Source: Candidatus Omnitrophota bacterium (GTDB taxonomy: Bacteria > Omnitrophota > Gorgyraeia > VGKH01). Taken from it: DNA of 64,000 nt. Under the pieces are notes generated by a model. The model ran no database searches, was not told the origin of the DNA, and saw only the letters and a list, made by a program, of their open reading frames with translations. This document shows, piece by piece, positions 1 through 64,000 of this stretch (within the stretch, counting starts at the first letter, position 1; the number at the start of each line of letters is the position of its first letter). Location: positions 35,890 to 99,889 of the forward strand of contig JBDRFF010000020.1 in the NCBI GenBank assembly GCA_043819095.1. The letters run 5' to 3'. The translations under genes were made by a program, and so were the position numbers.

Positions 1-503
1 TATTTCTCTCCTGAAATCCTCTTACGATATCAACAGCAGTTTTGTTATCCGGGGCTGCACCTAATATAGCTGCGAAACCAGGAAGTCTTCCGTCGACTAA
101 CTGAATGCCTAAAGAACGAATTATCGTATCGGTGAAAAATCCATTACAATCTACTTGAGGCTCTTCATTATAAAGATAACGCAGAACCATAATAATCTCT
201 TCACAAAGTAACGTAGCAATCCCCGCATCTAATACTCCTCCTAAATAAGGCAACCAGATCTTATCCGATGGAACCTCAGGTAAAAGCGACCTAGCATGTT
301 CTAATATTTCTTTTGCGTCCTTTAAAGTCTTCGCCTCTTTTGCCATTAAAGCATTTGCCATCGGCAAATAAAAAGCTGTGCTTGGAAATTCAATTTTCTG
401 CGACTCGCTTTTCTCTTCAATAGCTTTATTGAGTTTGGATTCCGATTCCTTAAAAATCTGATGAGCGCCTCTAATTACAGCCTGAGCGACTATCTTAGAC
501 ATA
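1..503 (-). CDS. acsB: Acetyl-CoA synthase (CODH/ACS catalytic subunit AcsB), N-terminal fragment; gene continues beyond window start
   Basis: Manual reverse-strand translation from ATG at 503-501 gives MSKIVAQAVIRGAHQIF...TAFYLPMANALMAKEAKTLKDAKEIL...LPGFAAILGAAPDNKTAVDIVRGFQE. This aligns by eye with the Moorella-type AcsB N-terminus (TAYYLPV..., IPGEAIILGRAKDSKALAKIV). Not in the ORF track because it is truncated by the window edge. The start overlaps the stop of the upstream gene by 8 nt. Confidence 0.65.
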
Positions 504-1793
504 AGTCCTTTCTTCCTCTCTTACTAAATCTCTGATATCAGCGAAACTGAAGTTTTCATTTAATAATCTATCTTTAATATTGGTTATATCTATTTTTTCT
601 TTGATTAATTTTAAGAATACTCCGGACTGATTGATATTCCCAACCAAAACTGCTCCAACTAATCGATTCCCGGCTATAACTAATTTTTTATAAATCTCTA
701 AACCGGGAAAAGATTTTGATAAGATTTCTTGGTTTTCGCCTTCTTTATAAATCCCCATTGAGACAACCGGCAAATCAAAAAACTCAACTGAATTTAATCC
801 TAAAGAACCTTCGTATTTTATATTTTCACCAGCGATATTGCTTCCGGCGATTTTGCCTTGTTCAACTGCGTGCGGCCAAAGAGCATTGACTATTGGCTTA
901 TTTAATGTGATATCAAAAGTCTCGCAGACATCGCCTGCAGCGTAGATATTTGGAATATTTGTCTTCATGTTTTCATCAACACAAATTCCATCACTGATTT
1001 TTATCTCGGTCTCAGAAATTATATCAGTGTTGGGTTGAACACCTTTTGCTACAACCACAATCTGACAAGCAATAACTTTATTATTATCTAAACGCACTGC
1101 TTTAAGATCACCATTTCCGACTATTTCTGTGATGCTTCTTCCTGTCAGTATCTCAATTCCATTGTCTGATAATCTCTTCTGCACAAGTTGGGCTGCTTGC
1201 TTATCAACCACTTGAGATAAAACATAAGGCGATCTTATAATAACTTTTACATCCTTGCCTCTTTTTCTCAGACCATATGCAGCTTTTAATCCGATAAGTC
1301 CGCCTCCGGAAACACAGGCAGTATCTGCCATCGTCACTAATTGTAAAATGTCTTTAGTATCTTTTATAGTTCTAAAACCGAATACTCCTTTTTTCTTGAT
1401 TCCTTTTAATTCGGGAAATTTCGGGCTTGCGCCATTAGCCAAAAGAAGCGCATCATAATCAAGTTGTAATTTAGACGATTTTGATTTCTTATCTTCTTCT
1501 TTGTTCTCTGAAACATCTTCAGCTACAACACGATTTTTCTTAGGATCGACCCTCACTACCTTTGTGCCTAATTTAAGCTCTGCGTTCTGCTCTTTGAAGA
1601 ATTCATTGCTGCGATAAACTAACTTTTCTTCCGTCACTTTTCCGGCCAGAAAATCAGAGATAACGCATCGACAATAAGAAGGATAATCCTCATCGGATAA
1701 AACGATAATCTTTGATTCTTTATCCTTTTTTCTTATTGCCTCAACAGCGGCAACGCCTGCTGCTGAATCTCCGATAATGATTACTTGTTTCAT
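495..1793 (-). CDS. FAD/NAD(P)-binding pyridine nucleotide-disulfide family oxidoreductase (CooF-associated FNOR-like)
   Basis: N-terminal GxGxxG dinucleotide fold (IIGDSAAGVAAVEAI), a second Rossmann motif (VSGGGLIGLKAAYGL) and a GD motif (AAGDVCE) typical of NADH oxidase/CoA-disulfide reductase-like enzymes. Sits between cooF and acsB. Confidence 0.7.
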   Translation of the reverse strand: MKQVIIIGDSAAGVAAVEAIRKKDKESKIIVLSDEDYPSYCRCVISDFLAGKVTEEKLVYRSNEFFKEQNAELKLGTKVVRVDPKKNRVVAEDVSENKEEDKKSKSSKLQLDYDALLLANGASPKFPELKGIKKKGVFGFRTIKDTKDILQLVTMADTACVSGGGLIGLKAAYGLRKRGKDVKVIIRSPYVLSQVVDKQAAQLVQKRLSDNGIEILTGRSITEIVGNGDLKAVRLDNNKVIACQIVVVAKGVQPNTDIISETEIKISDGICVDENMKTNIPNIYAAGDVCETFDITLNKPIVNALWPHAVEQGKIAGSNIAGENIKYEGSLGLNSVEFFDLPVVSMGIYKEGENQEILSKSFPGLEIYKKLVIAGNRLVGAVLVGNINQSGVFLKLIKEKIDITNIKDRLLNENFSFADIRDLVREEERTYV

Positions 1794-1795
1794 AA

Positions 1796-1992
1796 TTATT
1801 GCTTTCTTTAATGAGCGCTTGACTTATGGAACAAAAGTGACATAAGTCAAATGCGCGAATTAACCCCCACTGTTTCGTTTTGGTTCGCTTTGCTTCACCA
1901 AAAGCGAAACAAAACGGTGGGGGCAAATTCAGCCAGACGACTTAGCTTCCTCCGACGATACGTCGGAATCGTTAAGTCGTGGCTTCATTTCC
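1796..1992. repeat. Modular nested-palindrome intergenic repeat element, copy A (H1 variant 2; H2 = cccccactgtttcg...cgaaacaaaacggtggggg; H3 degenerate)
   Basis: Shares left end ttaatgagcgc, H1 hairpin gcgcttgacttatgg/cataagtcaaatgcgc, linker gaattaacccc, linker ggggcaaattcagcca, H3 cgacttagcttcctccgacg-ata-cgtcggaatcgttaagtcg and right end gtggcttcattt with copies B-E. The cooF stop (1929) lies inside it. Confidence 0.7.
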
Positions 1993-2426
1993 TCTTCTTC
2001 TACCCAAAGAACTGCTTTAACCGGGCAAGCCTTTACACACTGCGGCTCGCCGATATCAGTACACAAATCACATCTAACAGGAATTTTTACTTTTTTATTC
2101 GGCCTGATAGCACCATAAGGACAAACCATTACGCACATCCAGCAACCTACGCATTTATCTTCATCGTATAAAATCTGACCGGTTTTCTCATCTTTTGATA
2201 TTGCCGCAGCCATACAAGCAGCTACACATTTGGGATCCTTACAATGCCTGCAGCTCATAGGATAATTTTTATCTTTAGAAAAGGTAATCTTTATGCGTGG
2301 TAAAGATTTATCCTTCTCCTTGATCATCTTTTCCAATTCTTTGGAGACCGAATGCGAAATAGCACAGGCAAGTTCACAGGATTTACAACCTAAACATTTC
2401 TCGACGTCAAAATAAATCTTTTTCAT
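1929..2426 (-). CDS. cooF: CooF-type 4Fe-4S ferredoxin (CO dehydrogenase iron-sulfur electron-transfer subunit)
   Basis: Multiple CxxCxxCxxxCP cluster motifs (CLGCKSCELAC, CVGCWMCVMVCPYGA, CDLC...CVKACP). Lies immediately downstream of cooS. Confidence 0.8.
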   Translation of the reverse strand: MKKIYFDVEKCLGCKSCELACAISHSVSKELEKMIKEKDKSLPRIKITFSKDKNYPMSCRHCKDPKCVAACMAAAISKDEKTGQILYDEDKCVGCWMCVMVCPYGAIRPNKKVKIPVRCDLCTDIGEPQCVKACPVKAVLWVEEEEMKPRLNDSDVSSEEAKSSG

Positions 2427-2445
2427 ATTATTTTGGTAATTTTTT

Positions 2446-2541
2446 AACGCAGATTATCGCAAATCTAACGCAGATACACACAGATTTTATCCTTATGGAC
2501 AATCTGCGACCATCTGCGTGCAATCCGCGAATATCTGCGTT
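2446..2541. promoter_or_regulatory. ~95-bp imperfect palindrome made of eight 8-mer (AACGCAGAT / ATCTGCGT-like) repeats at ~11-bp spacing, between cooS stop and cooF start
   Basis: Left arm: aacgcagat (2446), tcgcaaatc (2457), aacgcagat (2467), cacagattt (2479). Right arm in inverse orientation: aatctgcga (2501), catctgcgt (2511), aatccgcga (2522), atctgcgtt (2533). Symmetry centre near 2493. Confidence 0.5.
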
Positions 2542-2557
2542 CAAAAACTATTCCCAT

Positions 2558-4489
2558 TTATTTTTTTCCTGTTTTAACTGCCTCCTGATACATCATTGGC
2601 TGCAGTTTAAGCGCCTCACGCTTTTTATTTATATGATCAATCATCATTTTTGCTGCTTTTAAAGGATCTGCCTCAAATGCAAATTTTCCTCCGCAAATAG
2701 ACTCCATATCCTCAGTCAAAAATTTAGTTACATTTTGACTCCCTAAGACAGGCATTGCCCCGCCTAAAACTGTAAACACGCCTGAAGAAACAAAATAAAA
2801 TCCGATGCTTATTGCCTTTTCCGACATCCACTCTGGCGCTGCTCCGGCTGCGGGAAGATCTGAAATATCTTCACCAAGACCCCCTTCTTTCAAAACTTCA
2901 GTTGCTGCGATTAGAATTCGACTATTATCTACGCAAGAGCCCATATGTAATACAGGCGGAATACCTACTGCTTCGCAAATTTCTTTCAAACCTTTGCCTG
3001 CTGCTTCAAATGCTGCTTCTGGCTGTAACAATCCAGCCTTACCGCAAGCGATAGCAGAGCATCCTGTCGATAAAACAATCACATCATTTTTAAGTAATTC
3101 TTTGACCAAAGTCAGATGGCCAAAATCGTGAGTAATTTTAGGATTATTGCAACCCACAACTCCTGCGATACCACGAATCCTTCCGTTAATGATAGCTTCA
3201 TTTAAAGGCTTAAAGGTGTTAAGATATTTCCCACCTAAAATGCGCGAAACTATTTCAGTTGAAATCCCTGCAATTAAATCTTTCTTTTCTTTGGGAATAA
3301 AAACTCTGTTTTTATCTCTTTTCTTATAATTCTCGATTGCCTTTTTCACAATCGATTTCATTATATTTATGGCGTCGTGTTCATCAAAGTGGATAAATGT
3401 CACGCCGGGAAACTTTGCCTTTTCCGACGTGGTAATAATCTCAGTATGAAAACATTTGGCAACATCAATCAAACCCGGCATAATACACTGGATATCGACC
3501 ATCATCATTTCTACCGCGCCTGTGGCGATGGCTAATTCCTGTTGCAGGAAATTTCCTGCTAAAGGCACTTCATGACGCATCAGGACTTCATTTGCCGTAC
3601 AGCACATTCCGGCTAAATTTATTCCAGCTGCGCCTGCTTCTTTTGCCAATTTTATCATCTCCGGGTCTTTGACCACCTGGGCTGCTGCCTCAGGAAGAAG
3701 CGCTTCGTGGCCGTGAACAATAATATTAACCTGATCCTCTTTCAATACACCCAGATTAACCGTCCCTCGTATTGGTTCGGGAGTACGCAAAAGGATATCC
3801 TGGGCTTCGGTTGCAATCATCGAACCGCCCCAGCCATCCCCAAGACTTGTCCTCATTCCGTGCAAAATTATACTCTTATATTCATTATCCACTCCAATAT
3901 GAACCCTATGCATGGCTTCAACAATTTCTCTATCAACACCGCGAGGAATAATGCCTGCCTTTTTCCAAACCGCGATTCTCTTCTTAGGAGCGCGGACGAT
4001 AAATTTAAGCGGGCCTTCCTGCGCGCCAAAATCCTCTAAAAACTTATCGCCTAAATCCGCAGCAATATCTTCTTTGGAACGACCTTCAATTTTGATACCA
4101 TACATCTTGGCCATTTCCTTTAATTTATCTTCGTCTTGAATTTTATAATCGTGGATTTTGCCTTTGCCAACTAAATGAAGCGCGTGCGCAACGCCTCTTC
4201 CGTGGTCTGAATGCGCAGCAGCTCCACAGGCAATATGGCGAAGCAAATTTCGCGCGACAATTGTGTCTGCATCGGCGCCACAAACTCCACACTGTGTGCC
4301 TTCGCCAAATGGATCAATCCTACAAGGCCCAAGATAACAATTCGTACAACAAATCCCTAACTGCCCAAAACCGCACTGCGGTTGCATTTCTTCATGTCTG
4401 TCCCAAATTGTCTTAAAAGATTCGCCTTGAATCTTTTTTAAAACTTCTTGGGTTGCTGGATCAACCGATCGCTTAGTTACATCACTCAT
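2558..4489 (-). CDS. cooS: Anaerobic Ni-dependent carbon monoxide dehydrogenase catalytic subunit (CooS/AcsA)
   Basis: 643 aa. N-terminal CGFGQLGICCTNCYLGPCRI cluster B/D motif and overall CooS-like length. Strong SD (AGGAGG) 8 nt upstream on the minus strand. Confidence 0.9.
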   Translation of the reverse strand: MSDVTKRSVDPATQEVLKKIQGESFKTIWDRHEEMQPQCGFGQLGICCTNCYLGPCRIDPFGEGTQCGVCGADADTIVARNLLRHIACGAAAHSDHGRGVAHALHLVGKGKIHDYKIQDEDKLKEMAKMYGIKIEGRSKEDIAADLGDKFLEDFGAQEGPLKFIVRAPKKRIAVWKKAGIIPRGVDREIVEAMHRVHIGVDNEYKSIILHGMRTSLGDGWGGSMIATEAQDILLRTPEPIRGTVNLGVLKEDQVNIIVHGHEALLPEAAAQVVKDPEMIKLAKEAGAAGINLAGMCCTANEVLMRHEVPLAGNFLQQELAIATGAVEMMMVDIQCIMPGLIDVAKCFHTEIITTSEKAKFPGVTFIHFDEHDAINIMKSIVKKAIENYKKRDKNRVFIPKEKKDLIAGISTEIVSRILGGKYLNTFKPLNEAIINGRIRGIAGVVGCNNPKITHDFGHLTLVKELLKNDVIVLSTGCSAIACGKAGLLQPEAAFEAAGKGLKEICEAVGIPPVLHMGSCVDNSRILIAATEVLKEGGLGEDISDLPAAGAAPEWMSEKAISIGFYFVSSGVFTVLGGAMPVLGSQNVTKFLTEDMESICGGKFAFEADPLKAAKMMIDHINKKREALKLQPMMYQEAVKTGKK

Positions 4490-4668
4490 TAATTATTCCT
4501 CCTTCAATGACGTCATAATTTACGGAGTCCTAAGACGACGTAAATTATACGTCTGAAATGAACCCCACTTCTTGCTTTCGCAAGAAAGCAGCGGGGTAAA
4601 TTCAGCCAAACAACTTATGTTCCTCCGACGGTACGTCGGAGGAACATAAGTTGTGGCTTCATTTAAAG
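4490..4668. repeat. Modular nested-palindrome intergenic repeat element, copy B (most compact; perfect H3 palindrome)
   Basis: ccttcaatgacg left end; H1 gacgtcataatttacg/cgtaaattatacgtc; H2 ccccac..cttgctttcgcaagaaagcag..cgggg; H3 acaacttatgttcctccgacg-gta-cgtcggaggaacataagttgt (21-bp perfect arms); right end gtggcttcattt. Fills the entire metF-cooS gap. Its left end supplies the AGGAGG SD of cooS. Confidence 0.75.
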
Positions 4669-5538
4669 CCCTACAGCGTCTAAAATTAAAGGAACTTGTT
4701 TGTCCCAGCCCAACGGCATAAGGTGTATTCCCTGACACATGGAATTTAATTCCTTAATCAGACGCGCAGCTATCTCAACGCTCTTTTTTGGTCTATCTTC
4801 TTTGGAAACACTTTTCATTTCTTCTATCAAATTATCCGGGACATTTACTCCCGCGACATTTTCATTCATGAATTTTGCCATACCGGCAGATTTTAAAAGC
4901 ACGATTCCGGCCATAATCGGAACTTTAATATGTTTTACTTTATTAATAAAAGTTTCGAACTGTTTTATATCATAAACCGCCTGCGTCTGGAAAAATTCAG
5001 CCCCTGCGGCTACTTTTTGTTCCATTTTCATAATCTGCGGTTCAATAGGATCTGCGCCGGGATTTACCACCGCGCCTTTACAGAATTTCGGCGCCGGGCC
5101 TTGAAGATCATTACCAACCATATCCTTACCTGATTCCAATGTTTTAATAACTTCCAACAGCTGAACGCTTTCTAAATCAAACACAGGCTTTGCGTCGGGA
5201 TGATCTCCTAATGAGACATGATCACCGGTTAAAGCTAAAACATTATCAATTCCTAATGCCGCAGCTGATAATAAATCCGATTGGAGTGCTAAACGATTTC
5301 TATCCCGGCAGGTCATCTGAAATATCGGCTCGAGTCCTTTTTCCTTTAATAGACGACATACTGCCAACGAACCAAGACGCATTACAGAACTCTGCAGATC
5401 AGTTACGTTAATTGCATCAACACGGTCACGAATTAACTCGGCATCTCCTAATAATTCTTTAGTTTCGATACCTTTGGGCGGACCGATTTCAGAAGTTAAT
5501 AAAAATTTTCCTTGTTTTATTTTCTCTTTAAAAGTCAT
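4663..5538 (-). CDS. metF: Methylenetetrahydrofolate reductase (small MetF type)
   Basis: 291 aa. MTHFR fold signatures (LTGDHVSLGDHPDAKPVFDLESVQLL; AGAEFFQTQAVYD). Adjacent to folD. No MetV-like partner seen. Confidence 0.8.
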   Translation of the reverse strand: MTFKEKIKQGKFLLTSEIGPPKGIETKELLGDAELIRDRVDAINVTDLQSSVMRLGSLAVCRLLKEKGLEPIFQMTCRDRNRLALQSDLLSAAALGIDNVLALTGDHVSLGDHPDAKPVFDLESVQLLEVIKTLESGKDMVGNDLQGPAPKFCKGAVVNPGADPIEPQIMKMEQKVAAGAEFFQTQAVYDIKQFETFINKVKHIKVPIMAGIVLLKSAGMAKFMNENVAGVNVPDNLIEEMKSVSKEDRPKKSVEIAARLIKELNSMCQGIHLMPLGWDKQVPLILDAVGL

Positions 5539-6383
5539 TTGGCTTGAATCTTTGTTGCTTCAACTAAATTACGCATTAACATTGTGACGGTTAATGGCCC
5601 TACGCCGCCTGGAACCGGCGTGATATATGATGCACGTTTGGAAGCTTCGTCAAATTCTACGTCTCCCACGATTTTTCCTTCAACGCGATTTATTCCTACA
5701 TCGATTACAATTGCGCCATCCATTATCCATTCGCCCTTAATTAATCCGGCTTTTCCTACGGCTACAACTAAAATCTCGGCTTTGTTTACATGTTCGATTA
5801 ATTTTCCAGCTTCTGAAGTTCCAATATGACAGACTGTTGTGGTTGCAAATTTCTCTAATAATAAAAGGCTTAAAGGTTTCCCTACGATTTCGCTATGCCC
5901 TACGATAACTACTTCTTTTCCGTAAAGATTAACTCCAGTCGCCTCAATCAAAGCCATTGCTGCCGCTGCAGTACAAGGCGCAATTCTTGCTTTACCCATT
6001 AAAACTTTTCCCAGATTTTGCGGATGCATTCCTTCGATATCTTTATCGGGTGAAATAAAACTACTGATTGCCTTATAATCTATCTGCTTTGGAAGCGGCA
6101 TCTGAACGATGATTCCGTTGACATTAACATCATTATTTAATTTCTGAATAAAATCAATTAAGCCTGGCTGATTCGTATCAGCCGGCAATCTTTCTAAACT
6201 ATATTCAATTCCTAAATTGTCTGCTGTCTTTTTCTGTGATTTGCAATAGGCTTCTGCGCCGACATTTTCACCGATGATGATGCTTGCTAAAACCGGCTTT
6301 TTGCCCAAGCTTGAAATTTCTTTCTTTAATGCCTCTTTGATTCCAGAAGCAATAATTTTTCCTTCAAGTAATTTGGCGGCCAT
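5535..6383 (-). CDS. folD: Bifunctional 5,10-methylene-THF dehydrogenase / 5,10-methenyl-THF cyclohydrolase
   Basis: 282 aa; MAAKLLEGKIIASGIKEALK N-terminus; NAD(P) site VVIVGHSEIVGKPL; PVPGGVGPLT C-terminal motif. Confidence 0.9.
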   Translation of the reverse strand: MAAKLLEGKIIASGIKEALKKEISSLGKKPVLASIIIGENVGAEAYCKSQKKTADNLGIEYSLERLPADTNQPGLIDFIQKLNNDVNVNGIIVQMPLPKQIDYKAISSFISPDKDIEGMHPQNLGKVLMGKARIAPCTAAAAMALIEATGVNLYGKEVVIVGHSEIVGKPLSLLLLEKFATTTVCHIGTSEAGKLIEHVNKAEILVVAVGKAGLIKGEWIMDGAIVIDVGINRVEGKIVGDVEFDEASKRASYITPVPGGVGPLTVTMLMRNLVEATKIQAK

Positions 6384-6932
6384 TTATATCCTCCAAGATT
6401 TAAATTGCTGCTTAATTCTTGCGACGAATTTCTTATCTTTTATATACGGAAGATTGATTTTCACGTTTACGATTGCAGATTTGATTGCAGCGCGAAGTAA
6501 GCTGTTTGCGACATGAACATCGCTGATTAAATACTTATTTCCTTTTTTTGCTAACACCGGACAAAGATTCAATGCTTGAAAACTTAATTCGGTAATCTTT
6601 ACGGGAACAATAGTTGCTTCTTTTAAGGATTTTTGATGTAAGGCGAAAGAGATCTTTTTGTTTCGAGCAACCTTATTATAAGTTATAACATCTAAATCAA
6701 CTAATTCAAGCAACTTTTTTCTTATTTTTCCCGATTCTTTTAATGACTTTTTGATATCTTTTTGGAATTTCTTATATTTTGGTTTGCCTATGGTAAAATT
6801 TGCTACCATAGAAAGCAATGCCGCGGCTGTTGCGCCAACAAGCGCTGCAGCTGAACCGCCTCCGGGAGCCGGCTTTCTTGCCGCTAAATCATCAAGATAT
6901 TCCCTTATACTTTTATTAGCATATTTTCTCAT
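6384..6932 (-). CDS. fchA: Cyclodeaminase/cyclohydrolase family protein (methenyl-THF cyclohydrolase FchA-like)
   Basis: 182 aa; N-terminal LDDLAARKPAPGGGSAAALVGATAAALLSMVANFT is the FtcD/FchA cyclodeaminase signature. Sits between fhs and folD. Confidence 0.75.
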   Translation of the reverse strand: MRKYANKSIREYLDDLAARKPAPGGGSAAALVGATAAALLSMVANFTIGKPKYKKFQKDIKKSLKESGKIRKKLLELVDLDVITYNKVARNKKISFALHQKSLKEATIVPVKITELSFQALNLCPVLAKKGNKYLISDVHVANSLLRAAIKSAIVNVKINLPYIKDKKFVARIKQQFKSWRI

Positions 6933-7255
6933 TTTATAAATTCCTCCACGTCTATGCCTCTCTTCTGGACATCATCAACCATTTTCTCCATTCGCTTTCG
7001 TTCTTCTTTGTCTTTTAACAATTTAAGAAATCTTTTTTCCATCTCCGGATTAACCTTCTCTTGTTGTTTGAACATCGACAAAAATAATACAGATAGAAAT
7101 ACTGCGAACAAAACAAGAACTGCGTCGCGAAAAAATTTACTTACTCTTATTCTTAGATGATGAGGATGTGGTTCGGCTTCTTTTTGAGGATGACTTTCGT
7201 CTTTCTTAAGTAAACTCTCCTCTTCTCTCCTAAAATAATCCTCTAATTTGTCCAT
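6929..7255 (-). CDS. Hypothetical small membrane protein (one TM helix, highly charged flanks)
   Basis: 108 aa ORF overlapping fhs (26 nt) and fchA (4 nt). Central hydrophobic segment AVLVLFAVFLSVLFLSMF flanked by K/E-rich regions. No recognisable family. Confidence 0.35.
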   Translation of the reverse strand: MDKLEDYFRREEESLLKKDESHPQKEAEPHPHHLRIRVSKFFRDAVLVLFAVFLSVLFLSMFKQQEKVNPEMEKRFLKLLKDKEERKRMEKMVDDVQKRGIDVEEFIK

Positions 7256-8921
7256 TGTCGTCGATATCTATTTTTTCCCCAGCCGGATGAGTTGGAAGCC
7301 CCGGCATCGTACGCATCTCTCCGCAAAGCACGTAAAGAAAACCAGCTCCCACAGAAGCCTTAATATCCCTTACGGGAAGAATAAAATCTTCAGGCCTGCC
7401 CTTTAGTTTAGGGTCATGTGAAAGTGAAAGATGAGTCTTAGCCATACAGATGGGGAACTTATTATATTTCAATTTTGTATAAAGCCTTACCTTTTCTTCT
7501 GCGCGCACTGAATAGAAAACGCTTTTTGCCCCATATATTTTCTTTGCGATTGTCTCTATCTTATCTTTAATTTTCATAGAATCAGGATAAAGATATTTAA
7601 AATGGCTCTTCTTATTAGCTGCTTTTGTAACGGCTCTGGCTAAATCTGTGCCGCCTTTTGAACCCTTTGCCCAGACTTCGCTTAGCGCAACATCATCGGC
7701 ACCGGCTTGCAAAGCTATTCTTTTTACCAGGTCTATCTCTTTTTTAGTATCTGTTGTAAATTTATTTACAGCCACAACGCAAGGAATCCCGAATTGTTTT
7801 ATATTCTCAATTTGCTTTTCTAAATTTGAGCTGCCTTCTCTTAATGCCTCAAGATTTTCCGATATAAGACCTTTACTCAAAGGCTTGCCGGCAACGACAT
7901 TAAATCTTCCGCTGTGCATCTTTAATGCCCGAATAGTACAAACCAGAACCGCTGCATCGGGTTTAATACCGCTATTTCTACACTTTATATTAAAGAATTT
8001 CTCCGCCCCGCAATCTGCGCCAAAGCCGCTTTCGGTGACAACAAAATCTGCTAATTTTACAGCTATCCTGTCTGCTAAAATAGAACTATTGCCGTGGGCG
8101 ATATTAGCAAACGGCCCTGCATGTACGAATACGGGGGTATTTTCTAACGTCTGAATAAGCGTTGGCTTTATCGCGTCCTTTAATAAAACAGCCATAGCTC
8201 CGGCGACTTTCAAGTCTTCTGCGGTAACTAACTTACCATTTTTTGTCATTGCTACAACTATACGCCCGATCCTTTTCCTTAAATCAGATAAATTCTCAGT
8301 AAGCGCCAATATAGCCATAATTTCACTGGCTACAGATATATCAAATCCTCCCTGACGAGGAATGCCGTCCTGTTTAGAGCCCAGACCAACAGTAATGTAT
8401 CTTAATGACCTGTCGCTCACATCAACTACCCTCTTCCAGAAAATCTTATGCATATCAAAATTAAATTTATGGCGATAGATTGCATTATCCAAGAAAGCTG
8501 CGCAAAGATTATGCGCCAGGCTGACCGCATGAACATCTCCTGTGAAATGGAGATTAAAATCTTCCATTGGGATTACTTGGGAATAACCGCCTCCGGCAGC
8601 TCCGCCCTTTATGCCGAATACCGGACCTAAAGAAGGCTGCCTAATACAGCTGATAGTTTTTTTGCCGATGCGATTAAGAGCCATTGACAACCCTATAGTG
8701 GTGACAGTTTTACCTTCACCAAGAGGCGTAGGTGTAATTGCGGTCACATCTATATATTTTGCATTCTTTTTATTCTTATTCTTTTTGATTAGATCCAAAG
8801 ACACCTTTGCCTTATAGTTGCCGTAAAACTCAAGATCACTATCCTTTATGCCAATCTTCTTGGCAATTTGCTTGATGGGCTTAATCTTTGCGTTTTGAGC
8901 AATTTCTAAATCTGAAAGCAT
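7230..8921 (-). CDS. fhs: Formate--tetrahydrofolate ligase
   Basis: 563 aa; canonical FTHFS N-terminus MLSDLEIAQNAKIKPI and P-loop region PTPLGEGKTVTTIGL. SD GAAGGAGG directly upstream. Confidence 0.9.
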   Translation of the reverse strand: MLSDLEIAQNAKIKPIKQIAKKIGIKDSDLEFYGNYKAKVSLDLIKKNKNKKNAKYIDVTAITPTPLGEGKTVTTIGLSMALNRIGKKTISCIRQPSLGPVFGIKGGAAGGGYSQVIPMEDFNLHFTGDVHAVSLAHNLCAAFLDNAIYRHKFNFDMHKIFWKRVVDVSDRSLRYITVGLGSKQDGIPRQGGFDISVASEIMAILALTENLSDLRKRIGRIVVAMTKNGKLVTAEDLKVAGAMAVLLKDAIKPTLIQTLENTPVFVHAGPFANIAHGNSSILADRIAVKLADFVVTESGFGADCGAEKFFNIKCRNSGIKPDAAVLVCTIRALKMHSGRFNVVAGKPLSKGLISENLEALREGSSNLEKQIENIKQFGIPCVVAVNKFTTDTKKEIDLVKRIALQAGADDVALSEVWAKGSKGGTDLARAVTKAANKKSHFKYLYPDSMKIKDKIETIAKKIYGAKSVFYSVRAEEKVRLYTKLKYNKFPICMAKTHLSLSHDPKLKGRPEDFILPVRDIKASVGAGFLYVLCGEMRTMPGLPTHPAGEKIDIDDNGQIRGLF

Positions 8922-9208
8922 TTGACCTCCTTCAATGACGACATAATTTACGGAGTTTTCAAACGACGTAAATTATTCGTCGAAATTGAACCCCCCACCA
9001 CTTTTAGTAATCAGGCGTTCTTTTATATAAAAACGTTTATCGTCTTTTCAAACCCACCATCTTTAATTCCACAGTTGTTTCTAAAAGTGGTGGGGGGTCA
9101 AATTTCCCTCGACGTTGCTCGGGACTCCTTCGAGGGATCCTGAGCGAAGTCGAAGGGCAGACAAACAATTTATGTCATTGCATTCCATAACTTGTGTCTT
9201 CATTTGAT
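8916..9208. repeat. Modular nested-palindrome intergenic repeat element, copy C (long H2 variant plus extra hairpin module, degenerate 3' end)
   Basis: Left end cctccttcaatgacg (supplies fhs SD). H1 gacgacataatttacgg/cgtaaattattcgtc. H2 17-bp perfect stem ccccccaccacttttag (8991-9007) / ctaaaagtggtgggggg (9081-9097). Extra hairpin ccctcgacg...cgtcgaggg (9106-9136). Ends ...gtgtcttcatttg next to the yraN stop. Confidence 0.7.
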
Positions 9209-9592
9209 CTAATATAGATAATGATTATCTAATAAAAACGCGTTTTTTATAATATCGACCTTATTTTCTCCGGATGAATTATGCATTACTGAAACAACAT
9301 CAAACCTTGCTGACTTCTTTAGTAATCTATTATTTTTTAAATATGATAAAGCCAATTGAGACAGCTTATGTTGTTTGCTCTTGGTGATTGACTCTTGAGG
9401 TGAGCCTTTTTCCTGCGTGGTTCTGGTTTTTACCTCCACAAAACAAATGCAATTCTTATCTTTTGCAACTATATCGATTTCTCCAAGGTTAGTTCTAAAA
9501 TTCTTTTCTAAAATCTTATAGCCATTGCTTTTTAAGAAATTGATTGCCGAATCTTCACCGGCAAGACCTAAATCTATTTTCTGTCTAGACAT
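9209..9592 (-). CDS. yraN: YraN family (UPF0102) endonuclease
   Basis: 127 aa; GEDSAINFLKSNGYKILEKNFR...GEIDIVAKD...FVEVKTR motif typical of YraN. Confidence 0.8.
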   Translation of the reverse strand: MSRQKIDLGLAGEDSAINFLKSNGYKILEKNFRTNLGEIDIVAKDKNCICFVEVKTRTTQEKGSPQESITKSKQHKLSQLALSYLKNNRLLKKSARFDVVSVMHNSSGENKVDIIKNAFLLDNHYLY

Positions 9593-10218
9593 TTTACGGG
9601 ACTAAAGCTTTTTCGATGGAATACCGACGGACCATGTCTCTTTAACGCTTTTAGATGTCTTTTTGTGCCGTAACCTTTATGTTTGGAGAAACCATACTGC
9701 GGATGAATCCTATCAAGTAAAAGCATCATTCTATCGCGGGTGAACTTCGCCACGATTGAGGCGCAGGCAATGGATAAACTTTTCGAATCCCCTTTAATTA
9801 TATTTTTAGTATAACAAGGCACATCTAGATCAAGTATATTACCGTCTACTAAAACACAAACTTGTTTTTTTAATCGATTTCTCTTGAAGCCTTTTTTCTT
9901 CTCTAAATGCAAAATCAAATCCAAGATTGCATTACGCATCGCAAGGCGCGTTGCCTCTAAGATATTTATTTGATCGATATGGTCTTCGCTGACAACGCCT
10001 AAACCGAAGATCGATTTCGTGATTATTTCGCGAAATGCCTTCTCCCGTTGCATAGCGGTGAGTTTTTTTGAATCATCGATACGATTTCTAAAACGCTTAT
10101 CTACTAATAAAACTGCCGAAGCTACCACAGGACCTGCCAGTGGACCACGACCAGCTTCGTCAACCCCGATGATGAATTTAAAACCTTTTTTCTTGGCTTT
10201 ATTTTCGTGATAAAGCAA
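9574..10218 (-). CDS. rnhB: Ribonuclease HII
   Basis: 214 aa; IIGVDEAGRGPLAGPVVASAVLL catalytic motif. Confidence 0.9.
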   Translation of the reverse strand: MLYHENKAKKKGFKFIIGVDEAGRGPLAGPVVASAVLLVDKRFRNRIDDSKKLTAMQREKAFREIITKSIFGLGVVSEDHIDQINILEATRLAMRNAILDLILHLEKKKGFKRNRLKKQVCVLVDGNILDLDVPCYTKNIIKGDSKSLSIACASIVAKFTRDRMMLLLDRIHPQYGFSKHKGYGTKRHLKALKRHGPSVFHRKSFSPVKCLDRK

Positions 10219-10563
10219 TTACTCTGCCTTTACCTTTGTGGCCTGTTTTCCGATTCTTTCTCTTAAATAATAAAGCTTATTGCGCCTAGCTTTTCCTTTT
10301 CGGGAAACCGTGATTTTTTCAATTGTCGGAGAATGTATTGGGAATGTTCTTTCAACTCCTTCGCCAAAAGATATCTTTCTTACCGTAAAGGTAGCCTTGA
10401 TGCTTTTTCCGTGCCGGCGTATAACCACGCCTTCAAAATCATGAATTCGAAATTTACCTTCGGCCTCCGGAACTTTGACCGAAACCTTTACTGTATCCCC
10501 GGCCTTAAAATCTGGGATATCTTTTTTCAGTTGCTCTGCTTCAATCTCTTCTATTCGTTTCAT
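10219..10563 (-). CDS. rplS: 50S ribosomal protein L19
   Basis: 114 aa; [13 protein letters not shown]...[17 protein letters not shown] signature. Conserved trmD-rplS neighbourhood. Confidence 0.9.
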
Positions 10564-10577
10564 TTTAACCTCCGTTT

Positions 10578-12400
<1,823 letters not shown>

Positions 12401-13492
12401 TTAAAGTATTAACATTGCGTCGCCGTAACTGTAAAATCGATATTTTTTTTCGATCGCCTCTTGGTAGGCGCGCTTTATTAAATCCGTGCCGGCGAATGCG
12501 CAAACTAACATAAATAACGTCGTGCGCGGTAGATGAAAATTCGTAATAAGAACATCGACTAATTTTGGTTTATATCCTGGATAAACGAACAAATCTGTTG
12601 TGCCTTTTATGGATTTTTGGGGTGGATCGCAGACTCTAGATTCCAGGTTATCCGACTTCTTTCCGTGGCTTCTTACCTCCAACCCAAAATCTGCAATCCC
12701 TGACCCCCTTACAATTGTTTCTACAACCCTAAAGCTTGTAGTACCGACAGCAATAATTATTCTTCCGCTAGATTTGGCTTTTTGGATATCTTTTACGGTT
12801 TTAGCCGCCACCTCAAACTCTTCGCTATGCATCTTGTGCTTAGCGATGTTTTCTTCTTTTACTGGATTAAACGTTGCGTAATTGACATGGAGCGTGACTT
12901 TATTAATTTTTATTCCGGAGTTTTTTATTTTTGAAAGCGAACGCTTTGTAAAATGAAGCCCAGCTGTAGGGCTTGCTACTGATCCCTTATGTTTTGCATA
13001 AACTGTCTGATAATGTGTTTTATCAATTGCTTCTGGCTGCCTCTTCACATAAGGCGGAAGTGGAATCTGGCCTAATTTGAATAATCGAGATTGATTCTTT
13101 GTATTGAATCGAACGATTTTTTGCAGTGGGTCTTTGAGCTGCGCCGTAATTTTACCTCCATTAAAAAGTATTTTTTCATTTAATTTCAATCTCTTCAATG
13201 GCTTAATCAAGCTTTTATAAGAATATCCGTCGGATAAACGTTTCAATAAAAATATTTCAACACTGCCGCCCGACGCACGTCTACCCATAAGCCTTGCTGG
13301 GACCACCTTGCTATCGTTTAAAATCATCAGGCTTTTTTTGGGAAGATACTTTAAAATATTGAAGAATTTATCATGATAGATTTCCTTGGAAGCTCTATCG
13401 ATAACCAAAAGCCGCGCTTGGTCTCTTTTCTTTAATGGGTATTGAGCGATTAACTCTCTAGGAAGGTCGTAGTCGAATTCTCGTAACTTCAT
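12401..13492 (-). CDS. queA: S-adenosylmethionine:tRNA ribosyltransferase-isomerase
   Basis: 363 aa; MKLREFDYDLPRELIAQYP...RLLV N-terminus and VGTTS motif. Confidence 0.9.
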   Translation of the reverse strand: MKLREFDYDLPRELIAQYPLKKRDQARLLVIDRASKEIYHDKFFNILKYLPKKSLMILNDSKVVPARLMGRRASGGSVEIFLLKRLSDGYSYKSLIKPLKRLKLNEKILFNGGKITAQLKDPLQKIVRFNTKNQSRLFKLGQIPLPPYVKRQPEAIDKTHYQTVYAKHKGSVASPTAGLHFTKRSLSKIKNSGIKINKVTLHVNYATFNPVKEENIAKHKMHSEEFEVAAKTVKDIQKAKSSGRIIIAVGTTSFRVVETIVRGSGIADFGLEVRSHGKKSDNLESRVCDPPQKSIKGTTDLFVYPGYKPKLVDVLITNFHLPRTTLFMLVCAFAGTDLIKRAYQEAIEKKYRFYSYGDAMLIL

Positions 13493-14646
13493 TTTGAAAT
13501 TTCAGAACCAGGATAGTAATATTTTAATATCTCGTCGTATTTAAAACCACAATCAGACATAGATTTTGCACCCCATTGGCACAAGCCAACGCCGTGACCC
13601 CAGCCTTTACCAATAAAATCAGCGTAATATCCACGCATCTTAACTGTAAAATTAGTGCTTTTGATAATATTTGGCCCAACAATCATGCGAAATTCTTTTC
13701 CAGAAAGATAAATTTTACTGTCGCGACGGTCAATAATCTCTAATCTATCTATTCTTCCTGAATCGTTTATTTCTAGAATATTTATTTCTTTTATCAACCC
13801 AATTTTCTTGCCCGCTTTTATAAGCTTAACCTGGATATCCTTAAGTCTCAAATTTTCCTTCCATCGAATATGCGGAGATTTACTGTCAAAATCGCATTCC
13901 ACGCCTTTTAACGGCGGCAGATCAATATTCCAAAGCCGCGAGGCATCCTCAGTATGTCCAGCGCAAGTAGCATGGTAATACGTAGGAAAAATCTCTCCTT
14001 CGAAAGTCAGAAGTTCTCCTAGCGTCCGGTTTACGGCCATGTTTGTGCGGTATTTCTCAGACGTCCTTCCACCGTAGACCTGGGAATAAATATCACTGGT
14101 TAGATCATAATCTCTGGCTTCATTGACCTTTGCCTGGTAAAGCGCGTATGTCCTAGCCGCAACCGCCTGTGCCTTTATGGCCTCAAGAGGCCATTTATGC
14201 GAAACCTCATGATACAGGACTCCACGGATATAACTCTCGACATCAATATGATTCACCACCAAAAGCGTCATATCCTGCTGACGCACGATATCAACCTGGC
14301 CACGAAAACGGCGCTTATTTACAAATATGGTCGCATCTTTCTTTGGAACGATTTTTATGCCAAAAATCTTAAAATATGAATACCTCCCTATTTTTATTCC
14401 ATAATTAGTCGGTGTCACGATTGAAGTCTTCAAATTCCTATATTCAGCAAGAGGTTCATTGGTATTCAAAGAATAAATGCTAAAAGGCCCCTTTATGATA
14501 AGTCTTAAAGATAGCTTATCTTTGATTATCGCCACGCGCACGTATAAATTAGATTTAGTCGGCGAGGGCGGTTGCGAAAAGCCCAAAAGAGAAACCGCGC
14601 AGATTAGAATTATTAAAATTCTTGTTATCTTTTTTTCCATAACCAT
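13489..14646 (-). CDS. SpoIID/LytB domain protein (secreted; signal peptide)
   Basis: 385 aa; N-terminal hydrophobic leader; YHEVSHKWPLEAIKAQAVAARTYAL and CAGHTEDAS motifs of the SpoIID/LytB amidase-enhancer family. Confidence 0.7.
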   Translation of the reverse strand: MVMEKKITRILIILICAVSLLGFSQPPSPTKSNLYVRVAIIKDKLSLRLIIKGPFSIYSLNTNEPLAEYRNLKTSIVTPTNYGIKIGRYSYFKIFGIKIVPKKDATIFVNKRRFRGQVDIVRQQDMTLLVVNHIDVESYIRGVLYHEVSHKWPLEAIKAQAVAARTYALYQAKVNEARDYDLTSDIYSQVYGGRTSEKYRTNMAVNRTLGELLTFEGEIFPTYYHATCAGHTEDASRLWNIDLPPLKGVECDFDSKSPHIRWKENLRLKDIQVKLIKAGKKIGLIKEINILEINDSGRIDRLEIIDRRDSKIYLSGKEFRMIVGPNIIKSTNFTVKMRGYYADFIGKGWGHGVGLCQWGAKSMSDCGFKYDEILKYYYPGSEISK

Positions 14647-14849
14647 AAAACCATAGTCATGATAATGCTAATTAATATACATGTTGTTATGGGAAAATAA
14701 AATGAGGAATTCTTCTTCTGGATATAGATATCCCCCGGGAGTTTTCCCAACCAGGGAATTTTCCCTCCCAGAAGAAAAGTCAGTCCCAATATAACTAAAA
14801 CCACACCGACTAAAATTAATATTTTTCCCACAATATTAAGTTCGCTCAT
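14625..14849 (-). CDS. Small DUF2905-like membrane protein
   Basis: 74 aa, two hydrophobic helices, KIPWLGKLPGDIYIQKKN motif resembling DUF2905. Start codon abuts repeat element D. Confidence 0.4.
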   Translation of the reverse strand: MSELNIVGKILILVGVVLVILGLTFLLGGKIPWLGKLPGDIYIQKKNSSFYFPITTCILISIIMTMVLWLWKKR

Positions 14850-15047
14850 ATCTCTCGATTTCTAATGAGCGCACAATTTACGTCGCTATTGCTCCGTAAA
14901 TTGTTTGCGCGAATTAGACCCCACACCTTTTATCTATTCAAACTATCTTAAAAACTCCCACCAAAAAATATGAATACTAAAAAAGTGTGGGGTCAAATTC
15001 AACCATACGACTTATGTTCACTTCGTTCCATAAGTCGTGGCTTCATT
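14850..15047. repeat. Modular nested-palindrome intergenic repeat element, copy D (hybrid H1; H2 = ccccacac...gtgtgggg)
   Basis: ctaatgagcgc left end; H1 gcgcacaatttacg/cgtaaattgtttgcgc; gaattagacccc linker; ggggtcaaattcaacca linker; H3 cgacttatg..cataagtcg; right end gtggcttcatttgag. The queH stop (15018) lies inside. Confidence 0.7.
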
Positions 15048-15608
15048 TGAGAATATACATCCGCAATATTTTTGGCAATACAGGCCTGCATCTTTTGCTT
15101 TTTTATGCGCGTCGCGAAAACCGCTTCGAAAATCTTCGAATACAAACTTTATTCCTGTATCTTTTGAAATCTCTTCTCCGATTTTCTTTATTCTCTCGAT
15201 ATCCTGATACGGGCTGACCAAAAGCGTAGTCGAGAAACTCTCCATACCTTTATCTTTGGCAAATTCCGCAGTTTTCTTTAAACGGAGCTTCCAGCAGATA
15301 TGGCATCTCTGAGGCGCTTTCTCGTTATTTGCGATTACTCGAAAAAAATCTTCTGGACTGTATTTCTCTTCGCAATAAACAGAAATGCTATTCGGCTTTG
15401 AATAATCCTCAACAGCCTTCTTTCGATTTTCATATTCAAACAATGGTTGTATGTTGGGATTATAGAAAAAACCCGCCACTTCGTAGTCCTGTTTTTTTAA
15501 AATTTCATAAGGATAAATCAGACATGGCGCGCAGCAGGTATGAAGCAATAACTTCATTCTAAGTTTAAAATAAATCCTTTTGTTCTTGTTTTTTATTGGC
15601 GAGACCAA
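15018..15608 (-). CDS. queH: Epoxyqueuosine reductase QueH (DUF208)
   Basis: 196 aa; LLLHTCCAPC...CW...CGC cysteine pattern of DUF208/QueH. The last ~10 codons and stop lie inside repeat element D. Confidence 0.7.
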   Translation of the reverse strand: MVSPIKNKNKRIYFKLRMKLLLHTCCAPCLIYPYEILKKQDYEVAGFFYNPNIQPLFEYENRKKAVEDYSKPNSISVYCEEKYSPEDFFRVIANNEKAPQRCHICWKLRLKKTAEFAKDKGMESFSTTLLVSPYQDIERIKKIGEEISKDTGIKFVFEDFRSGFRDAHKKAKDAGLYCQKYCGCIFSNEATTYGTK

Positions 15609-16605
15609 AATGCTCGTAAGTTAACTTTGTAGCCTGTCTGCCTCGAGAGGTACGTTTCAAATATCCAGTTTTCAGCAAAAAAGGTTCGATGCAATCAACA
15701 ATTGTATCAACTTCTTCGTTTAGTGTTGCAGCCAGTGCCTCAACTCCTACGGGACCGCCTTCATAAACCTCAAGGATTGTCTTTAAGACTTTCCTGTCAA
15801 CCTGATCTAAACCGGCTTCATCAATTCTTAGATTCTTAAGCGCGGCGTCGACTATATCTCTTGTCACTTTTTGTTTAGGTTTTTTTACCTGAGAATAATC
15901 CCTTACTCTACGAAGCAACCTGTTGGCGATCCTAGGCGTGCCTCTGGAGCGTTTAGCGATTTCATCTGCTGCTTCATTTTCTATTGGCAAAGACAATATC
16001 TTTGCTGAATGCTTTATTATCGTACTTAATTCATCGAATGGATAAAAATCAAGATGATAAAAAATCCCAAATCTTTCCCGAAGCGGAGCGGTCAAAAGAC
16101 CGCTTCTTGTTGTTGCCCCGACTAAAGTAAAGGGTTTTAGATTAAATTTAATCGTCTTGGCGTAGGGACCCTTATCTATCACAAAATCAATCTGAAAACT
16201 TTCCATTGCCGGATAAAGGAATTCCTCAACGACCTTAGAAAGTCTATGAATCTCGTCAATGAATAAAACATCTCCCTTTTCCAGATTAGTCAAGATCCCG
16301 ATTAGGTCACCTGCGCGCTCAATGGCAGGACCGGAAGTAGCGGTAATCTTTGTCTGCATCTCATGGGCAATTATATGCGCCAGAGATGTCTTACCTAAAC
16401 CAGGGGGACCTGAGAATAAAACGTGCTCGAGAGGCTCTTTCCTTTGTTTTGTGGCCTGTAAGGCAACTTTAAGATTATCTACGACTTCCTTCTGGCCTAC
16501 AAACTCAGTAAGCTTGCTGGGACGAAGAGATATATTTAAAACTATATCTTCTTCAGTCTCTTGGTTAATTATTAGTTTTTGGCGGTCCTTCTGCATAGGG
16601 TTCAA
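15565..16605 (-). CDS. ruvB: Holliday junction branch-migration helicase RuvB
   Basis: 346 aa; Walker A GPPGLGKTSLA, DEIHRL Walker B, RuvB C-terminal winged helix. Confidence 0.9.
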   Translation of the reverse strand: MNPMQKDRQKLIINQETEEDIVLNISLRPSKLTEFVGQKEVVDNLKVALQATKQRKEPLEHVLFSGPPGLGKTSLAHIIAHEMQTKITATSGPAIERAGDLIGILTNLEKGDVLFIDEIHRLSKVVEEFLYPAMESFQIDFVIDKGPYAKTIKFNLKPFTLVGATTRSGLLTAPLRERFGIFYHLDFYPFDELSTIIKHSAKILSLPIENEAADEIAKRSRGTPRIANRLLRRVRDYSQVKKPKQKVTRDIVDAALKNLRIDEAGLDQVDRKVLKTILEVYEGGPVGVEALAATLNEEVDTIVDCIEPFLLKTGYLKRTSRGRQATKLTYEHFGLANKKQEQKDLF

Positions 16606-17329
16606 TGTTTTCCTTGTTTCTTAAGATCCTGATTTCGCCAAATAGCTGTCTTTGTATTATGGTTATTTCTTTCAATCTTATAAGTTCCAGAATAGCTAAA
16701 AATGAAGCTATGATTTCTAACTTGTTCACTGCTTTTAGGAATATTGTCTGAAGGCTTATTTCTGGTTCTTCTAATAAAATATGTAAAATGTCATGAATCT
16801 TTTGATCAACCGTAAACTCATCCCTCATTACCTCGTAGAAAATCTCTCGAGGGACTTCTTTCATTGCCTTGGAAAAGGCGCTGATTAAATCAAAAAGGTT
16901 AGCTTCAAAATAAACCTCTCCTGGCTCACGCAAGAATCTCTCTTCGGTTTTCTTGTCGGGCTCACGAGTAAAAAGATTTTTTCTTGCTATTTCTCTCTGC
17001 CTTAAATCATCGGCGGCATCTTTATATTTCTGGTATTCAAGCAGTCTGTTAATCAGTTCGGCACGCGGATCTTCAATTTCTTCTTCAGGTGACTCATCAG
17101 GCTGAGGCAACAACATCTTAGATTTTATCTGCATTAAGGTTGCCGCTACCACCAGAAATTCACCGACAATATCTAAATCTAATAACTTCATTACCTCGAT
17201 ATATTGCAAATACTGTTCAGTAATTGTTGAGATAGGAATATCGTAGATATTGACTTCGTTCTTCTTGATAAGATAAAGAAGCAAATCTAGCGGACCTTCA
17301 AAAAAATCTAATTTTATCTTGTAGCTCAT
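16565..17329 (-). CDS. scpA: Segregation and condensation protein A
   Basis: 254 aa; FEGPLDLLLYLIKKNEVNIYDIPISTITEQYL N-terminal ScpA signature. Confidence 0.8.
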   Translation of the reverse strand: MSYKIKLDFFEGPLDLLLYLIKKNEVNIYDIPISTITEQYLQYIEVMKLLDLDIVGEFLVVAATLMQIKSKMLLPQPDESPEEEIEDPRAELINRLLEYQKYKDAADDLRQREIARKNLFTREPDKKTEERFLREPGEVYFEANLFDLISAFSKAMKEVPREIFYEVMRDEFTVDQKIHDILHILLEEPEISLQTIFLKAVNKLEIIASFLAILELIRLKEITIIQRQLFGEIRILRNKENIEPYAEGPPKTNN

Positions 17330-17332
17330 TTT

Positions 17333-18313
17333 TTATTTTGCAAATAGTGCCTTTCTTGTTTCCTCTATTGTGGCACTGGCTAATTCTCTGGCCTTTTTTG
17401 CTCCATCAGCGAGAACCTTTTTTATTTTGTTTTTATCCTTCAATATCTGACTACGCTTTTTTTGAATAGGCGTTAGCACATCAAGAAGAACATCGGACAA
17501 TTTTTGTTTGCATTCGGTACAACCGACCGTTGCGCCGCTGCACCACTGGTAAACATTGGTTTTCATCTGGGGCGCGAATACTTCATAATAACTATAAACA
17601 TTACATTCATGCGGATGCCCAGAATCAGACAATTTTATTCTTTTTGGATCGGTAAACATGCTTCTAGTCTTTTGCTTAACAGCCTCGGGCGAGTCAGATA
17701 AGTTAATTGTATTATTATAACTTTTACTCATTTTTCTGCCGTCGATCCCCAATAATTTCGGCACCTTAGTCAGGATCGCTTCTGGCTCAGGAAAGATATT
17801 TTTATATAGATGATTAAACCGCCTGGCAATCTCACGGGTAAGCTCTAAATGCGGAAGCTGGTCTTTGCCTACGGGAACAGCATTAGCTTTATAGACTAAA
17901 ATATCTGCTGCCTGTAGGACCGGATAGCCCAAAAATGCATAGGTACCTAAGTCTCTATTTCCTATCTCTTTTAGTTGTTCTTTGTATGTCGGACAACGTT
18001 CAAGCCAACCTAATGGCGTGATGCATGAAAAAATCATATCTAATTCTAAATGTTCCTTTACATCGGATTGGATGAAAATAACGGATTTTTTTAGGTCGAT
18101 CCCACAGGCGATCCAGTCAACGACATTATCAAAGGTGTAATCTTGGGTTGACTTTGCGTTCTCGTATTCACTCATTAAGGCATGCCAGTCAGCAACCATA
18201 AATAGACAATTATATTCGTTTTGTAGTTTTACCCAGTTGGATAAAGCGCCGACCAAATGCCCCAAGTGCAGCTGTCCGGTGGGGCGCATACCGCTTAAGA
18301 TTCGTTTTTTCAT
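17333..18313 (-). CDS. trpS: Tryptophan--tRNA ligase
   Basis: 326 aa; class I HIGH (PTGQLHLGHLVG) and KMSKS motifs. Confidence 0.9.
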   Translation of the reverse strand: MKKRILSGMRPTGQLHLGHLVGALSNWVKLQNEYNCLFMVADWHALMSEYENAKSTQDYTFDNVVDWIACGIDLKKSVIFIQSDVKEHLELDMIFSCITPLGWLERCPTYKEQLKEIGNRDLGTYAFLGYPVLQAADILVYKANAVPVGKDQLPHLELTREIARRFNHLYKNIFPEPEAILTKVPKLLGIDGRKMSKSYNNTINLSDSPEAVKQKTRSMFTDPKRIKLSDSGHPHECNVYSYYEVFAPQMKTNVYQWCSGATVGCTECKQKLSDVLLDVLTPIQKKRSQILKDKNKIKKVLADGAKKARELASATIEETRKALFAK

Positions 18314-18319
18314 CTTGAG

Positions 18320-20422
18320 TTATGACTCCTTTAATTTTCTGGCGATTTTCTCGATTTCGTAAACTTGAACTACATCACCTTTTTGGTAATCGTCAAAATT
18401 GCTTAGCGTAAGACCGCATTCAAAACCCTCGGCGACATCACGAACATCGTCTTTAAATCTCTTCAGGCCTGAAAGGTTTCCTTCGTAAATCACTTTTCCG
18501 TTGCGTAAAAGTTCTGCGTAAGAATTGCGCATGACCTTGCCTTTTTGGACAAAACAACCGGCAACTTTGCCTGCCTTTGTAAGCTTAAAAACCTGCCTGA
18601 TCTCTATGCGTCCCAAAAAGTTCTTTTTTATCTTTGGCTCCAATAAACCTTCCAGCGCTGCTTTTATATCATTTATGGCATCATAGATTATCCGATATGT
18701 ACGTACATCCACGCCCTCTTTATCTGCGATTTCTTTCGCCTGAGCTTCGATAGTCACGTGAAAACCGATTATTACGGCGTTAGATGCGGCTGCCAAAATT
18801 ACGTCAGAATTATTTATCGAGCTAATCCCTGAATGTATAGTTACAAGCTTTACTTCTTTTGTAGAAAGTTTTTCTAAAGAGTCCTTTAAGGCCTCAAGGG
18901 AGCCCTGAACATCTGCCTTTAAGATAATCATTAATTCCTTTACCTTGCCTTCTTTGACCTGGGAATATAAATCTTCTAAGCTAATTCGCTGGATAGGCTG
19001 AGTTTCCTTTTGTCTCTTTAATTCAACTCGTTTTAGGCAGATTTCCTTTGCTTTTTTTTCATCGTCGCTAACTAGAAAATGCTCTCCCGCCTCCGGCAAT
19101 CCTGAAAGCCCTAAAATTTCCACCGGAGAACCCGGCGTTGCCTGCTCTATTGGTTTTTCTCTGTCGTTTAACAAAGCCTTAATTCTTCCATAATAATCTC
19201 CAGCAATAATTATATCCGACTTTTTCAATGTACCATTCTCTACAATTAATGTTACAATAGGACCTTTACCTTTACTTAGTCTGGCCTCCACCACTACTCC
19301 GGAAGCACTTCTGTTATAATTTGCTTTGAGCTCAAGAAGCTCTGCCTCAAGAAGTATCATCTCTAATAAATTATCTATACCTTCGCCGGTTTTTGCAGAT
19401 ACACCTACAGCTACGGTCTTACCGCCCCAGTCTTCCGGAGCAAGGTCATATTTTGAAAGTTGTTTTTTTACTTTATCAATATCTGCTTGTGGTCTATCGA
19501 TTTTATTTATAGCCACAACTATAGGAACCCCTGCTGCCTTTGCATGATCGATTGCCTCGATTGTCTGGGGTTTAATTCCTTCGTCCGCTGCCACAACCAA
19601 TACTACTAAATCAGTGATATTCGCTCCTCTGGCACGCATAGCAGTAAATGCCTCATGACCCGGCGTATCCAAAAAAGTAATTCTTCCTTTATTGATTTTA
19701 ACTTCGTAAGCGCCGATATGTTGAGTGATACCTCCATGTTCTTTTTCGGTAATTTTACTTTTTCGTATCATATCAAGAAGCGATGTCTTACCGTGATCAA
19801 CATGCCCCATAAAGGTAACTACTGGAGGGCGGAAAGTTAACGAAGATTTATCTTCGACTACTTCGTGTTCCTGAACTAGTTTCTCCTCTTCGGTAAGAAC
19901 CTTACGAAAACTAAAGCCAAGGGGAGTAGCGATCTTTTTCAATGCCTCCTCATCAAGGGGCTGATTTAGAGTAACCATCAAGCCCATCTTTATTAATTTA
20001 GAAATAATTACATTGGGTTTTTCTTGAAGCTTGTTGGAAATCTCTCTTACATTGATAGGAAAATCTACCTCGATTTCTTTTAAAGCGGGCTTTGCTTCTA
20101 TTGGTGGTGGGGGCGGCGGCTTGACTACTACCTCGGGTTTCTTTTCCTCAACAACTGTTTTCTTTTCAATTACTTCTTCTTTAGGCTTCCTTCTCGGCAT
20201 TCCCCTTGGTTGAACCTTCGGCTTTGCCTTTGGTTTTGGCTTCACCTTAGGCTTCTCTTTTTTTACTGACTTTGGTTTTTTAGGTTCTTTTTTAAGAAGC
20301 TTGACAGCTTCAGCCGAGACCAAACTCATGTGGCCTTTGACTTTAAAGCCCAGAGTATTTAGCTTATCTATAATCTTCTGGCTTGAAACCTTTAATTCTT
20401 TAGCTAATTGATGAACACGCAT
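18320..20422 (-). CDS. infB: Translation initiation factor IF-2
   Basis: 700 aa; K/P-rich N-terminal linker, GTPase G1 [24 protein letters not shown]. Sits in the nusA-infB context. Confidence 0.9.
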
Positions 20423-21597
20423 TATCCTTCTTTCTCTGTTTTACCTGTAAGCTTGTTTGCTTCTTGAATTATTACTTCGGCCTTTTTCTTGCCCAAGCCT
20501 TTTATCTTTGAAAGTTCCTCTATTTTTGCCTGAGCTAATTTCTCAAATGTATCAAATCCAGCTTCTTTTAAAGAATCGGCGACCTTTGCGCCCACGCCGG
20601 GTAGATCTGTAAGGCTCGGCGCTTCTTTAGCAGCTTCCTTCTTTTCCTTCTTTTCCTTCTTAACTTCTTTACTGCGAATGTCTAATTCCCATTCAGTGAG
20701 TTTCGAGGCTAATCTTACATTCTGTCCGTGCTTACCAATTGCTAATGAAAGTTGATCTTCGGGAACAAGTACCTCTGCCCTTTTTGTCTCCTTATTAAAA
20801 ATTACCTTATCGATCTTCGCAGGATTTAAGGCGGCACTAACGAATTCTCTTGCTTCATCTGACCAACGCACAATATCAATTTTTTCACCATGCAATTCAG
20901 AAACGATGTTTTTTACACGCTGGCCGCGCATGCCTACACAGGCACCTACACAGTCTACTTTTTCATCTTTGGACCTGACTGCTATTTTGGTCCGTTCTCC
21001 GGGTTCGCGAGCGATAGCCTTTATCTCTACGATTCCTTCATATATCTCAGGAACCTCAAGCTCAAACAACTTCTTAACCAGATTTGGATTTGTACGAGAC
21101 AAAATAATCTGCGGACCTCTGGTTTCTTTTTTTACCTCAATAATGTATGCACTGATACGCTCGCCCTGATGAAATTCTTCTTTACGTGATTGTTCGCTCT
21201 TAGGAACAAGTCCCTCCGTCTTATTTAAATCGACGATGATATTGCCTCGATCGAATCTGTAGACGCTACCCGTGACCAACTCTCCGACTTTGCTCTGAAA
21301 TTCTCCGTAGACTACCTCTTTTTCAGCCTCACGGATCTTCTGAATAATCACCTGCTTGGCTGTCTGGGCAGCAATGCGTCCGAATTCACTAGACTTTATC
21401 TCTTTCTTTCCGGCGAAGGCTTTTATCTGACCTGTTTCTCTGTCTAATTCTACCTTAATTTCAACTTCTGGGTCAGCCGCCCAGATCTTTCTGGCAGCAC
21501 TTACTAAAGCGGATTCGACCGCCTGGATAAGGACTTCTTTCTCTATTCCCTTGTCGCGCTCGATCTGTTCAAGTATAGATAGTAATTCTTCGCTCAT
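20422..21597 (-). CDS. nusA: Transcription termination/antitermination factor NusA
   Basis: 391 aa; S1 and KH domain pattern, C-terminal HhH (LPGVGAKVADSLKEAGF). Confidence 0.9.
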   Translation of the reverse strand: MSEELLSILEQIERDKGIEKEVLIQAVESALVSAARKIWAADPEVEIKVELDRETGQIKAFAGKKEIKSSEFGRIAAQTAKQVIIQKIREAEKEVVYGEFQSKVGELVTGSVYRFDRGNIIVDLNKTEGLVPKSEQSRKEEFHQGERISAYIIEVKKETRGPQIILSRTNPNLVKKLFELEVPEIYEGIVEIKAIAREPGERTKIAVRSKDEKVDCVGACVGMRGQRVKNIVSELHGEKIDIVRWSDEAREFVSAALNPAKIDKVIFNKETKRAEVLVPEDQLSLAIGKHGQNVRLASKLTEWELDIRSKEVKKEKKEKKEAAKEAPSLTDLPGVGAKVADSLKEAGFDTFEKLAQAKIEELSKIKGLGKKKAEVIIQEANKLTGKTEKEG

Positions 21598-21612
21598 TAT
21601 AGACCTCTCTGA

Positions 21613-22065
21613 TTAAAATATTTTCTTTGCCTTGTTGATTTTATCTATAGGTATCTTTATTTCTTTATCCTCGGTTTTTATAACAACTATATCATCTTCT
21701 GCTGAGATTATTTTGCCTGCAATCTCTATCCTGTCCTCCACGGGCTCACGAAGAAAGATTTTGACGTCTTTATCCTTGTTTCGGATAAAATCCTTAATCG
21801 TCAGAAGCGGACGATCTAGCCCTGGAGATGAGACCTCTAACAGAAAACTTTCCTGAATGACATTTTCCTTATCTAAAAGGTCGCCGATATCCTCGTTTAA
21901 TTTGGTGCAATCATCAAGACTAATCCCGCCGCCGGGTTTATCCACAAGAAACTTTAAGTTAATTCTTTTTCCTCCACTATAAATATGTAAATCGACTAAA
22001 TCGATGCCATAATTCTCAAATAAAGGCATTACTATTTCTTTAATTTTATCGGTTTCTACGTACAT
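21613..22065 (-). CDS. rimP: Ribosome maturation factor RimP
   Basis: 150 aa upstream of nusA; conserved rimP-nusA-infB synteny; LEVSSPGLDRPL motif. Confidence 0.8.
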   Translation of the reverse strand: MYVETDKIKEIVMPLFENYGIDLVDLHIYSGGKRINLKFLVDKPGGGISLDDCTKLNEDIGDLLDKENVIQESFLLEVSSPGLDRPLLTIKDFIRNKDKDVKIFLREPVEDRIEIAGKIISAEDDIVVIKTEDKEIKIPIDKINKAKKIF

Positions 22066-22067
22066 CT

Positions 22068-23327
22068 CTATCCGCCTTTTAAAACAAGAGTTTTAATCTT
22101 TTGTACTACGTTTTCTTTATCTACTGTAATAACCTTATTTCCTCGACGTAGATTTATCTCTGCTTTACCTTTTTTGAGATTCTTTTCACCAATAGTTATC
22201 CTTAAGGGGACACCGATTAAATCAGCGTCTTTGAATTTTACGCCTGCGCTTTCCTGCCTATCATCTAGTAAAACTCTAAGGCCCTGTTTTTCTAAATCAA
22301 CATAATATTTTTCAGCTAAACTACTGACATTTTTATTGGAAGATTGTACGGGCAAGATCAATATATCGAACGGGCTGATTTCTTTTGGCCAGATAATTCC
22401 ATGCTCATCATAATTCTGTTCAATGATGGCAGAGATTATTCTGCTTACGCCAATACCATAGCAGCCCATAATTATCGTCTGCTGTTTGCCTTTTTCATCA
22501 AGATAGGTTGCGCCTTGAACTTTACTGTATTTTGTCCCGAGCTGAAATACATGTCCGACCTCTATTGTCTGTCTCTGCTCCAGCCCTGTTTTACATTTAG
22601 GACAATCTTCTTTTTTTGAATCAGGCGCCAATGTCTTTGTAAATTTACATTTTTTGCAATGCAAAACCATGTCTTCGCCGCTTTGGGCCGGGACCATAAA
22701 TTCATGCGAGATACTTCCTCCCATTATCCCAGGATCTGCCTCAGTGATCAAAAACTTAAGTCCGCATCGTGTGAATATCTTCTTGTAAGCCTCCAGCATT
22801 AATTTATAATTCTTATCCAAGCCTTTTTGGTCGCGATCGAAACTATAAGCGTCTTTCATCACGAACTCGCAAGCTCGAATCAAACCAAAACGCGGGCGGA
22901 TCTCATCGCGAAATTTTGACTGAATTTGATAGAGAACTACGGGCAATTGTCTATAAGAACTAATGTGATTTTTTACTAAATCAGTAATCACCTCTTCGTG
23001 CGTTGGACCAAGGCATAGATTTCTCCCCTTACGGTCTTGGAAACGGATAAGGGTATCAGCCAGTTGTTTATCTCTACCTGTCTGCTTCCAAAGGTCTAAT
23101 GGCTGAATACAGGAAAGCAGTAATTCCTGAGCTCCGGCTTTATTCATTTCCTCTCGGATAATTGACTCAATCCTATTCAGCACCATAAGACCCAAAGGCA
23201 GATAAATATAAACTCCTGAGATAAGCATGCGGATCATCCCAGCGCGGAATAATAACTTGTGACTTACCGCCTCAGTACCTTCGGGCGCATCTTTTAGAGT
23301 TGGAATAAAAGTTTTTGACCAAAGCAT
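22068..23327 (-). CDS. proS: Proline--tRNA ligase, bacterial type, lacking the INS editing domain (replaced by a C4 zinc ribbon)
   Basis: 419 aa; class II motifs (FRDEIRPRFGLIRACEFVMKDAYSF; GCYGIGVSRI). A short CKKC-x16-CPKC insert sits where E. coli-type ProRS carries INS. Confidence 0.85.
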   Translation of the reverse strand: MLWSKTFIPTLKDAPEGTEAVSHKLLFRAGMIRMLISGVYIYLPLGLMVLNRIESIIREEMNKAGAQELLLSCIQPLDLWKQTGRDKQLADTLIRFQDRKGRNLCLGPTHEEVITDLVKNHISSYRQLPVVLYQIQSKFRDEIRPRFGLIRACEFVMKDAYSFDRDQKGLDKNYKLMLEAYKKIFTRCGLKFLITEADPGIMGGSISHEFMVPAQSGEDMVLHCKKCKFTKTLAPDSKKEDCPKCKTGLEQRQTIEVGHVFQLGTKYSKVQGATYLDEKGKQQTIIMGCYGIGVSRIISAIIEQNYDEHGIIWPKEISPFDILILPVQSSNKNVSSLAEKYYVDLEKQGLRVLLDDRQESAGVKFKDADLIGVPLRITIGEKNLKKGKAEINLRRGNKVITVDKENVVQKIKTLVLKGG

Positions 23328-23340
23328 AATATCATTCCTT

Positions 23341-24399
23341 TTAAGATATTTTTTTTATCTCCTTAACTAAGAAATCGATCGAATCTCTCTCGGACATCTT
23401 TTTGAAAATTTTCCCTTTTTTAAAAACGAGCGCTGAATGCCTTGTAAAAGCTATTCCTAAATCGGCTTCTTTTGCCTCGCCCGGACCGTTGACAATACAG
23501 CCCATTATAGCGATCCTCCTAGTAGCAGCCTTGTTTTTAGAACATGCTCCATTTAATCTATTTTTAAGATTATTTACTAGCTTTATCAAATCTACTTCGC
23601 AGCGACCACAGGTAGGACAACTGACAATCTCTAAAGAAGGTTTTCTTAAAGACAGAGACTGCAGAATTTCCTTAGCAACTATTATCTCATCCTCAGGTTC
23701 GCTAGTCAAAGAAACTCTGATAGTGTCGCCGATGCCTTCCTTTAGTAAAGTTGCGATTGCCAACGTAGATTTTATTGTTCCGGGAATAAGTGGTCCTGTG
23801 GCCGTAACGCCTAAATGAAAAGGATAATTACATAGTTTTGCCATTTTTTCATATGCCTTTATTGTATCATCCACGCCTGAAGCCTTAAGCGAAACAACGA
23901 TATCATAGAAGCGCAATCTTTCTAAAATCTTTATATAATCTAACGCACTTTTAACCATCGAACCAACTATAGAACCCCGAGACTTCTTTACCGACCCAGA
24001 ATTTATGCCTACCCTAATGGGTATTCGATGCTTTCTTGCCATATTCGCAACCTTTTTAATCTGACTTAGATTATAAATGTTGCCAGGATTAAGCCTGATT
24101 TTATCTGCGCCGTTTTTAATCGCTTCTAACGCAAACTGATAATTAAAATGGATATCTGCGACCAGCGGGACATCAGTTTTTCTTTTTATGTCTTTAATCG
24201 CTTTTGCATCTTTAATATCTTTTACGGCAACGCGGACTATATCTGCGCCTACTGACTTTAATCTGTTGATCTGCCTTACTGTAGCTGAGATATCTTTTGT
24301 ATCTGTCTTACTCATTGCCTGAATAGATATGGGGCTACTACCGCCCATCTTGAGATTGCCAACTTCTATAATCTTTGTCTTACGGCGCTTGATCTTCAT
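23341..24399 (-). CDS. ispG: 4-hydroxy-3-methylbut-2-en-1-yl diphosphate synthase (flavodoxin)
   Basis: 352 aa; KIKRRKTKIIEVGNLKMGG...ISIQAM N-terminus, C-terminal CPTCGRC Fe-S motif. Confidence 0.9.
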   Translation of the reverse strand: MKIKRRKTKIIEVGNLKMGGSSPISIQAMSKTDTKDISATVRQINRLKSVGADIVRVAVKDIKDAKAIKDIKRKTDVPLVADIHFNYQFALEAIKNGADKIRLNPGNIYNLSQIKKVANMARKHRIPIRVGINSGSVKKSRGSIVGSMVKSALDYIKILERLRFYDIVVSLKASGVDDTIKAYEKMAKLCNYPFHLGVTATGPLIPGTIKSTLAIATLLKEGIGDTIRVSLTSEPEDEIIVAKEILQSLSLRKPSLEIVSCPTCGRCEVDLIKLVNNLKNRLNGACSKNKAATRRIAIMGCIVNGPGEAKEADLGIAFTRHSALVFKKGKIFKKMSERDSIDFLVKEIKKIS

Positions 24400-25806
24400 C
24401 TAAATTATTTCTAAGAATTTTTTAACTACTTCCTTGTCAAAAACATTTCCTGCATTTTTGCGCAGTTCTTTCGTTGCCTCCAAAATACTCATTGCCCGAC
24501 GGTAAGGCCTATTGGAAGTCATTGCATCAAATGCATCGGCTACAATCATTATATTTAACGGCAAAGATAAGCTCTTAGCTTTAATTCTGTCAGGATAGCC
24601 TTTACCATTTAATCTTTCATGGTGAGAACGAATCAAACTGCGCAGCTTATCGAAAGAGCGAATCGGTTTTAAAATATTATCTCCTATTATTGGGTGTTGC
24701 TGAATAAGCTTTATTTCATCCTTGGTTAGCGGAGTTGTCTTATGTAAGATCTCATCCGGGATACCGATTTTTCCGATATCATGAACAATACTCGCATCCA
24801 TTAACATCTTAACTGTTTCTTCATCCAATTTAAATTCCTTTGCTATTCTGTAGCAATATTCGCCTACACGCTTACTATGGCCTCTGGTGTATGGATCTCT
24901 AGCATCTACCGCCATGGCAAGCGCATTGATTGTCTCAACATATGTCTTCTCAACATCCTGACTCAAACGATAATTCTCTAAGGCAATAGATATATGACTA
25001 GCTAGATCACTAAGAATAAACAGGTCATCCTCCGTAAAATCCTGACCGTTTAATTTATCATTTAAAGCGATAAGCCCAGTTACCTTGTTACTATAAACTA
25101 AAGGAACGCAAATAATAGCTGCACCGAAATTACTTTGGGATCTAGATAATATAACTGGCTTTTCCTTCTCGGCAACAGAGCCCAGAATTCCCTCGCCAAT
25201 TTTAATCCTATCTTCCTGTATCTGTTTATCACCGAAAGATATCTTGGTGAATAGCTCCTTATTTTTTTTATCGACTAACATCAATTTTCCATTCCTTGCT
25301 CCGATTGCCTGGGTTGTCGTCATAAGAATAAGTTCTAGGAATCTCTCTATATCTTGAAAAGATGCTACAGCCTTTCCTACGCGCGAAAGTATGTCCTGCA
25401 TCATCTTTTTGGATTTTTGAAGCTCTTTTATGTTTTCCTCTAATCTAGCGGTGATTCTATTAAACGATTCAGATAATTGATTAAACTCGCTTGCTCCATC
25501 GCTTTCAATGCGCGTAGAATAATCGCCATTAGCAACAGTCTTCACGCTTTTTGAAATTGAAACAAAAGTACGGATAAGATTTCTGGTTATATAAAATCCG
25601 ACTAATGCCGACCAGAATATCCAGAAGATTAACCATTTTATTTGCGTGGCACCTGTTTCGCTCTTGGGGACTACAACAAATCCGACTATGTAAAGCAACA
25701 ATAGTATCGGTATCAAAGACATCAATATGGCAGAAAGCAAAAATTTACGCCATAATGTGTCGTGTTTTATAGATCTCATCTTCAGTTTCGCCATTTTTCC
25801 CATCAC
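24400..25806 (-). CDS. Membrane-anchored HAMP-GAF-HD-GYP domain protein (putative c-di-GMP phosphodiesterase)
   Basis: 468 aa; two N-terminal TM segments, HAMP-like linker, GAF-like middle, HD-GYP signature HDIGKIGIPDEIL...HHERLNGKGYP. Confidence 0.75.
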   Translation of the reverse strand: MMGKMAKLKMRSIKHDTLWRKFLLSAILMSLIPILLLLYIVGFVVVPKSETGATQIKWLIFWIFWSALVGFYITRNLIRTFVSISKSVKTVANGDYSTRIESDGASEFNQLSESFNRITARLEENIKELQKSKKMMQDILSRVGKAVASFQDIERFLELILMTTTQAIGARNGKLMLVDKKNKELFTKISFGDKQIQEDRIKIGEGILGSVAEKEKPVILSRSQSNFGAAIICVPLVYSNKVTGLIALNDKLNGQDFTEDDLFILSDLASHISIALENYRLSQDVEKTYVETINALAMAVDARDPYTRGHSKRVGEYCYRIAKEFKLDEETVKMLMDASIVHDIGKIGIPDEILHKTTPLTKDEIKLIQQHPIIGDNILKPIRSFDKLRSLIRSHHERLNGKGYPDRIKAKSLSLPLNIMIVADAFDAMTSNRPYRRAMSILEATKELRKNAGNVFDKEVVKKFLEII

Positions 25807-26891
25807 CTGATATTATTTACCCAATTTACAACTTTTTCTATCACACCATATCTAATTAAGTCATTATAAAAAACAAACGATGCAACGAAAATAATAAAGC
25901 CAAGCCCCAGACGGCTAATCCACTCATCGGTCCTTTGAGAAAAAGGCTTGCCTCTTATTTTCTCTATTGCCAGCAGAAAAAGATGGCCACCGTCCAAAAT
26001 CGGAAGCGGAAGCAAATTGAATATTGCTAGACTCATACTCAAAATCGCCATTATATGAATCAGATAAACAACTCCCTGCTCAGCGGCCTTGCCGGTCATA
26101 AAAAATATGCCCAGCGGTCCAGTAACAGATTCTTTTAGAGAAATGCCCCCGGTTAACATCATGAATAAAGCCTTGAATGTCAGAGCGGTCATAAAAAATA
26201 ATCGCTTTCCGCCTTCCATAATTGATTCCCCTAAAGGATATTTTAGTTTTACAAACTCATCATCCTTGGGCCTTATGCCGATTAGACTAACCGTTGTCTC
26301 CTGACCGAATATATTCGTAATTGTTTCCTTTTTTGGTAGTATCTTAAATTTGATTTTTTTGCTGCCCCTTAAAACAGTTATATCTAATTTACCCTCTTTC
26401 TTATCAAATACAATCTCTTGCAATTCTTCCCAATGTTTTACGTCTTGGCCGTCAATATTGACGATATTATCTCCGGGTAACAATCCTGCTTCTTTAGCTG
26501 GAAAATCATCGATTAGCTCGCCTACTCCTGATGTAAAGGTTGGAAAACCGACGAAGAATACTAAACAAAAAAGCAAGAAGGCTAAAGCATAATTCAATAT
26601 CGGACCAAAAACGATAATACCTGCACGCTGCAAAGGCGGTCTAGAAAAATATTCCCACTTATTCCCTTTATATTCGTCTCTGTTGTCTCCGGCGAGCTTA
26701 ACGTATCCCCCCAAAGGAATCAGGCTTATTGCGTATTCGGTATGTTTTCTTTTGGTGCGAAAAAGCACAGGACCAAAACCCAATACGAATTTCTCAACTC
26801 TTATCCCTAGAGATTTAGCCACCATAAAATGGCCAAACTCGTGGACGACGATTAAAATACCTATTACGATTAAAAATACCAAGAAAGTCAT
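25803..26891 (-). CDS. rseP: RIP site-2 metalloprotease RseP
   Basis: 362 aa; HEFGHFMVAK zinc motif, PDZ segment, LDGGHL second motif. Sits in the uppS-cdsA-dxr-rseP context. Confidence 0.85.
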   Translation of the reverse strand: MTFLVFLIVIGILIVVHEFGHFMVAKSLGIRVEKFVLGFGPVLFRTKRKHTEYAISLIPLGGYVKLAGDNRDEYKGNKWEYFSRPPLQRAGIIVFGPILNYALAFLLFCLVFFVGFPTFTSGVGELIDDFPAKEAGLLPGDNIVNIDGQDVKHWEELQEIVFDKKEGKLDITVLRGSKKIKFKILPKKETITNIFGQETTVSLIGIRPKDDEFVKLKYPLGESIMEGGKRLFFMTALTFKALFMMLTGGISLKESVTGPLGIFFMTGKAAEQGVVYLIHIMAILSMSLAIFNLLPLPILDGGHLFLLAIEKIRGKPFSQRTDEWISRLGLGFIIFVASFVFYNDLIRYGVIEKVVNWVNNIR

Positions 26892-28039
26892 AGTGCCTTA
26901 TTTAAAATTAATTTATTTGCTTGCGCCCTCGCCCATTTATCAACTGATATTATCTGTGCAAGACTCGGGTTCTTAACTAATCTGTGTCTGAGTAAAACTG
27001 ATTTTATAATTCTGTGAATATCTAAATATCTAATTCTTTTCTCAAGAAAAGCCTTAACCGCTTCCTCGTTTGCGGCATTCAAAACGCACGGTGCCGTACC
27101 TTTTAACCTGGCAGCCTTGTAAGATAATCTTAGACAAGGGAATTTATCTAAATCTGGTTTCTTAAAAGTAAGATTCATTTTCCTAAAATCTAAATTTTTC
27201 AAATTTCCCTTCCATCTCTCAGGATAAGTTAATGCATATTGAATCGGTAGCTTCATATCAGTAATGCCTAACTGCGCAATTATGGTTCCGTCTATAAACT
27301 CAACCATGGAATGGATAATAGCTTCTTTATGAATTAATATCTCTACTTTATCGATATCAACACCAAACAACCACATTGCCTCGATTAATTCCAGACCTTT
27401 ATTCATTAAAGTTGCAGAATCAACGGTAATTTTCTTTCCCATTTTCCAGCGAGGATGTTTTAAAACATCCTTCAGGCTGATATTTCTAAATCTTCGCTTA
27501 GGGATATCATTTAAAGGTCCACCTGAAGCCGTTAGATAGATCTTTTTTAACTCTTTTTTGTCTCTATCCTGCAGGCATTGAAATATTGCGCTCTGCTCAC
27601 TATCTATGGGAACAATCTTAGTCTTGTATTTTTTTGCTTCTTTCATAATAATCGATCCGGCCATAACCAAAGCCTCTTTGTTGGCTAGTGCAACTGTCTT
27701 TCTGTGTCTAATCGCCTGTAACAAAGAATCCAAGGCGCTGCTTCCAGATATAGCCACAACCACTGTATGGATATTATTCGATGCAACCATTTCATTTAAC
27801 CCCGAATTTGTATCACAAATCTTAACCTTAGGAATATGACTATTTCTTAATTCCTCGATTTTTTCATTTCCTATCGCCGCAAATCTCGGATGAAATTTAT
27901 CTATCTGTTTTCTCAATAACTTATTATTTTTATGTGAACTTAAACCGACAACGCGAAATCTATTCGGAAAATCTGAGATTACATTTAATGTATTTTGTCC
28001 TATAGAACCGGTTGAGCCTAAAACTATTATATTTTTCAT
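26888..28039 (-). CDS. dxr: 1-deoxy-D-xylulose 5-phosphate reductoisomerase
   Basis: 383 aa; MKNIIVLGSTGSIGQNTL N-terminus, LANKEALV, PIDSEQSAIFQ motifs. Confidence 0.9.
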   Translation of the reverse strand: MKNIIVLGSTGSIGQNTLNVISDFPNRFRVVGLSSHKNNKLLRKQIDKFHPRFAAIGNEKIEELRNSHIPKVKICDTNSGLNEMVASNNIHTVVVAISGSSALDSLLQAIRHRKTVALANKEALVMAGSIIMKEAKKYKTKIVPIDSEQSAIFQCLQDRDKKELKKIYLTASGGPLNDIPKRRFRNISLKDVLKHPRWKMGKKITVDSATLMNKGLELIEAMWLFGVDIDKVEILIHKEAIIHSMVEFIDGTIIAQLGITDMKLPIQYALTYPERWKGNLKNLDFRKMNLTFKKPDLDKFPCLRLSYKAARLKGTAPCVLNAANEEAVKAFLEKRIRYLDIHRIIKSVLLRHRLVKNPSLAQIISVDKWARAQANKLILNKAL

Positions 28040-28842
28040 TTTAACACCGTACTCATATAAAAATAAAATGCCGGAACCGTAAATAAGAGACTGTCGATTA
28101 TATCTAAAACTCCTCCGATTCCTGGAAATATGTTCCCTGAATCTTTAACGTGACAATTACGCTTGATCAAAGATTCAGATAAATCTCCTAATTGCCCCAT
28201 TATCCCGAAGAATAATCCCATCATAGCTAAATGCATATTAGAAAATACTGCCTTTTCCGGTAAAAATACTCTGCTAGCTAAAGCCGCTAAAACGGCAAAG
28301 ATAAGCCCTCCGGCTGCTCCCTCAATTGATTTTTTCGGGCTGATACGCTTGATTAGAGTGCGTTTGCCCCAACGCGTACCTATCAGATATGCTCCGATAT
28401 CTCCAGCTTTTGTAATTAGCACTATCGCTCCAACTAAACTTGCTCCGTAAGGCAAAAGTCGCAATTTTATAATAAAGCTGAAAAACCAAGCAATATAAAG
28501 TATGCCGAAAAGCGTAGTGGAGATGCTTAATACCGCCTGCGTTTCTTCCCGACGGGTAAACTGCAGCAAGAAAATAAATACCAACATCAAAACTATGAAG
28601 AGCAATTCCCAATTTTTGGTTAATTCAAACTGAAAAGCAATCGAGAACGGAATGATTATTCCGATAGCCATTCCGAAATATTTATAAATATAAATTCCCT
28701 GTCTTTCGATTAACTTAAAAAATTCGTATAAGCCACCGATAATTAGTAAAATCGCGAAAGCGGAACATGCCCATTCAAATATAATTGCCAACGCCGAAAG
28801 GATAATTAAAAATGAAGCACTTAATGCTCTTTTTACAGTCAT
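28036..28842 (-). CDS. cdsA: Phosphatidate cytidylyltransferase
   Basis: 268 aa polytopic membrane protein; C-terminal KRxxxxKDSGxxxPGHGGxxDRxD-like motif (KRNCHVKDSGNIFPGIGGVLDIIDS). Confidence 0.85.
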   Translation of the reverse strand: MTVKRALSASFLIILSALAIIFEWACSAFAILLIIGGLYEFFKLIERQGIYIYKYFGMAIGIIIPFSIAFQFELTKNWELLFIVLMLVFIFLLQFTRREETQAVLSISTTLFGILYIAWFFSFIIKLRLLPYGASLVGAIVLITKAGDIGAYLIGTRWGKRTLIKRISPKKSIEGAAGGLIFAVLAALASRVFLPEKAVFSNMHLAMMGLFFGIMGQLGDLSESLIKRNCHVKDSGNIFPGIGGVLDIIDSLLFTVPAFYFYMSTVLK

Positions 28843-28845
28843 CTC

Positions 28846-29556
28846 TTATTTAGATTTTGCGTCTCCGAAACGCCGATCCCGCGATTGATATTCCTTAATC
28901 GCATCTTCAAGATCTTGCTTATTGAAATCCGGCCAGAATCTTTCTGTAAAATAAAGTTCTGCATATGATAATTGCCAAAGTAAAAAATTACTTATTCGCA
29001 TCTCTCCAGAAGTCCGAATCAAAAGATCTGGCTCTAATTGACCTGCAGTATATAGGAAATTTGAGAAAGAATCCTCGTTTATCTGTTCCAAATTATATTT
29101 GTTATCCAATACACCCTGGGCTATTTTCTTTGCTGCATCGACAATCTCTGTCCTTCCGCCATAGTTGAAGGCTAAATTCACCATTATACCAGTGTTATCT
29201 TTAGATAAGTCTTGGGTCTTTTTTAATTTCTCAAGAAGTTTTTTTGGTAGGGGTTCATCTCTACCGATAACCTTTAATCTGATATTATTTTCCATTAGCT
29301 CAGAGAACTCTTTATCTAAAAAATTTTCCAAGGAATGCATCAACATACTAACTTCTCTTCTAGGTCTCTTCCAATTCTCGGTAGAAAAAGCAAACAAAGT
29401 CAGGATCTTAATTCCTAATTCATCAGCAGCTTTAATTATCTTTTTGATTTTATCTATTCCCACGCGATGTCCTGCAGCCCGAGGAAGCCCCCGTCTTTTT
29501 GCCCAACGTCCATTACCGTCCATGATAATTGCTATATGATTAGGTATCTGTCTCAT
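28846..29556 (-). CDS. uppS: Isoprenyl transferase / undecaprenyl diphosphate synthase
   Basis: 236 aa; HIAIIMDGNGRWA and LTLFAFSTENWKRP cis-prenyltransferase motifs. Confidence 0.9.
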   Translation of the reverse strand: MRQIPNHIAIIMDGNGRWAKRRGLPRAAGHRVGIDKIKKIIKAADELGIKILTLFAFSTENWKRPRREVSMLMHSLENFLDKEFSELMENNIRLKVIGRDEPLPKKLLEKLKKTQDLSKDNTGIMVNLAFNYGGRTEIVDAAKKIAQGVLDNKYNLEQINEDSFSNFLYTAGQLEPDLLIRTSGEMRISNFLLWQLSYAELYFTERFWPDFNKQDLEDAIKEYQSRDRRFGDAKSK

Positions 29557-29582
29557 GTCTTACATCTAAACGCTCTTACTAA

Positions 29583-29606
29583 AATGGGGGATATTTATCC
29601 CCCATT
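29583..29606 (-). terminator. Candidate intrinsic terminator downstream of the 29674..30015 gene
   Basis: Perfect 10-bp stem aatgggggat/atcccccatt with 4-nt loop. On the minus strand it is followed by UUUUAGUAAG (short U-tract). Confidence 0.45.
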
Positions 29607-29673
29607 CTTGAAAAAAATTACTCGCGCCTTTAAAAAATCTAGTAATAAGATAATAATTTCTTAAACAATAAGC

Positions 29674-30015
29674 TTATTTTCTGCATCTGACAAGCGCCTC
29701 TTTCAGATCTTCTTCTAGCGTTTCTTTTAGCCTCTTCATCTTTTCAAGCTCGAATCTTAATTCTTGGTTAATTATCTTCTGTTCCTCAAGAACCTTGGTT
29801 GTGCCTTCGAGATTCGTCTTTGTATTTTCAAGTTCGGAAACTGTCGGAGTTAAATTAGTCAATTTCTCCTCAGCATCCAAACGTAAAACCATTTCTCTCT
29901 GAAGGCTTTTTTTATTCTTTTGAGCTGTTATACTCGAACTAATTGCTAAAATAAGGCAAATCACAGTGAGAATAACCATCGCAATTAGAATTCTATCCTT
30001 AAGTTGTTCATCCAT
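29674..30015 (-). CDS. Hypothetical membrane-anchored coiled-coil protein
   Basis: 113 aa; N-terminal TM helix (ILIAMVILTVICLILAISS) then heptad-like charged region. No family recognised. Confidence 0.4.
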   Translation of the reverse strand: MDEQLKDRILIAMVILTVICLILAISSSITAQKNKKSLQREMVLRLDAEEKLTNLTPTVSELENTKTNLEGTTKVLEEQKIINQELRFELEKMKRLKETLEEDLKEALVRCRK

Positions 30016-30053
30016 GCCTTATTTTCCCTCCTTTTAAAAAAATTGAAGATTTA

Positions 30054-30767
30054 TTACTTTAGGTTTTCTTCTGGTTCTTCAAGGAAATCTTCGGATTCTG
30101 CCTCTTGGGCCCTGGATTCCACTGTCCTGGGCAAGATAACTATCTCAACGCGTCGATTAAGCTGTTTGCCTTCTTTAGTATCATTTGAAGTAAGAGGCTT
30201 AAATTCCCCATGACCTATAGCAGAGACTCTCTCCGGGGTTATCCCTCTCTCATCAACTAAATAATGGAGAACGCTCATTGCCCTCGCGCTGGATAACTCC
30301 CAATTGGATTTCCAACCAGAAAATTTTATGGGTTGATTGTCAGTATGGCCTTCTACGCCGATTTCCATATTAGGGACTTCTTCTTCTAAAACGCGAGCAA
30401 CTTTATCCAATGTCGGATAGGCCTTAGTTCTAATCTTGGCCTTCCCGGAATCAAACAAAACCTCTGCGACAAAAGTAATGACCAGTCCTCTCTCGGCCAT
30501 TTCTAAACGTACCTGTTTATCAGCGATTTCCTGCTTTAACCTTTCTTCAAGTAACTGCCTTGTGCCTCTTAATTGGGCCAATTGATCTTCCAGTTCGCTG
30601 ATTTTTTCTACATCAGAACGTCTTCCTTTCTGAAATATTACGGTGCAACTCATAAGCGTCAAACTTACTAATATGATTGCAGTTAGATAAAAAAATCTTT
30701 TTGTGCCTTTACTCATCACCAACCTCCTTTTAGTTATTTTGAACAAATCTAACATTATCACAACCAA
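30054..30767 (-). CDS. OmpA/MotB C-terminal domain protein (membrane- or lipid-anchored, with coiled coil)
   Basis: 237 aa; N-terminal hydrophobic anchor ending LMSC, coiled-coil segment, OmpA-like peptidoglycan-binding motif GHTDNQPI...NWELSSARAMSV. Confidence 0.65.
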   Translation of the reverse strand: MVVIMLDLFKITKRRLVMSKGTKRFFYLTAIILVSLTLMSCTVIFQKGRRSDVEKISELEDQLAQLRGTRQLLEERLKQEIADKQVRLEMAERGLVITFVAEVLFDSGKAKIRTKAYPTLDKVARVLEEEVPNMEIGVEGHTDNQPIKFSGWKSNWELSSARAMSVLHYLVDERGITPERVSAIGHGEFKPLTSNDTKEGKQLNRRVEIVILPRTVESRAQEAESEDFLEEPEENLK

Positions 30768-30819
30768 CTATTAAAGTCAAGCACTTATTGTGCTCGCTTT
30801 AGTCTAAATCGAACCTCTG

Positions 30820-32097
<1,278 letters not shown>

Positions 32098-32100
32098 TTA

Positions 32101-33351
32101 TTACCTTCCGTGGTAAAGTGACATAGTAAATATTTTTCCTGCGACCTTAGGATACTTTGCGATAAAAAGCAATTCCTCTGCGACTAGGGGCTTTTGATTA
32201 TGGACATTGGCGTATCGCACTAAATCCAATATCTCAGCAGCTTCCTTTTCGTCCTTAAAGGAAATCTGTAACTTCTCATAAACATTCCTGAATCCTTTTA
32301 TGCCGCTATATTCTCCAGCAGTGATATTTCTTCCGGTATCAATAATCTCTGGCTCGCCTCTGCCTAGTTCCTCAAAATCATAAAGCTCGTAATTGCGTCT
32401 GTCTTTAAGTGCTCCGTCGGCGTGAATTCCTGATTCGTGAGCAAAGGCATTGGCTCCGATACCTGGTTGATTTATTGGAATCGGCACTCCGAATGCATAT
32501 TCGGAGTATTTACATAATTTCCATGCAGTTTTTAGATTTATCTTTTCATCCAGAAGATATTCTTCGAAGCCGCTGCCGAATTTTATAGCTAATATAACGC
32601 TAACTAAATCAGCATTTCCAGCGCGCTCACCCATTCCGTTTACGCAGGTATTGATATAGGCATCAAAACCAGCGTCGTTAATTGCCTTTGCGCCGGCAAT
32701 TGAATTAGCTACAACCAAACCCAAATCATTGTGGCAATGGATTTCAATAGGTATTTCAATCGCATTGGCAAGCTGACTTACTCTATCATAAATTGTAAAT
32801 GGTGTATCGCAACCCAGGGTATCACAATAACGAATCCTATCAGCTCCAGAATCTTTGGCAGCAAGGGCAAATTCTATCAGATAATCCATTTTTGTGCGCG
32901 AGGCATCCTCGGCATTGACACCGATACTTTCCGCGCCGAGTTTCTTTGCCTTCTTAACTGCCTCAATCATCTCCCTGATTACGCCTTTATGATCGAGTTT
33001 TCCTTTGAATTTATGCGTAATCATCTGCTCGGAGGTAGAGATCGAAAGATTCACATGTTTCAATCCGGGGACCATTTTAAAAGCTGTCTGGACATCCGCG
33101 GGTGTTGCCCGCAACCAGCCACCTAAACGGATAGAATTAAAAGCTTTCTTTTCAACTAATTCCAGATTTGCATTTAAATAGTTTGTCTCGTGATGCGTGA
33201 TGGGAAAACCGAATTCACTCTGGAAGATTCCCATCTTATCCAGATAGTAATTGATCATTGTCTTCTGTAATTTCGAAAGACATATCCGCGATGTCTGGAC
33301 CCCGTCGCGATTAGTCACATCAATAATATAAATCTTTGGTTTATCTTGCAT
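32101..33351 (-). CDS. HMGL-like (2-isopropylmalate / homocitrate / citramalate synthase family) protein without regulatory domain
   Basis: 416 aa; IIDVTNRDGVQTS DRE-TIM metallolyase N-terminus; HCHNDLGL and HESGIHADG motifs. The exact substrate cannot be assigned from sequence alone. Confidence 0.65.
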   Translation of the reverse strand: MQDKPKIYIIDVTNRDGVQTSRICLSKLQKTMINYYLDKMGIFQSEFGFPITHHETNYLNANLELVEKKAFNSIRLGGWLRATPADVQTAFKMVPGLKHVNLSISTSEQMITHKFKGKLDHKGVIREMIEAVKKAKKLGAESIGVNAEDASRTKMDYLIEFALAAKDSGADRIRYCDTLGCDTPFTIYDRVSQLANAIEIPIEIHCHNDLGLVVANSIAGAKAINDAGFDAYINTCVNGMGERAGNADLVSVILAIKFGSGFEEYLLDEKINLKTAWKLCKYSEYAFGVPIPINQPGIGANAFAHESGIHADGALKDRRNYELYDFEELGRGEPEIIDTGRNITAGEYSGIKGFRNVYEKLQISFKDEKEAAEILDLVRYANVHNQKPLVAEELLFIAKYPKVAGKIFTMSLYHGR

Positions 33352-33361
33352 GGCTAAGCTC

Positions 33362-35140
33362 CTATTTTATTATTTTTTCTAATTCCTCAAACGTGGTTTT
33401 CTCTGTTGCCCCAAAAATTTCTTTGTTACCTAAAAGAAACAAAGGACCATAATAAATCTTTAGTTCCTCGGGCAATTTTATATTGTCTTTTAAAAGATCA
33501 TCAGCTTCCTGGCTTTTAGCACATTTTCTAATCGAATCTATATCCAATCCTAATTTAATAGCGCAATCATCCCACCAAGTGCTTTCGATATTATCTAACC
33601 TACAAAATAAGTAATCCCATAGATTATCAGTATATTTTTGCATTATACAAAGAACTCTCTTATTTTCTTCTATTTCGGCTATACCGCCCGGAGCCCTAAA
33701 TTCAGCCAAGGCCTCATCATAGACAGCAAGAAAATGAATATTGAAATTAAATTTAGCTCCTGGTTCATCCAGTAATTTTTTGGTTATCTCTAAAACATTT
33801 TTTGATCCCTTATTCCTTAAACTTATAAATAAATCCAATCTATCTTTCTCGGCTTTTCTTTCTAGGAAATAAGATACACCGATTACAAACGGATTCACCA
33901 TATAATAATTAGCATCTTTTTTTTCGATGATTTTTGTGTCTAACAAATTTTTAAAATTATTGTGCCTCGTTACTTCTTTACCAAGCAAAAATACAGGAAG
34001 CATGTTAATTTCGAATTTTTTGATTAAATCTTTTGCCTTCTTATCATCGCTATCTAGATGTATCGCAGAAAGTCCTGATATTCGGTCATTAAGTTGTTCT
34101 AGCGCTAAATCGATATTGCAGGTCTTACAATCTTTGGGGCTTATTACAGTTAAAGGCAACTTTAAATCTTCGCCGTAAACGCAAGTTGCATCTTTCTCTC
34201 CGGGCGATTCACAAATACCTCTTTGTTTACCTTTATAACATTCTTTATCCTGAAAACAAAGCGGCAAGAAATCTTTAATCTCAGTGGCATCAGGGATATT
34301 TTTATCCATGGGAAAATTCTTAGGTGCAATCCCTTTTATTTTACCGTCTTCCACGTCAAGCTCCAGGACTCCTAAGGTTCTTGTCCATGAATAAGGCTTT
34401 AAATATATTGCTGAGCCAATCTTATCCCCGGTTTTATACTTACTACTCATTACGCTTGAAATAATAATATCGATTCCATCTATCTTCTCTAATAATTGCT
34501 CATCCATTCCTAGGCCTAACTGACTTAATATTATCGTGATATCAACCTTTTTACCTTTCAGCTTTTTAATGTTATCCTTAACGACCTTTATTGTTTGCGC
34601 AATATCTTGTTTAATGCCTAAACCAGAATCTATCGGCGAGACTGCGACAATCCCAACTTTTGTCTTACCGAATTCTTTGATAACAAAAGGCGATAATCCG
34701 GGTAATTCTAGATTGCAAGACAAAAAATCAATATCGATTTTCTTGATAACATCCGATAAAAACTCTTTCCCGAAATTAAACTCTCCCTTGCCAACACCAA
34801 CGGCATCATAACCCATAATCTCCATTGCTTTAAAATATATCTCTGTTCGCTTCTTATCTAATCCTGGCTCTTGGCTATCGGGATCTTGTTCTCCTGAAGC
34901 AAAATAATCTCCGCTATCAAGTAATAAGAGATTTTGATACTGCTTACGCAGCTCTTTTATCTTTGTTGCCCGACGAGCTATTCCACCGTTTGGATTCTCG
35001 GGACATCTACAAGGATATAAGCTGGCGTGCGAATCACCTGAATAAACAATCGCTATCTTTTCTGCATACAAAAATTCATTAACAAATAAAACCGCAAAAC
35101 AACTCAATAAAAATATTAAAATTAATCTCTTAAGCATCAT
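33362..35140 (-). CDS. Secreted multidomain protein: degenerate 5'-nucleotidase/metallophosphoesterase-like N-domain plus DsbA-like thioredoxin-fold domain with CKTC motif
   Basis: 592 aa; signal peptide (LILIFLLSCFAVLFVNEFLYA). NPNGGIARRATKIKELR...LLLDSGDYF resembles the UshA/5'-nucleotidase N-terminal fold. TVISPKDCKTCN...MLPVFLLGKEV resembles a thioredoxin-fold CxxC segment. A C-terminal thioredoxin-like region has no Cys pair. Confidence 0.45.
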   Translation of the reverse strand: MMLKRLILIFLLSCFAVLFVNEFLYAEKIAIVYSGDSHASLYPCRCPENPNGGIARRATKIKELRKQYQNLLLLDSGDYFASGEQDPDSQEPGLDKKRTEIYFKAMEIMGYDAVGVGKGEFNFGKEFLSDVIKKIDIDFLSCNLELPGLSPFVIKEFGKTKVGIVAVSPIDSGLGIKQDIAQTIKVVKDNIKKLKGKKVDITIILSQLGLGMDEQLLEKIDGIDIIISSVMSSKYKTGDKIGSAIYLKPYSWTRTLGVLELDVEDGKIKGIAPKNFPMDKNIPDATEIKDFLPLCFQDKECYKGKQRGICESPGEKDATCVYGEDLKLPLTVISPKDCKTCNIDLALEQLNDRISGLSAIHLDSDDKKAKDLIKKFEINMLPVFLLGKEVTRHNNFKNLLDTKIIEKKDANYYMVNPFVIGVSYFLERKAEKDRLDLFISLRNKGSKNVLEITKKLLDEPGAKFNFNIHFLAVYDEALAEFRAPGGIAEIEENKRVLCIMQKYTDNLWDYLFCRLDNIESTWWDDCAIKLGLDIDSIRKCAKSQEADDLLKDNIKLPEELKIYYGPLFLLGNKEIFGATEKTTFEELEKIIK

Positions 35141-35152
35141 CTAAAACCTCCC

Positions 35153-36310
35153 CTAATGTTTAAGTATAATCAATAAAAACAGACCAAGTCCAAAAAATAC
35201 AAAAGCGGTTATAAGTTTTACCTTTGCAAGGTGCCTGCTGGCTAACTTTGCAAAAGTCTGGGAAGTCGTTCCCAAAAGCGCGAACAAAAATATCGCTAAT
35301 AACGGCACAATAAACATAAGATTATAAAGAATTAGATAAAACCAGGCCTTTGTTTTCAGTTCAGGAATACCTAAGACGTAAACGATCGTAGGCAGATACA
35401 ATTGTCCGGTGCAGACCGATTCTAAAAGTGAAACAATGAACCCACAGCTTAAAGCCGTAAGCATTAACCTAAGCAGAGTTCGACGCTTGTGACCTTCTTC
35501 TCTATCATCTGTCTTTTCCCTTATAGTTGATTGTATTCGCTTCTTTATAAAACCGGGAAGTTTTAATTTTACTCTCTCAGGATCCTTTGTCTTTTTAAAA
35601 ATCCACCAATCATATAAACTAATTGCCCCCAAAGTCAAAGCTAAAATAGCTGTAGTTAAATAAATCAAATATGAAAAGATAACAAAAAATGCCAGCCTTC
35701 TAAAAATCTCAAATAGGCCAAGACCGATCCATAGATAGGTAAAAAATACCGCCGTAATAAAGAAGCTTCCTAAGATTATAGTTTGTTTGCGGCTGTAACC
35801 TGCGAAGGTCAAAAAAGATATAAAAAATATAAGAACCGTAAACGCACAAGGGTTTATCCCGTCGATAAGACCGGCTGTAATTATGGTCAACCAACTAAAA
35901 GACCCGAAACGGCCTATCAACACTTCTTTTTGCGGACGTATATCGGCTAATAGCTTAACTGATAATATTGGCTGCTTAGGATCATTTGTATGAATATAGA
36001 TATATTTTATAGTTTTAGATGTAAAACCCGTTGTATTAAATAAAAATTTTATATCTAATCTATCGCCTGGTGCGACTTTAGCCTGTTTGCTTGGCTCAAG
36101 AATCTTTACACATCCGCAGTTTACCTTTAGTAAATCTACTAATAAGGCTTTATCGCCAGTGTTCTGAATTGCAAAGCTATGTTCATAGACCATTCCTTCT
36201 GCCATCTGCCCCAGATCAAATTCTTTATTGGCAATAGAAATCTCTGGAGACGCAAAAGAACTTACGGCGACAGAAAAAAACAATGTAATTAAAAGCGCGA
36301 TTCTTTTCAT
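35153..36310 (-). CDS. Fusion of periplasmic DUF1573 domain and CcdA/DsbD-type transmembrane thiol-disulfide transporter domain
   Basis: 385 aa; signal peptide; DUF1573 signature (IQNTGDKALLVDLLKVNCGCVKI). Then a 6-TM region with the two conserved DsbD/CcdA cysteines in GINPCAF and LESVCTGQ contexts. Confidence 0.6.
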   Translation of the reverse strand: MKRIALLITLFFSVAVSSFASPEISIANKEFDLGQMAEGMVYEHSFAIQNTGDKALLVDLLKVNCGCVKILEPSKQAKVAPGDRLDIKFLFNTTGFTSKTIKYIYIHTNDPKQPILSVKLLADIRPQKEVLIGRFGSFSWLTIITAGLIDGINPCAFTVLIFFISFLTFAGYSRKQTIILGSFFITAVFFTYLWIGLGLFEIFRRLAFFVIFSYLIYLTTAILALTLGAISLYDWWIFKKTKDPERVKLKLPGFIKKRIQSTIREKTDDREEGHKRRTLLRLMLTALSCGFIVSLLESVCTGQLYLPTIVYVLGIPELKTKAWFYLILYNLMFIVPLLAIFLFALLGTTSQTFAKLASRHLAKVKLITAFVFFGLGLFLLIILKH

Positions 36311-36314
36311 TGTT

Positions 36315-36530
36315 CTAACGACACCTGGCTTTTACTTCTTGTCTTAAATCCTCAAGCTTTTGAAGGATTTGATTTTGATTCTCTGATATCTTATTTAATT
36401 TGTCAATAATCCTAGCCTCAGCACTTACTTTTAATTCTGTATCTTGAGCTGTAGTATTCCTAAAATAAAAAGTGACCGAGAATGCTAAGAATACAAACAA
36501 TAGGACCAAAAGCAAAAAGAATCTTTTCAT
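36315..36530 (-). CDS. Small hypothetical membrane-anchored coiled-coil protein
   Basis: 71 aa; N-terminal TM (FFLLLVLLFVFLAFSVTF) then coiled-coil-like tail. Weak evidence for being a real gene. Confidence 0.3.
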   Translation of the reverse strand: MKRFFLLLVLLFVFLAFSVTFYFRNTTAQDTELKVSAEARIIDKLNKISENQNQILQKLEDLRQEVKARCR

Positions 36531-36548
36531 TACGCCCCCCCTCTATGA

Positions 36549-38129
36549 TTACAACTTTATTACCTTTGCAGAAATAATATGTTTTGATTTCTTAATTTGT
36601 TCTAAGACTTTTTCGGAAACAGGACTGTCAACATTTATTACAGAAATCGATTTGCCTCCGGCCTCTTTCCTGCCAAAGGTCATAAAAGCAATATTGATTT
36701 TATTTTTACCCAAAATTGTTCCAATAGTACCGATTATACCGGGTTTATCCTGATTATGGATAATAATCATGTAACCTTGCGGCACAGCCTCGACATAATA
36801 ATCCTCCAATTTGACAATTCGGGGCTTGTTGTTACTTGAAAGCGTTCCCGCAACGGTAATCTTTGTTTTATCGGTGACAACTTGCAGAGAGATTAAATTA
36901 ACAAATTCTTCTTCTGTGGCGGATTTTGATTCCTGAACCTTGATGCCTCTTTCTTTCGCAAGGCTAAAAGCATTAACAAAATTCACCGTTTCCTGAACAA
37001 TGGGCTCAAGAATTCCCTTTATTAATGCTAATGTCAAAGGCTCAGTCTTTTGATTGGTTATCTGTCCGCTATAATTGATATCAACGCGCTTGATCCTACC
37101 TTGCACTAATTGACTTGAGAGCTGTCCTAATTTTTCCGAGAGATTTATATAAGGCTCTAGCATTTTGTAGGTTTCAGGCTCAACTGATGGAAAGTTAGCA
37201 GCATTGCGAATTCCTTTTCCTAACAACGCATCCCTGACTACTTCGGCAATCTCAATTGCGACGTTTACCTGCGCCTCTTCTGTTGAAGCTCCCAAGTGCG
37301 GTGTTGTTATCACATTATCTAATTTTAGTAACGGAGAATCTAGCGGAGGTTCTTTTTCAAACACATCAATCGCAGCTCCTGCAATCTTTCCTGCTTTGAT
37401 TGCTTTTTCCAATGCTTTCTCGTCGATAATTCCGCCTCTTGCACAGTTGACTATTTTTGCCGTCGTTTTCATTAGAGCAAATTCTTTATCGGAAATCATA
37501 TGTTTGGTTTCAGCGCTCAAAGGTGTATGAAGAGTTATGTAATCAGCCTTCTTGAGAAGATCTTTCAGCTCCACTACTTCAACACCTGCTTGTTTGGCAA
37601 CATCAAGTGAAAGAAAGGGATCATAAGCAATTATCTTCATTCCGAAAGATAATGCACGCTTGGCAACTTCTGAACCAATCCTTCCTAATCCCACGATTCC
37701 CAAAATCTTATTATGGAGTTCAGTACCCATAAATTTAGAGCGCTTCCATTCTCCGGCTTTCAAAGAAGCAGCTGATTGAGGGATGTTTCTAGATAGAGCT
37801 AGAATTAAACTCATTGTATGTTCTGCGGTGGAAATTGTATTTCCCGCGGGCGTATTCATCACGATGATGCCGCGACTAGTAGCAGCCGTTAAATCTACGT
37901 TATCCAATCCCACACCAGCTCGACCGATAACTCTCAAATTATCCGCCTTATCAATAATATCTTTTTTTAATTTTGTTCCGCTTCGTATGATAATCGCATC
38001 ATAATTTTTGATGATTTTTTTTAGCTCTTCGGGATCAAGACCAGTTTTAACATCAACCTGGATCTCTTTTTCCTTTTCTAAAATTTTAAGACCTTCTTGC
38101 GATAGTTTATCGCTGACTAAAACCTTCAT
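36549..38129 (-). CDS. serA: D-3-phosphoglycerate dehydrogenase (with C-terminal ACT domain)
   Basis: 526 aa; NAD-binding GIVGLGRIGSEVAKRA, catalytic H/E motif, C-terminal ACT (IIIHNQDKPGIIGTIGTILG). Confidence 0.9.
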   Translation of the reverse strand: MKVLVSDKLSQEGLKILEKEKEIQVDVKTGLDPEELKKIIKNYDAIIIRSGTKLKKDIIDKADNLRVIGRAGVGLDNVDLTAATSRGIIVMNTPAGNTISTAEHTMSLILALSRNIPQSAASLKAGEWKRSKFMGTELHNKILGIVGLGRIGSEVAKRALSFGMKIIAYDPFLSLDVAKQAGVEVVELKDLLKKADYITLHTPLSAETKHMISDKEFALMKTTAKIVNCARGGIIDEKALEKAIKAGKIAGAAIDVFEKEPPLDSPLLKLDNVITTPHLGASTEEAQVNVAIEIAEVVRDALLGKGIRNAANFPSVEPETYKMLEPYINLSEKLGQLSSQLVQGRIKRVDINYSGQITNQKTEPLTLALIKGILEPIVQETVNFVNAFSLAKERGIKVQESKSATEEEFVNLISLQVVTDKTKITVAGTLSSNNKPRIVKLEDYYVEAVPQGYMIIIHNQDKPGIIGTIGTILGKNKINIAFMTFGRKEAGGKSISVINVDSPVSEKVLEQIKKSKHIISAKVIKL

Positions 38130-38155
38130 TTAATTCCTCCGTTTTTTGAGAAAAA

Positions 38156-39295
38156 TTACAATTTAGATAATACTGTTTCTGCGGCTTTTACGCCAGCTCC
38201 TGATTGAATTTTATAACCCATCTCATTCAATACTTTCTCAAGAGTAGAAATTGCTAAAATAATATCTTTTTTATTTATATAGCCCATATGAGCAATTCGA
38301 AATATCTTTCCTTTTAATTGAGCTTGGCCTCCGGCGATAGAGACTTTGTATTTATCTCTCATAGTCTTGACTAATTTTCCTCCGTCAATCCCGTCGGGAA
38401 CTCTCACTGAAGTTACTGCATTAGAAGCACATTTTTTTTCTGCAAAGGGCTTAAGCCCTAAGGCTGACGTTGCTGATTTAACTGCTTCGCCCATTAAGCT
38501 GCAGCGCTTAAATATATTTTGAAGGCCTTCTTTCTTCATCAACTTTATGCTCTCATTTAAAGCGATAACTAAAGCTATAGCTGGCGTGTATGGCGTTGTA
38601 GTTTTATCCAAAGATTTCTTTGCTGCTCTTAAATCAAAATAATATCTCGGAGACATTGATGTTTGAATCAATTTAGCTGCTTTCGGACTAACGCTGATGA
38701 ATCCAAGACCAGGCGGAAGCATCAATCCTTTTTGTGAGCCTGATGCAACTACATCAACGCTCCAGTTGTCAACCTGGATATCAACTACTCCTAATCCGCT
38801 TATGGCATCGACAACTAAGCAGGCATCGGTCTTTTTTACAACCTCACCAAGTGCCTTTATATCTACATCTACGCCTGTAGAGGTCTCAGTCAAAGTAACA
38901 AAAACAGCTTTTATGTCTTTATCGGATTTTAATTTCTCTTCGATAATTTTTGGGTCAACTGCTTTTCCCCATTCAACATCAATTACTATTGGCTTGGCAT
39001 TATAACTTTTGCAAAGTTCCGTCCATCTCTCTCCAAATTTCCCACCTTGAACAGTTATAGCTTTATTTCCGGGAGAAAGTAGATTTGCAACTGCGGCCTC
39101 CATCGCACCTGTTCCTGACGAAGCAAGAATAAATATATCGTTTTTAGTCTGAAAAATATATTTAAGACCTTCTTGCGCCTCTTTTAAAATTGCCTCGAAT
39201 TGAGGCGTACGATGGTGGATTATGGGTTGAGCCAGCGCCTTGCGTACTTCTGGCGGTAAAGGAGTCGGCCCCGGTGTCAATAGATGCTGTTCCAT
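38156..39295 (-). CDS. Class V aminotransferase (serine-glyoxylate / phosphoserine aminotransferase-like)
   Basis: 379 aa; LLTPGPTPLP start and SGSQKGLMLPPGLG PLP-lysine region typical of AGT-family class V enzymes. Adjacent to serA, which suggests a phosphoserine aminotransferase role. Confidence 0.75.
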   Translation of the reverse strand: MEQHLLTPGPTPLPPEVRKALAQPIIHHRTPQFEAILKEAQEGLKYIFQTKNDIFILASSGTGAMEAAVANLLSPGNKAITVQGGKFGERWTELCKSYNAKPIVIDVEWGKAVDPKIIEEKLKSDKDIKAVFVTLTETSTGVDVDIKALGEVVKKTDACLVVDAISGLGVVDIQVDNWSVDVVASGSQKGLMLPPGLGFISVSPKAAKLIQTSMSPRYYFDLRAAKKSLDKTTTPYTPAIALVIALNESIKLMKKEGLQNIFKRCSLMGEAVKSATSALGLKPFAEKKCASNAVTSVRVPDGIDGGKLVKTMRDKYKVSIAGGQAQLKGKIFRIAHMGYINKKDIILAISTLEKVLNEMGYKIQSGAGVKAAETVLSKL

Positions 39296-39306
39296 TTTTT
39301 AATACC

Positions 39307-39909
39307 TCACTTTTTCTTAGCGGTGATTACTTCATCAATTATTCCATAGTCTTTTGCTTCTTCTGGCGTCATAAAGAAATCCCTGTCGCTATCTTTCTGA
39401 ATCTTATCTAACGATTGTCCGGTATGCTGGGATAGAATCTCGTTGATTTTGTCTTTTAAGCGTAATATCTCTTTAGCTTGGATAGAAATATCTGCTGCCT
39501 GACCCTGCACTCCGCCCCAAGGTTGATGAATCATTATTCGGGAATGCGGAAGTGCGTATCGCTTTCCTTTTGTTCCAGCCGCAAGCAGTAATGCGCCCAT
39601 GCTCGTCGCCTGTCCCACACAATAAGTGGAGACATCGGGCTTAACAAATTGAATCGTATCATAAACTGCTAATCCTGATGTTACCGAACCACCCGGAGTG
39701 TTAATATAAAGGCTTATCTCTTTATTTACATCTTCCATTTGCAGGAAAAGCATTTGAGCGATAATGAGATTCGCCACTGTATCATCAACCGGGGTGCCGA
39801 CGAAAATTATTCTGTCTTTAAGCAAACGGGAATAGATATCGTATGCCCTTTCCGTCCTCCCTGTCGACTCTACGACCATAGGAACTAATGTTTGATATTT
39901 TTCTACCAT
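39307..39909 (-). CDS. clpP: ATP-dependent Clp protease proteolytic subunit
   Basis: 200 aa; [14 protein letters not shown] (Ser), IMIHQP (His), catalytic triad context. Confidence 0.9.
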
Positions 39910-39919
39910 GCCAACCTCC

Positions 39920-40804
39920 TTATTGCCATTTGGCCTCTTTTAATAAAAATTCTATTACCCTACTGGCTTTTTGCTCGGGTTTCTCTACCTGTATATTTTC
40001 AAGCTCTGCGATTTTATCAAGAATAAAATAAACCTTTACGTCGTTTATCGCAGTCTGCCTTAATTGTTCTCTAAGCTCTTTATCTTTTGATTCGACTTCT
40101 TCTTTTTTTGTACCCTGCATAGTCATACGATGTTTTGCTTCTTGTACTAAATAATCAAGTTGTTTTTCAATAGAGCTTTTAGGAACTTCAAGTTCAGAAT
40201 TTTTAAGCAATTGCTGGATTATTTGGTTTTCCATATCAATCCTTGTTTGCTGAGCCTTAGCAAGATCAAGCTGCTTTTTGATTGTCTCTTTCAATTCATT
40301 GAGGTCTAGGTAACCTAGCCCCTTGGCAAAAGAATCGTCGAACGTGACATTCTTATCCAGGCCTTTTGATTCGCGAAGAAAATCAAGGCTTTTATTGACA
40401 TCCTCATCAGTTACGGCGGCCTTCTTTCTCTTTACGTCGAGGCCTTTGTGCTTTTTGATTTTTACTTCCGGAATTATCTCGAAAGTTGCCTTAAAAGAAA
40501 AACCTCCCTCTTTAAATGCCACGTCGGAAACCTCGGGTAAATTCACAGGCATCAATTTTTCTTTTTCTAAGGCCTCACGATATGAATTAGGAATTAAGTC
40601 CTTTATTACCTCTTCTCTTGCAAGCTTGCTATGCTGTGCCTGTACCATGGGCATCGGCGCCATGCCTGGACGAAATCCCTTAATATGCGCTTTTTTTTGA
40701 ATCTCCTTATAGACATCGTCAAATTTCTTATCAACGACTTCCTTGGGAAGGTCTATAATCATTTCTCTTTTACAGACATCAATTTTCTTAAGCGTTGTCT
40801 TCAT
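39920..40804 (-). CDS. tig: Trigger factor lacking the central FKBP-type PPIase domain
   Basis: 294 aa; ribosome-binding signature [12 protein letters not shown] in the N-domain. The sequence passes from the N-domain/linker (DFLRESKG) straight into C-domain-like helices, with no PPIase-like segment. tig-clpP synteny is conserved. Confidence 0.75.
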
Positions 40805-41068
40805 ATTAATCCTTTAATGAGCGCTTGGCTTATGGAATCCGCCAAAGTTCTGTGGCGGATGACATAAGTCAACTGCGCGAATTGAACCCCCCACCACTTT
40901 TAGCAAGGGCCTTCATTTTATGTAGGACGTTTATCCTTCTTTTCAAACCCACCAAATTTAATTCCACCGTTATTTCTAAAAGTGGTGGGGGGTAAGTTCG
41001 AACATATAACTTATGTTCCTCCGACGCCTCGTCGGAGTCCATAAGTTATGTCCTCACTTACATTCTGA
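40805..41068. repeat. Modular nested-palindrome intergenic repeat element, copy E (H1 variant 2 with nested ccgcca/tggcgg hairpin; long H2 variant as in copy C)
   Basis: ttaatgagcgc left end; H1 gcgcttggcttatgg...cataagtcaactgcgc; H2 stem ccccccaccacttttag (40887-40903) / ctaaaagtggtgggggg (40976-40992) with internal cttttcaaacccacca..tttaattccac shared with copy C; H3 ataacttatgttcctccgacg-cct-cgtcggagtccataagttat. The lptB stop lies at its right end and the tig start at its left end. Confidence 0.7.
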
Positions 41069-41786
41069 ATTTTTCTCCCAGATAAATCTGTCTTGTCTTG
41101 GGATCATTGATTAACTCATCCGCACTGCCTGAAATCAAGATTCTTCCTTCGGCAATCAAATAGGCCCTATCCGTAATAGAAAGTGTCTCGCGGACATTGT
41201 GATCGGTAAGTAAAATTCCTAACCCTTTAGCCTTCAATTCCTTTATTATTTCTTGCGCTTCGGCGACAATAATAGGATCGATTCCAGAGAAAGGCTCATC
41301 TAAAAGTATAAAAGACGGATTAGTCACCAATGCGCGCGTTATCTCTAGCCTTCTCCTTTCCCCGCCAGAAAGGGTAAATGCCTTATTTTTTGCCAGATGG
41401 GAAATGTTTAATTCGTTTAATAATTTTTCTAATCTTTTCTTTCTCTCTCTGCGGCTAATATCCAGTGTTTCCAAGATTGCCATAATGTTTTCTTCAACCG
41501 TAAGTTTTCGAAATATTGATTCATCCTGAGGAAGATAGCCCATGCCTAAGCGGCAGCGCTCGTGTATGGCATAGCGCGTAATCTCTTTCTGGTCAAAAAA
41601 GATCTTTCCTCCTTCTGACGGAACTATACCTACGATCATATAAAATATCGTGGTCTTGCCTGCGCCGTTGGGGCCAAGAAGCCCGACGATCTCTCCCCTT
41701 TTAATGGAGAAACCGACTCCATCGACAACCTTGCGACCGTTGTAAGATTTAGCTAGCCCCTCAGTTTCCAAAAGACGCATTATCAA
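41058..41786 (-). CDS. lptB: LPS export ABC transporter ATP-binding protein
   Basis: 242 aa; Walker A GPNGAGKTT, ABC signature LSGGERRRLEI, Walker B ILLDEP. Follows the LptA-like gene. Confidence 0.85.
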   Translation of the reverse strand: MIMRLLETEGLAKSYNGRKVVDGVGFSIKRGEIVGLLGPNGAGKTTIFYMIVGIVPSEGGKIFFDQKEITRYAIHERCRLGMGYLPQDESIFRKLTVEENIMAILETLDISRRERKKRLEKLLNELNISHLAKNKAFTLSGGERRRLEITRALVTNPSFILLDEPFSGIDPIIVAEAQEIIKELKAKGLGILLTDHNVRETLSITDRAYLIAEGRILISGSADELINDPKTRQIYLGEKFRM

Positions 41787-42582
41787 GAGCTCCTTCTTCT
41801 GAATAAAGAATTAATTTCGGCCTCCCTGTAAGAGTAATCTTTTTATCCGCTGCAGTATAAATTGCTTCATCGCTATAGCTTTCATTATCTTCACGCACAA
41901 TCTTAACATTACCTTTTGCTATAATTTTGGTTATACCTTTGCTCTCGGAATCAAAATATACTTCCATTATATCTGAAAACATTTCTCCGCGCTGGTCTTT
42001 GACTTTTACATTTTTATTAAATATTGCGATGGAGCTTTGGTAATCAATATCAAGCGCGCCGTCACATGTGATAACTGTCTTGTTTAAGTTGTTATTCTCA
42101 TCTGCTGATACAATCTCAACAGTAACATCATCTTTTAGTTTTGCCTTCTTGAAATCTGTCTTTGCCTCGGCTCCACGACCTTCGGCAACAAGGTTTTCTT
42201 TTTCAATTTTAACCTTATCTTCTGTAGTAATAAGATTGGAATCTCGTCTCCAATCTAAAGAATCAGTGGTTAATTTAGAACCTGTTTCAGTTATAGCGAC
42301 AACGTCCTGCTCTAAATGCATATCCCCGCTTGTCTTGTTGAGGCTTCCTGTTTCTGCTGTTATATTTACCTTTTCTTCTCCGTAGAGGTCAGCATCGACA
42401 TTTTTAAGTTTAATCGTTTCCGAAAATATATCGGCTGACTCCCCTCTTACTTCCCAACTCTTCTCTCCATCCTTGGAATGACCGGAAAGATTGAATTCTA
42501 AAAATTGCTGATCGGAGTCTTGTGAAGATGCGATCGAGCAGAAAAAAAATAAAATAGAAAAAATAATAATCAATCGTATCAT
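41761..42582 (-). CDS. LptA/OstA-family periplasmic LPS transport protein (LptC/LptA-like)
   Basis: 273 aa; N-terminal signal/anchor, beta-jellyroll-like repeats, C-terminal EAIYTAADKKITLTGRPKL motif resembling LptA. Confidence 0.6.
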   Translation of the reverse strand: MIRLIIIFSILFFFCSIASSQDSDQQFLEFNLSGHSKDGEKSWEVRGESADIFSETIKLKNVDADLYGEEKVNITAETGSLNKTSGDMHLEQDVVAITETGSKLTTDSLDWRRDSNLITTEDKVKIEKENLVAEGRGAEAKTDFKKAKLKDDVTVEIVSADENNNLNKTVITCDGALDIDYQSSIAIFNKNVKVKDQRGEMFSDIMEVYFDSESKGITKIIAKGNVKIVREDNESYSDEAIYTAADKKITLTGRPKLILYSEEGALDNASFGN

Positions 42583-43103
42583 TTCTGATACTTACTTATG
42601 AGCTTATTCCATTTGTATTGGGATTTCAAAATTAGCTCGATCACTTCTCTTACCGCGCCATTACCACCTTTTTTCCTGGTTATATAATTTGCAACTCTTT
42701 TCACTTCTGGAGCTGCATTGGCAACGGCAACGGCAAGACCGGCTCTTCTTAAAACAGGAATATCAATAAGCTCATCACCAACAAAACAAGTCTGGCTCTC
42801 TTTTAGTTTTAGCTGCTTCAAAATTTTCTTATATGTATGAAGCTTGTCTTCAGAATTCTGATAGATTTTAAAAACTTTCATGTCTTTTGCACGCACGTTA
42901 ACAGTTCTAGAGTATCTGGCAGAGATTATAATTGTCTTTATGCCTGCTCGCCTTAATAAAACTACTCCTAAGCCGTCTTGAACATCAAAAAATTTAAGTT
43001 GTTTACCATTTTCATCAAAGATGATTTTTCCGTTGGTCAAAACCCCGTCAACGTCTAAGATTAAAAGTTTAATTTTTTTGGCCTTTTCCCTTAGGTTCAT
43101 CAA
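42579..43103 (-). CDS. kdsC: 3-deoxy-D-manno-octulosonate 8-phosphate phosphatase (HAD family)
   Basis: 174 aa; LLILDVDGVLTNG HAD motif I and GDELIDIP motif. Confidence 0.85.
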   Translation of the reverse strand: MMNLREKAKKIKLLILDVDGVLTNGKIIFDENGKQLKFFDVQDGLGVVLLRRAGIKTIIISARYSRTVNVRAKDMKVFKIYQNSEDKLHTYKKILKQLKLKESQTCFVGDELIDIPVLRRAGLAVAVANAAPEVKRVANYITRKKGGNGAVREVIELILKSQYKWNKLISKYQK

Positions 43104-44063
43104 CTACACCAACCCTGCTCGTAAAAGATCCTGCACATCCAGAAGACCGATTGGGCGTTTATTTTTATCCACTACGGGAACTTCGTCTATCTTTTTCTCC
43201 TGAAGTATCCTTAGGGCTTCAACCGCGAGAGTATCCTTGGTCACTGTTGTAGGATTTTTTGTCATTACGTCTTTTGCTTTTTTATCGGCTAAGTTAGAAT
43301 CTTTTTCAAGATGGCGACGTAAATCACCGTCGGTAAATATCCCAACCAGTTTTCCTTTTTTATCTACAACCGAAGCTGAACCGGCTCTTGCTTTTGTTAC
43401 TGCAAACAAAAGATCCTTAATCTTTTTTTCTTGATTAACTACCGGATTTGCGCCTCTCATCCTCATTATATCTTCGACTTTTAGAAGCAGCTGCTTTCCC
43501 AATGTCCCTCCGGGATGATAAAAAGCAAAATCCTCTTTCTTAAAGCCCTTTTTATCTAATAGGCAAATTGCTAGGGCATCGCCCATTGCCAACATCGCCG
43601 TTGTGCTAGCGGTAGGAGCCAGGTTCAAAGGACAGGCCTCTTTTTTTACACTAACATCTAAAACCACATTACAATATTTAGCTAAAGTTGATTTTGGATT
43701 TCCGGTCATAGCAATTATCTTTGTTCCCATTTTTTTAAGCAGAGGCAAGAGTCCTTTTACCTCTTGTGTTTCTCCGCTTTTAGAAAGGATTATAACGACA
43801 TCATCTTTTGCCACTCTTCCTAAATCTCCGTGGATTGCCTCTGCCGAATGAAGCCAAAGGCTCGGCGTTCCCACAGAAGACATGGTCGCGGATATCTTCT
43901 GTCCTATGATTCCGCCTTTACCCATTCCCGTTACCACGACCCTACCTTTACAATTGTAGATTAGATCTACGGCTTTCTTGAATTTTTTATCGATACGTGA
44001 AATTAGAGATCTTATCGCATCCGACTCAATTTTTAAAACTTCTTTTGCTCGTGCTATCGTCAT
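43104..44063 (-). CDS. kdsD: Arabinose-5-phosphate isomerase (SIS + tandem CBS)
   Basis: 319 aa; SIS domain (GRVVVTGMGKGGIIGQKISATM) followed by CBS pair. Confidence 0.85.
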   Translation of the reverse strand: MTIARAKEVLKIESDAIRSLISRIDKKFKKAVDLIYNCKGRVVVTGMGKGGIIGQKISATMSSVGTPSLWLHSAEAIHGDLGRVAKDDVVIILSKSGETQEVKGLLPLLKKMGTKIIAMTGNPKSTLAKYCNVVLDVSVKKEACPLNLAPTASTTAMLAMGDALAICLLDKKGFKKEDFAFYHPGGTLGKQLLLKVEDIMRMRGANPVVNQEKKIKDLLFAVTKARAGSASVVDKKGKLVGIFTDGDLRRHLEKDSNLADKKAKDVMTKNPTTVTKDTLAVEALRILQEKKIDEVPVVDKNKRPIGLLDVQDLLRAGLV

Positions 44064-44076
44064 CTCTTTCCTTCTA

Positions 44077-44913
44077 TTAATTCTTTATTCTAAAAGAATG
44101 AAGAAGCCTATCTATCGATATTGTCTGAAGCAATATCTCTTTTAATTCTCTGGGCGTGATCATGTTCGGACCATCGCAAGGAGCCTTTTTGGGATTAGGA
44201 TGGACTTCCAAAAATAATCCATCGCATCCAACAGCTGCAGCAGCGCGTGATAAATGAGAAACAAATTCTCTCTGTCCCGCAGAGCAACTGCCTTTGCCTC
44301 CGGGAAGCTGAACGCTATGCGTAGCGTCATAGATCACAGGATAACCAAATTTTTTCATTATAACCATAGAGCGAAAATCGCTGACTAGATTGTTATAGCC
44401 AAAACTTGTACCTCTTTCTGTGATAAGGATTTTTTTGTTGCCTGTTTTTTCAATCTTTTTAATGATTTGTTCAACATCCCAAGGGGCCAAGAACTGACCT
44501 TTTTTAATATTTATTACCTTTCCTGTCTTTGCCGCAGCAACAACTAAATCAGTCTGTCGGCACAAAAAAGCAGGAATCTGGATAATATCTAAAACCTTAG
44601 CTGCTTTCTTAACCTGTTCTAGAGAATGGATATCGCTTAAAACAGGAACCTTTAATCTTTGTTTTATTAACTTTAGGGCTTTGAGCCCTTTGGTTAATCC
44701 CGGTCCACGATATGACGATGCTGATGTACGATTGGCCTTATCAAAACTGGATTTAAAAATAAACGGAACTTTTAGTTTTTTTGTGATATCTAAAATTTCT
44801 TCGGCGGTCTCCAGCGAAGTCTTTAAATCCTCGATAACGCATGGTCCAGCAATCAAGACTAAAGGAGCACTACCACCGATCTTAATATTCCTGATTTTAA
44901 TCTGTTTTGTCAT
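44077..44913 (-). CDS. kdsA: 3-deoxy-8-phosphooctulonate synthase
   Basis: 278 aa; LIAGPCVIE start, KSSFDKANRTS, IPAFLCRQTDL motifs. Confidence 0.9.
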   Translation of the reverse strand: MTKQIKIRNIKIGGSAPLVLIAGPCVIEDLKTSLETAEEILDITKKLKVPFIFKSSFDKANRTSASSYRGPGLTKGLKALKLIKQRLKVPVLSDIHSLEQVKKAAKVLDIIQIPAFLCRQTDLVVAAAKTGKVINIKKGQFLAPWDVEQIIKKIEKTGNKKILITERGTSFGYNNLVSDFRSMVIMKKFGYPVIYDATHSVQLPGGKGSCSAGQREFVSHLSRAAAAVGCDGLFLEVHPNPKKAPCDGPNMITPRELKEILLQTISIDRLLHSFRIKN

Positions 44914-44914
44914 T

Positions 44915-45661
44915 TTATTTTAGGACTATTTTTGAGTCTTTGGATAACCGTCTTTTTACAACTTCTAGATCTTCAAGAGTATCAACCCCGAAAGTTTCAT
45001 AATCTGTCTGAACGGTTTTTATTCTAAAACCAGCCTCTAAGGCTCTTAATTGCTCTAATTTCTCCGTATTTTCTAAACTTGATTCCGGAAGATTTTTAAA
45101 AGTGAACAAAAAATCTTTTGTATAGGCATAAATACCGATATGCTTATAATAATCTCCTTGCGCATCTTCCTGTCGCTGATAAGGAATTGCCGCCCGAGAG
45201 AAATAAAGAGCAAAATTATCTTTATCTATTACTACTTTGACAATATTGGGATTATCTATCTCGTCTTTATTATCGATTTTCTTTATTAATGTTGCCATAA
45301 CGATCGAAGGATCTTCTAATACAGCACGCGCTAAATCATCGATCATCGTAAAATGAATCAAGGGCTCATCCGCCTGGATATTTATTACTACCTTTACTTC
45401 CATTGGCTGGACAATTTCGGTAAGCCTATCAGTGCCTGAGTCATGATCTTTCGATGTAAAAACTACCTTGGAACCAAATTCCTCCGCTATCTTTTTCACC
45501 CTTTCGTCGTCACAGGCGATAATTAGATCGTCGAGCAATTTAGATCCCTTTGCCCGCTCCCATACGTGCTGAATCATGGGCTTTCCCAAAATATTCGCCA
45601 AGACCTTACCTTCGAAACGAGTCGATGCATATCTTGCGGGGATTATCCCGATAACTTCCAT
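44915..45661 (-). CDS. kdsB: 3-deoxy-manno-octulosonate cytidylyltransferase (CMP-Kdo synthetase)
   Basis: 248 aa; IIPARYASTRFEGKVL N-terminus, NIQADEP motif. Confidence 0.9.
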   Translation of the reverse strand: MEVIGIIPARYASTRFEGKVLANILGKPMIQHVWERAKGSKLLDDLIIACDDERVKKIAEEFGSKVVFTSKDHDSGTDRLTEIVQPMEVKVVINIQADEPLIHFTMIDDLARAVLEDPSIVMATLIKKIDNKDEIDNPNIVKVVIDKDNFALYFSRAAIPYQRQEDAQGDYYKHIGIYAYTKDFLFTFKNLPESSLENTEKLEQLRALEAGFRIKTVQTDYETFGVDTLEDLEVVKRRLSKDSKIVLK

Positions 45662-45663
45662 AA

Positions 45664-46701
45664 TTATCTTCTAATCCTTTTTATCAATTCCTTTTGACTA
45701 ACGGTAGCTGTTCCGATTTTGCCTACGACGATTCCAGCCGCATAGTTAGCAAGGTATGCGGCCTCTAGCATCGTCGCTCCAGAGGCTAAGGCTAAAGTAA
45801 AAACAGCTATTACAGTATCGCCGGCGCCAGAAACATCAAACACGTCCTTAGCGACAGTAGAGATACTAACAGGTTTATCTTTTCCTTTCTGGAAGAGGCG
45901 CATGCCGCTTTCGCCCAGAGTAATTAAAACTGCTTTTGAATTAAAATATTTTAATAGTTCTCTGCCAGCTTTTTTTATATCGCCATCCGTACGAAGCTTG
46001 TCGCTAAAAATATGTAATTTATTATCAACGTCACTTATCTTGATGTTCCTTATAGCGTTCTCTGCCTCACTCCTATTAGGCGTTATTGCCGTAGCATCTA
46101 AATCTTTGTACATGCTGAAATGCTCTTCCTTGGGGTCAACCGTAATAATCTTTTTGCCACTAGCACAAATCTTGATTTTTACTAAAAGTTCCTTTGTGAT
46201 AACGCCTTTACCATAATCCTCAATGATAATCGCATCAAACTTATCTAGATTATTTTTAATAAAATTTAATATCTTGGATTGCGCGCTTGAACTGACTGCT
46301 TTTATATCCTCCCAATCGACCCTAACCACTTGTTGGTGTTGAGCAATAACGCGTGTTTTTGAAATGGTCGCCCTTTTCTTATCGACGACGATCCCTTTTG
46401 TTCCAATTTTCCTTTTATTCAATTCCGAGAATAATGTATCGGCGAGAGTATCTTTTCCTACTACTCCGGAAAGAGTCACCTTTGAGCCAAGACTCGTTAT
46501 GTTACTTGCGACATTACAAGCACCTCCTGGGATAAAACTTTTTTCTTGCGCCCAGACAACCGGAACGGGTGCTTCTGGAGAAAGTCTCTGTGCCTTCCCC
46601 CAGATAAACTCATCGAGAATCAGATCACCGATAACCAATATATTTGATTTTTTAAAACGAGATATGATTCTTAACAGTTTTTTCATTCTATAATTCTTCA
46701 A
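45664..46701 (-). CDS. D-glycero-beta-D-manno-heptose-7-phosphate kinase (RfaE/HldE domain I only; PfkB family)
   Basis: 345 aa; ILVIGDLILDEF...PGGACNVA ribokinase-like N-terminus and GAGDT motif. No fused adenylyltransferase domain. Confidence 0.75.
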   Translation of the reverse strand: MKNYRMKKLLRIISRFKKSNILVIGDLILDEFIWGKAQRLSPEAPVPVVWAQEKSFIPGGACNVASNITSLGSKVTLSGVVGKDTLADTLFSELNKRKIGTKGIVVDKKRATISKTRVIAQHQQVVRVDWEDIKAVSSSAQSKILNFIKNNLDKFDAIIIEDYGKGVITKELLVKIKICASGKKIITVDPKEEHFSMYKDLDATAITPNRSEAENAIRNIKISDVDNKLHIFSDKLRTDGDIKKAGRELLKYFNSKAVLITLGESGMRLFQKGKDKPVSISTVAKDVFDVSGAGDTVIAVFTLALASGATMLEAAYLANYAAGIVVGKIGTATVSQKELIKRIRR

Positions 46702-47647
46702 TTATTGAGCTGGCTAAAAGTGGCAACATTATTTCATGATGACCGACTATGTAATATCCTTTGCCGCTTCCTTGAGTTGGCCTATGGACAATATTCTGCT
46801 GCGGACGATAATGATAAATCATGTCGAAGTTTGCCGTAGTAAAGTTTCTTACTTTATAATCTAAATTTCTTGCTACAGTCAGAGCTTTTAAAAATACTTC
46901 TGGTAGAATAACGGCTGAGCCAAAATTAATCAATACTCCTCCATCGCCCAGCTTAGAAACCTCGGCGATAAAATTATGAAAATCTTTTAATGACGTCTGC
47001 CCGATTGCCGCACCATCGCAGGATAGATGCTGATGTACAATATCGGTCCCGATTGCAACATGCACAGTAATAGGTATATTTTTCTTAAATGCAGAATGAA
47101 TAATACTGAGTTCTTTGAAACGCAATCTGTTATCTTCATCAATGGCCCTACCTACTGCCTGGCCTATACCTAAATCAAACTTTGCCCCGGATTTAATAGC
47201 GTCGTTAATAAATCCGGCTGTCTCTTGTGCCATACCAAAAGAGCCATCGCGGATAGACCTTTCCACATCTTCGGAAGTCTTGCCCTGAAAAGCAATCTCA
47301 AAATCATGGATTATTCCTGCGCCGTTTAAAGCGACGCAATCAATAATACCCCTATTTATCAACTCAATTATAATCGGGCTTAAACCGCACTTGATGACAT
47401 GGGCGCCAAGCATGAAAATTACAGGCTTTTTCTTTTTCTTGGCCCCAACAACAGCATTTACAACATTGCGTAAATCTTGTGCTTTTAATACATGCGGTAA
47501 GTCCTGATAGAATCTTCGGAAGCTATTGCCTTTCTTGTAGATAGCGGCAAAATCCTTCAGATTTACCGTACTTTTTCTCTTGCCAAGAGAATAGGTCTTA
47601 ATTTTACGTAAGTTTATCTTACCCATAATAACACCAAATTCTATCAC
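46688..47647 (-). CDS. Deoxyhypusine synthase-like family protein (tentative), function unknown
   Basis: 319 aa. The segment PVIFMLGAHVIKCGLSPIIIELINRGIIDCVALNGAGIIHDFE resembles the DHS NAD-binding core (VFLGFTSN..SSG.REII.YLV....VDV.VTTAGG.EED.IK). Assigned from memory only. Confidence 0.35.
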   Translation of the reverse strand: MIEFGVIMGKINLRKIKTYSLGKRKSTVNLKDFAAIYKKGNSFRRFYQDLPHVLKAQDLRNVVNAVVGAKKKKKPVIFMLGAHVIKCGLSPIIIELINRGIIDCVALNGAGIIHDFEIAFQGKTSEDVERSIRDGSFGMAQETAGFINDAIKSGAKFDLGIGQAVGRAIDEDNRLRFKELSIIHSAFKKNIPITVHVAIGTDIVHQHLSCDGAAIGQTSLKDFHNFIAEVSKLGDGGVLINFGSAVILPEVFLKALTVARNLDYKVRNFTTANFDMIYHYRPQQNIVHRPTQGSGKGYYIVGHHEIMLPLLASSIIEEL

Positions 47648-49698
47648 AACTTAGAGATTTCGTCAACAGCTTCTAGGACATCTTCAACACTTATGGATTT
47701 CAGGCAAATGAACTCCTTTTTGCAGTTATGGGCGAGGCACTCAATGCATCCAACATCCTTATGTAGAAATATGTCTTTTTCTCCTAAAGGCCCCCAGCGT
47801 AAAGGACTTAAGCCCTTTTGGTTTCTTCCAAAAATGGAAATAACCGGAGTGCCAACAGCCGTCGAAATATGCACTGGCCCGGAATCGTTTGAAATAAAAA
47901 GGCAGCATCTTTTTAGAATGCTTGCAAGTTTACTAATTGTGGTTTCTCCTGATAAATCGATTACAGGATATTCGATTTTTTCGATAAGTTTTTCAGCGAT
48001 CTTCTGATCTTTTGGGCCAGAAATAATAATAATTTTAAATCTGTACTCTTCTATTAATCTATTGGCAAGATCGGAAAAATGTTCCTGCGGCCAAATTTTT
48101 GAAGGACAACTTGCGCCTGGATGAATTGCTACTAGATTAGGACTATTAAGGGCGTTATTCTTCTTTAGAATCCTATCTACCCAATCTTCGGATTCTTTTT
48201 TTATCGGCATAAAAAGTGTTTTATCTTGCGGCTCTATACCCAAGGCTCGGATGACATCGAGTGAATATCCCATCTCATGCTTTTCGCCTAAATACTTTTT
48301 GTCATCAAGTTTTTTAGTTAAGAAAAATCCCATCTTTCTGTTATACCCGATTCTCTCCGGAATCCCCGCAAAAAAAGAAATTAGATTTACCCTATTTGTG
48401 GGATGCAGGATTATTGCTAAATCGAATCGTTCCTTTCTTAATTCATTAGCAAATTTTAGCGACGATAAAATGCTTTTATGTTTTCCATATTTATCGTAAA
48501 TTATAAGCTCATCTACGAATGGATTTCCTTCAATAATTTCTTTAGCGTAGGGTCTTACCATCACAGCTAAAAATGAATTTGGAAAAAAATCCTTCACTGC
48601 CTTAATCACGGGAGTTGATAACAATACGTCTCCGATTCTATCTGTTCGAATCACTAAAATACGTTTATAGACCGAAAATTGCGACGCGATCGGTCTTTTC
48701 TCTTGGAGATAAATCTCAAAAAACTTCCCCGCTTGTTTTATAATGACGTTTTCCTCAAACAAATTCATGCATTCATGATTGTATCTGCAACTTGATTCCT
48801 CGCAAGGAGAACAATCTAATTCCTTCCTGACTAGCAAACTCTTACTATTCCAGGGCCCATATTTCTTTGGGTTGGTCGGACCAAATATCGCCAATGTTGG
48901 GACTTCCAGATAGCTAGCTAAATGCATTACAGCGCTATCATTTGAAATAACCAATTTTGCTTTTTTAAGCAGGCCTGCCAGTTGTTTAAGATTAGTCTGA
49001 CCGCATAAATTAACTGAATCATTTTTCATTAAATTTGAGACTTTCTCGGCAATTTCAGCATCATTTTTATCACCGACCATTACAATCTTTACGGAATAAG
49101 TCTCGGTTAGATAATCGCAAACTTTGGCAAAACCGTTCTCCGGATACCTCTTCCAACGGCTTGCCGCCCCAGGACTAACAATTACAATATTTTTCTTTCC
49201 CGATAATTTATTTTTAGATAAAATCTGTTCTATTTTGTCTTTATCCGATTCGTTGATGTGGATTTCGGAAAGACTATAAAATCTGGAAATTAGCGGATAA
49301 GTAGACTTTAGCTTATAGAGATACCGATATTTCATGTGTTCGATTGTCTCAGGAATTTTTTTAAATGGCGAAGTCTTGTGTTCAGCATTTAACAATACAG
49401 ATAATCCGCTATGGCGCAGGTCTACTATGAGATCAAATTTCTGCTTTTTTAGATAAATAAGAAAACCGATCTTACTTTTTATAGCGATACTCTTATCGTA
49501 GATAATTGTGTTTATTTTCGCGTCGTCAGCTAAAAGTTCGGCTGCCTTGGGACCGACGATTACGTTTAGACGAGCCTCTGGAAAGTTAGCCTTCAAAGTA
49601 TCAATCACCGGTAAGGTAAGCACAACATCACCGATATTGCTTAGGTTTATAACTAATATATTTTTAATTTCTGAATTGTTTAACTTTTTGGAAAACAT
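47644..49698 (-). CDS. Tandem double glycosyltransferase family 9 (two LPS heptosyltransferase-like domains in one polypeptide)
   Basis: 684 aa; two copies of the GT9 N-terminal signature (ILVINLSNIGDVVLTLPVIDTLKANFP and ILVIRTDRIGDVLLSTPVIKAVKDFFP). Each is followed by a GT-B C-terminal half with GPxxAS...D..GPxH motifs. Confidence 0.75.
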   Translation of the reverse strand: MFSKKLNNSEIKNILVINLSNIGDVVLTLPVIDTLKANFPEARLNVIVGPKAAELLADDAKINTIIYDKSIAIKSKIGFLIYLKKQKFDLIVDLRHSGLSVLLNAEHKTSPFKKIPETIEHMKYRYLYKLKSTYPLISRFYSLSEIHINESDKDKIEQILSKNKLSGKKNIVIVSPGAASRWKRYPENGFAKVCDYLTETYSVKIVMVGDKNDAEIAEKVSNLMKNDSVNLCGQTNLKQLAGLLKKAKLVISNDSAVMHLASYLEVPTLAIFGPTNPKKYGPWNSKSLLVRKELDCSPCEESSCRYNHECMNLFEENVIIKQAGKFFEIYLQEKRPIASQFSVYKRILVIRTDRIGDVLLSTPVIKAVKDFFPNSFLAVMVRPYAKEIIEGNPFVDELIIYDKYGKHKSILSSLKFANELRKERFDLAIILHPTNRVNLISFFAGIPERIGYNRKMGFFLTKKLDDKKYLGEKHEMGYSLDVIRALGIEPQDKTLFMPIKKESEDWVDRILKKNNALNSPNLVAIHPGASCPSKIWPQEHFSDLANRLIEEYRFKIIIISGPKDQKIAEKLIEKIEYPVIDLSGETTISKLASILKRCCLFISNDSGPVHISTAVGTPVISIFGRNQKGLSPLRWGPLGEKDIFLHKDVGCIECLAHNCKKEFICLKSISVEDVLEAVDEISKL

Positions 49699-50677
49699 CT
49701 TCTACGCTAATTTCCTCCATACAGCGGTAATCATCACAACTTGCTTTATAACATGGTATTTCACAACCAACATCCGTGCATATTATTTCGATTCTGCCTT
49801 TTCCGATCGGTCCTGTTATCTCCGGAGAAGTTGGCCCAAATAAAGCTATTAGATTAGTGCCAACGGCTGCAGCGATATGCATCGGACCCGAATCAGCAGA
49901 AATTACTAAATCCGATTCTTTCATCAAGACCCCAAGCTGCTTTAAGGTGGTTTTTCCTGCTAAAATTATTGGTTTTGTTTTCATCAGACTTGCTATCTGG
50001 TTGGCTAGAACTATATCTTTATCTGCACCTGAAATTATTATCTTTGCTTTGAGTTCTTGATTAAGTCTGTCTGCGAGTTTTGCAAAATTTTCTTTCGGCC
50101 AGCGTTTCGGCTCCCAGTTCCCACCGGGATTGATCACAGTAATAAAATCACCTTCTTTGAAACCTTGTTTAACTAGGATCTCTTTGGAAAATTTCCTATC
50201 ATCCTCCGAGATAAAGAAGTCATAATATTTTCCATCGGATTCGATGCCATAAGCCTGGATAATGTTTAAGAAATTTTCCAATCGATGAATATCAGCTTTG
50301 GGAGATGGAACTTTTTTAGTAAGTAGAAACCCTCTTTTGCGGGTATAATAACCGGCGCGTTCTGGAATGCCGGCTAAAAAGGTTATCAGCGTCCTAGTAA
50401 AAGATCGATGGAATAGAAAAACAACATCAAATTTTTTCTTTTTTAATTCTTTGATAAAATCTATTTTCGCAATTAAGCTCTTGTGAATTTTCTTCTCGTC
50501 AAAAACAATTATCTCATCTAAATAAGGATTATCTTTTAAGATTTCAACGCAGCGGCCAACCACCATGCAAGCAATATAGCCTTCTGGGTTTGCCTTTTTT
50601 ATCGCTCTTATTGCTGCCGTCGATAAAAGCACATCGCCAAGCCAATTAACATTTACAATCAAAATCCTTTTTTTCAT
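49664..50677 (-). CDS. Glycosyltransferase family 9 (LPS heptosyltransferase, WaaF/WaaC-like)
   Basis: 337 aa; RILIVNVNWLGDVLLSTAAIRAIKKANP GT9 signature; C-terminal DSGPMHIAAAVG. Confidence 0.8.
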   Translation of the reverse strand: MKKRILIVNVNWLGDVLLSTAAIRAIKKANPEGYIACMVVGRCVEILKDNPYLDEIIVFDEKKIHKSLIAKIDFIKELKKKKFDVVFLFHRSFTRTLITFLAGIPERAGYYTRKRGFLLTKKVPSPKADIHRLENFLNIIQAYGIESDGKYYDFFISEDDRKFSKEILVKQGFKEGDFITVINPGGNWEPKRWPKENFAKLADRLNQELKAKIIISGADKDIVLANQIASLMKTKPIILAGKTTLKQLGVLMKESDLVISADSGPMHIAAAVGTNLIALFGPTSPEITGPIGKGRIEIICTDVGCEIPCYKASCDDYRCMEEISVEDVFQKVKQFRN

Positions 50678-50680
50678 ATT

Positions 50681-51775
50681 TTAAGATATAACTGATCGAT
50701 AGAGCTTTTCTGTTTCGTTAGACATTTTGTCTAAAGAAAAATTGTCACGAATGCTTCTTTTAGCATTCTCACCTAACTGTTTTGCACGTTGTTTGTTCTC
50801 AAGTAGAGAGATAATCGCCTTTGCAATAATCTCTGGATCCTGGGGCGGTATGAGAATTCCCGTCTTGTTATCTTCGATTAATTCCGGTATCCCACCGACA
50901 AATGTAGCAATAACGGCAAGTCCCATTGCCTGCGCTTCCATAATGGAAAGACCAAGGCCTTCCTGAAGCGAACTCATAACAAACACGTCCATCACGGCCA
51001 ATACTGATGCTGTCTGGTCCACCGATGGGATAAAAAATATATTATTACTCAATTCCAAATCATGGGCTTGATTAATCAGATCCTGTTTAATCTTGCCGTC
51101 GCCGATAAACAAAAGCTGTGCTGACGGAAATCTTGCAACAACATCTTTCATTGCTGCAATTAAATGGTTTTGCCCCTTAACGGTTGAGAGTCTTGCAATA
51201 TTTCCAATTACAGGACCATCTCCTAAACCAATCCATTTCTTATAATCATCAATCTGACTTTGAGTATATTCTGGATAATCACGCATATCTAAACCATTAT
51301 AAATAAGCTCAATATCCTCATACTTAACCTTTAAATCTTCAGATAGATGCCTTCGGACTGCTTGGCTTATTGCGATTACTTTCTTTCCCCAGCATGGAAA
51401 TATTATTCGATGGAAACGTGGCCTAAAAAACCCATGACAGGTACAAACATAAGGAATTCCGTAAAATTTATAAAGCCAGAAAGACAATACCTGCGTGACC
51501 CTTGTCTGCGCATGGATAATCTGAATCTTGTTTTCTCTGATAATCTTAGAAAGTTTTTTTAAACAAAATAAAATCTTAGGGCTTAAATCTGACTTTGTAG
51601 CTATGTCTATATCAAAGTGCTTGATTTTCTCTTTTTTTAAAGTCTCTACCCATTCTCCGCCGCTTGAAGCGATAAAGATACTATGATTCTTCTTTTTTAA
51701 CCCTTTAGCTAGAGAAACCACATAACTTGCAATTCCTCCGGGATTAAGATGCGTTGTAATAATTAATATATTCAT
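50681..51775 (-). CDS. Glycosyltransferase family 4
   Basis: 364 aa; GT-B GT4 pattern with the E-x7-E region (SSLQEGLGLSIMEAQAMGLAVIA). Confidence 0.8.
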   Translation of the reverse strand: MNILIITTHLNPGGIASYVVSLAKGLKKKNHSIFIASSGGEWVETLKKEKIKHFDIDIATKSDLSPKILFCLKKLSKIIRENKIQIIHAQTRVTQVLSFWLYKFYGIPYVCTCHGFFRPRFHRIIFPCWGKKVIAISQAVRRHLSEDLKVKYEDIELIYNGLDMRDYPEYTQSQIDDYKKWIGLGDGPVIGNIARLSTVKGQNHLIAAMKDVVARFPSAQLLFIGDGKIKQDLINQAHDLELSNNIFFIPSVDQTASVLAVMDVFVMSSLQEGLGLSIMEAQAMGLAVIATFVGGIPELIEDNKTGILIPPQDPEIIAKAIISLLENKQRAKQLGENAKRSIRDNFSLDKMSNETEKLYRSVIS

Positions 51776-53872
51776 CTAATTATTTTTTAAACTAATCAAA
51801 TTTTTAACCGCCTGAAAAACTTCAGCAACACCGATATCTGACATGCATTCCGTTTTTCTACATTGTGGTTTATAACAAGGGCTGCAGTTTAGATCTTTTC
51901 TTATCACCATAGCATTTTTTGCTGGCGGCATATGCCTTTCAGGAGAAGTTGGACCAAATAAGGCAACAACAGAAACTCCTGCTGCCGCGGCAATATGTAG
52001 CGGTGCAGAATCTCCTGTTATAAAGACATTGCATCTTTTAATCAACGCGACTAATTGCATCAACGTAGTCTTACCTGAAAAGATTAAAAGCTTAGATGAT
52101 GTCTTCTCCTGCAGCTTCTCGGCAAATCCAGCTTCGTCCTTTGTGCCAGTAACTACGACTCTTATATTTTCATTAGAAAGAGCATTGCAAAGCTGGGCAA
52201 ATTTTTCGATCGGCCAGCATTTAGTAACCCACTTTTTGCTTGCACATAAGTTTATTCCCACGATTCTTTCCTTTTTGTTAACCCAATAGGAATCTAACAG
52301 GCCTTTTACATGATCTTCGTTTTCTTTTGAAGGCCATAACTCTAATTCTACATCTTTATCCTGAATGCCCAGCAGCTTTAGGGTTCTAAATTGATGCTCC
52401 ACCGGAGGAATCCCAATCGGTAACTGTTTTACTTTATGATTTAATAAAAAACTAAATTTTCCGTTATCGTAACCGAATCTTTCCGGCGACATACTCAAAA
52501 AAGAAATTATGTGGCTGCTGCGATTATTCTGCAGGTCAACAACAAGATCAAAGTTATATTTTCTTAATTCTTTAGATATATCCAATATTCCTTTTATCCC
52601 TTTATGTTTTCCTTCGCGATCATATACAATCAGACCGTTTAGATAAGGACAGTTATGCAAGATCTGCTTAGATTCTTTTCCGACCAAACAGTAAATTTTG
52701 GCTTGAGGAAATTTATTTTTTATCGCCCTTATCGAAGGCACAGACAGAATTACATCTCCTATCGCACTAATCTTTATCATTAATATATTCTTGGTGCTAA
52801 CGGCCTCTTCGTAAACCTTAATCGTCGACTCGCACATCCGCTCTAAATTGAATCTTTCTTCAACATTTTTCCTTGCCTTCTGAGTTATCTTCTGAATGCC
52901 AGTCCTATCTTTCAAAACTTTAATTATTGCGCTGGCCATAGCATCGGCATCTTTAGGTGGGACCAAAATACCAGTCTTGCCATCTTCGATAATATCCACA
53001 ACGCCCCCTACCCTTGTTGCCACGACTGGCACTCCTGCTGCCTGGGCCTCGACTATGACACGGCCAAAGGCCTCTTCGGTGACCGTTGATAGAACAACGA
53101 GGTTTAACTTCGCAATAATTTGAGGGATGTCTTTACGTCTTCCCAAAAATTTGACGCAATGAGACAATCCTAATCTTCGAGCCAAGGTCTGAACCTCTTC
53201 TTTGTAAATCTGTTTATTCTCAGGAGCATCTCCCACAACCCAAACCTTTAAATACGGCATAGAGCGTATAACCTTTGCGACTGCTTTTAGAAAATATGCA
53301 TGCCCTTTTAACGGCGTGATCCTGCCAATTATACCGATAATAAATTCAGTTTTTGATTTCTCGCTATAGGGCTGAAAGCTGAACTTTTTCAAGTCAACGC
53401 TTCGCGGTATTAATCTAATACGCTGATAAGGAACCGAAAAATCATCGATCATATGCCTTCCGATTACATTGCTGGGAACAATAACCAGTTTCGGCCATCC
53501 CATAACTTTAGAAAAGAAATGCTCTGAATAATATCCGTGGCAAGTCGTCATAAACGTTGCCCCTGTATTTCGACAGGCAAAAAATGAAATCCAAGCGGGG
53601 ACGCGGGAACGAGCATGTACGATATCTATCTTTTCATTCTTTATTATTTCAGATAATTTTTTAATCATCTCTAAAATTGTAACTATCGACTTTCTATGCA
53701 CTGGCAATTTATAGTGGACTACTTTTGCGTCTTCCAAATCCTTAACTAAATCTCCGCCGTTTGAGACTACTACTGACTTATGTCCATTGTTGACTAGGTA
53801 TTTTGCAAAATCAACTGTACCTGTCTCTACCCCGCCGACATTTAGCTCTGGCAATACCTGTAAGATATTCAT
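51776..53872 (-). CDS. Fusion protein: N-terminal GT4 glycosyltransferase + C-terminal GT9 heptosyltransferase-like domain
   Basis: 698 aa; residues ~1-350 are GT4 (LSTVTEEAFGRVIVEAQAAGVPVVA). Residues ~360-698 are GT9 (ILMIKISAIGDVILSVPSIRAIKNKFP...DSAPLHIAAAAG). Confidence 0.75.
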   Translation of the reverse strand: MNILQVLPELNVGGVETGTVDFAKYLVNNGHKSVVVSNGGDLVKDLEDAKVVHYKLPVHRKSIVTILEMIKKLSEIIKNEKIDIVHARSRVPAWISFFACRNTGATFMTTCHGYYSEHFFSKVMGWPKLVIVPSNVIGRHMIDDFSVPYQRIRLIPRSVDLKKFSFQPYSEKSKTEFIIGIIGRITPLKGHAYFLKAVAKVIRSMPYLKVWVVGDAPENKQIYKEEVQTLARRLGLSHCVKFLGRRKDIPQIIAKLNLVVLSTVTEEAFGRVIVEAQAAGVPVVATRVGGVVDIIEDGKTGILVPPKDADAMASAIIKVLKDRTGIQKITQKARKNVEERFNLERMCESTIKVYEEAVSTKNILMIKISAIGDVILSVPSIRAIKNKFPQAKIYCLVGKESKQILHNCPYLNGLIVYDREGKHKGIKGILDISKELRKYNFDLVVDLQNNRSSHIISFLSMSPERFGYDNGKFSFLLNHKVKQLPIGIPPVEHQFRTLKLLGIQDKDVELELWPSKENEDHVKGLLDSYWVNKKERIVGINLCASKKWVTKCWPIEKFAQLCNALSNENIRVVVTGTKDEAGFAEKLQEKTSSKLLIFSGKTTLMQLVALIKRCNVFITGDSAPLHIAAAAGVSVVALFGPTSPERHMPPAKNAMVIRKDLNCSPCYKPQCRKTECMSDIGVAEVFQAVKNLISLKNN

Positions 53873-55830
53873 ACGATTTTCCTTATCGCATTTGTTACGA
53901 TTTGATTATCGTCTATTTTTTTTATTTTCGGTTTCTTTATCAGAGTCTCTTTGATAGATTTTGAAATATTCTCTGGATTAATCAACGAAATATAACCTTG
54001 TTCGCTTAAATGTCTTAAGAATATCCTATGTTTATGCTGCTGCGATATAGTTTTCTGGGCAGTCTCTACGACGATAACATATTTGCCGGAGCTCGCTGCC
54101 TCAGAAACCATCGAAATACTGTCATTGCTGACTATGATTATTTCGCTTAACCCCATAATCCCGCCTACTGCTTCAGGAATATTGTCGTCATTTGCAATTA
54201 TTAACAATTTACATCTTGAGAACTCTTTAAATTCTCTTCTGATTAACTCTTCGACTTTCAAAGGAGTTCTACGGGAAGTAGTCAGGAGAACCTGTAAATT
54301 TAATTGCTTAGATATCTCTTTTAACTCTGAAATCAAGTCTCTGATGGCATCGTAAGAAATCTGATATCCTTTCGTATCTCCACCTATAAAAACACCTATT
54401 CTGGTTTTCTGATCTTCACCAAGCACTGGAACCTCTGCGATGAGTCTCTGCGACTGGTCTTTCAAGTAATCCTCATCTACTAAATTCAGCGAACCATTTG
54501 TTATTACTACATTTTTCCTCTGGGCAGGCCGATCATGCTTAGGCATAATCACTAAATCAAATCTATTCGTGGCCAACAGATTGGGTTTTAATATTGATAT
54601 ACTTTTTGCGCGACTATCGTTAGATAAAATATAATTTATATTAGAAAGTGCGGAGCCGCAAGAAACGATAAAGTCACTCTTTATCGTAGATAATTTTCTG
54701 AAAGAGGATTTATCCAAAAATTTCTCCAAGCACCAAAGGCATCCCTGACAATGACGTTTCGCGGCAGGCAGGGAACATACAGCCAATAATGCTTTAGAAA
54801 ATCTATTTTTGAATTTGACGTCCAATATCTCTACTTGAGATTTTAAATTACGCTGTCCTAATTCTTTGACTAAGATTTTAGTAACAGCCTGGCTCTGTCG
54901 TAAATGACCAATTTTACCATCATTTAAAATAACAATTTTTCTTTCATCGGTATATTTCCAGATCTTATAAAGCCACATGTATTGGTCTGGATATTGACGG
55001 ATCATTTCTTCGCCTAATCTTGTGACTTTCTTAAGATTAGTATCTATATCTCTTTCGATATCGCCAGTTTTTTTCAAATCTAATTTCTTAAGAATAATTT
55101 TATGAAACGGCCCCCTCAGACGAATTATAAATGAAACTACAACGGGAACATCAAATTTTAAAGCTAGCCTTAGGGCGCCGGTGGGAAAAGAAGCATTTTT
55201 GCCGAAGAATTTTGTTAATTGTCCTTCTCTGCCTCCCTGGTCAAGAACCAAACCTAATAATTCTTTATTCTTTATAATTCTAATCATTTCCCTAGGATTA
55301 TCCCCTCTATAAAGGACACTGCCTGGCCGCATTTGTCGATAGGAGCTAAGTAACCTATCGGTAAGAACATACTTTTCATGTTCTCTAGCTACAATCCTAA
55401 ATGGCGGACCTAATTTATCGCATAAAACAAAAGATAATTCCCAGCTTCCAAAATGCATACTGGATAAGATCATCGCTTGTTTTTTGTTTATTGGATCTAA
55501 AATCACATCTTTGTTTTCAAACTTAACATATTTTTCGGTATAACCATAAGAGATCTTCGGCAGGCACAAAACCTCAACAACATGCTGGCAGAAATTCTGG
55601 AATGATTTTTTAGTAATTTTTTTTATCTCGTTAAAACTTTTAGATTGGCCGAAAGCGATCTTAATATTTGTATAAATTACATTTTTGTGTTTTTTATCCA
55701 AATAATAGCCAAAGGTGCCTATAACCTTGCCTAAATACAGGGCGAACCCGACCGGCAAAGCCCTAAAAAACCAACCAAGTGCTTTAGCAGTTGCAAACAG
55801 AAGATAATCTTTCAAAAAATGTTTTTTCAT
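53869..55830 (-). CDS. Fusion protein: LpxL/HtrB-type lipid A late acyltransferase domain + ELM1/DUF1022-like GT-B-like domain
   Basis: 653 aa. N-terminal ~290 aa matches lauroyl/myristoyl acyltransferase (FATAKALGWFFRALP..., NxxxAF..., HFGSWE motif). C-terminal ~350 aa carries the TTSRRTP motif I recall from the mitochondrial-fission ELM1 (PF06258) family. The first 47 nt overlap lpxK, so the true start may be downstream. Confidence 0.6.
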   Translation of the reverse strand: MKKHFLKDYLLFATAKALGWFFRALPVGFALYLGKVIGTFGYYLDKKHKNVIYTNIKIAFGQSKSFNEIKKITKKSFQNFCQHVVEVLCLPKISYGYTEKYVKFENKDVILDPINKKQAMILSSMHFGSWELSFVLCDKLGPPFRIVAREHEKYVLTDRLLSSYRQMRPGSVLYRGDNPREMIRIIKNKELLGLVLDQGGREGQLTKFFGKNASFPTGALRLALKFDVPVVVSFIIRLRGPFHKIILKKLDLKKTGDIERDIDTNLKKVTRLGEEMIRQYPDQYMWLYKIWKYTDERKIVILNDGKIGHLRQSQAVTKILVKELGQRNLKSQVEILDVKFKNRFSKALLAVCSLPAAKRHCQGCLWCLEKFLDKSSFRKLSTIKSDFIVSCGSALSNINYILSNDSRAKSISILKPNLLATNRFDLVIMPKHDRPAQRKNVVITNGSLNLVDEDYLKDQSQRLIAEVPVLGEDQKTRIGVFIGGDTKGYQISYDAIRDLISELKEISKQLNLQVLLTTSRRTPLKVEELIRREFKEFSRCKLLIIANDDNIPEAVGGIMGLSEIIIVSNDSISMVSEAASSGKYVIVVETAQKTISQQHKHRIFLRHLSEQGYISLINPENISKSIKETLIKKPKIKKIDDNQIVTNAIRKIV

Positions 55831-56845
55831 TTTTTGTAAACTTAATTCCTATTCGTAAGGCAAGCAGAGAAATGCCCTCTGCAAAGCTCGGGTTAAACTC
55901 ATTTATTCTAGGTACGTCTTTCTCGGTAGTAATTATTGTGTTTATTTTATTTTCGCTACAGACCCGTATTATTTTTTTTATATCATCTTGTTTATATTGA
56001 TAATGGTCTTGAAAATAAAATCGAAGAGTAGGTTTAAGCCCTAATTTAAGAACTGTATTTTCAAAAGTTATAGGATCTCCAATACTCGCCAATAAGCAGA
56101 CATTTCTATTCATAAGTCCGGATACATTTACTTCTTCCTTGTTTCCTGCCCTGATCAGCGATAAAGGATGATGCACCGTCTCAACAAGCAAAGACCTAGA
56201 ATTTATCTGTTCTGATAAGAATTTAATCTTTACTAAATTATCCGAACCGAAATCTGTTTTAGTTGCGACTATCACATCCACTCTCCTTAGAGAAGAAAGA
56301 GGCTCTCTTAAGATACCCCGAGGGATTAATTTTCTGTTGCCAAAAGGATTTGTAGAATCGATAGTCACGATTTCCAAATCTTTATGAATCCGCCACTGTT
56401 GAAAACCATCATCAAGCAAAATTACTTCTGTGTTATGATCCTGGATTGCCTTTCTTGCATTTTTTATACGATCGCGACCGACCAAGACAGGAACACCAGA
56501 AAGATGCTCTGATAACATAGAAGCTTCATCTGATTTTCCCTCCTTGGAAAGCTCTCTTTTATATCCTCGGGTTAAAATAGCTACTTTTACGCCTTTTTCA
56601 GCTAAGCGCTTAGCTATTGTCTCGACAAGCGGCGTTTTGCCGGTACCTCCAAGAGTAATATTGCCTACGCTAATAACCTTACACTCGAGGTAATGTTTTT
56701 TGAAAATCCTTACTTTATATAAAAAAATAATCGACCTAACTACAAGTTCATAGAAAAAGGAAAACAAAAGAAAGAAAAATTTCAATACGGAAGGTATTAT
56801 TCCGTTAATTCTATCTGTTGCTAAATTGTAAAGATATTCTTGCAT
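55784..56845 (-). CDS. lpxK: Tetraacyldisaccharide 4'-kinase
   Basis: 353 aa; VISVGNITLGGTGKTPLVE P-loop; RGY motif. Confidence 0.85.
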   Translation of the reverse strand: MQEYLYNLATDRINGIIPSVLKFFFLLFSFFYELVVRSIIFLYKVRIFKKHYLECKVISVGNITLGGTGKTPLVETIAKRLAEKGVKVAILTRGYKRELSKEGKSDEASMLSEHLSGVPVLVGRDRIKNARKAIQDHNTEVILLDDGFQQWRIHKDLEIVTIDSTNPFGNRKLIPRGILREPLSSLRRVDVIVATKTDFGSDNLVKIKFLSEQINSRSLLVETVHHPLSLIRAGNKEEVNVSGLMNRNVCLLASIGDPITFENTVLKLGLKPTLRFYFQDHYQYKQDDIKKIIRVCSENKINTIITTEKDVPRINEFNPSFAEGISLLALRIGIKFTKNEKTFFERLSSVCNC

Positions 56846-58116
56846 TAAAACTTTAGGATTTCTTTTAATAAATTTACTGTTCTTTCTGTAGCGCCTCTGT
56901 TTTCTTCGACTACTTCCTTGGCGTTTTTACTTATAGTTTGCGTTCTTACGTTATTATCAAACAGCATTTTTATGTTTTTTTGTAAGCCCTGCTCATCTTT
57001 TACTTGTATAGCGGCTTTTCTGCTTAAAAATGTGTCTGTCATATCCTGAAAATTACTCATATTTGGCCCGAAGATAATTGGTTTTCCGAAATATCCCGGC
57101 TCAATAATATTGTGACCGCCTTTATTCACTAAGCTTCCACCCACAAAGACTATTGTCGCTAAATTATACAAAGTCTTTAGATCTCCGATGGTATCAACTA
57201 GAAAAATATAATTCGAATATGCCGTTAGATTTAACTGCTCATTTTTTACTTTTGAGAACTTAATAACCTTAAAATTATTAGCTTTGATTAGCTCGATTAT
57301 GCTGTTTACCCTATCTATATGTCTGGGTGCTATCATCAATTTCAAGCGCGGATAATCTCTTAAGATATTCTTATAAACCCTGATAATAATTTCCTCTTCG
57401 TTAGAATGCGTACTACCCGCAATCAAAAGACGATCATCTTTTTTAAGACCCAAATCGGTAGTCTGATAACTATGGCTGGGAAACGTCTCATCAAATTTCA
57501 AATTACCAATGACCTTCACCTTATCCTTATCCGCACCCAGATAGATAATCTTTTCTGCGTCATCTAACGTCTGCATACAGAAAAGTGAAATTTTGTTTAA
57601 AATGCCTTTCAAGAAATATCTAATTTTTCTGTAGCCTTTAAAAGAGCGCTTAGAGATCCTGCCGTTTATTATAATTATCGGGATTCTTCTTTTATGCAGA
57701 TAATTGATAATGTTAGGCCAGATTTCAGTCTCGGCAGTAACAAAAACGCAAGGATTAATCCTATTGACAAACTTTCTTACGATAAGACTTAAGTCTAAGG
57801 GAAAATAGATAACTATGTCTTGGTTTTTTATCAATGATCGGGCGATTTTATTTCCAGTAGGAGTAACCGTTGAGATCAAAAGTTTTTTATCGGGAAGTTG
57901 TTTTCGTAAAACATCGAGTAATTTCGATACTACCAATGCCTCTCCCACGCTTACCGCATGAATCCAGATATAATCTTTATCTTTTAGCTTAGTCAATTCT
58001 TTAGGAAGAAAGCCCAGACGCGATAAGAAACCTTTGTGGAGCTTCCGCTTAAAAAGAAAAATCGGGAAATAAATAAGATGTAATATGATAAAAATAATGT
58101 CGTAAATTAAAGTCAT
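56845..58116 (-). CDS. waaA: 3-deoxy-D-manno-octulosonic acid (Kdo) transferase
   Basis: 423 aa; N-terminal membrane anchor, IWIHAVSVGE signature of KdtA/WaaA, GT-B C-terminal half. Confidence 0.85.
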   Translation of the reverse strand: MTLIYDIIFIILHLIYFPIFLFKRKLHKGFLSRLGFLPKELTKLKDKDYIWIHAVSVGEALVVSKLLDVLRKQLPDKKLLISTVTPTGNKIARSLIKNQDIVIYFPLDLSLIVRKFVNRINPCVFVTAETEIWPNIINYLHKRRIPIIIINGRISKRSFKGYRKIRYFLKGILNKISLFCMQTLDDAEKIIYLGADKDKVKVIGNLKFDETFPSHSYQTTDLGLKKDDRLLIAGSTHSNEEEIIIRVYKNILRDYPRLKLMIAPRHIDRVNSIIELIKANNFKVIKFSKVKNEQLNLTAYSNYIFLVDTIGDLKTLYNLATIVFVGGSLVNKGGHNIIEPGYFGKPIIFGPNMSNFQDMTDTFLSRKAAIQVKDEQGLQKNIKMLFDNNVRTQTISKNAKEVVEENRGATERTVNLLKEILKF

Positions 58117-58135
58117 ATTTCTAATTTTTTAATCA

Positions 58136-58996
58136 TCAAGCACGAGGATGTGCTTTATCGTAAATATTCTTTAACCTTTCCGTGGATAGATGTGTATAAA
58201 TTTGCGTGCTGGAAAGATTGGCGTGCCCAAGTAATTCTTGAACCGATCTTAAATCAGCTCCGTGATTAAGCAAATGCGTTGCGAAAGAATGCCTTAAGGT
58301 ATGCGGCGAGATATTTTCTTTTAAACTAGTGATGCGAATATATTTCTCCATAATATCCCTTACGCCGCGATCGCTTAGCCTAGTTCCATTTTTATTTAAT
58401 AATAATTCTTTTTTTTGCTTTTTTCTCTTATCAACATATTCTCTCAGTGCTGATAATGCCTTCTCTCCAATCGGCAGAAGCCTTTCTTTCTTACCTTTAC
58501 CCCTGACCTTTACCACTCCGGAAATAAAATCAATGTCTTCGATATCCAAGCCAACCAGTTCGCCGATTCTCATTCCAGTACTGTAAAGCGTCTCTAAAAT
58601 CGCTCTATCCCTTAATCCGGATTGCTTATCTCTTGGCGGCGCATTAAGAAGTTTTAACATCTCTTCTTCGGTTAAGAATTCTGGAAGCCGTTTATCTAAT
58701 TTGGGAGTTAATAAAAGCAAGGTTGGATTTGATTTAAGATAGCCTTCTCGACAAAGAAACCTGAAAAATGTTCTTAAACAGGATATTTTTCTGGCTAATG
58801 TCCGGCTTTTAAGATTTTTTGATTTTAGATGGGCAAGATATTTTCGTAAAGTTAAGTATTCGACATTCTCCAGGGGCGTTTCTTTTAGGAAAACGCCGAA
58901 TTCCTCTAAATCGTGTTTATAATTCACTATCGTATAGTTTGAGGAATTTTTCTCAATCTCTAAATAAGAAATAAATTTATCGATGTAGCGTTTCAT
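58136..58996 (-). CDS. Tyrosine site-specific recombinase XerC/XerD family
   Basis: 286 aa; R...HxxR...Y catalytic set (HTLRHSFATHLL, LGHANLSSTQIYTH). Housekeeping neighbourhood next to topA/dprA. Confidence 0.85.
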   Translation of the reverse strand: MKRYIDKFISYLEIEKNSSNYTIVNYKHDLEEFGVFLKETPLENVEYLTLRKYLAHLKSKNLKSRTLARKISCLRTFFRFLCREGYLKSNPTLLLLTPKLDKRLPEFLTEEEMLKLLNAPPRDKQSGLRDRAILETLYSTGMRIGELVGLDIEDIDFISGVVKVRGKGKKERLLPIGEKALSALREYVDKRKKQKKELLLNKNGTRLSDRGVRDIMEKYIRITSLKENISPHTLRHSFATHLLNHGADLRSVQELLGHANLSSTQIYTHLSTERLKNIYDKAHPRA

Positions 58997-60993
58997 TATA
59001 AATTATTATTTGTCTTTTGCTCTTTAGGTGGTTGTTTGAGCCTGGAAGCTGTATAGGTACATTTGGGGAAATTGCTGCAGCCGTAAAATCTCTTTCCGCC
59101 TTTCGAACGCCTCTCAACCAATTCTCCGCCGCAGCCTTCATTTGGACACATAACTCCCGTCGGAAACGACTTTGAGAATCTACAATCAGGAAATCCTGAA
59201 CAACTCAAAAATCTTCCCCGCCTGCCCCATTTGATTACCATTTGCTTGCCGCATTCAGGACAAACTTCATCCACGAAAATCTGGGTTTTCTTAATCGTAT
59301 CCTGGGCATGCTGTAAGGCTTTCTTAAATGGCTTATAAAAATCGTTGATGACTGTCAAGCGCCTTAATTTTCCTTCTTCAATCTCGTCAAGATACTCTTC
59401 TATCTTTGCGGTAAAACCTTCATCCATTATTTTTGGGAAATATTTAACCAGCATATCAGTAATTAAAAAACCCAACTCTGCCGGAATAAAATAGCCCCTG
59501 TCTCTGTGGACGTAATTTCTATAAACGAGCGTCTGGATAATCGGCGCGTATGTGCTGGGCCGTCCGATTCCATCTTCTTCCAATGCCTTAACTAAAGATG
59601 CATCAGAATACCTTGGCGGCGGCTTGGTAAAATGCTGATTGGGAATGAGTTTAACCAGGTTCAATATCTCTTCGACATTTAATTCCGGAAAATATTTAAT
59701 TTCTTGTTCCTGCTCTACGTTATAGACTCTTAAGAAACCATCAAAGGTTAATTTTGAACCTGTTGACTTAAAATTATATCTTCCTGCGGTAATCTGCACG
59801 GACGTAAGCAAAAACTGTGCAGGATTAATTTGGCTGGCAACAAATCTCCTCCAGATCAAAGAATAAAGCTTGTATTGCTCTTCCGTTAAATATTTTCTTA
59901 TTGCCTCGGGTTTATTACTGACGATTGTGGGGCGGATTGCCTCGTGCGCTTCTTGAGCGGATTTCTTTGATTTATAAAGATTAGGTTTTGCCGGAAGATA
60001 TTTATCTCCGAAGTTTTTGGAGATATAGCCTCGAACCTGCTCGATGGCTGATTTTGCAACCTTTACGGAATCAGTACGCATATAAGTGATTAAACCCACA
60101 GGGCCTTTTTTACCCAGCTCAATACCTTCGTATAACTGCTGGGCAAACATCATGGTCCTATTTGCGGTAAAACCTAATTTGTTAAATGCATCCTGCTGCA
60201 GCGTACTTGTGGTAAACGGCGCAAAAGGATTTCTTTTCTTTTTGCTCTTGCTGATATCTGAGACGATAAAATGCTCGTTTTTAAGATCATCAATAATTTT
60301 TTTAGCTAGAGCTTCGTTGAGAATCTCAATCTTTTTATTGTCTTTCTTATCTAATTGCGCGATAAAATGTTTTCCTGATTTATCAGCCTCACTTTTTAAT
60401 TCTGCATTAATTGACCAATATTCCTGCGGGATGAAATTCTTAATCTCTTTTTCTCTGTCTACGATTATACGCAGCGCAACGGATTGGACTCTTCCAGCAC
60501 TTAGGCCCGAACCTACTTTTTTCCACAAAAGAGGACTTAATTGATATCCCACCAGTCTATCTAAGACTCTTCGCGTTGCCTGGGCATTAACCTTATTTAT
60601 ATCGATTTCACCCGGATGCTTAAACGCATCTTGAATTGCTTCTTTGGTGATTTCATGAAAAGTCACACGCAAGAATTCTTGCTTTCCGCCGATTTTATTT
60701 TTTATGTGCCAGCCGATTGCCTCGCCTTCCCTATCAGGGTCGGTGGCGATATAAATGCTCTTTTTACCCTTGGCAACTTTTTTAAGATGGCTTAATATTT
60801 TTCGTTTATTCTGAATAACAATAAAATTCGGCTTGAAATTCGCCTCAATATCCACGCCCATTGACCTTTTGGGAAGATCAACCACATGGCCCATTGACGA
60901 TTCAACTACGTAATCATTTCCCACAATTTTATTAATCGTCCTTGCCTTTGCCGGTGACTCAACAATAATCAATGATTGCGCTTTTTTAGCCAT
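58996..60993 (-). CDS. topA: DNA topoisomerase I (with C-terminal zinc-ribbon repeats)
   Basis: 665 aa; Toprim N-terminus (LIIVESPAKART), catalytic Tyr region, C-terminal C4 zinc ribbons (CPECGKQ..., CPNEGCGG...). Confidence 0.9.
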   Translation of the reverse strand: MAKKAQSLIIVESPAKARTINKIVGNDYVVESSMGHVVDLPKRSMGVDIEANFKPNFIVIQNKRKILSHLKKVAKGKKSIYIATDPDREGEAIGWHIKNKIGGKQEFLRVTFHEITKEAIQDAFKHPGEIDINKVNAQATRRVLDRLVGYQLSPLLWKKVGSGLSAGRVQSVALRIIVDREKEIKNFIPQEYWSINAELKSEADKSGKHFIAQLDKKDNKKIEILNEALAKKIIDDLKNEHFIVSDISKSKKKRNPFAPFTTSTLQQDAFNKLGFTANRTMMFAQQLYEGIELGKKGPVGLITYMRTDSVKVAKSAIEQVRGYISKNFGDKYLPAKPNLYKSKKSAQEAHEAIRPTIVSNKPEAIRKYLTEEQYKLYSLIWRRFVASQINPAQFLLTSVQITAGRYNFKSTGSKLTFDGFLRVYNVEQEQEIKYFPELNVEEILNLVKLIPNQHFTKPPPRYSDASLVKALEEDGIGRPSTYAPIIQTLVYRNYVHRDRGYFIPAELGFLITDMLVKYFPKIMDEGFTAKIEEYLDEIEEGKLRRLTVINDFYKPFKKALQHAQDTIKKTQIFVDEVCPECGKQMVIKWGRRGRFLSCSGFPDCRFSKSFPTGVMCPNEGCGGELVERRSKGGKRFYGCSNFPKCTYTASRLKQPPKEQKTNNNL

Positions 60994-62092
60994 TTTGCCT
61001 CACGAATAATTTTCCTGGTAATTGTTTTATCACATGCTTCATCTCCATCTGGACCAGAAGCGATAAAACAGAATTAATATTAAATCCGCTTTCTGCGACA
61101 ATTTCGTCGATATGTTTCGGAGCGGAAGTTATAATATCATAAAGCTGAGATTCTGTTTTTGATAAATGCAAATTCGACTCTTGTTTAGTTTCGTCTCTTT
61201 TAATCTCTTTCAGATGAATCTCAAGTTGCGGTTTTAATTCCTCGATTATATCTTCAACGCAATTGACAAGCTTCGCGCCTTGCTTAATTAATCTGTTTGT
61301 ACCAAATGATGTTATGGAATCTACTTTTCCCGGAATTGCGAAAACTTCTCTTCCCTGTTCCAAAGCAAAATCCGCTGTAATCAAAGCGCCGCTGTTTTTC
61401 GCAGCTTCAACTACAATCACGCCTAAAGATAGGCCGCTGATGATTCTGTTTCTGCGGGGAAAATTATGCGCTAAGGGTTTTGCCTTCATAGGAAATTCTG
61501 AAATCACTGCGCCGTTTTTAGAAATCTCATCAAATAATTTTTTATTTTCCGGTGGATAAATCTCCGCGAGCCCGCTTCCTAAAACCGCAATTGTCCTTGA
61601 TTTTGATTTTAATGCGCCTCGATGCGCGCTTGAATCTATGCCCCGCGCCATTCCGGATACAACTGTAATTCCTAATCCGGATAATTCCTGGCTAAATTTT
61701 TCTGCAGTGGATAATCCGTAATATGAAGCGCGTCGCGAACCAACAATCGCAATTGACATCTCATCCTGCGGTAAAACTTTTCCTTTAACGTATAAAACTA
61801 CTGGCGGATCAGAAATTTCTTTTAATCTCACAGGATATCCCTTATCATTAATAGTCAGGATTTGAACTCCGTGTTTTTTAGCTAAAGATAATTCTTCTTC
61901 TAATTGATCTTTAGAAGCCTTTGAAATCTCATTAGTGATTTTTTCAGAAATTCCATCAATATCTTTTAATTGTGATTTTGAAGCGGAAAGGATTTCGCCA
62001 GCTGTACCAAATTTATCCAACAATCGTTTTAATTTTATGCTTCCGATTCCCGAGATAGTATTTAAAAGTAAAAGTGATTCTTTTTCTGTCAT
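60986..62092 (-). CDS. dprA: DNA processing protein DprA (Smf)
   Basis: 368 aa; Rossmann-like core with GMARGIDSSAHRGAL and C-terminal winged helix. Conserved dprA-topA linkage. Confidence 0.85.
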   Translation of the reverse strand: MTEKESLLLLNTISGIGSIKLKRLLDKFGTAGEILSASKSQLKDIDGISEKITNEISKASKDQLEEELSLAKKHGVQILTINDKGYPVRLKEISDPPVVLYVKGKVLPQDEMSIAIVGSRRASYYGLSTAEKFSQELSGLGITVVSGMARGIDSSAHRGALKSKSRTIAVLGSGLAEIYPPENKKLFDEISKNGAVISEFPMKAKPLAHNFPRRNRIISGLSLGVIVVEAAKNSGALITADFALEQGREVFAIPGKVDSITSFGTNRLIKQGAKLVNCVEDIIEELKPQLEIHLKEIKRDETKQESNLHLSKTESQLYDIITSAPKHIDEIVAESGFNINSVLSLLVQMEMKHVIKQLPGKLFVRQNG

Positions 62093-62601
62093 TTCTTTAT
62101 AATCTCTAGAACGTTATCAACTACATCTTCAACTTCCATTTCCGATGTATCAATAGTAAAATCCGCCTGATTATAAAATTGCATGCGAGATTCTAATATC
62201 TTCTCGATTTCTTTTTTAGGATCTTTTACATTTAAAAGCGGACGATGCTTGTAGCTTTTGGTACGCTGAAAAATTACATTCGGCGTTGCATGAAGATAGA
62301 TAATTACTCCATTTTTGCTCAGATTCGACATATTTTCTTTATCCAGCACAACTCCACCGCCGCAGGCAATCACCAGTCCGTCTTTGCTACAGAGATCTTT
62401 AATGACCTCTTTTTCTATTTTGCGGAAATAGACTTCGCCGCTTTTGGCAAAGATATCCGTAATCGGCTGGTGTTCTCTTTCAACGATAATATCATCCGAA
62501 TCAACAAAGCGCATACCCAGCCGCTTAGACAGTTCTTTACCCACAACGGTCTTTCCCGCGCCCATAAATCCCACCAAAGCTATATTTTTCTTCATTTGCA
62601 T
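62089..62601 (-). CDS. aroK: Shikimate kinase
   Basis: P-loop GFMGAGKT begins ~10 codons after Met at 62601/62595. The ORF-track start at 62649 is a GTG giving a 16-aa extension that contains a strong predicted promoter, so the shorter start is preferred. Confidence 0.8.
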   Translation of the reverse strand: MQMKKNIALVGFMGAGKTVVGKELSKRLGMRFVDSDDIIVEREHQPITDIFAKSGEVYFRKIEKEVIKDLCSKDGLVIACGGGVVLDKENMSNLSKNGVIIYLHATPNVIFQRTKSYKHRPLLNVKDPKKEIEKILESRMQFYNQADFTIDTSEMEVEDVVDNVLEIIKK

Positions 62602-62639
62602 AACTTTAATCAAATCAAGGGGTTTTTGACGTAAGTGAA

Positions 62640-62668
62640 ATTCTATCACATAAAATCTGCTGTGTCAA
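62640..62668 (-). promoter_or_regulatory. Predicted sigma70-type promoter for the aroK-dprA-topA operon
   Basis: On the minus strand: TTGACA (62668-62663) - 17 nt spacer - TAGAAT (62645-62640). It lies ~40 nt upstream of the preferred aroK start and inside the GTG-initiated ORF extension. Confidence 0.5.
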
Positions 62669-62694
62669 ACCTTTACGCAACCCCCAAAGAAACA

Positions 62695-62729
62695 GCCCGG
62701 CCAGCTATATATTGCATAGCTGGCCGGGC
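62695..62729 (-). terminator. GC-rich perfect 14-bp hairpin downstream of aroC (candidate terminator/attenuator)
   Basis: gcccggccagctat-atattgc-atagctggccgggc. On the minus strand it is followed by UGUUUCUUUGGGGG. Confidence 0.45.
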
Positions 62730-62749
62730 CTATAATCAATATTTTCTGT

Positions 62750-63787
62750 TTAAATCGACTTTAAATAGGCTTGATAGCTCATCCTTATCTGATTCAGGCT
62801 ATCTGAGCCGAATTTCTCCAAGAAAGCATCAGCCAGGACAATCGCAACCGCACCTTCGGCGATCACGCCTGCAGCCATAACCGCAGATGTATCTGCCCGC
62901 TGCACAGTTGCCTTGGTCGGCTTTCTGGAATTAATATTTACTGAAGTCAGCGGAACCGGTAAGCTTGATATTGGCTTCATGTAAGCCCGAATAATTATCG
63001 GCTCGCCATTGCTCAATCCGCCTTCAATGCCGCCGGCATTGTTTGATTTCCTGTAAAATCCTTTTTTCTTGGAATAAAAGATCTCATCATGGACCTCTGA
63101 GCCTCTTAAGAAAGCAAAACTGCTTCCCAGTCCGAATTCCACTGCCTTTATACCTGGAATTGACATAATCGCTTGAGCTAATCGGCCGTCTAGCCGCATA
63201 TCTGCTTGAGCATAACTTCCTAAGCCAACAGGAACGCCTTTTGCCACGACCTCAAATACTCCGCCGAGCGTATCATTTTCCCGACGAGCATCTCTGATTT
63301 CTTGCTTTATATTAGCTGGCAATACTTCTGCGCCAACAGATAAGAGTTTACTTTGGATTTTTATCTTGAAATTGCCAAGTAGGATCTTACACACCGCGCC
63401 GGCTGCAACTCTGATTGCTGTCTCGCGCGCTGATGCCCGTTCTAATACGCAACGGATATTGTTAAATCCGTATTTTAATGTGCCGGCTAAATCCGCATGT
63501 CCCGGACGAGGTGCGCTAATAGCCGCAAGTCTATCAATACTGAAATCGCGATTATCGATTTTTAAGCAAATCGGGCTTCCGATAGTCTTTTGCTTAATCA
63601 GACCGGATAAAATTTCAACTTTATCCTTTTCTATCTTCATGCGCTTGCCGCGGCCAAATCCGGATTGCCTTCTGGCTAATTCCTTATCAATGACCTTTTT
63701 GTCAATGCGCAGGCCCGCTGGAACACCTTGTAAAATCGCAACCAAGGATCTTCCGTGCGATTCACCTGCAGATAAGAATCTTAACAT
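62750..63787 (-). CDS. aroC: Chorismate synthase
   Basis: 345 aa; MLRFLSAGESHGRSLVAILQGVPAG N-terminus and GRSSARETA-like motifs. GGAGG SD 6 nt upstream. Confidence 0.9.
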   Translation of the reverse strand: MLRFLSAGESHGRSLVAILQGVPAGLRIDKKVIDKELARRQSGFGRGKRMKIEKDKVEILSGLIKQKTIGSPICLKIDNRDFSIDRLAAISAPRPGHADLAGTLKYGFNNIRCVLERASARETAIRVAAGAVCKILLGNFKIKIQSKLLSVGAEVLPANIKQEIRDARRENDTLGGVFEVVAKGVPVGLGSYAQADMRLDGRLAQAIMSIPGIKAVEFGLGSSFAFLRGSEVHDEIFYSKKKGFYRKSNNAGGIEGGLSNGEPIIIRAYMKPISSLPVPLTSVNINSRKPTKATVQRADTSAVMAAGVIAEGAVAIVLADAFLEKFGSDSLNQIRMSYQAYLKSI

Positions 63788-63800
63788 CTATTACCTCCAT

Positions 63801-64000
63801 TTAAAAATAAAATGCTCGTGTGAAGAAATATATTAATTCTTCTCCGAAAAACAAGCTTATAATCGCCGCTACCACGATAAACGGGCCAAAGGCGATTAAG
63901 CTCCCCTTTGTCTTAATCTTTATTATTATACCTGTAATTGCGGCTAAAATACAGGATAAAAATAAAGTCACCAGAGCCTGCTGCCAGCCTAAAAATGCGC
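63801..64000 (-). CDS. Prepilin peptidase (A24 family), C-terminal fragment; 5' part lies beyond window end
   Basis: Manual translation of the reverse strand ending at TAA (63803-63801) gives ...AAITGIIIKIKTKGSLIAFGPFIVVAAIISLFFGEELIYFF. This carries the characteristic C-terminal G..(I/L/P)FGPF(L/I) motif of PilD-like peptidases. Confidence 0.45.
   Translation of the reverse strand, partial: AFLGWQQALVTLFLSCILAAITGIIIKIKTKGSLIAFGPFIVVAAIISLFFGEELIYFFTRAFYF

Follow-up and report, generated by a model that had tools for sequence, protein, structure and literature searches.

Why should the genes for a small polyferredoxin (cooF) and an FAD/NAD(P)H flavoprotein (FNOR) stand between the CODH and ACS genes of a Wood-Ljungdahl cluster, when the CooS-CooF-FNOR clusters of Geobacter sulfurreducens, Clostridium ljungdahlii, and C. 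autoethanogenum are stand-alone Ni-CODH clusters, regarded as CO:NAD(P)+ units (PMC6344411, PMC8776680)? The locus that raises this question lies at one end of the window, i.e., the whole 64-kb stretch of DNA analyzed here, and is a genuine Wood-Ljungdahl carbon-fixation cluster of an uncultured Omnitrophota bacterium, probably a member of the class Velamenicoccia. All nine minus-strand frames of the first-pass annotation were found at essentially the same coordinates, and their identities held in profile matches (Table 1). Its attribution to a candidate-phylum anaerobe also stood, as FNOR and CooS are 100% identical to Candidatus Omnitrophota MAG proteins at NCBI. Throughout the window all genes are co-directional and the spacers very short, and the Wood-Ljungdahl operon is embedded in a conserved block of housekeeping genes.

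Table 1. Genes and intergenic elements of the Wood-Ljungdahl cluster, in window coordinates.
Feature	Position	Strand	Evidence or description
acsB (5' part, 167 codons; encodes the CODH-binding N-terminal domain of acetyl-CoA synthase)	2–502	-	PF18537 83.7 bits, cut-off 32.2
FNOR (FAD/NAD(P)H two-dinucleotide-binding flavoprotein, 432 aa)	495–1793	-	Pyr_redox_2 199 bits, Rubredoxin_C 55 bits
cooF-FNOR spacer	1794–1928	.	two stacked hairpins, z = -7.2
cooF (165-aa polyferredoxin)	1929–2426	-	Fer4_11; PadI match at N-terminus
cooS-cooF spacer	2427–2557	.	long imperfect palindrome, GCAGAT/ATCTGC units; -60.2 kcal/mol, z = -11.6
cooS/acsA (Ni-CODH catalytic subunit, 643 aa)	2558–4489	-	TIGR01702 693.6 bits, cut-off 478
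metF-cooS spacer	4490–4662	.	folding z = -11.3 and -5.5
metF (methylene-THF reductase, 291 aa)	4663–5538	-	PF02219 147 bits
folD (methylene-THF dehydrogenase/cyclohydrolase)	5535–6383	-	profile matches
fchA (methenyl-THF cyclohydrolase)	6384–6932	-	PF04961 179 bits, NF045657 152 bits
108-aa ORF (putative gene)	6929–7255	-	one predicted TM helix, residues ~44–62
fhs (formate-THF ligase)	7230–8921	-	PF01268 867 bits; first gene of the cluster
UPF0102-fhs spacer	8922–9208	.	four stacked stem-loops; leader module P (8926–8994) directly before the fhs ATG

The reading of the 643-aa protein as a CODH was confirmed by its score against the CODH model (Table 1), versus 37 bits for hydroxylamine reductase; an identity as hybrid-cluster protein/hydroxylamine reductase was rejected on that score. 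The protein matched 6t7j (759 bits) and the CODH of 6ytt, the C. autoethanogenum CODH/ACS (657 bits), and alignments to both showed the full set of B-, C-, and D-cluster ligand motifs. CooF has 16 Cys, forming four 4Fe-4S motifs, and also matches HycB4 (7qv7) and AorA (8c0z_C); its final 13 codons and stop (1929–1968) lie inside a repeat hairpin, which the first-pass annotation did not describe. FNOR, which ends in a Rubredoxin_C-type domain, has PadH as its best NCBIfam match (275 bits, full length) and aligns end to end with AorC (8c0z_E), at TM-scores of 0.77/0.79 and ~26% identity; its GxGxxG motifs and Cys43 are invariant in our alignment. The fragment at the window edge had been correctly called AcsB, but as 1–503; the ATG is at 502–500, so the coding fragment is 2–502. 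It runs off the edge, aligns to positions 1–161 of the 710-position AcsB model (NF040764/NF007078), and its ATG and the FNOR stop share an overlap of 8 nt (ATGTCTAA). The AcsB ortholog of the related locus L001 has complete A-cluster motifs (CxxC...C...C and CGC).

The description of FNOR as inserted, or wedged, into the cluster did not survive comparison with 83 related loci, which were recovered via FNOR similarity, so that the linkage frequencies are conditional on that clade and do not apply to all FNORs. Downstream of FNOR, an acsB start followed within 1 kb in 80 of the 83, and cooF was upstream in every one of the 75 loci having at least 500 nt of upstream sequence. The distance from FNOR stop to acsB start was ≤60 nt in 63 of the 74 measurable loci; 39 of the 74 had the identical 8-nt overlap seen in the window, retained across FNOR identities of ~50–76%, and cooF overlapped FNOR in 36/79. 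The trio is present in ~70 Omnitrophota species representatives, and also in contigs labelled Nitrospirota, Endomicrobia, Thermotogae, Acetothermia, and Fraserbacteria. It is kept where cooS has moved, to 6 kb downstream (L077) or ahead of metF (L052), and in L038, L042, L044, L064, L071, and L074 no cooS was found near it in the 12–21 kb around FNOR. In L089, from an Omnitrophota single-cell genome, NuoE-like, NuoF-like (Complex1_51K, NADH_4Fe-4S), and Fer2_4/Fer4 proteins replace FNOR between cooF and acsB. The cooF-FNOR-acsB arrangement is a conserved three-gene unit, often translationally coupled and found under several phylum labels, and FNOR is no local insertion.

We lean toward reading these three genes as one functional unit, in which CooF and FNOR would link CODH/ACS to NAD(P)(H); the trio would thus probably tie acetyl-CoA synthesis to NAD(P)H. 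FNOR, with its FAD and NAD(P)H site, would be the NAD(P)(H) end and CooF would contribute four 4Fe-4S clusters, with electrons passing reversibly between NAD(P)H, the FAD of FNOR, the four [4Fe-4S] clusters of CooF, the D and B clusters, and the C-cluster of CooS, and CO next passing to the A-cluster of AcsB. This path would tie the carbonyl branch to the pyridine-nucleotide pool, either replacing or supplementing free ferredoxin, the accepted CODH/ACS redox partner in model acetogens. Working reductively, the system would convert CO2 via enzyme-bound CO to acetyl-CoA, as an electron sink for a fermenter; working oxidatively, it would generate NAD(P)H from acetyl-CoA or CO. NAD(P)H, at ~-320 mV, is poorly suited to reducing CO2 to CO (-520 mV); working reductively is feasible only if bound CO stays at trace levels. 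As of 2019, no FNOR of this type had been characterized (PMC6344411). What is seen directly comprises the gene identities, the intact cofactor motifs, the conserved order, and the start/stop overlap, together with the homology of CooF and FNOR to AorA/AorC and PadI/PadH and one relative in which a non-homologous module of NADH-dehydrogenase type stands in for FNOR; we infer that the proteins form a physical complex, which way the electrons flow, and which nucleotide is preferred. That the trio is kept without a neighboring cooS could also point to AcsB or MetF, rather than CODH, as the partner of FNOR-CooF.

The stand-alone clusters, of which CODH-IV of Carboxydothermus hydrogenoformans is another example, have the same three families in the order cooS-cooF-FNOR, a CooF of the small COG0437-like four-cluster type, an FNOR with Pyr_redox_2 and Rubredoxin_C, and a presumed coupling of CO/CO2 to NAD(P)(H). 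In the window, however, FNOR is followed by an overlapping acsB inside an fhs-fchA-folD-metF operon, and no CooA, RcoM, or rubrerythrin genes stand beside the unit. Genome-context surveys have scored the Wood-Ljungdahl pathway and FNOR as separate context categories. With the classical acs operons, such as acsA-acsB-acsC-acsD-acsE of Moorella thermoacetica and the clusters of Acetobacterium woodii and Clostridium autoethanogenum, the locus shares full CooS/AcsA ligand motifs, the CODH-docking N-terminal domain of AcsB, adjacent fhs, fchA, folD, and metF, and, in deeper Omnitrophota, the continuation into acsC-RACo-cooC-acsD-acsE; it differs by the two electron-transfer genes between acsA and acsB and by having neither MetV nor formate dehydrogenase in the window. 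A comparable pair occurs in AorABC, the tungsten aldehyde oxidoreductase of Aromatoleum aromaticum (PDB 8C0Z), as CooF-like AorA and FNOR-like AorC, and in PadEFGHI, the NADH-dependent phenylglyoxylate dehydrogenase, as the CooF-like N-terminus of PadI and FNOR-like PadH. In both enzymes the polyferredoxin and the flavoprotein together connect NAD+ with a catalytic subunit of very low potential, but that subunit belongs to the tungsten or 2-oxoacid enzyme types and not to Ni-CODH/ACS.

The first-pass annotation expected acsCDE, cooC, and corrinoid-protein genes just past position 1. Relatives speak against this: in L004 (FNOR 80% and CooS 93% identical to the window proteins), and in every other close relative whose sequence reaches far enough, a TPR gene and then polA come after acsB, because of which acsCDE, RACo, and cooC are not adjacent in the window's clade. 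Extending the contig would probably not uncover acsCDE, and we expect acsC, acsD, acsE, RACo, and cooC at other sites in the genome, apart from acsB. Deeper Omnitrophota have the contiguous block cooS-cooF-FNOR-acsB-acsC-RACo-cooC-acsD-acsE, and in relatives of the L001 group cooC occupies the position of the metF-cooS spacer.

In the methyl branch, metF overlaps folD by 4 nt. The best NCBIfam match of MetF, at 262.7 bits, is the MTHFR half of a bifunctional homocysteine S-methyltransferase/MTHFR, whereas MetF falls far short of the thresholds set for NAD(P)H MetF models (e.g., 30 bits vs. 382 for the E. coli-type NF006950). As first noticed, it is of the small type and has no MetV, Hdr, or Mvh partner; none was found by Pfam, applied to every minus-strand ORF of at least 100 aa across the 64 kb, and tblastn of the 64 kb with the MetV-like and Mvh-like proteins of relatives gave no match. 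MetV (PF12225) was present only in L065 and L080, both deeper relatives, while tblastn gave a MetV-like match in L053, and in some Omnitrophota relatives MetV and a NiFe small-subunit-like gene adjoin metF. The methylene-THF reductases MetFV-RnfC2 (A. woodii) and MetFV-HdrABC-MvhD (Moorella) are likewise built on a short MetF, but neither MetV nor RnfC2, Hdr, or Mvh is encoded in the window. The 108-aa ORF shares 26 nt with the 3' end of fhs and, through its own stop, 4 nt with the fchA start (ATGA). Profile searches gave it no family match and tblastn no match in the 83 loci, and its codon-position GC pattern is coding-like; it is a putative gene, confined to the window's lineage.

By analogy with MetV-RnfC2 of A. 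woodii, CooF-FNOR might feed NAD(P)H electrons to MetF, alone or together with CODH, in this MetV-less clade. Acetogen-type MetF generally depends on a partner with Fe-S or flavin, metF occurs without MetV, Hdr, or Mvh in the window and its clade, and in L038, L042, L044, and L059 metF abuts cooF-FNOR-acsB with no cooS between, the metF match of L038 ending exactly where the cooF match begins. We nevertheless hold this role to be unlikely, since the invariant neighbor of FNOR is acsB, even in phyla without a nearby metF, the overlap coupling of FNOR is likewise to acsB, and the MetV-bearing L065 and L080 still have cooF-FNOR. Alternatively, operon compaction in a streamlined genome may have placed a stand-alone CooS-CooF-FNOR CO scavenger beside acsB, as two independent systems with no coupling to ACS. 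This lies near the framing of the first-pass annotation. Omnitrophota genomes are small and compact (PMC10066038), the window has co-directional genes and short spacers throughout, and L068 and L069 show cooF-FNOR-cooS without adjoining acsB. Such independence is very unlikely given the identical 8-nt overlap across diverged FNORs, the conservation of the trio over contigs of different phylum labels even with cooS relocated, and the CODH-docking domain of AcsB; moreover, the ORF survey and profile searches found no second cooS within the window to serve ACS.

A protective or repair function, with no catalytic flux, is also conceivable: using electrons from NAD(P)H or CO, FNOR-CooF would reduce O2, peroxide, or persulfides, or re-reduce oxidized Ni-Fe-S clusters, shielding or reactivating the oxygen-sensitive CODH/ACS. 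The invariant Cys43 occupies the position of the redox-active Cys in NADH oxidases (Nox), peroxidases (Npx), and CoA-disulfide reductases (CoADR), and CoA-persulfide reductases and NADH oxidases head the FNOR fold search, level with AorC, so that a peroxide-, disulfide-, or O2-directed activity of FNOR is possible. The cooS-cooF-FNOR cluster of C. ljungdahlii is induced by oxygen (PMC6344411), and an oxidative-stress role has been hypothesized for FNOR/CooF-associated CODHs (PMC13240472, citing Wu et al. 2005). Still, a protective accessory would not be expected to be swapped for a NuoE/NuoF-type NADH dehydrogenase module, as in L089; FNOR is built as the ferredoxin-partnered PadH/AorC type, at full length and with the partner-binding Rubredoxin_C domain; and no rubrerythrin, peroxidase, or regulator genes were found beside the trio in the window or the annotated related loci. 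Protection is therefore an unlikely explanation, and a link to NAD(P)(H) remains our preferred reading.

The repeats that the first-pass annotation saw at the junctions of the cluster are present, although at four of them (8922–9208, 4490–4662, 2427–2557, and 1794–1968), not three, and what it took for an 8-mer palindrome between cooS and cooF is a palindrome of ~95–110 nt. The main hairpins gave folding z values of -3.6 to -11.6 against shuffles, with two shorter sub-segments weaker (-2.3 and -1.8). The metF-cooS spacer holds a 20-bp perfect hairpin just past the metF stop (4610–4654), a G/C-clamped hairpin (~4563–4596), and leader module P (4498–4566), ending GAAGGAGG ahead of the cooS ATG, whereas the cooF-FNOR spacer holds a G/C-clamped hairpin (~1863–1924) and leader module Q (1806–1868), with 12 nt between its end and the FNOR ATG. 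No U-tails were found on the coding strand at the repeats, and promoter-like matches were at chance level. The repeats had been viewed as punctuation of this cluster, but the same modules precede the trigger factor gene (tig, at 40.8 kb) and, in other metagenome contigs, unrelated genes. Module Q, for one, recurs ahead of tig, ahead of the L004 acsB, and ahead of unrelated genes. The repeats are dispersed stem-loop cassettes with no specificity for the Wood-Ljungdahl pathway. In modules P and Q a Shine-Dalgarno-like tail always lies 5–14 nt before the start codon, which points to a function as 5' leaders and not to an exclusively 3' placement. Like the REP/BIME elements of proteobacteria, the repeats are short, very stable palindromic units in the intergenic spacers of co-directional operons, combined in varied orders and dispersed over the genome and related genomes; they differ in being unrelated to REP in sequence and in the Shine-Dalgarno-like tail that ends P and Q.

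The genes of the cluster, the spacers around them and other features of the window are listed in the Table, and profile searches bore out the identity of each named gene of the cluster. The first-pass annotation had named the 643-aa CooS protein as a CODH, with hydroxylamine reductase (hybrid-cluster protein, HCP) as the identity that could displace it. The CODH assignment was borne out by a score well above the cut-off of its model, and HCP is out, because the hydroxylamine reductase model (TIGR01703) gave only 37 bits against a cut-off of 360.8. The marks of a Ni-CODH are the C-cluster ligands (His and five Cys) and the Cys motifs of clusters B and D, and all the ligand motifs of the three clusters were present in alignments to the solved CODHs 6t7j and 6ytt, in which the motifs CGFGQLGICCTNCYLGPC...C, HGHE, MCCT, QCIMP, GCNNP, TGCS, and GSCVD were conserved. 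The acsB gene starts with the ATG at 502-500 and reaches the window edge after codon 167. As had been anticipated, this fragment matched AcsB (models NF007078 and NF040764), including the CODH-docking N-terminal domain PF18537 (83.7 bits; cut-off, 32.2). The AcsB ortholog of a related locus, L001, is full length (726 aa) with the A-cluster CxxC...C...C and Cys-Gly-Cys motifs intact, which is indirect evidence for the genome of the window.

Features of the Wood-Ljungdahl cluster, its spacers and the rest of the window
Feature	Position	Strand	Identification or length
acsB (start only)	2-502	minus	PF18537; AcsB models, positions 1-161
FNOR	495-1793	minus	Pyr_redox_2 + Rubredoxin_C
cooF	1929-2426	minus	Fer4_11, 65.8 bits
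cooS	2558-4489	minus	TIGR01702, 693.6 bits (cut-off 478)
metF	4663-5538	minus	PF02219
folD	5535-6383	minus	FolD models
fchA	6384-6932	minus	PF04961
108-aa ORF	6929-7255	minus	no family match
fhs	7230-8921	minus	PF01268, 867 bits
Spacer cooF to FNOR			135 nt
Spacer cooS to cooF			131 nt
Spacer metF to cooS			173 nt
Spacer UPF0102 to fhs			287 nt
Module Q, copy 1	1806-1868
Module Q, copy 2	40812-40890
Final 13 cooF codons and stop	1929-1968		within repeat hairpin
Gene for 592-aa protein	33362-35140		adjoins gene for DUF1573 protein
Glycosyltransferase gene run	49664-53872		includes fused GT4-GT9 protein, 698 aa
Housekeeping genes		minus	rplS, trmD, tgt, queA, ruvB, infB, nusA
Housekeeping genes		minus	dxr, ispG, purA, serA, clpP, tig
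Lipopolysaccharide genes		minus	lpt, kds, lpx
Further housekeeping genes		minus	topA, dprA, aroK, aroC

CooF, with 16 Cys in four 4Fe-4S motifs, fits the CooF-type polyferredoxins (about 150-190 aa, adjacent to cooS) and also matches HycB4 and AorA. FNOR, a 432-aa flavoprotein whose gene adjoins cooF, belongs with the COG1251-like FAD-dependent NAD(P) oxidoreductases known from CODH clusters; it has two Rossmann GxGxxG motifs, one for FAD and one for NAD(P)H, and a C-terminal partner-binding domain (Pyr_redox_2, Pyr_redox, and Rubredoxin_C), and its residues G8/G13 and G163-G168 were invariant in an alignment of 19 homologs. The 3' end of FNOR, with its stop, shares 8 nt (ATGTCTAA) with the start of acsB. 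The ORF between fhs and fchA encodes a single predicted transmembrane segment, resembles coding sequence in its codon statistics, overlaps fchA at an ATGA, and occupies a 297-nt gap that relatives do not have. No homolog was found in any related locus retrieved, and it stands as an unverified, lineage-specific candidate ORF.

The arrangement cooF-FNOR-acsB was conserved among relatives. A scan of one genome per GTDB species with the 19-homolog FNOR alignment gave 80 loci, and exact-protein look-ups added three more; in these 83 loci the genes were placed by tblastn. In 80 of them, acsB began less than 1 kb downstream of FNOR, the exceptions among loci with enough sequence being L068 and L069. 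Every locus having at least 500 nt of upstream sequence (75/75) had cooF upstream of FNOR, and cooS was immediately 5' of cooF in 60 loci. The 8-nt overlap of the window recurred in 39 of the 74 measurable loci, the gap between FNOR and acsB was at most 60 nt in 63 of the same 74, and cooF and FNOR overlapped in 36 of 79. The trio was also present in contigs labelled as Nitrospirota (L064), Endomicrobia (L070), Thermotogae (L071), Acetothermia (L074 and L077), and Fraserbacteria (L079). It was kept when cooS was relocated, either 6 kb downstream (L077) or ahead of metF (L052), and in six loci with no cooS within the 12-21 kb retrieved around FNOR (L038, L042, L044, L064, L071, and L074). FNOR and CooS are each 100% identical to a protein of a Candidatus Omnitrophota MAG, and their next-best homologs were overwhelmingly from Omnitrophota. 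In the clade of the window the usual gene order was tgt-trmD-rplS-rnhB-UPF0102-fhs-fchA-folD-metF-(cooC)-cooS-cooF-FNOR-acsB, continuing with TPR-polA-coaE-rho-rpmE-prfA. By this order, the Wood-Ljungdahl cluster is a long-standing resident of a conserved housekeeping block.

As for the function of the pair, the NADH-dependent phenylglyoxylate dehydrogenase supplied the best NCBIfam match of each: its subunit PadH for FNOR (275 bits, full length) and the N-terminus of its subunit PadI for CooF. Among solved structures, FNOR matched AorC over its full length and CooF matched AorA, in the tungsten aldehyde oxidoreductase 8C0Z, and AorC could be superposed on the AlphaFold model of FNOR (pLDDT 80.6; TM-scores, 0.77/0.79). 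About level with AorC were CoA-persulfide reductases and NADH oxidases in the fold search, which was set aside as a means of separating AorC-like from Nox/CoADR-like proteins, all being top-ranked with E values of about 1e-36. The architecture of FNOR is that of flavoproteins with an Fe-S protein as partner. A polyferredoxin and an FNOR-type flavoprotein link a catalytic site of very low potential to NAD+ in both the Aor and the Pad enzymes. The same NAD(P)-coupling role has been given, without biochemistry, to CooF and FNOR beside stand-alone CODHs (PMC6344411, PMC8776680). As of 2019, there was no biochemical study of the FNOR of CODH clusters (PMC6344411), and none was found in the later literature searched.

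The strongest new argument for wiring to NAD(P)(H) is a displacement observed in L089, a locus from an Omnitrophota single-cell genome with the order metF-cooS-cooF-[NuoE-like]-[NuoF-like]-[Fer2_4/Fer4 protein]-acsB-acsC. The NuoF-like protein has Complex1_51K and NADH_4Fe-4S domains, and the three genes (JBHPFV010000036.1, 3614-6685) occupy the slot of FNOR. This is a non-orthologous replacement of FNOR by another module of the NADH-dehydrogenase type, which might be electron-bifurcating. Because of this displacement and of the conserved overlap between FNOR and acsB, CooF-FNOR is most likely a dedicated electron wire, which would carry electrons between CODH/ACS and NAD(P)(H). As to the direction of flow, NAD(P)+ would take electrons from CO or acetyl-CoA in a downhill reaction. 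To reduce CO2, NAD(P)H would have to work against about 200 mV under standard conditions, which is feasible only if ACS keeps the tunnel-bound CO at trace levels. As to the nucleotide, the residues I186-R187-S188 that follow the second Rossmann strand of FNOR (Ser188 being invariant in the alignment) resemble the A178R/M179S changes of the LbNOX-derived NADPH oxidase matched in the fold search, the positions having been compared without direct alignment, and this resemblance hints, with low confidence, at a preference for NADPH.

Other roles for the pair can be envisaged. CooF-FNOR could be a protection or repair module, as the invariant Cys43 of FNOR is the cysteine that is redox-active in Nox, Npx, and CoADR, and such clusters have been proposed to be induced by oxygen and to act in oxidative stress (PMC6344411, PMC13240472); however, the architecture of FNOR is of the PadH/AorC type and a NuoE/NuoF module takes its place in L089, and we consider this role improbable. 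Another role would be as the electron input for MetF. It had been noted from the sequence that MetF has no MetV or Hdr/Mvh partner in the window, and this held: no PF12225 protein, the mark of a MetFV-type methylene-THF reductase when it adjoins metF, was found, nor any MetV-like tblastn match. MetV is missing in the clade of the window, and metF abuts cooF in L038, L042, L044, and L059, but FNOR has acsB as its invariant partner, and cooF-FNOR is kept in the MetV-containing clusters L065 and L080, so that service to MetF is also unlikely. That CooF-FNOR and acsB are merely co-located is hard to reconcile with the conserved overlap and with conservation of the trio across contigs labelled as different phyla, and we regard mere co-location as very unlikely.

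Returning to the NAD(P)(H) wire, a broader proposal, which we put forward only tentatively, is that CooS, CooF, FNOR, and AcsB form one NAD(P)H-linked CODH/ACS complex that would make or cleave acetyl-CoA with pyridine nucleotides in place of free ferredoxin. The wire might also feed MetF in the clade lacking MetV. The complex would be the ancestral, widespread form in Omnitrophota and several uncultured phyla, with the NuoE/NuoF type of L089 as a possibly bifurcating alternative.

The metF gene of the window overlaps folD by 4 nt. L065 and L080 have MetV (PF12225) and a gene resembling the small subunit of NiFe-hydrogenases in or near the interval between folD and metF (L065, 1672-3278; L080, 1496-2158, 4120-4956, and 5071-5859), which hints that deeper Omnitrophota may have a Mvh/MetV-type methylene-THF reductase that is absent from the clade of the window. 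The 208-aa gene found between folD and metF in SM23_72-type loci was rejected as a MetV candidate, having no Pfam match, and is absent from the window.

Several variations of the cluster were observed among the relatives. In the Omnitrophota loci L038, L042, L044, and L059, the order is metF-cooF-FNOR-acsB and cooS is absent from the region retrieved; these may be the 'AcsA/CooS-less' genomes mentioned in PMC10066038. The slot of cooS is a mosaic, with a cooC-cooS segment (L001, L005, L023, L027, L048, L054, L057, and L066). The nearest relatives of the window by FNOR (68-76%), metF, and folD are L001, L005, and L048, which bear the cooC-cooS pair; their CooS is 59% identical to that of the window and 74-83% identical to that of the cooC-bearing L023, L027, and L066, and the CooS of more distant loci without cooC is 63-67% identical to that of the window. 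These identities suggest cassette replacement beside an unchanged FNOR-acsB. A 365-aa protein (AAA_26 and DRTGG domains, assigned by Pfam on L036 only) is encoded between cooF and FNOR in L036 (8805-9902), L041, L043, L050, L051, and L063, and again a few genes downstream of acsE in the integrated clusters L085-L089, and is a putative conserved accessory of the cluster. L083 encodes, besides a full FNOR, a truncated 305-aa FNOR-like paralog (6036-6953, Pyr_redox_2 only) between metF and cooS. The acsB genes of L072, L074, L075, L084, and L087 have 1,100-1,275 codons. The C-terminal half of the product has intein and LAGLIDADG homing-endonuclease domains in L084 and L087, which indicate an intein within the acetyl-CoA synthase; judged by ORF length only, L072, L074, and L075 may have an intein as well.

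The complete bacterial Wood-Ljungdahl set comprises fdh, fhs, folD/fchA, metF, acsA, acsB, acsC, acsD, acsE, cooC, and RACo, and the window has only fhs, fchA, folD, metF, cooS, and acsB. No fdh, acsC, acsD, acsE, RACo, cooC, MetV, Hdr, or Mvh gene was found in the 64 kb, and tblastn with the AcsC, AcsD, AcsE, RACo, MetV-like, and Mvh-like proteins of relatives gave no match there. It had been suggested that acsCDE would be found just past position 1. This is unlikely, because in L004, the closest relative (FNOR 80% and CooS 93% identical), and in all the other window-type loci that extend far enough, a TPR protein gene and polA come next after acsB. In deeper-branching Omnitrophota (L065, L073, L075, L076, L080, and L084-L088), the block (folD-metF)-cooS-cooF-FNOR-acsB-acsC-RACo-cooC-acsD-acsE is contiguous. 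All six AcsC homologs inspected are encoded directly after acsB in integrated clusters, and among these six, acsCDE was not located in any genome of the window-type arrangement.

According to PMC10066038 and its supplementary note, the Velamenicoccia and Gorgyraia lineages have the methyl branch without formate dehydrogenase, and the AcsB-E complex with CooS/F present or absent; the paper counts QZM4-1-77, QZM4-1-127, and UBA12090 among those whose pathway is most complete. Since three MAGs bearing these isolate names (L009, L018, and L061) carry window-type clusters, a split cluster, with acsCDE elsewhere in such genomes, is probable.

The window's genome is public, the gene cluster itself is ordinary for Omnitrophota, and a Wood-Ljungdahl pathway with CooS/F in this phylum is already described in PMC10066038. 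Surveys of CODH genomic context treat 'WLP' and 'FNOR' as separate categories. The legend of a figure of WL and CODH/ACS clusters in PMC7325909 includes the abbreviation 'nox1 (NADH oxidase)', which is not discussed. In the literature searched, we found no publication describing a conserved cooF-FNOR-acsB unit with overlapping genes, the occurrence of this unit independently of where cooS lies, or the replacement of FNOR by a NuoE/NuoF-type module, and no explicit account of a cooS-cooF-FNOR-acsB operon.

The comparative pattern leads to a specific, testable hypothesis on which redox partner CODH/ACS has in uncultured anaerobes. In bioenergetic models of the Wood-Ljungdahl pathway, ferredoxin is taken to be the electron partner of CODH/ACS, and the need for reduced ferredoxin makes acetogens depend on bifurcating hydrogenases, Rnf, or Ech. 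Hard-wiring of CODH/ACS to NAD(P)(H) by CooF-FNOR, if true, would alter this picture; the evidence that points to it is comparative only, namely conserved gene order, the 8-nt overlap, the spread over contigs with different phylum labels, and the displacement module. The predicted energy yield, reversibility, and ecological role of the pathway would then need revising for Omnitrophota, Acetothermia, and further uncultured anaerobes that abound in groundwater and sediments, in which it could be an electron sink of fermenters or serve acetate and CO oxidation. The four genes cooS-cooF-FNOR-acsB are a defined unit open to expression and testing, and for annotation, the WLP and FNOR contexts do not exclude each other as classes of Ni-CODH.

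Each of the four spacers within or bordering the cluster is a stack of very stable hairpins (the main hairpins have folding z-scores between -3.6 and -11.6, two shorter sub-segments weaker ones), and the corresponding junctions are only 1-30 nt in some relatives. A 20-bp perfect hairpin, followed by a G/C-clamped hairpin, comes after the stops of metF, UPF0102, and lptB and overlaps the 3' end of cooF. Two leader modules have a Shine-Dalgarno-like tail that ends 5-14 nt before start codons, P upstream of cooS and fhs and Q upstream of FNOR and tig. Q was also found upstream of acsB in L004 (6299-6381) and of FabH-like, MgtC-like, pilin-like, and HU/IHF-like genes in five metagenome contigs (L090-L094). 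Its stem base is conserved (GCGCA..TTGACTTATG / CCATAAGYCAAGCGC) and its inner loop variable; it lies 9-14 nt before the start codon of otherwise unrelated genes in seven of the eight copies examined, the eighth being that before acsB in L004. The repeats had been read as punctuation of the Wood-Ljungdahl cluster, a specificity that is lost, since the modules recombine and precede unrelated genes. Being short palindromic units, dispersed, intergenic, and variable in occupancy between related genomes, they resemble REP/BIME or MITE elements. A nature as intrinsic terminators or sigma-70 promoters found no support, as no hairpin had a U-tailed terminator-like site on the minus (coding) strand and promoter-like hits were at chance level (29, with 25.1 ± 4.7 expected); the modules had no Rfam match. 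The modules may plausibly act in mRNA processing or stability. The CooF of the window has 165 aa, vs. 151-157 aa in the relatives examined, and its C-terminus appears to have been rewritten by repeat insertion.

The remainder of the window is housekeeping, and its function-assigned ORFs of at least 100 aa are all on the minus strand. All 2-kb bins of 1-64000 have a negative GC skew (cumulative skew, -4.72), and the strand bias and skew fit a single replichore with extreme gene-strand bias. No structured RNAs or tRNAs were found in the 64 kb (Rfam at gathering thresholds, ARAGORN). The sole match of the 592-aa protein is a weak, C-terminal, DSBA-like one. In the glycosyltransferase run, a short motif (repeat family D1) recurs at a spacing of 1,056 nt, which points to probable tandem paralogous domains in an LPS core region.

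Follow-up and report, generated by a model that had tools for sequence, protein, structure and literature searches.

A heptad-array hairpin inserted between cooS and cooF of an Omnitrophota bacterium belongs to a dispersed kind of repeat that also brackets GxxExxY nuclease genes

Results

Eight phased heptads form an inverted repeat between cooS and a cooF-like gene

The window that we analysed is a 64-kb stretch of a Candidatus Omnitrophota contig (JBDRFF010000020.1), and its minus strand carries fhs, fchA, folD, metF, cooS, a cooF-like 4Fe-4S gene and a gene for a FAD/NAD oxidoreductase. The cooS gene (2558-4489, minus strand; TIGR01702, 693.6 bits) encodes the catalytic subunit of an anaerobic CO dehydrogenase that is 100% identical to a Candidatus Omnitrophota MAG protein at NCBI, and the ferredoxin gene downstream of it (1929-2426, minus strand) was recognised as cooF-like from its matches to 4Fe-4S families. 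According to the sequence and the gene calls, the two genes are separated by a gap of 131 bp (2427-2557), which the initial annotation described as carrying eight similar 8-mers, four in each arm of an imperfect inverted repeat and spaced by about one helical turn. This description is accurate, the repeated units being heptads of the CGCAGAT/ATCTGCG type: on the plus strand, the first set comprises CGCAGAT (2448-2454), CGCAAAT (2458-2464), CGCAGAT (2469-2475) and CACAGAT (2479-2485), the second set comprises ATCTGCG (2502-2508), ATCTGCG (2512-2518), ATCCGCG (2523-2529) and ATCTGCG (2533-2539), and the start-to-start spacing of the four heptads is 10, 11 and 10 nt in both arms.

On the minus strand, which is the sense strand of cooS and cooF, the 5' arm (2502-2541) reads AACGCAGAT-AUU-CGCGGAT-UGCA-CGCAGAT-GGU-CGCAGAT, in agreement with the family consensus described below, and the 3' arm (2446-2485) reads ATCTGTG-UGU-ATCTGCG-UUAG-ATTTGCG-AUA-ATCTGCGUU, which carries the signature of a subfamily. 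Between them lies a centre of 16 nt (2486-2501; UGUCCAUAAGGAUAAA on the minus strand), delimited by the sequence and its fold. Outside the arms, a U-run side (2542-2556; GGGAAUAGUUUUUGA on the minus strand) begins directly after the cooS stop codon, and an A-run side (2431-2445; AAAAAAUUACCAAAA on the minus strand) that pairs with it in the predicted fold stops about 5 nt short of the cooF AUG. The palindrome had been estimated at about 95 bp around a centre of about 12 bp; it is real but reaches further out (2437-2550), with 50-nt arms (2437-2486 and 2501-2550) that are 74% complementary, and the centre between the two heptad sets is 16 nt long.

The eight-heptad palindrome cannot be put down to chance. 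The window contains 17 exact ATCTGCG sites where 6.5 are expected, a count that none of 100 shuffles reached, and the motif is over-represented because of this one cluster alone: five of the 17 sites fall inside the 92-bp stretch of the element, the others are isolated and lie inside coding sequence, and no other cluster of at least four one-mismatch heptads within 110 nt was found in the 64 kb. A search of the window against Rfam returned no family at the gathering threshold and no rRNA, with only chance-level miRNA matches at E values up to 10. The complete element (2440-2547), as delimited by the covariance model R1 (see below), measures about 108 nt, with inverted arms of 40-50 nt, a 16-nt loop and no coding capacity, which is the size and terminal-repeat structure of a MITE.

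The element was inserted into a formerly tight junction

Orthologues of the cooF-like gene come directly after cooS in related genomes, and the initial annotation had suggested comparing the spacer among them. In five related Omnitrophota lineages with CooS proteins 93-85% identical to that of the window, the cooS-cooF gap is only 24 nt (L001), about 22 nt (L005), 1 nt (L410), 15 nt (L411) and 1 nt (L412/L413), as compared to 131 nt in the window, and the element is absent from the orthologous junction in all five. Since these junctions measure 1-24 nt, the window element represents an insertion of about 110 nt, showing that it entered a formerly tight cooS-cooF junction in the lineage of the window.

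One of the same relatives, L410, carries a full member of the family at its folD-metF junction (R1, 84.6 bits, E 1e-16), while folD and metF overlap in the window. Finding the same element at different junctions of one operon indicates that it is a mobile, or at least a polymorphic, repeat rather than a locus-specific control site. Comparison with the empty sites of the relatives revealed no clear target-site duplication; the flanking T-run and A-run share in the symmetry and extend the palindrome, which makes such a duplication unreadable. The L410 copy is surrounded by a 66-nt duplication of the metF start.

The window element is a full member of a dispersed repeat family

Four Omnitrophota copies that resemble the window element almost unit for unit gave a 28-nt signature (ATCTGYG-N3-ATCTGYG-TTRG-ATTTGCG), and a scan of metagenome contigs with this signature yielded at least 109 unique copies among the matches listed. 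We then built R1 from 64 other copies, leaving the window copy out. This model matched the window at 2440-2547 on the minus strand with 101.6 bits (E 1.6e-20; model positions 1-102), whereas the plus strand of the element scored 78.8 bits and the next best match in the window reached only 14.9 bits.

The family consensus is polar and reads TTTT-[T/G]AACGCAGAT-nnn-CGCAGAT-TGCA-CGCRGAT-GGT-CGCAGAT-loop-ATCTGCG-nnn-ATCTGCG-TTRG-ATTTGCG-nnn-ATCTGCGTT-AAAA, so that a T-run on the 5' side and an A-run on the 3' side are features of the family itself. The window copy has the same polar spacers, with TGCA opposite TTRG and ATTTGCG opposite CGCRGAT (minus strand, GAUUGCACGCAGAU and GCGUUAGAUUUGCGA), and the same flanks (minus strand, UUUUUG and UUAAAAAA). 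The 10/11/10 spacing is found in 65 of 65 canonical copies, with loops of 0-16 nt. Altogether, these results show that the window element is a full member of the Omnitrophota-type polar subfamily of heptad-array hairpins that R1 defines.

Copies can be numerous in a small region: one 12.9-kb contig carries at least six and several other contigs carry two to four, while R1 and the scan for heptad clusters both found a single copy in the 64-kb window. Judging from these relatives, the element is presumably multi-copy in the window's own genome as well. A tolerant four-heptad pattern gave at least 119 stretches in a genome collection, the MAG of the window not being among them, and with a three-heptad pattern we obtained 50 stretches from viral contigs, many of which held more than one, arranged as inverted pairs. 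Arrays with the same core at a 10-nt period were found, among the matches listed, in Omnitrophota, Planctomycetota, Verrucomicrobiota, Acidobacteriota, Cyanobacteria, Bacteroidota, Proteobacteria, Chloroflexota and Patescibacteria, and also in archaea (ANME/Methanoperedens) and in viral contigs. The arrangement 5'-CRCAGAT...ATCTGYG-3' prevails over its reverse by 42 to 4.

The family seems to be undescribed. Searches of 5,426 E. coli genomes, the PLSDB plasmids and cultured phages with blastn gave no match to the element; no Rfam family overlapped the arrays at the gathering threshold in 18 related loci; a literature search for 17-mer strings of the repeats found none; and neither ATCTGCG nor CGCAGAT appears as a string in a survey of REP sequences (PMC3733652).

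Copies lie downstream of unrelated genes, and their heptads rather than their pairing are conserved

Most copies among the matches listed are located about 0-60 nt from a stop codon. Of about 78 listed copies with both neighbours assigned, 33 lie in sense and 35 in antisense orientation between co-directional genes, nine between convergent genes and one between divergent genes; as is the case for REP elements, copies are therefore extragenic, near gene 3' ends and rare between divergent genes. The adjacent genes are unrelated to one another (pilins, kinases, ABC ATPases and glycosyltransferases, for example), and when the 909 ORFs of 124 loci were clustered all against all, ordinary neighbours alone emerged, with no recurrent transposase. 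Copies at orthologous sites are polymorphic for presence. Some copies have flipped arms around an unflipped loop, for which an inversion model was considered.

We then looked at which features of the hairpin are maintained among copies, using the heptads of the 5' arm, which the search pattern left unconstrained. Three of these four heptads agree with the consensus in 88-94% of the copies and the third unit (U3) does so in 32 of 65, while the spacers vary. Pairing in the alignment reaches 95-99% in the core helices, which are nevertheless invariant, as compared to 27-58% in the spacers; no compensatory covariation was detected (score of 0.040, versus 0.060 in shuffles), and unit 2 retains a G·T instead of compensating for it. 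Since the cores are invariant and covariation stays below the shuffled control, it is the sequence and phasing of the heptads that are preserved, and not base pairing.

Such conservation, together with a 10/11/10 spacing close to the B-DNA repeat, is the architecture expected for cooperative binding, and the initial annotation had proposed a multi-site operator, on which a regulator such as a CO- or redox-responsive factor would occupy the eight sites on one face of the helix to regulate genes within the Wood-Ljungdahl operon. However, the element is missing from the same junction in five relatives, one of which has it at a different junction, more than 100 copies have unrelated genes as neighbours and are found in both orientations, mostly after stop codons, only one of about 78 among the matches listed is found between divergent genes, and no regulator gene is associated with the copies. 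The motif does recur massively, as had been proposed for a check of this idea, but not upstream of functionally related genes. We thus consider a Wood-Ljungdahl operator extremely unlikely.

The transcript is predicted to fold strongly, with no sign of selection on the RNA

The initial annotation had also pointed to a stem-loop of about 45 bp on the minus-strand mRNA. This is physically right: the minus-strand RNA of the element is predicted to fold at -60.2 kcal/mol (z = -11.6), into four helices of 7-9 bp with small internal loops between them. There is, however, no covariation, no sense-strand bias and no terminator-like U tract, and the stem-loop would be a side effect of the inserted repeat rather than an evolved Wood-Ljungdahl feature.

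If the host had recruited the stem-loop to control the ratio of cooS to cooF-FNOR-acsB, either as a stabiliser or as a site of intercistronic processing, one could explain why its sense strand folds so stably and why all four differences between the window arms are G·U on this strand but A·C on the other, with arm-only energies of -53.8 and -40.2 kcal/mol, respectively. Similar stems of rRNA intervening sequences are RNase III substrates (PMC4990558), and heptad-array hairpins flank the tmRNA gene in one Patescibacteria contig. Nevertheless, the G·U pattern comes from the family consensus and does not represent a local adaptation. Copies are oriented at random with respect to transcription (33 sense and 35 antisense), the better-folding strand among 65 hairpins of the wider family is the sense strand in 15 cases and the antisense strand in 20, and unit-3 variants of the subfamily include 12 that preserve the wobble as compared to 17 that break it; considering these splits and that compensatory changes are lacking, we do not take the G·U pattern as evidence of RNA-level selection. 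The relatives, moreover, function with a junction of 1-24 nt. Host selection for an RNA element is thus rather unlikely. As an incidental property, that the cooS-cooF hairpin RNA may be a target of RNase III is plausible.

That the element acts as an intrinsic terminator or as an attenuator is very improbable. A strong hairpin located directly after a stop codon could be read in this way, and many copies of the family lie at gene 3' ends or between convergent genes. However, a T-run precedes and an A-run follows the element on both strands, so a U tract follows the stem on neither, and a terminator scan detected nothing at 2437-2550; because this U tract is missing, the element is not a terminator. 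It also lies inside an operon that is tightly coupled in the relatives.

Similar arrays bracket genes encoding GxxExxY proteins

When two arrays are located a few hundred bases apart, the sole content that recurs between them is a gene for a GxxExxY protein of about 120 amino acids (TIGR04256; PF13366, PDDEXK_3), which takes the place of the centre or loop in these gene-bearing relatives of the element. In the subfamily of the window, this gene lies between 5' CRCAGAT and 3' ATCTGYG arrays at L330/L378, L355 and L363, and contig L330 carries a gene-bearing and a gene-less copy with the same arms and the same outer flanks. The gene is likewise bracketed by arrays at L243 (Methanosarcinales) and at L284 (Verrucomicrobiota), and the arrangement is reversed at L215 (Verrucomicrobiota). 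Thus, arrays of the element's kind bracket genes for GxxExxY proteins, which are PD-(D/E)XK nucleases, in several phyla and also in the subfamily of the window, although the window itself contains no GxxExxY gene.

Since these first loci had been selected for their arrays, we also inspected 11 loci chosen via the protein alone (five plasmid matches, one viral match and five look-ups of representatives). Six of them display inverted tandem arrays around the gene, three display partial or other palindromic repeats and two display none. The core differs from lineage to lineage (CGCAGAT, CGCGAAT, CACAGAG, CGGGAT or GGATGA), and these variants follow the lineages of GxxExxY proteins and not the host phyla.

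Traces of the arrays are also found in the proteins. ANME/Methanoperedens archaea have more than 100 clusters of close GxxExxY paralogues, whose called N-termini (MEPQINADERRLN) are a translated array. Using a back-translation test on 150 diverse GxxExxY representatives with 122 N-terminal extensions, we found that 23 of the 122 have array-encoded N-termini (MNADERR and similar) when shuffles gave 0.2, a proportion that is inflated because the profile used held such an N-terminus itself; in a less biased subset, two to five of 67 do so, as compared to an expected 0.1-0.9. Array-compatible peptides are always of the 5' type at the N-terminus and of the 3' type at the C-terminus.

The GxxExxY family comprises 23,416 clusters, and its catalytic E...D...(D/E)xK residues are conserved. 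Its predicted structure (AlphaFold, pLDDT 96) resembles Cas4 and lambda-exonuclease-type nucleases, the fold matches corresponding to the minimal PD-(D/E)XK core of these enzymes, while a Holliday-junction resolvase and a homing endonuclease gave weak matches. Comparisons with PADLOC, PHROGs and PDB sequences revealed nothing significant. Relatives were found at one locus in viral contigs and in six plasmid records. The function of the family is listed as unknown and it has undergone multiple horizontal transfers (PMC3424549); the literature on GxxExxY/PF13366 that we searched gave no link to repeats.

The lineage dependence of the core also bears on another kind of binding site. General chromosome proteins have been proposed to bind the BIMEs of E. 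coli, and conserved, helically phased heptads in copies that are dispersed between genes of many phyla could form a similar binding array for a nucleoid-associated or a topoisomerase/gyrase-like host protein, kept for chromosome organisation. This is quite unlikely: the distribution is patchy, with no match in the E. coli genomes, PLSDB plasmids and cultured phages that we searched, orthologous sites are polymorphic for the presence of a copy, and core variants track the nuclease lineage instead of the host phylum.

Discussion

A probable gene-less copy of a mobile inverted repeat

Taking the whole explanation together, including its conjectural steps, we consider it likely that the cooS-cooF palindrome represents one gene-less copy of a REPIN/MITE-like inverted-repeat element that is dispersed and multi-copy. 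It would be a non-autonomous derivative of a GxxExxY cassette, and its heptads, phased near one turn of B-DNA, would be recognition sites for the cassette nuclease or for another mobilising protein, which is probably not a Wood-Ljungdahl regulator. Once in the operon transcript, the hairpin would most likely uncouple the translation of cooF from that of cooS and may also act as an RNase III target or as a barrier to 3' exonucleases; such effects on the RNA would be incidental consequences of the insertion and not an evolved feature of the Wood-Ljungdahl genes.

More tentatively, heptad-array hairpins and GxxExxY PD-(D/E)XK proteins might together constitute an unrecognised class of mobile or homing elements that spans phyla. 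The nuclease might then read the phased cores or a cruciform/hairpin, cassettes might seed or leave behind gene-less hairpins, and rRNA intervening sequences flanked by heptads might be related. We see this wider proposal as possible but doubtful.

Comparison with known repeats

Correia elements of Neisseria and ERIC/IRU sequences of enterobacteria are inverted-repeat insertions of about 100-150 bp in the intergenic regions of operons; they give rise to long RNA hairpins that are potential substrates of RNase III or RNase E and that can alter the stability of the flanking segments. Their terminal inverted repeats are defined, their target duplication is TA, and they are related to insertion sequences with DDE transposases. 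The window element is also an inverted-repeat insertion of about 100 bp in an operon spacer, but its arms are internally repetitive, and neither a duplication nor a DDE partner was found here. The arms themselves are reminiscent of Pho boxes, the 7-bp direct repeats with an 11-bp period that are bound by winged-helix response regulators, in that a 7-bp core and a 3-4-bp spacer are in phase with the DNA helix. However, winged-helix operators are confined to the promoters of a single regulon and conserved between orthologous promoters, whereas the element varies in its presence, is dispersed, lies mostly downstream of genes and is made of an inverted pair of arrays.

In its general logic, the system also resembles REP/REPIN sequences and their RAYT partners (PMC3116915, PMC3733652): both consist of short, non-coding palindromic repeats in many copies, which are intergenic, near gene 3' ends, in either orientation and rarely between divergent genes, and both include a single small nuclease-type gene that is bracketed by repeats whose sequence varies with the protein lineage. 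They differ in the repeat, since a REP is defined as a single imperfect palindrome of 20-40 nt with a GTAG or CGTC tetranucleotide at one end (PMC3733652), whereas the arms of the element are tandem 7-nt cores with a period of 10-11 nt, and its ends read AACGCAGAT...ATCTGCGTT, without the GTAG/CGTC tag. They also differ in the partner, which is a Y1 (HUH) transposase, RAYT, in the one case and a PD-(D/E)XK GxxExxY protein in the other; RAYT genes are usually single-copy, while GxxExxY genes can be highly multi-copy.

Among the closest described elements is the intervening sequence (IVS) of the Coxiella burnetii 23S rRNA, a selfish stem-loop with a 28-bp stem formed by terminal inverted repeats and a small ORF (S23p) in its loop. 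Its ORF start is closely preceded by three to four tandem GACAGAT heptamers, variable in copy number, the first of which is the site of RNase III cleavage (PMC4990558). Here too, a stem is formed by terminal inverted repeats and an ORF in the loop is optional, and GACAGAT shares ACAGAT with the CACAGAT heptad (compare CGCAGAT). The IVS differs in that it lies inside 23S rRNA helices, has contiguous heptamers with a 7-nt period and carries a four-helix-bundle protein (S23p), whereas the window element lies in an mRNA spacer, has a 10-11-nt period and no ORF, and has relatives that carry GxxExxY; a motif scan of the loci examined found no S23p-like gene beside the arrays.

Implications for the locus and for the GxxExxY family

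Since the cooS-cooF spacer is a recent repeat insertion, it is unfit for inferring CO or redox control of the Wood-Ljungdahl genes, even if the element may still change the coupling of cooS to cooF in the lineage of the window. The bracketing by arrays suggests that REPIN-RAYT-like partnerships have a second example, with another enzyme fold at its base, and it makes the question of what the large GxxExxY nuclease family does directly testable; if the proposed class of mobile or homing elements were real, it would provide a function for these more than 23,000 clusters, which are annotated as unknown. On a practical level, this repeat family is abundant in Omnitrophota, and gene calls that run into its repeats acquire spurious extensions at the N- and C-termini, which appear as peptides such as MNADERR and ICVHLR.

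Palindromic repeats at the junctions of the Wood-Ljungdahl operon

The gap between cooF and FNOR, the oxidoreductase gene that follows it, is 135 nt long in the window (1794-1928), and the same two genes overlap by 4 nt in L410 and L412, two related Omnitrophota lineages with the same operon. Since this spacer is also occupied by inserted palindromes in the window, a repeat was gained at nearly every junction of its operon. One of these palindromes (~1866-1925) belongs to a second palindromic family, with ends resembling GAATTGAACCCCCCACCACTTTTAG...CTAAAAGTGGTGGGGGGTCAAATT, that we also found at 8982-9106, 14897-15014 and 40886-40993. A related hairpin, CCCCGCACC...GGTGCGGGG, is present at ~5685-5750 of L001, the closest relative. 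A third repeat of the window is a perfect 21-bp hairpin (ACAACTTATGTTCCTCCGACG...CGTCGGAGGAACATAAGTTGT) that was scored as terminator-like by a simple scan; it is located between metF and a small ORF (4610-4654) and occurs a second time 36 kb away (41009-41040), with related hairpins at 1830-1860 and 40825-40872.

Tandem-array hairpins with different cores (AAATCCCAAA/TTTGGGATTT and CAAAAGT/ACTTTTG) were detected at other operon junctions of L001 (3095-3215 and 5866-5990), showing that inverted pairs of arrays of ~10-nt units form a class that is broader than the CGCAGAT type.

Gene ends next to the insertions

The CooS protein of the window is 643 aa long and ends in ...MMYQEAVKTGKK, compared with 637 aa and ...MMYQGK in its closest relatives. 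This C-terminal extension, encoded by the 3' end of cooS (2558-2600), adjoins the heptad-array insertion and may date from it. In L410 (1909-2170), the opening 66 nt of metF occur in duplicate around a copy of the heptad-array element located between folD and metF: a truncated duplicate runs into a stop before the element, and the intact metF gene starts with the other one after it. These two copies are ~75% identical, with the truncated one being more similar to the metF gene of the window.

Arm orientation and mosaic variants

Comparing L182, L198, L327, L331 and L385 with L306, L307, L335 and L388, we found that the arms of the polar subfamily, the Omnitrophota-type copies with non-complementary spacers, exist in both orientations within one conserved flank context (tagccaatttaagaactacc ... 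ttgggttgaaattatcattttactagtta). The orientation of the loop (ttaaagattt) follows that of the flanks, so that only the arms have changed direction, a pattern for which a single inversion does not account.

Mosaic variants were also observed (among L314, L358, L359, L388, L301, L317, L360, L395, L319, L325, L330 and L386), some with small extra hairpins, such as cctgtctgccgacaggcagg, inside the TGCA spacer of the 5' arm (between TGC and A), and others with an alternative 5' module (ggaggcgggatcccgc...gtgcgggacacgcggat).

Heptad arrays in other genomes and gene calls

In a Patescibacteria MAG (L174, 4576-5176), two complete CACAGAT-type hairpins bracket a tmRNA gene (4667-5070), with a gap of 12 nt on its upstream side and of 5 nt on its downstream side. 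A lone four-unit AAACGCAGAT array is found in a non-coding stretch of Nodularia (L173, ~3600-3680) and Sphaerospermopsis (L185, ~4260-4340), with flanks conserved across these two Nostocales genera; in this setting, the repeat may have been put to another use. Nested repeats occur in L025 (3140-3260), where a single CGCAGAT array is enclosed by a CACAGAG/CTCTGTG array hairpin.

Paralogues of GxxExxY, the nuclease family whose genes are bracketed by inverted arrays in several lineages, are very numerous in ANME-2/Methanoperedens genomes (proteins P0121-P0240), and their 77-96% identity indicates a recent proliferation. Some of the called proteins (e.g., P0124, P0125 and P0133) include two array-encoded segments. 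Gene calls often absorb arrays as false N- or C-terminal extensions, giving peptides such as ICVHLC, SAFICG, MNADERR or LIRVHPW in many called proteins, among them a photolyase whose call exceeds its true length by 55 aa (L214, 104-1699).

Follow-up and report, generated by a model that had tools for sequence, protein, structure and literature searches.

Five intergenic gaps in a 64,000-nucleotide stretch of a Candidatus Omnitrophota genome, hereafter the window, were predicted from sequence alone to carry copies of one modular palindromic element. This raises the question of whether the copies represent a mobile repeat of the REP/BIME or MITE type, or a family of cis-regulatory RNAs or sRNAs. 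All five predicted stretches are present and mutually alignable, and they are connected by the direct-repeat families D2-D4, D6 and D7. When a covariance model (CM) of hairpin module M, the building block described below, was run with filters off across the whole window, exactly ten strong matches (40-79 bits) were obtained, two in each element and none elsewhere; the count, originally put at five or more, is therefore exactly five at this sensitivity. The motif AAATGAAGCCACRACTTA, with up to three mismatches allowed, was found in four of the five elements and at one chance site, compared with an expected number of 0.19. Altogether the elements account for ~1.5-2% of the window and occupy five of its eight intergenic gaps longer than 100 nt, and across the family their length ranges from 130 to 400 nt. 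Copy B, when folded, gave -87.7 kcal/mol (z = -11.9) for the gene strand and -82.1 kcal/mol (z = -12.2) for the opposite strand.

The predicted set of parts was recovered, including the conserved ends, the two flavors of hairpin H1, the C-run/G-run hairpin H2 with its variable insert, the linkers and the H3 palindrome. However, H1 and H3 are not different hairpins, as originally described, but a single module in inverted orientation that is matched by the CM on opposite strands. This module M is an imperfect palindrome of ~58 nt, present twice per element, inverted, around the variable C-run/G-run hairpin H2. The gene pairs had been assigned to the gaps in the wrong order, and Pfam gives different pairs per element, as listed with the features below.

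Element A, neighbors 4Fe-4S ferredoxin / pyridine-nucleotide oxidoreductase
1923..1992, minus strand: stop-side M (the former H3), CM R1 58.7 bits; the upstream ferredoxin ORF (1929..2426) runs through it and ends at the TGA of GGCTGAATTT
1865..1922, minus strand: central H2 hairpin (CCCCCAC...GTGGGGG)
1807..1864, plus strand: start-side M (the former H1), inverted, CM R1 57.5 bits; the oxidoreductase ATG lies 13 nt past it
Element B, neighbors MTHFR / CODH
4596..4666, minus strand: stop-side M with an extended, fully paired apical stem, CM 62.3 bits; the MTHFR stop TAA (4663-4665) overlaps its first bases
4563..4595, minus strand: short H2 hairpin (CCCCGCTGCTTTCTTGCGAAAGCAAGAAGTGGGG)
4503..4562, plus strand: start-side M, inverted, CM 41.0 bits; followed directly by GGAGG and then by the CODH ATG at 4489
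Element C, neighbors UPF0102/YraN / FTHFS
9151..9207, minus strand: stop-side M, CM 42.1 bits; the YraN-family gene ends with TAG 3 nt upstream of it
8991..9150, minus strand: center, with an additional hairpin nested in it (CCCTTCGACTTCGCTCAGG...CGTCGAGGG, near 9100-9150), plus a long H2 (CCCCCCACCAC...GTGGTGGGGGG), whose interior is 82% identical to that of the element E H2 (direct-repeat family D4)
8931..8990, plus strand: start-side M, inverted, CM 52.7 bits; followed directly by GGAGG and then by the FTHFS ATG at 8921
Element D, located after QueH
14993..15050, minus strand: stop-side M, the nearest of the five to the family consensus, CM 78.6 bits; the QueH ORF extends 10 codons into it, and locus L110 has an M module in the same position
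14919..14992, minus strand: H2 hairpin (CCCCACAC...GTGTGGGG)
14861..14918, plus strand: start-side M, inverted, CM 48.2 bits; a small membrane-protein ORF begins 11 nt past it
Element E, neighbors ABC ATPase / trigger factor
40992..41061, minus strand: stop-side M, AAGTGAGGAC variant, CM 58.4 bits; the ABC ATPase stop TAA (41058-41060) lies inside it
40887..40991, minus strand: long H2 hairpin of the same family as that of element C
40813..40886, plus strand: start-side M, inverted, with a nested CCGCCA...TGGCGG mini-hairpin in the loop, CM 40.5 bits; the trigger factor ATG lies 8 nt past it

The M consensus reads 5'-TY AAAT-GA-AG(C/A)C-AC-RACTTA-NN-GA-AY-GAA-RT-GA(A)-NN-TAAGTYGT-(n)T-G(G/T)CT-GA-ATTT-RA, where the apparent conservation of one arm is inflated by the use of an 18-nt motif to find the seed copies. 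Two types of M are combined in an element, namely the copy on the gene strand and a slightly different copy on the opposite strand, while the center is one of several interchangeable long-stem hairpins (H2, ACCC...GGGT). Some loops of the element contain further, smaller palindromes. In 62 distinct copies of M, 94% of the cells are paired, as against 18-36% when the partner columns are slid. Double changes occur at 12 of the 22 base pairs, and 166 compensatory cells were counted compared with 59.5 ± 6.1 in shuffles. Position -1 pairs with the base after ATTT; judged by eye, no covariation is seen between the terminal Y and the R of TCATTRA. Module M is thus under structural constraint, although the covariation does not discriminate between an RNA hairpin and a DNA hairpin.

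The stems of M are interrupted by two near-invariant tandem G·A mismatches, each located on the module's own strand, and these GA/GA mismatches are retained in 142 of 150 aligned modules. The own strand of M folds better than its complement. About 95% of the stem pairs are Watson-Crick, and on the own strand 26 G·T compare with 35 A·C for stop-side modules and 9 with 5 for start-side modules, in line with constraint at the level of DNA.

The elements are strictly polar with respect to genes: one M overlaps the upstream stop codon and the other abuts the downstream Shine-Dalgarno sequence. Among the listed loci, 66 M modules of the TGAAG type were located at ORF stops and five at ORF starts, whereas those of the TGAGC type are preceded by CCTCC. 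Full elements lie between co-directional ORFs in 38 of 47 cases (6 of 47 in the reversed control), and the single orientation predicted for all copies in the window was upheld. The stop codon ends at position +2 (18 cases), +6 (19 cases) or +19 (7 cases) relative to M. The stop-side module offers stops in all three frames, with TAA in its first bases, TGA in AAATGA and TAG or TAA in ACTTAG, and several upstream ORFs continue 5-25 codons into M. In the window, the elements had been described as filling the gap from stop to start; the upstream stop in fact falls at or inside the element in four cases (A, B, D and E) and 3 nt upstream of it in C. On the start side, GGAGG follows at a fixed distance past the end of the element, and it was correctly predicted to lie immediately beyond copies B and C. 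The left end had been placed within about 12 nt of the downstream start codon; the close spacing was confirmed in all five copies, with an ATG 8-13 nt past the element.

A genome scan revealed at least 115 loci, which among the matches listed belong mostly to Omnitrophota MAGs. At E <= 1e-4, at least 166 M modules were found in 81 sources that represent about 37 species-level MAGs, mostly labeled Omnitrophota. The density is ten modules in the 64-kb window and six in 44 kb of L116/L117, two loci chosen without reference to the element. Convergent doublets contain 92 of the 166 modules first analyzed, and pairs at the listed loci are convergent in 46 cases, divergent in two and tandem in one. 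The CM had no match in ~760 kb from other lineages, and 65 CODH loci of such lineages gave none. Eight viral contigs carry the 18-nt pattern by chance and have no CM matches, so that carriage by phages was rejected, and BLAST of two elements against plasmid and phage collections also gave no match. Rfam was silent over the whole window on both strands, at gathering thresholds or E <= 1, so that neither a known RNA family nor a known riboswitch class is indicated. A literature search found nothing on intergenic palindromes in Omnitrophota, including in a 2026 preprint on 176 complete genomes (bioRxiv 10.64898/2026.06.07.730766). The family is therefore apparently undescribed and lineage-wide in many Omnitrophota-type genomes.

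A lack of further copies and of covariation would have refuted the original prediction of an unannotated modular repeat family with defined termini, similar to REP/BIME or MITE elements; both are present in plenty, and the prediction is supported. The inverted relationship of H1 and H3, the phylum-wide spread, and the stop codon and Shine-Dalgarno sequence built into the ends had all been overlooked. Two further candidates were considered and rejected. A hammerhead or other ribozyme, or a tRNA-like cloverleaf, was suggested by the three helices and the CUGA and GAA motifs, but Rfam is silent and the covariation favors local hairpins. A small ORF starting at the conserved ATGAAG would encode peptides that are neither of one length nor of one sequence from copy to copy. 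Searches for tRNA and tmRNA genes found none.

The genes that flank the elements are unrelated housekeeping genes, including those for CODH, FTHFS, trigger factor, oxidoreductase, histidine kinases, RF-1 and ABC transporters. All-against-all clustering of 543 ORFs from 78 loci recovered housekeeping families only, with no protein family enriched beside the elements. Filled and empty versions of the same syntenic junction were observed at eight or more sites by comparison with L116, L117, L095, L083, L065, L097 and L100, which indicates that elements are gained and lost; since core metabolic genes in conserved synteny flank these sites, the element is the only part that varies. For instance, close relatives lack the element upstream of FTHFS and the oxidoreductase gene and have it at other junctions. 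At junctions that are shared, the H2 cassettes differ. The H2 of element A is 98% identical over 61 nt to positions 7697-7757 of L079, from another, otherwise unrelated, Omnitrophota MAG, and this match suggests that H2 cassettes may move by gene conversion or between genomes.

Several signatures of mobility were searched for. Using tblastn with approximate query sequences, a weak test, we found no RAYT (Y1 HUH transposase), IS200 or IS608 TnpA in 1.7 Mb of genome fragments. Likewise, no transposase, full-length parent element or integrase was seen among the neighboring loci in these fragments. Neither longest-common-substring nor in-register tests revealed a consistent target-site duplication, the signals being marginal at best. 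Matches of at least 6 nt numbered 20 compared with 13.2 ± 2.8, and the best in-register offset reached z ~3, with 2.8 of 8 matches compared with 2.5 expected. Flanking duplications of 6-11 nt are anecdotal (AGGAGGT twice, AAGAAAAGTAA and TATGTC), and the sequence outside the hairpin showed no conserved target of 4-5 nt.

We assign a probability of roughly 0.6 to the reading that these elements are a new mosaic repeat of the REPIN/BIME kind, which multiplies by copying of DNA and is tolerated in operon mRNAs, where it has perhaps been co-opted, rather than a gene-specific riboswitch or sRNA. Under such a scheme, a trans-acting, lineage-conserved enzyme would copy the elements at the DNA level. 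What it recognizes on each strand would be the hairpin formed by M, in which the G·A pairs are sheared and the loop is C-GAA-G, by analogy with the RAYT/HUH nucleases that act on REPs. Elements could be retained in tightly packed operons since each supplies stop codons of its own and either leaves the ribosome-binding site in place or duplicates it. Once transcribed, the very stable hairpins would probably stall exonucleases or serve as sites of processing in the polycistronic mRNA, thereby uncoupling neighboring cistrons, and the fixed polarity could reflect such a secondary role.

The alternative that survives best reverses these priorities and places the primary function in the polycistronic mRNA, where the element would ensure clean upstream termination, block decay (3'-to-5' or 5'-end-dependent) or direct endonucleolytic processing, and keep the Shine-Dalgarno sequence free, with spread being secondary through recombination between copies. 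REPs stabilize upstream mRNA in E. coli, and Liang, Rudd and Deutscher reportedly found in 2015 that translation of an upstream gene is influenced by REPs located no more than about 15 nt from its stop codon; both observations speak for a role of this kind. So do the strict polarity, the stop codon within the first hairpin arm and the GGAGG at a fixed distance past the last arm, the very stable fold (z about -12), and the consensus retained among genomes with only about 50% identity between the proteins that they share. In copy B, the sole copy folded with its flank, the Shine-Dalgarno sequence is predicted to be unpaired. In contrast, the G·A mismatches of the start-side module lie on the antisense strand and appear as U·C/C·U in the mRNA, and the stems show no excess of G·U over A·C on the transcribed strand. 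In addition, orthologous junctions in close relatives function without the element, often with overlapping genes, and about 10 of the 47 elements are followed by an ATG that has no Shine-Dalgarno sequence. We therefore consider a primary mRNA function possible but rather doubtful. Nevertheless, strict polarity relative to genes, which REPs and REPINs do not show, points to a constraint at the RNA or translation level, which is possibly the main reason for conservation of the family.

A classical MITE, derived by internal deletion from a DDE-type insertion sequence and mobilized by the transposase of the latter via terminal inverted repeats with a fixed target duplication, would fit the size of 130-400 nt, the presence/absence polymorphism among related genomes, the few flanking duplications and the inverted termini TYAA(A)TGA(A)GC and GC.TCATTRA. 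However, these termini are really the ends of whole 58-nt self-folding modules with conserved strand-specific mismatches, orientation is fixed relative to genes, and neither a consistent duplication nor a full-length parent or transposase was found in the data described above, which makes this origin very unlikely. A gene-specific cis-regulatory leader, riboswitch or independent sRNA family, suggested by the 5' UTR-like position and the three conserved stem-loops with covariation, is extremely improbable given the functionally unrelated downstream genes, the lack of an element upstream of the same genes in relatives with CODH proteins 93% and 83% identical, the outer hairpins on opposite strands without a G·U excess, the unsequestered Shine-Dalgarno sequence, the silence of Rfam, and the lack of a promoter (consensus scan inside the long H2) or intrinsic terminator in C and E, the two elements scanned; no T-run follows any hairpin. 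Site-specific recombination sites of the integron attC or Xer/dif type that mark mobile gene cassettes would share the imperfect inverted repeats, the strand-specific extrahelical or mismatched bases, the same-orientation genes and the variable center, but have next to no chance of being the answer since the flanks are core metabolic genes in conserved synteny, no integrase lies nearby, RYYYAAC/GTTRRRY boxes are absent, and the three-hairpin architecture is much larger than attC.

The REPIN/BIME-like reading can be further assessed by comparison with known systems. REPINs are inverted REP doublets with a spacer; as ssDNA or mRNA they fold into hairpins, with an alternative 'clover' fold, and compensatory changes are common in them (PMC3116915). 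The REP unit itself comprises 20-40 nt, one end of which carries an unpaired GTAG or CGTC tag (PMC3733652). REP doublets of Pseudomonas and E. coli are linked to RAYT transposases, the cognate RAYT being a single-copy gene with repeats on its flanks. The choice between a 'clover' and a long-hairpin fold is also possible for the Omnitrophota element. Both systems place two inverted imperfect palindromes around a folding spacer, pair two slightly different module types (as Y and Z REPs), and exhibit conserved strand-specific asymmetries with frequent compensatory changes. In both, extragenic copy number is high with doublets predominating, and the family persists in the lineage while individual copies turn over. 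In contrast to REPs, M is ~58 nt long with paired ends, and its consensus TCAAATGAAGCCACAACTTACGGAACGAAGTGAACGTAAGTTGTATGGCTGAATTTGA has no GTAG/CGTC tag. The spacer is an interchangeable hairpin with a 12-16-bp stem, gene polarity is strict with the stop codon and Shine-Dalgarno sequence built into the ends, no RAYT was found, and the range of the family is a candidate phylum, not a genus.

Resemblance to other repeats is more partial. BOX of Streptococcus pneumoniae (boxA-boxB(n)-boxC) is an intergenic mosaic with conserved ends, a variable middle, very stable predicted hairpins and no encoded protein; the modular design is similar, whereas the ends of our element repeat a single hairpin in inverted form and are tied to the stop and start of genes, and the two families share no sequence similarity. 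In Neisseria, Correia elements (NEMIS/CREE) measure about 100-160 nt, have inverted ends and are often co-transcribed, with hairpins that can be processed in mRNA. However, they have simple 26-nt inverted repeats, duplicate a TA target and insert in either orientation, in contrast to the fixed polarity, self-folding ends and lack of consistent duplication seen here. Like Rickettsia palindromic elements (RPEs), the element is a palindromic repeat that can enter reading frames, but RPEs insert within genes, where in-frame translation makes them a segment of the peptide, while the element replaces only C-terminal tails and supplies the stop. The ends of IS200/IS605 and their PATE derivatives are subterminal imperfect hairpins recognized as ssDNA, with no target duplication and with orientation fixed relative to a short target. 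The element shares these imperfect hairpins, the lack of target duplication and the constrained orientation, although its modules lie on opposite strands, unlike the two same-strand hairpins of the IS608 type, and no TnpA was found. Integron attC sites differ in their R''/L''-L'/R' boxes (RYYYAAC...GTTRRRY), which flank mobile cassettes beside an integrase; the neighbors of the element are instead syntenic core genes.

Combining these features, we propose, as an admittedly speculative and in its full form unlikely scenario, that the elements serve an Omnitrophota-wide system whose dedicated enzyme recognizes M hairpins with their G·A mismatches, whichever DNA strand they lie on, and places the doublet precisely, always in one polarity, at a ribosome-binding site or stop-start junction, where the Shine-Dalgarno sequence is either duplicated or replaced. 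The cell would then use the elements as 'punctuation' of very long single-strand operons for processing, stabilization and uncoupling of cistrons, perhaps including Shine-Dalgarno-less initiation directly after the last hairpin. If true, this would represent targeted, expression-neutral transposition together with a phylum-specific layer of operon mRNA organization.

Omnitrophota are widespread and known almost entirely from MAGs, and their non-coding DNA was previously undescribed. The elements break short-read assemblies, as many MAG contigs end inside them, and they corrupt gene calls because upstream ORFs gain false C-terminal tails; at the same time, the family provides a compact lineage-specific DNA marker for binning and taxonomy. 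A predicted partner enzyme, either a hairpin-specific single-strand nuclease or a recombinase, would be interesting in its own right. More generally, the family carries the REP/REPIN concept into a distant phylum, where it takes a strictly polar form with its own stop codons and ribosome-binding site, and its natural filled and empty alleles make the question of whether such repeats are selfish or functional a testable one.

The five intergenic stretches of the window that the original prediction had grouped by a common architecture are present as described and can be aligned over their full length except for a variable middle, and a repeat finder also connects them (direct-repeat families D2-D4, D6 and D7). 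The gene pairs named as their neighbors were recovered with Pfam, but not in the order in which they had been listed.

Elements A-E in the window and the genes on either side (Pfam; all genes on the minus strand)
1796-1992: element A, between 4Fe-4S ferredoxin and pyridine-nucleotide oxidoreductase genes
4490-4668: element B, between MTHFR and CODH
8916-9208: element C, between a YraN-family gene and FTHFS
14850-15047: element D, between QueH and a small membrane protein gene
40805-41068: element E, between an ABC ATPase and trigger factor

The ORFs of the window are tightly packed on the minus strand. Every gene-like ORF of at least 80 aa in 1-64000 lies on that strand, usually overlapping its neighbor or less than 30 nt from it, and GC skew on the plus strand is uniformly negative, making the window an unusually long co-directional gene array.

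A covariance model (R1) of a hairpin module of ~58 nt, here called M, gave exactly ten strong matches in an unfiltered search of the whole window. There are two per element, a minus-strand match at the upstream end and a plus-strand match at the downstream end, so the order is M, a variable C-run/G-run hairpin (H2) and an inverted M. The outer hairpins, initially taken for two separate structures (H1 and H3), are thus the same imperfect palindrome on opposite strands. On the gene strand every element starts with (T/C)AAATGAAG(C/A)CAC and finishes with G(C)CTCATTRA. The stop-side M is of the type AAATGAAG(C/A)CAC, with the variant AAGTGAGGAC in element E, while the start-side M, on its own strand, is TAATGAGCGC or CAATGACGAC. 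Allowing up to three mismatches, the 18-nt end motif was found in four of the five elements and at one chance site, compared to 0.19 expected in the window. Element B folds at -87.7 kcal/mol (z = -11.9 against shuffled sequence) on one strand and at -82.1 (z = -12.2) on the other.

The M hairpin was written from an alignment of 62 distinct copies collected from other genomes. In this set 94% of cells are paired, dropping to 18-36% once the 3' side is shifted by 1-3 columns, and two-sided changes occur in 12 of the 22 pairs. Compensatory cells number 166 against 59.5 ± 6.1 in shuffles, so the proposed check for covariation returned a strong signal. The two bases 5' of AAATGA also co-vary with the two bases 3' of ATTT (TC/GA, TT/AA, GT/AC, TG/CA), so the M stem extends into the upstream gene's 3' end. 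Two internal loops are kept as tandem G·A/A·G mismatches: the basal one is 5'-UGAA/UGAA, and the second is a GA...GA pair adjoining a Y-GAA-R apical loop. H2 is a long perfect stem between ACCC...GGGT, and its loop measures 4 to about 240 nt; H2 folds as a closed hairpin in 40 of 47 full elements, and a handful of stem families are found repeatedly in different genomes. Some loops hold small nested palindromes, for instance in element C (~9100-9150) and in the start-side M of element E. A second mini-palindrome family of 20 nt, CCTGYCTGYCGGCAGRCAGG, has seven copies in the collected loci (L025, L047, L049, L096, L117:9910-9935 and others; L-numbers denote loci from other metagenome-assembled genomes, or MAGs, and metagenomes), two of them nested in M loops.

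An exact-pattern scan with one genome per species yielded at least 115 loci. About 30 of the matches listed, mostly gene starts reading ATG-AAG-ACA, occur in other phyla by chance and have no model match. The remaining listed matches are spread over about 37 assemblies, of which 26 are labelled Candidatus Omnitrophota or Omnitrophica, nine are TPA bins carrying the database label Planctomycetia or Planctomycetales, one is labelled 'bacterium' and one 'Clostridia' (a weak match). Further copies outside the window proved abundant, the model finding 166 modules in 81 sources at E <= 1e-4 among the matches listed. It found none in 65 metagenome CODH-homologue loci at <=65% identity (~760 kb, negative control) and none in eight viral contigs that fit the exact pattern. 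Six matches lie in the two closest relatives, L116 and L117; in sequence not picked for the element (the window, L116 and L117) the density is about 140-160 modules per Mb. Housekeeping proteins common to these MAGs are only ~50% identical, and stop-side M modules at different loci share ~77% DNA identity, a value inflated by choosing seeds by an 18-nt motif. Many short MAG contigs end inside or at an element (L002, L004, L005, L013, L022, L033, L047); the repeat therefore appears to break short-read Omnitrophota assemblies.

Orthologous junctions revealed both gain and loss. Contigs L116 and L117 are collinear with window positions 1-14,500 at 70-83% DNA identity (CODH protein 93% and 83% identical, respectively). 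Element C is missing in both, where the TAA of the YraN-family gene is followed by GGGGG, 4-7 nt and the FTHFS ATG; element A is missing in L117, where an ATGA overlap joins the ferredoxin and oxidoreductase genes. Conversely, L116 has a full element between the oxidoreductase and the next gene, a pair with an 8-nt overlap in the window and in L117, and the overlap sequence TATGTC stands on either side of this element. L117 has one where the window junction is only 25 nt (10566-10591). L095 and L083 provide more empty and filled pairs, as does the comparison of L065, L097 and L100 with one another. The QueH end (window and L110) and the MTHFR/CODH junction (window and L116) are occupied with different H2 cassettes. 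The H2 of element A (1864-1924) shares 98% identity over 61 nt, including the loop, with L079:7697-7757, from an Omnitrophica WOR_2 MAG that otherwise has no megablast-level similarity to the window and whose surrounding M arms differ. These sequences suggest that H2 cassettes may move between genomes, or else are very strongly constrained. From the filled and empty junctions, single insertions turn over fast while the family consensus is old.

Other repeats occupy some of the same gaps. A different AT-rich long palindrome (AAAGTAAAAAGTCAAAAG...CTTTTGACTTTTTACTTT) sits at the ferredoxin/oxidoreductase and MTHFR/CODH junctions of L116 (12390-12520, 9860-9990) and L117 (9850-9985), and gene junctions in these genomes seem to serve generally as places where palindromic repeats land. 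L116:9610-9860 carries a 16-nt direct duplication (GTTGGGACAAATTAGT), repeating the 3' end of MTHFR, around a partial element (H2 and start-side M only), and resembles the scar of a recombinational exchange with another allele. The CODH/ferredoxin gap (window 2427-2557) holds CGCAGAT and ATCTGCG units unrelated to M, similar to a GCACACAGAT/ATCTGTGTG array in L037.

The elements are strictly polar relative to genes. In a fuzzy-motif search, a same-strand ORF ends at the module in 72 of 94 stop-side M copies, with stop codons ending at +2 (TAA, 18), +6 (TGA of AAATGA, 19) or +19 (TAG/TAA of ACTTAG, 7); M thus supplies a stop in every frame. TGAAG-type modules stand at an ORF stop 66 times versus 5 at an ORF start, and TGAGC-type modules typically have CCTCC, the Shine-Dalgarno (SD) complement, just 5' on their own strand. 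Of 47 full flanked elements, 38 separate two co-directional ORFs, following the end of one and preceding the start of the next (six in the reversed control), and the downstream start is within 25 nt in 38 cases. An SD-like motif directly follows ...CTCATTRA in about 23 of the 47, while in about ten an ATG comes 1-3 nt past the end (...CTCATTRAA) without SD, for example CTCATTGAAtATGAAG (L026, L020, L015, L068, L095 and others). In element B the predicted fold leaves the SD unpaired. The upstream gene uses the TAA of M in elements B and E and stops 3 nt before element C; at A and D the upstream ORFs run into the hairpin, so the predicted proteins bear element-encoded tails. Such extensions of 10-25 codons (window 1929-1992 and 15018-15050; L065:3469-3528), with C-termini ...EEEEMKPRLNDSDVSSEEAKSSG for the ferredoxin and ...SNEATTYGTK for QueH, probably represent either noise in the annotation or short, neutral additions. 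Scans of elements C and E found no promoter-like or terminator-like sites. An ordinary-looking intrinsic terminator, AATGGGGGATAAATATCCCCCATTTT, lies at 29585-29615 on the minus strand, with no other terminator-like site in gaps 2427-2557, 14647-14860, 29557-29673 and 36311-36548 or two scanned regions.

Covariation alone cannot decide between a DNA and an RNA hairpin. A structure selected only as transcript usually has an excess of G·U over A·C, and the C-GAA-G apical loop with sheared G·A is a classic, very stable DNA mini-hairpin motif. M stems are ~95% Watson-Crick with no such excess (26 G·U versus 35 A·C in stop-side M, 9 versus 5 in start-side M), and the two modules, on opposite strands, each keep own-strand G·A mismatches (142/150). 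Together with the C-GAA-G loop, these features point to constraint at the DNA level. Predicted stability is higher for M's own strand than for the complement, both as RNA (-21.8 versus -14.9 and -24.4 versus -20.2 kcal/mol) and as DNA. What speaks against purely selfish DNA is the strict polarity, along with the stop and SD that the elements carry; through these, translation at least limits which insertions survive. A riboswitch or sRNA, the other reading originally offered, is not supported, given the lack of an Rfam match and the orthologous junctions without the element.

The suggested REP/BIME- or MITE-like nature is supported. REP doublets (REPIN/BIME; PMC3116915, PMC3733652) are the closest analogue: they too place two imperfect palindromes in opposite orientation on the two sides of a spacer that folds, pair two types of module, carry compensatory changes and persist for long while copies turn over; fast turnover of single copies within an old family is the pattern of REP/REPIN systems and of this one. 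However, M does not fit the narrow REP definition (20-40 nt, GTAG/CGTC tag) and no RAYT was found, so we say that the element works like a REPIN rather than calling it one. BOX, Correia elements, RPE, IS200/IS605 PATE and attC each share some features with the M family and differ in others. As anticipated, the family appears new, with no match in Rfam or in plasmid and phage collections, and no account of it turned up in the searchable literature, a 2026 survey of complete Omnitrophota genomes included.

Element neighbors are ordinary genes (histidine kinases, T2SS/T4P ATPases, ABC transporters, ETF, RF-1, formyltransferase, DXS), with no transposase among them. A weak tblastn test with approximate RAYT, IS200 and IS608 sequences gave no match in 1.7 Mb of fragmentary sequence. 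Flanks have no consistent target-site duplication; suggestive cases are AGGAGGT (L057, L064), AAGAAAAGTAA (L026) and TATGTC (L116), which, if real, hint at insertion into or beside the ribosome-binding site.

We consider it somewhat probable (roughly 60%) that these are phylum-wide, REPIN/BIME-like mosaic palindromes. A putative hairpin-recognising enzyme would copy them at the DNA level, and their own stop codons, with the ribosome-binding site that they leave, would restrict them to stop-start junctions in a single polarity. Within operon mRNAs, an additional role as stabilising or processing hairpins is probable.
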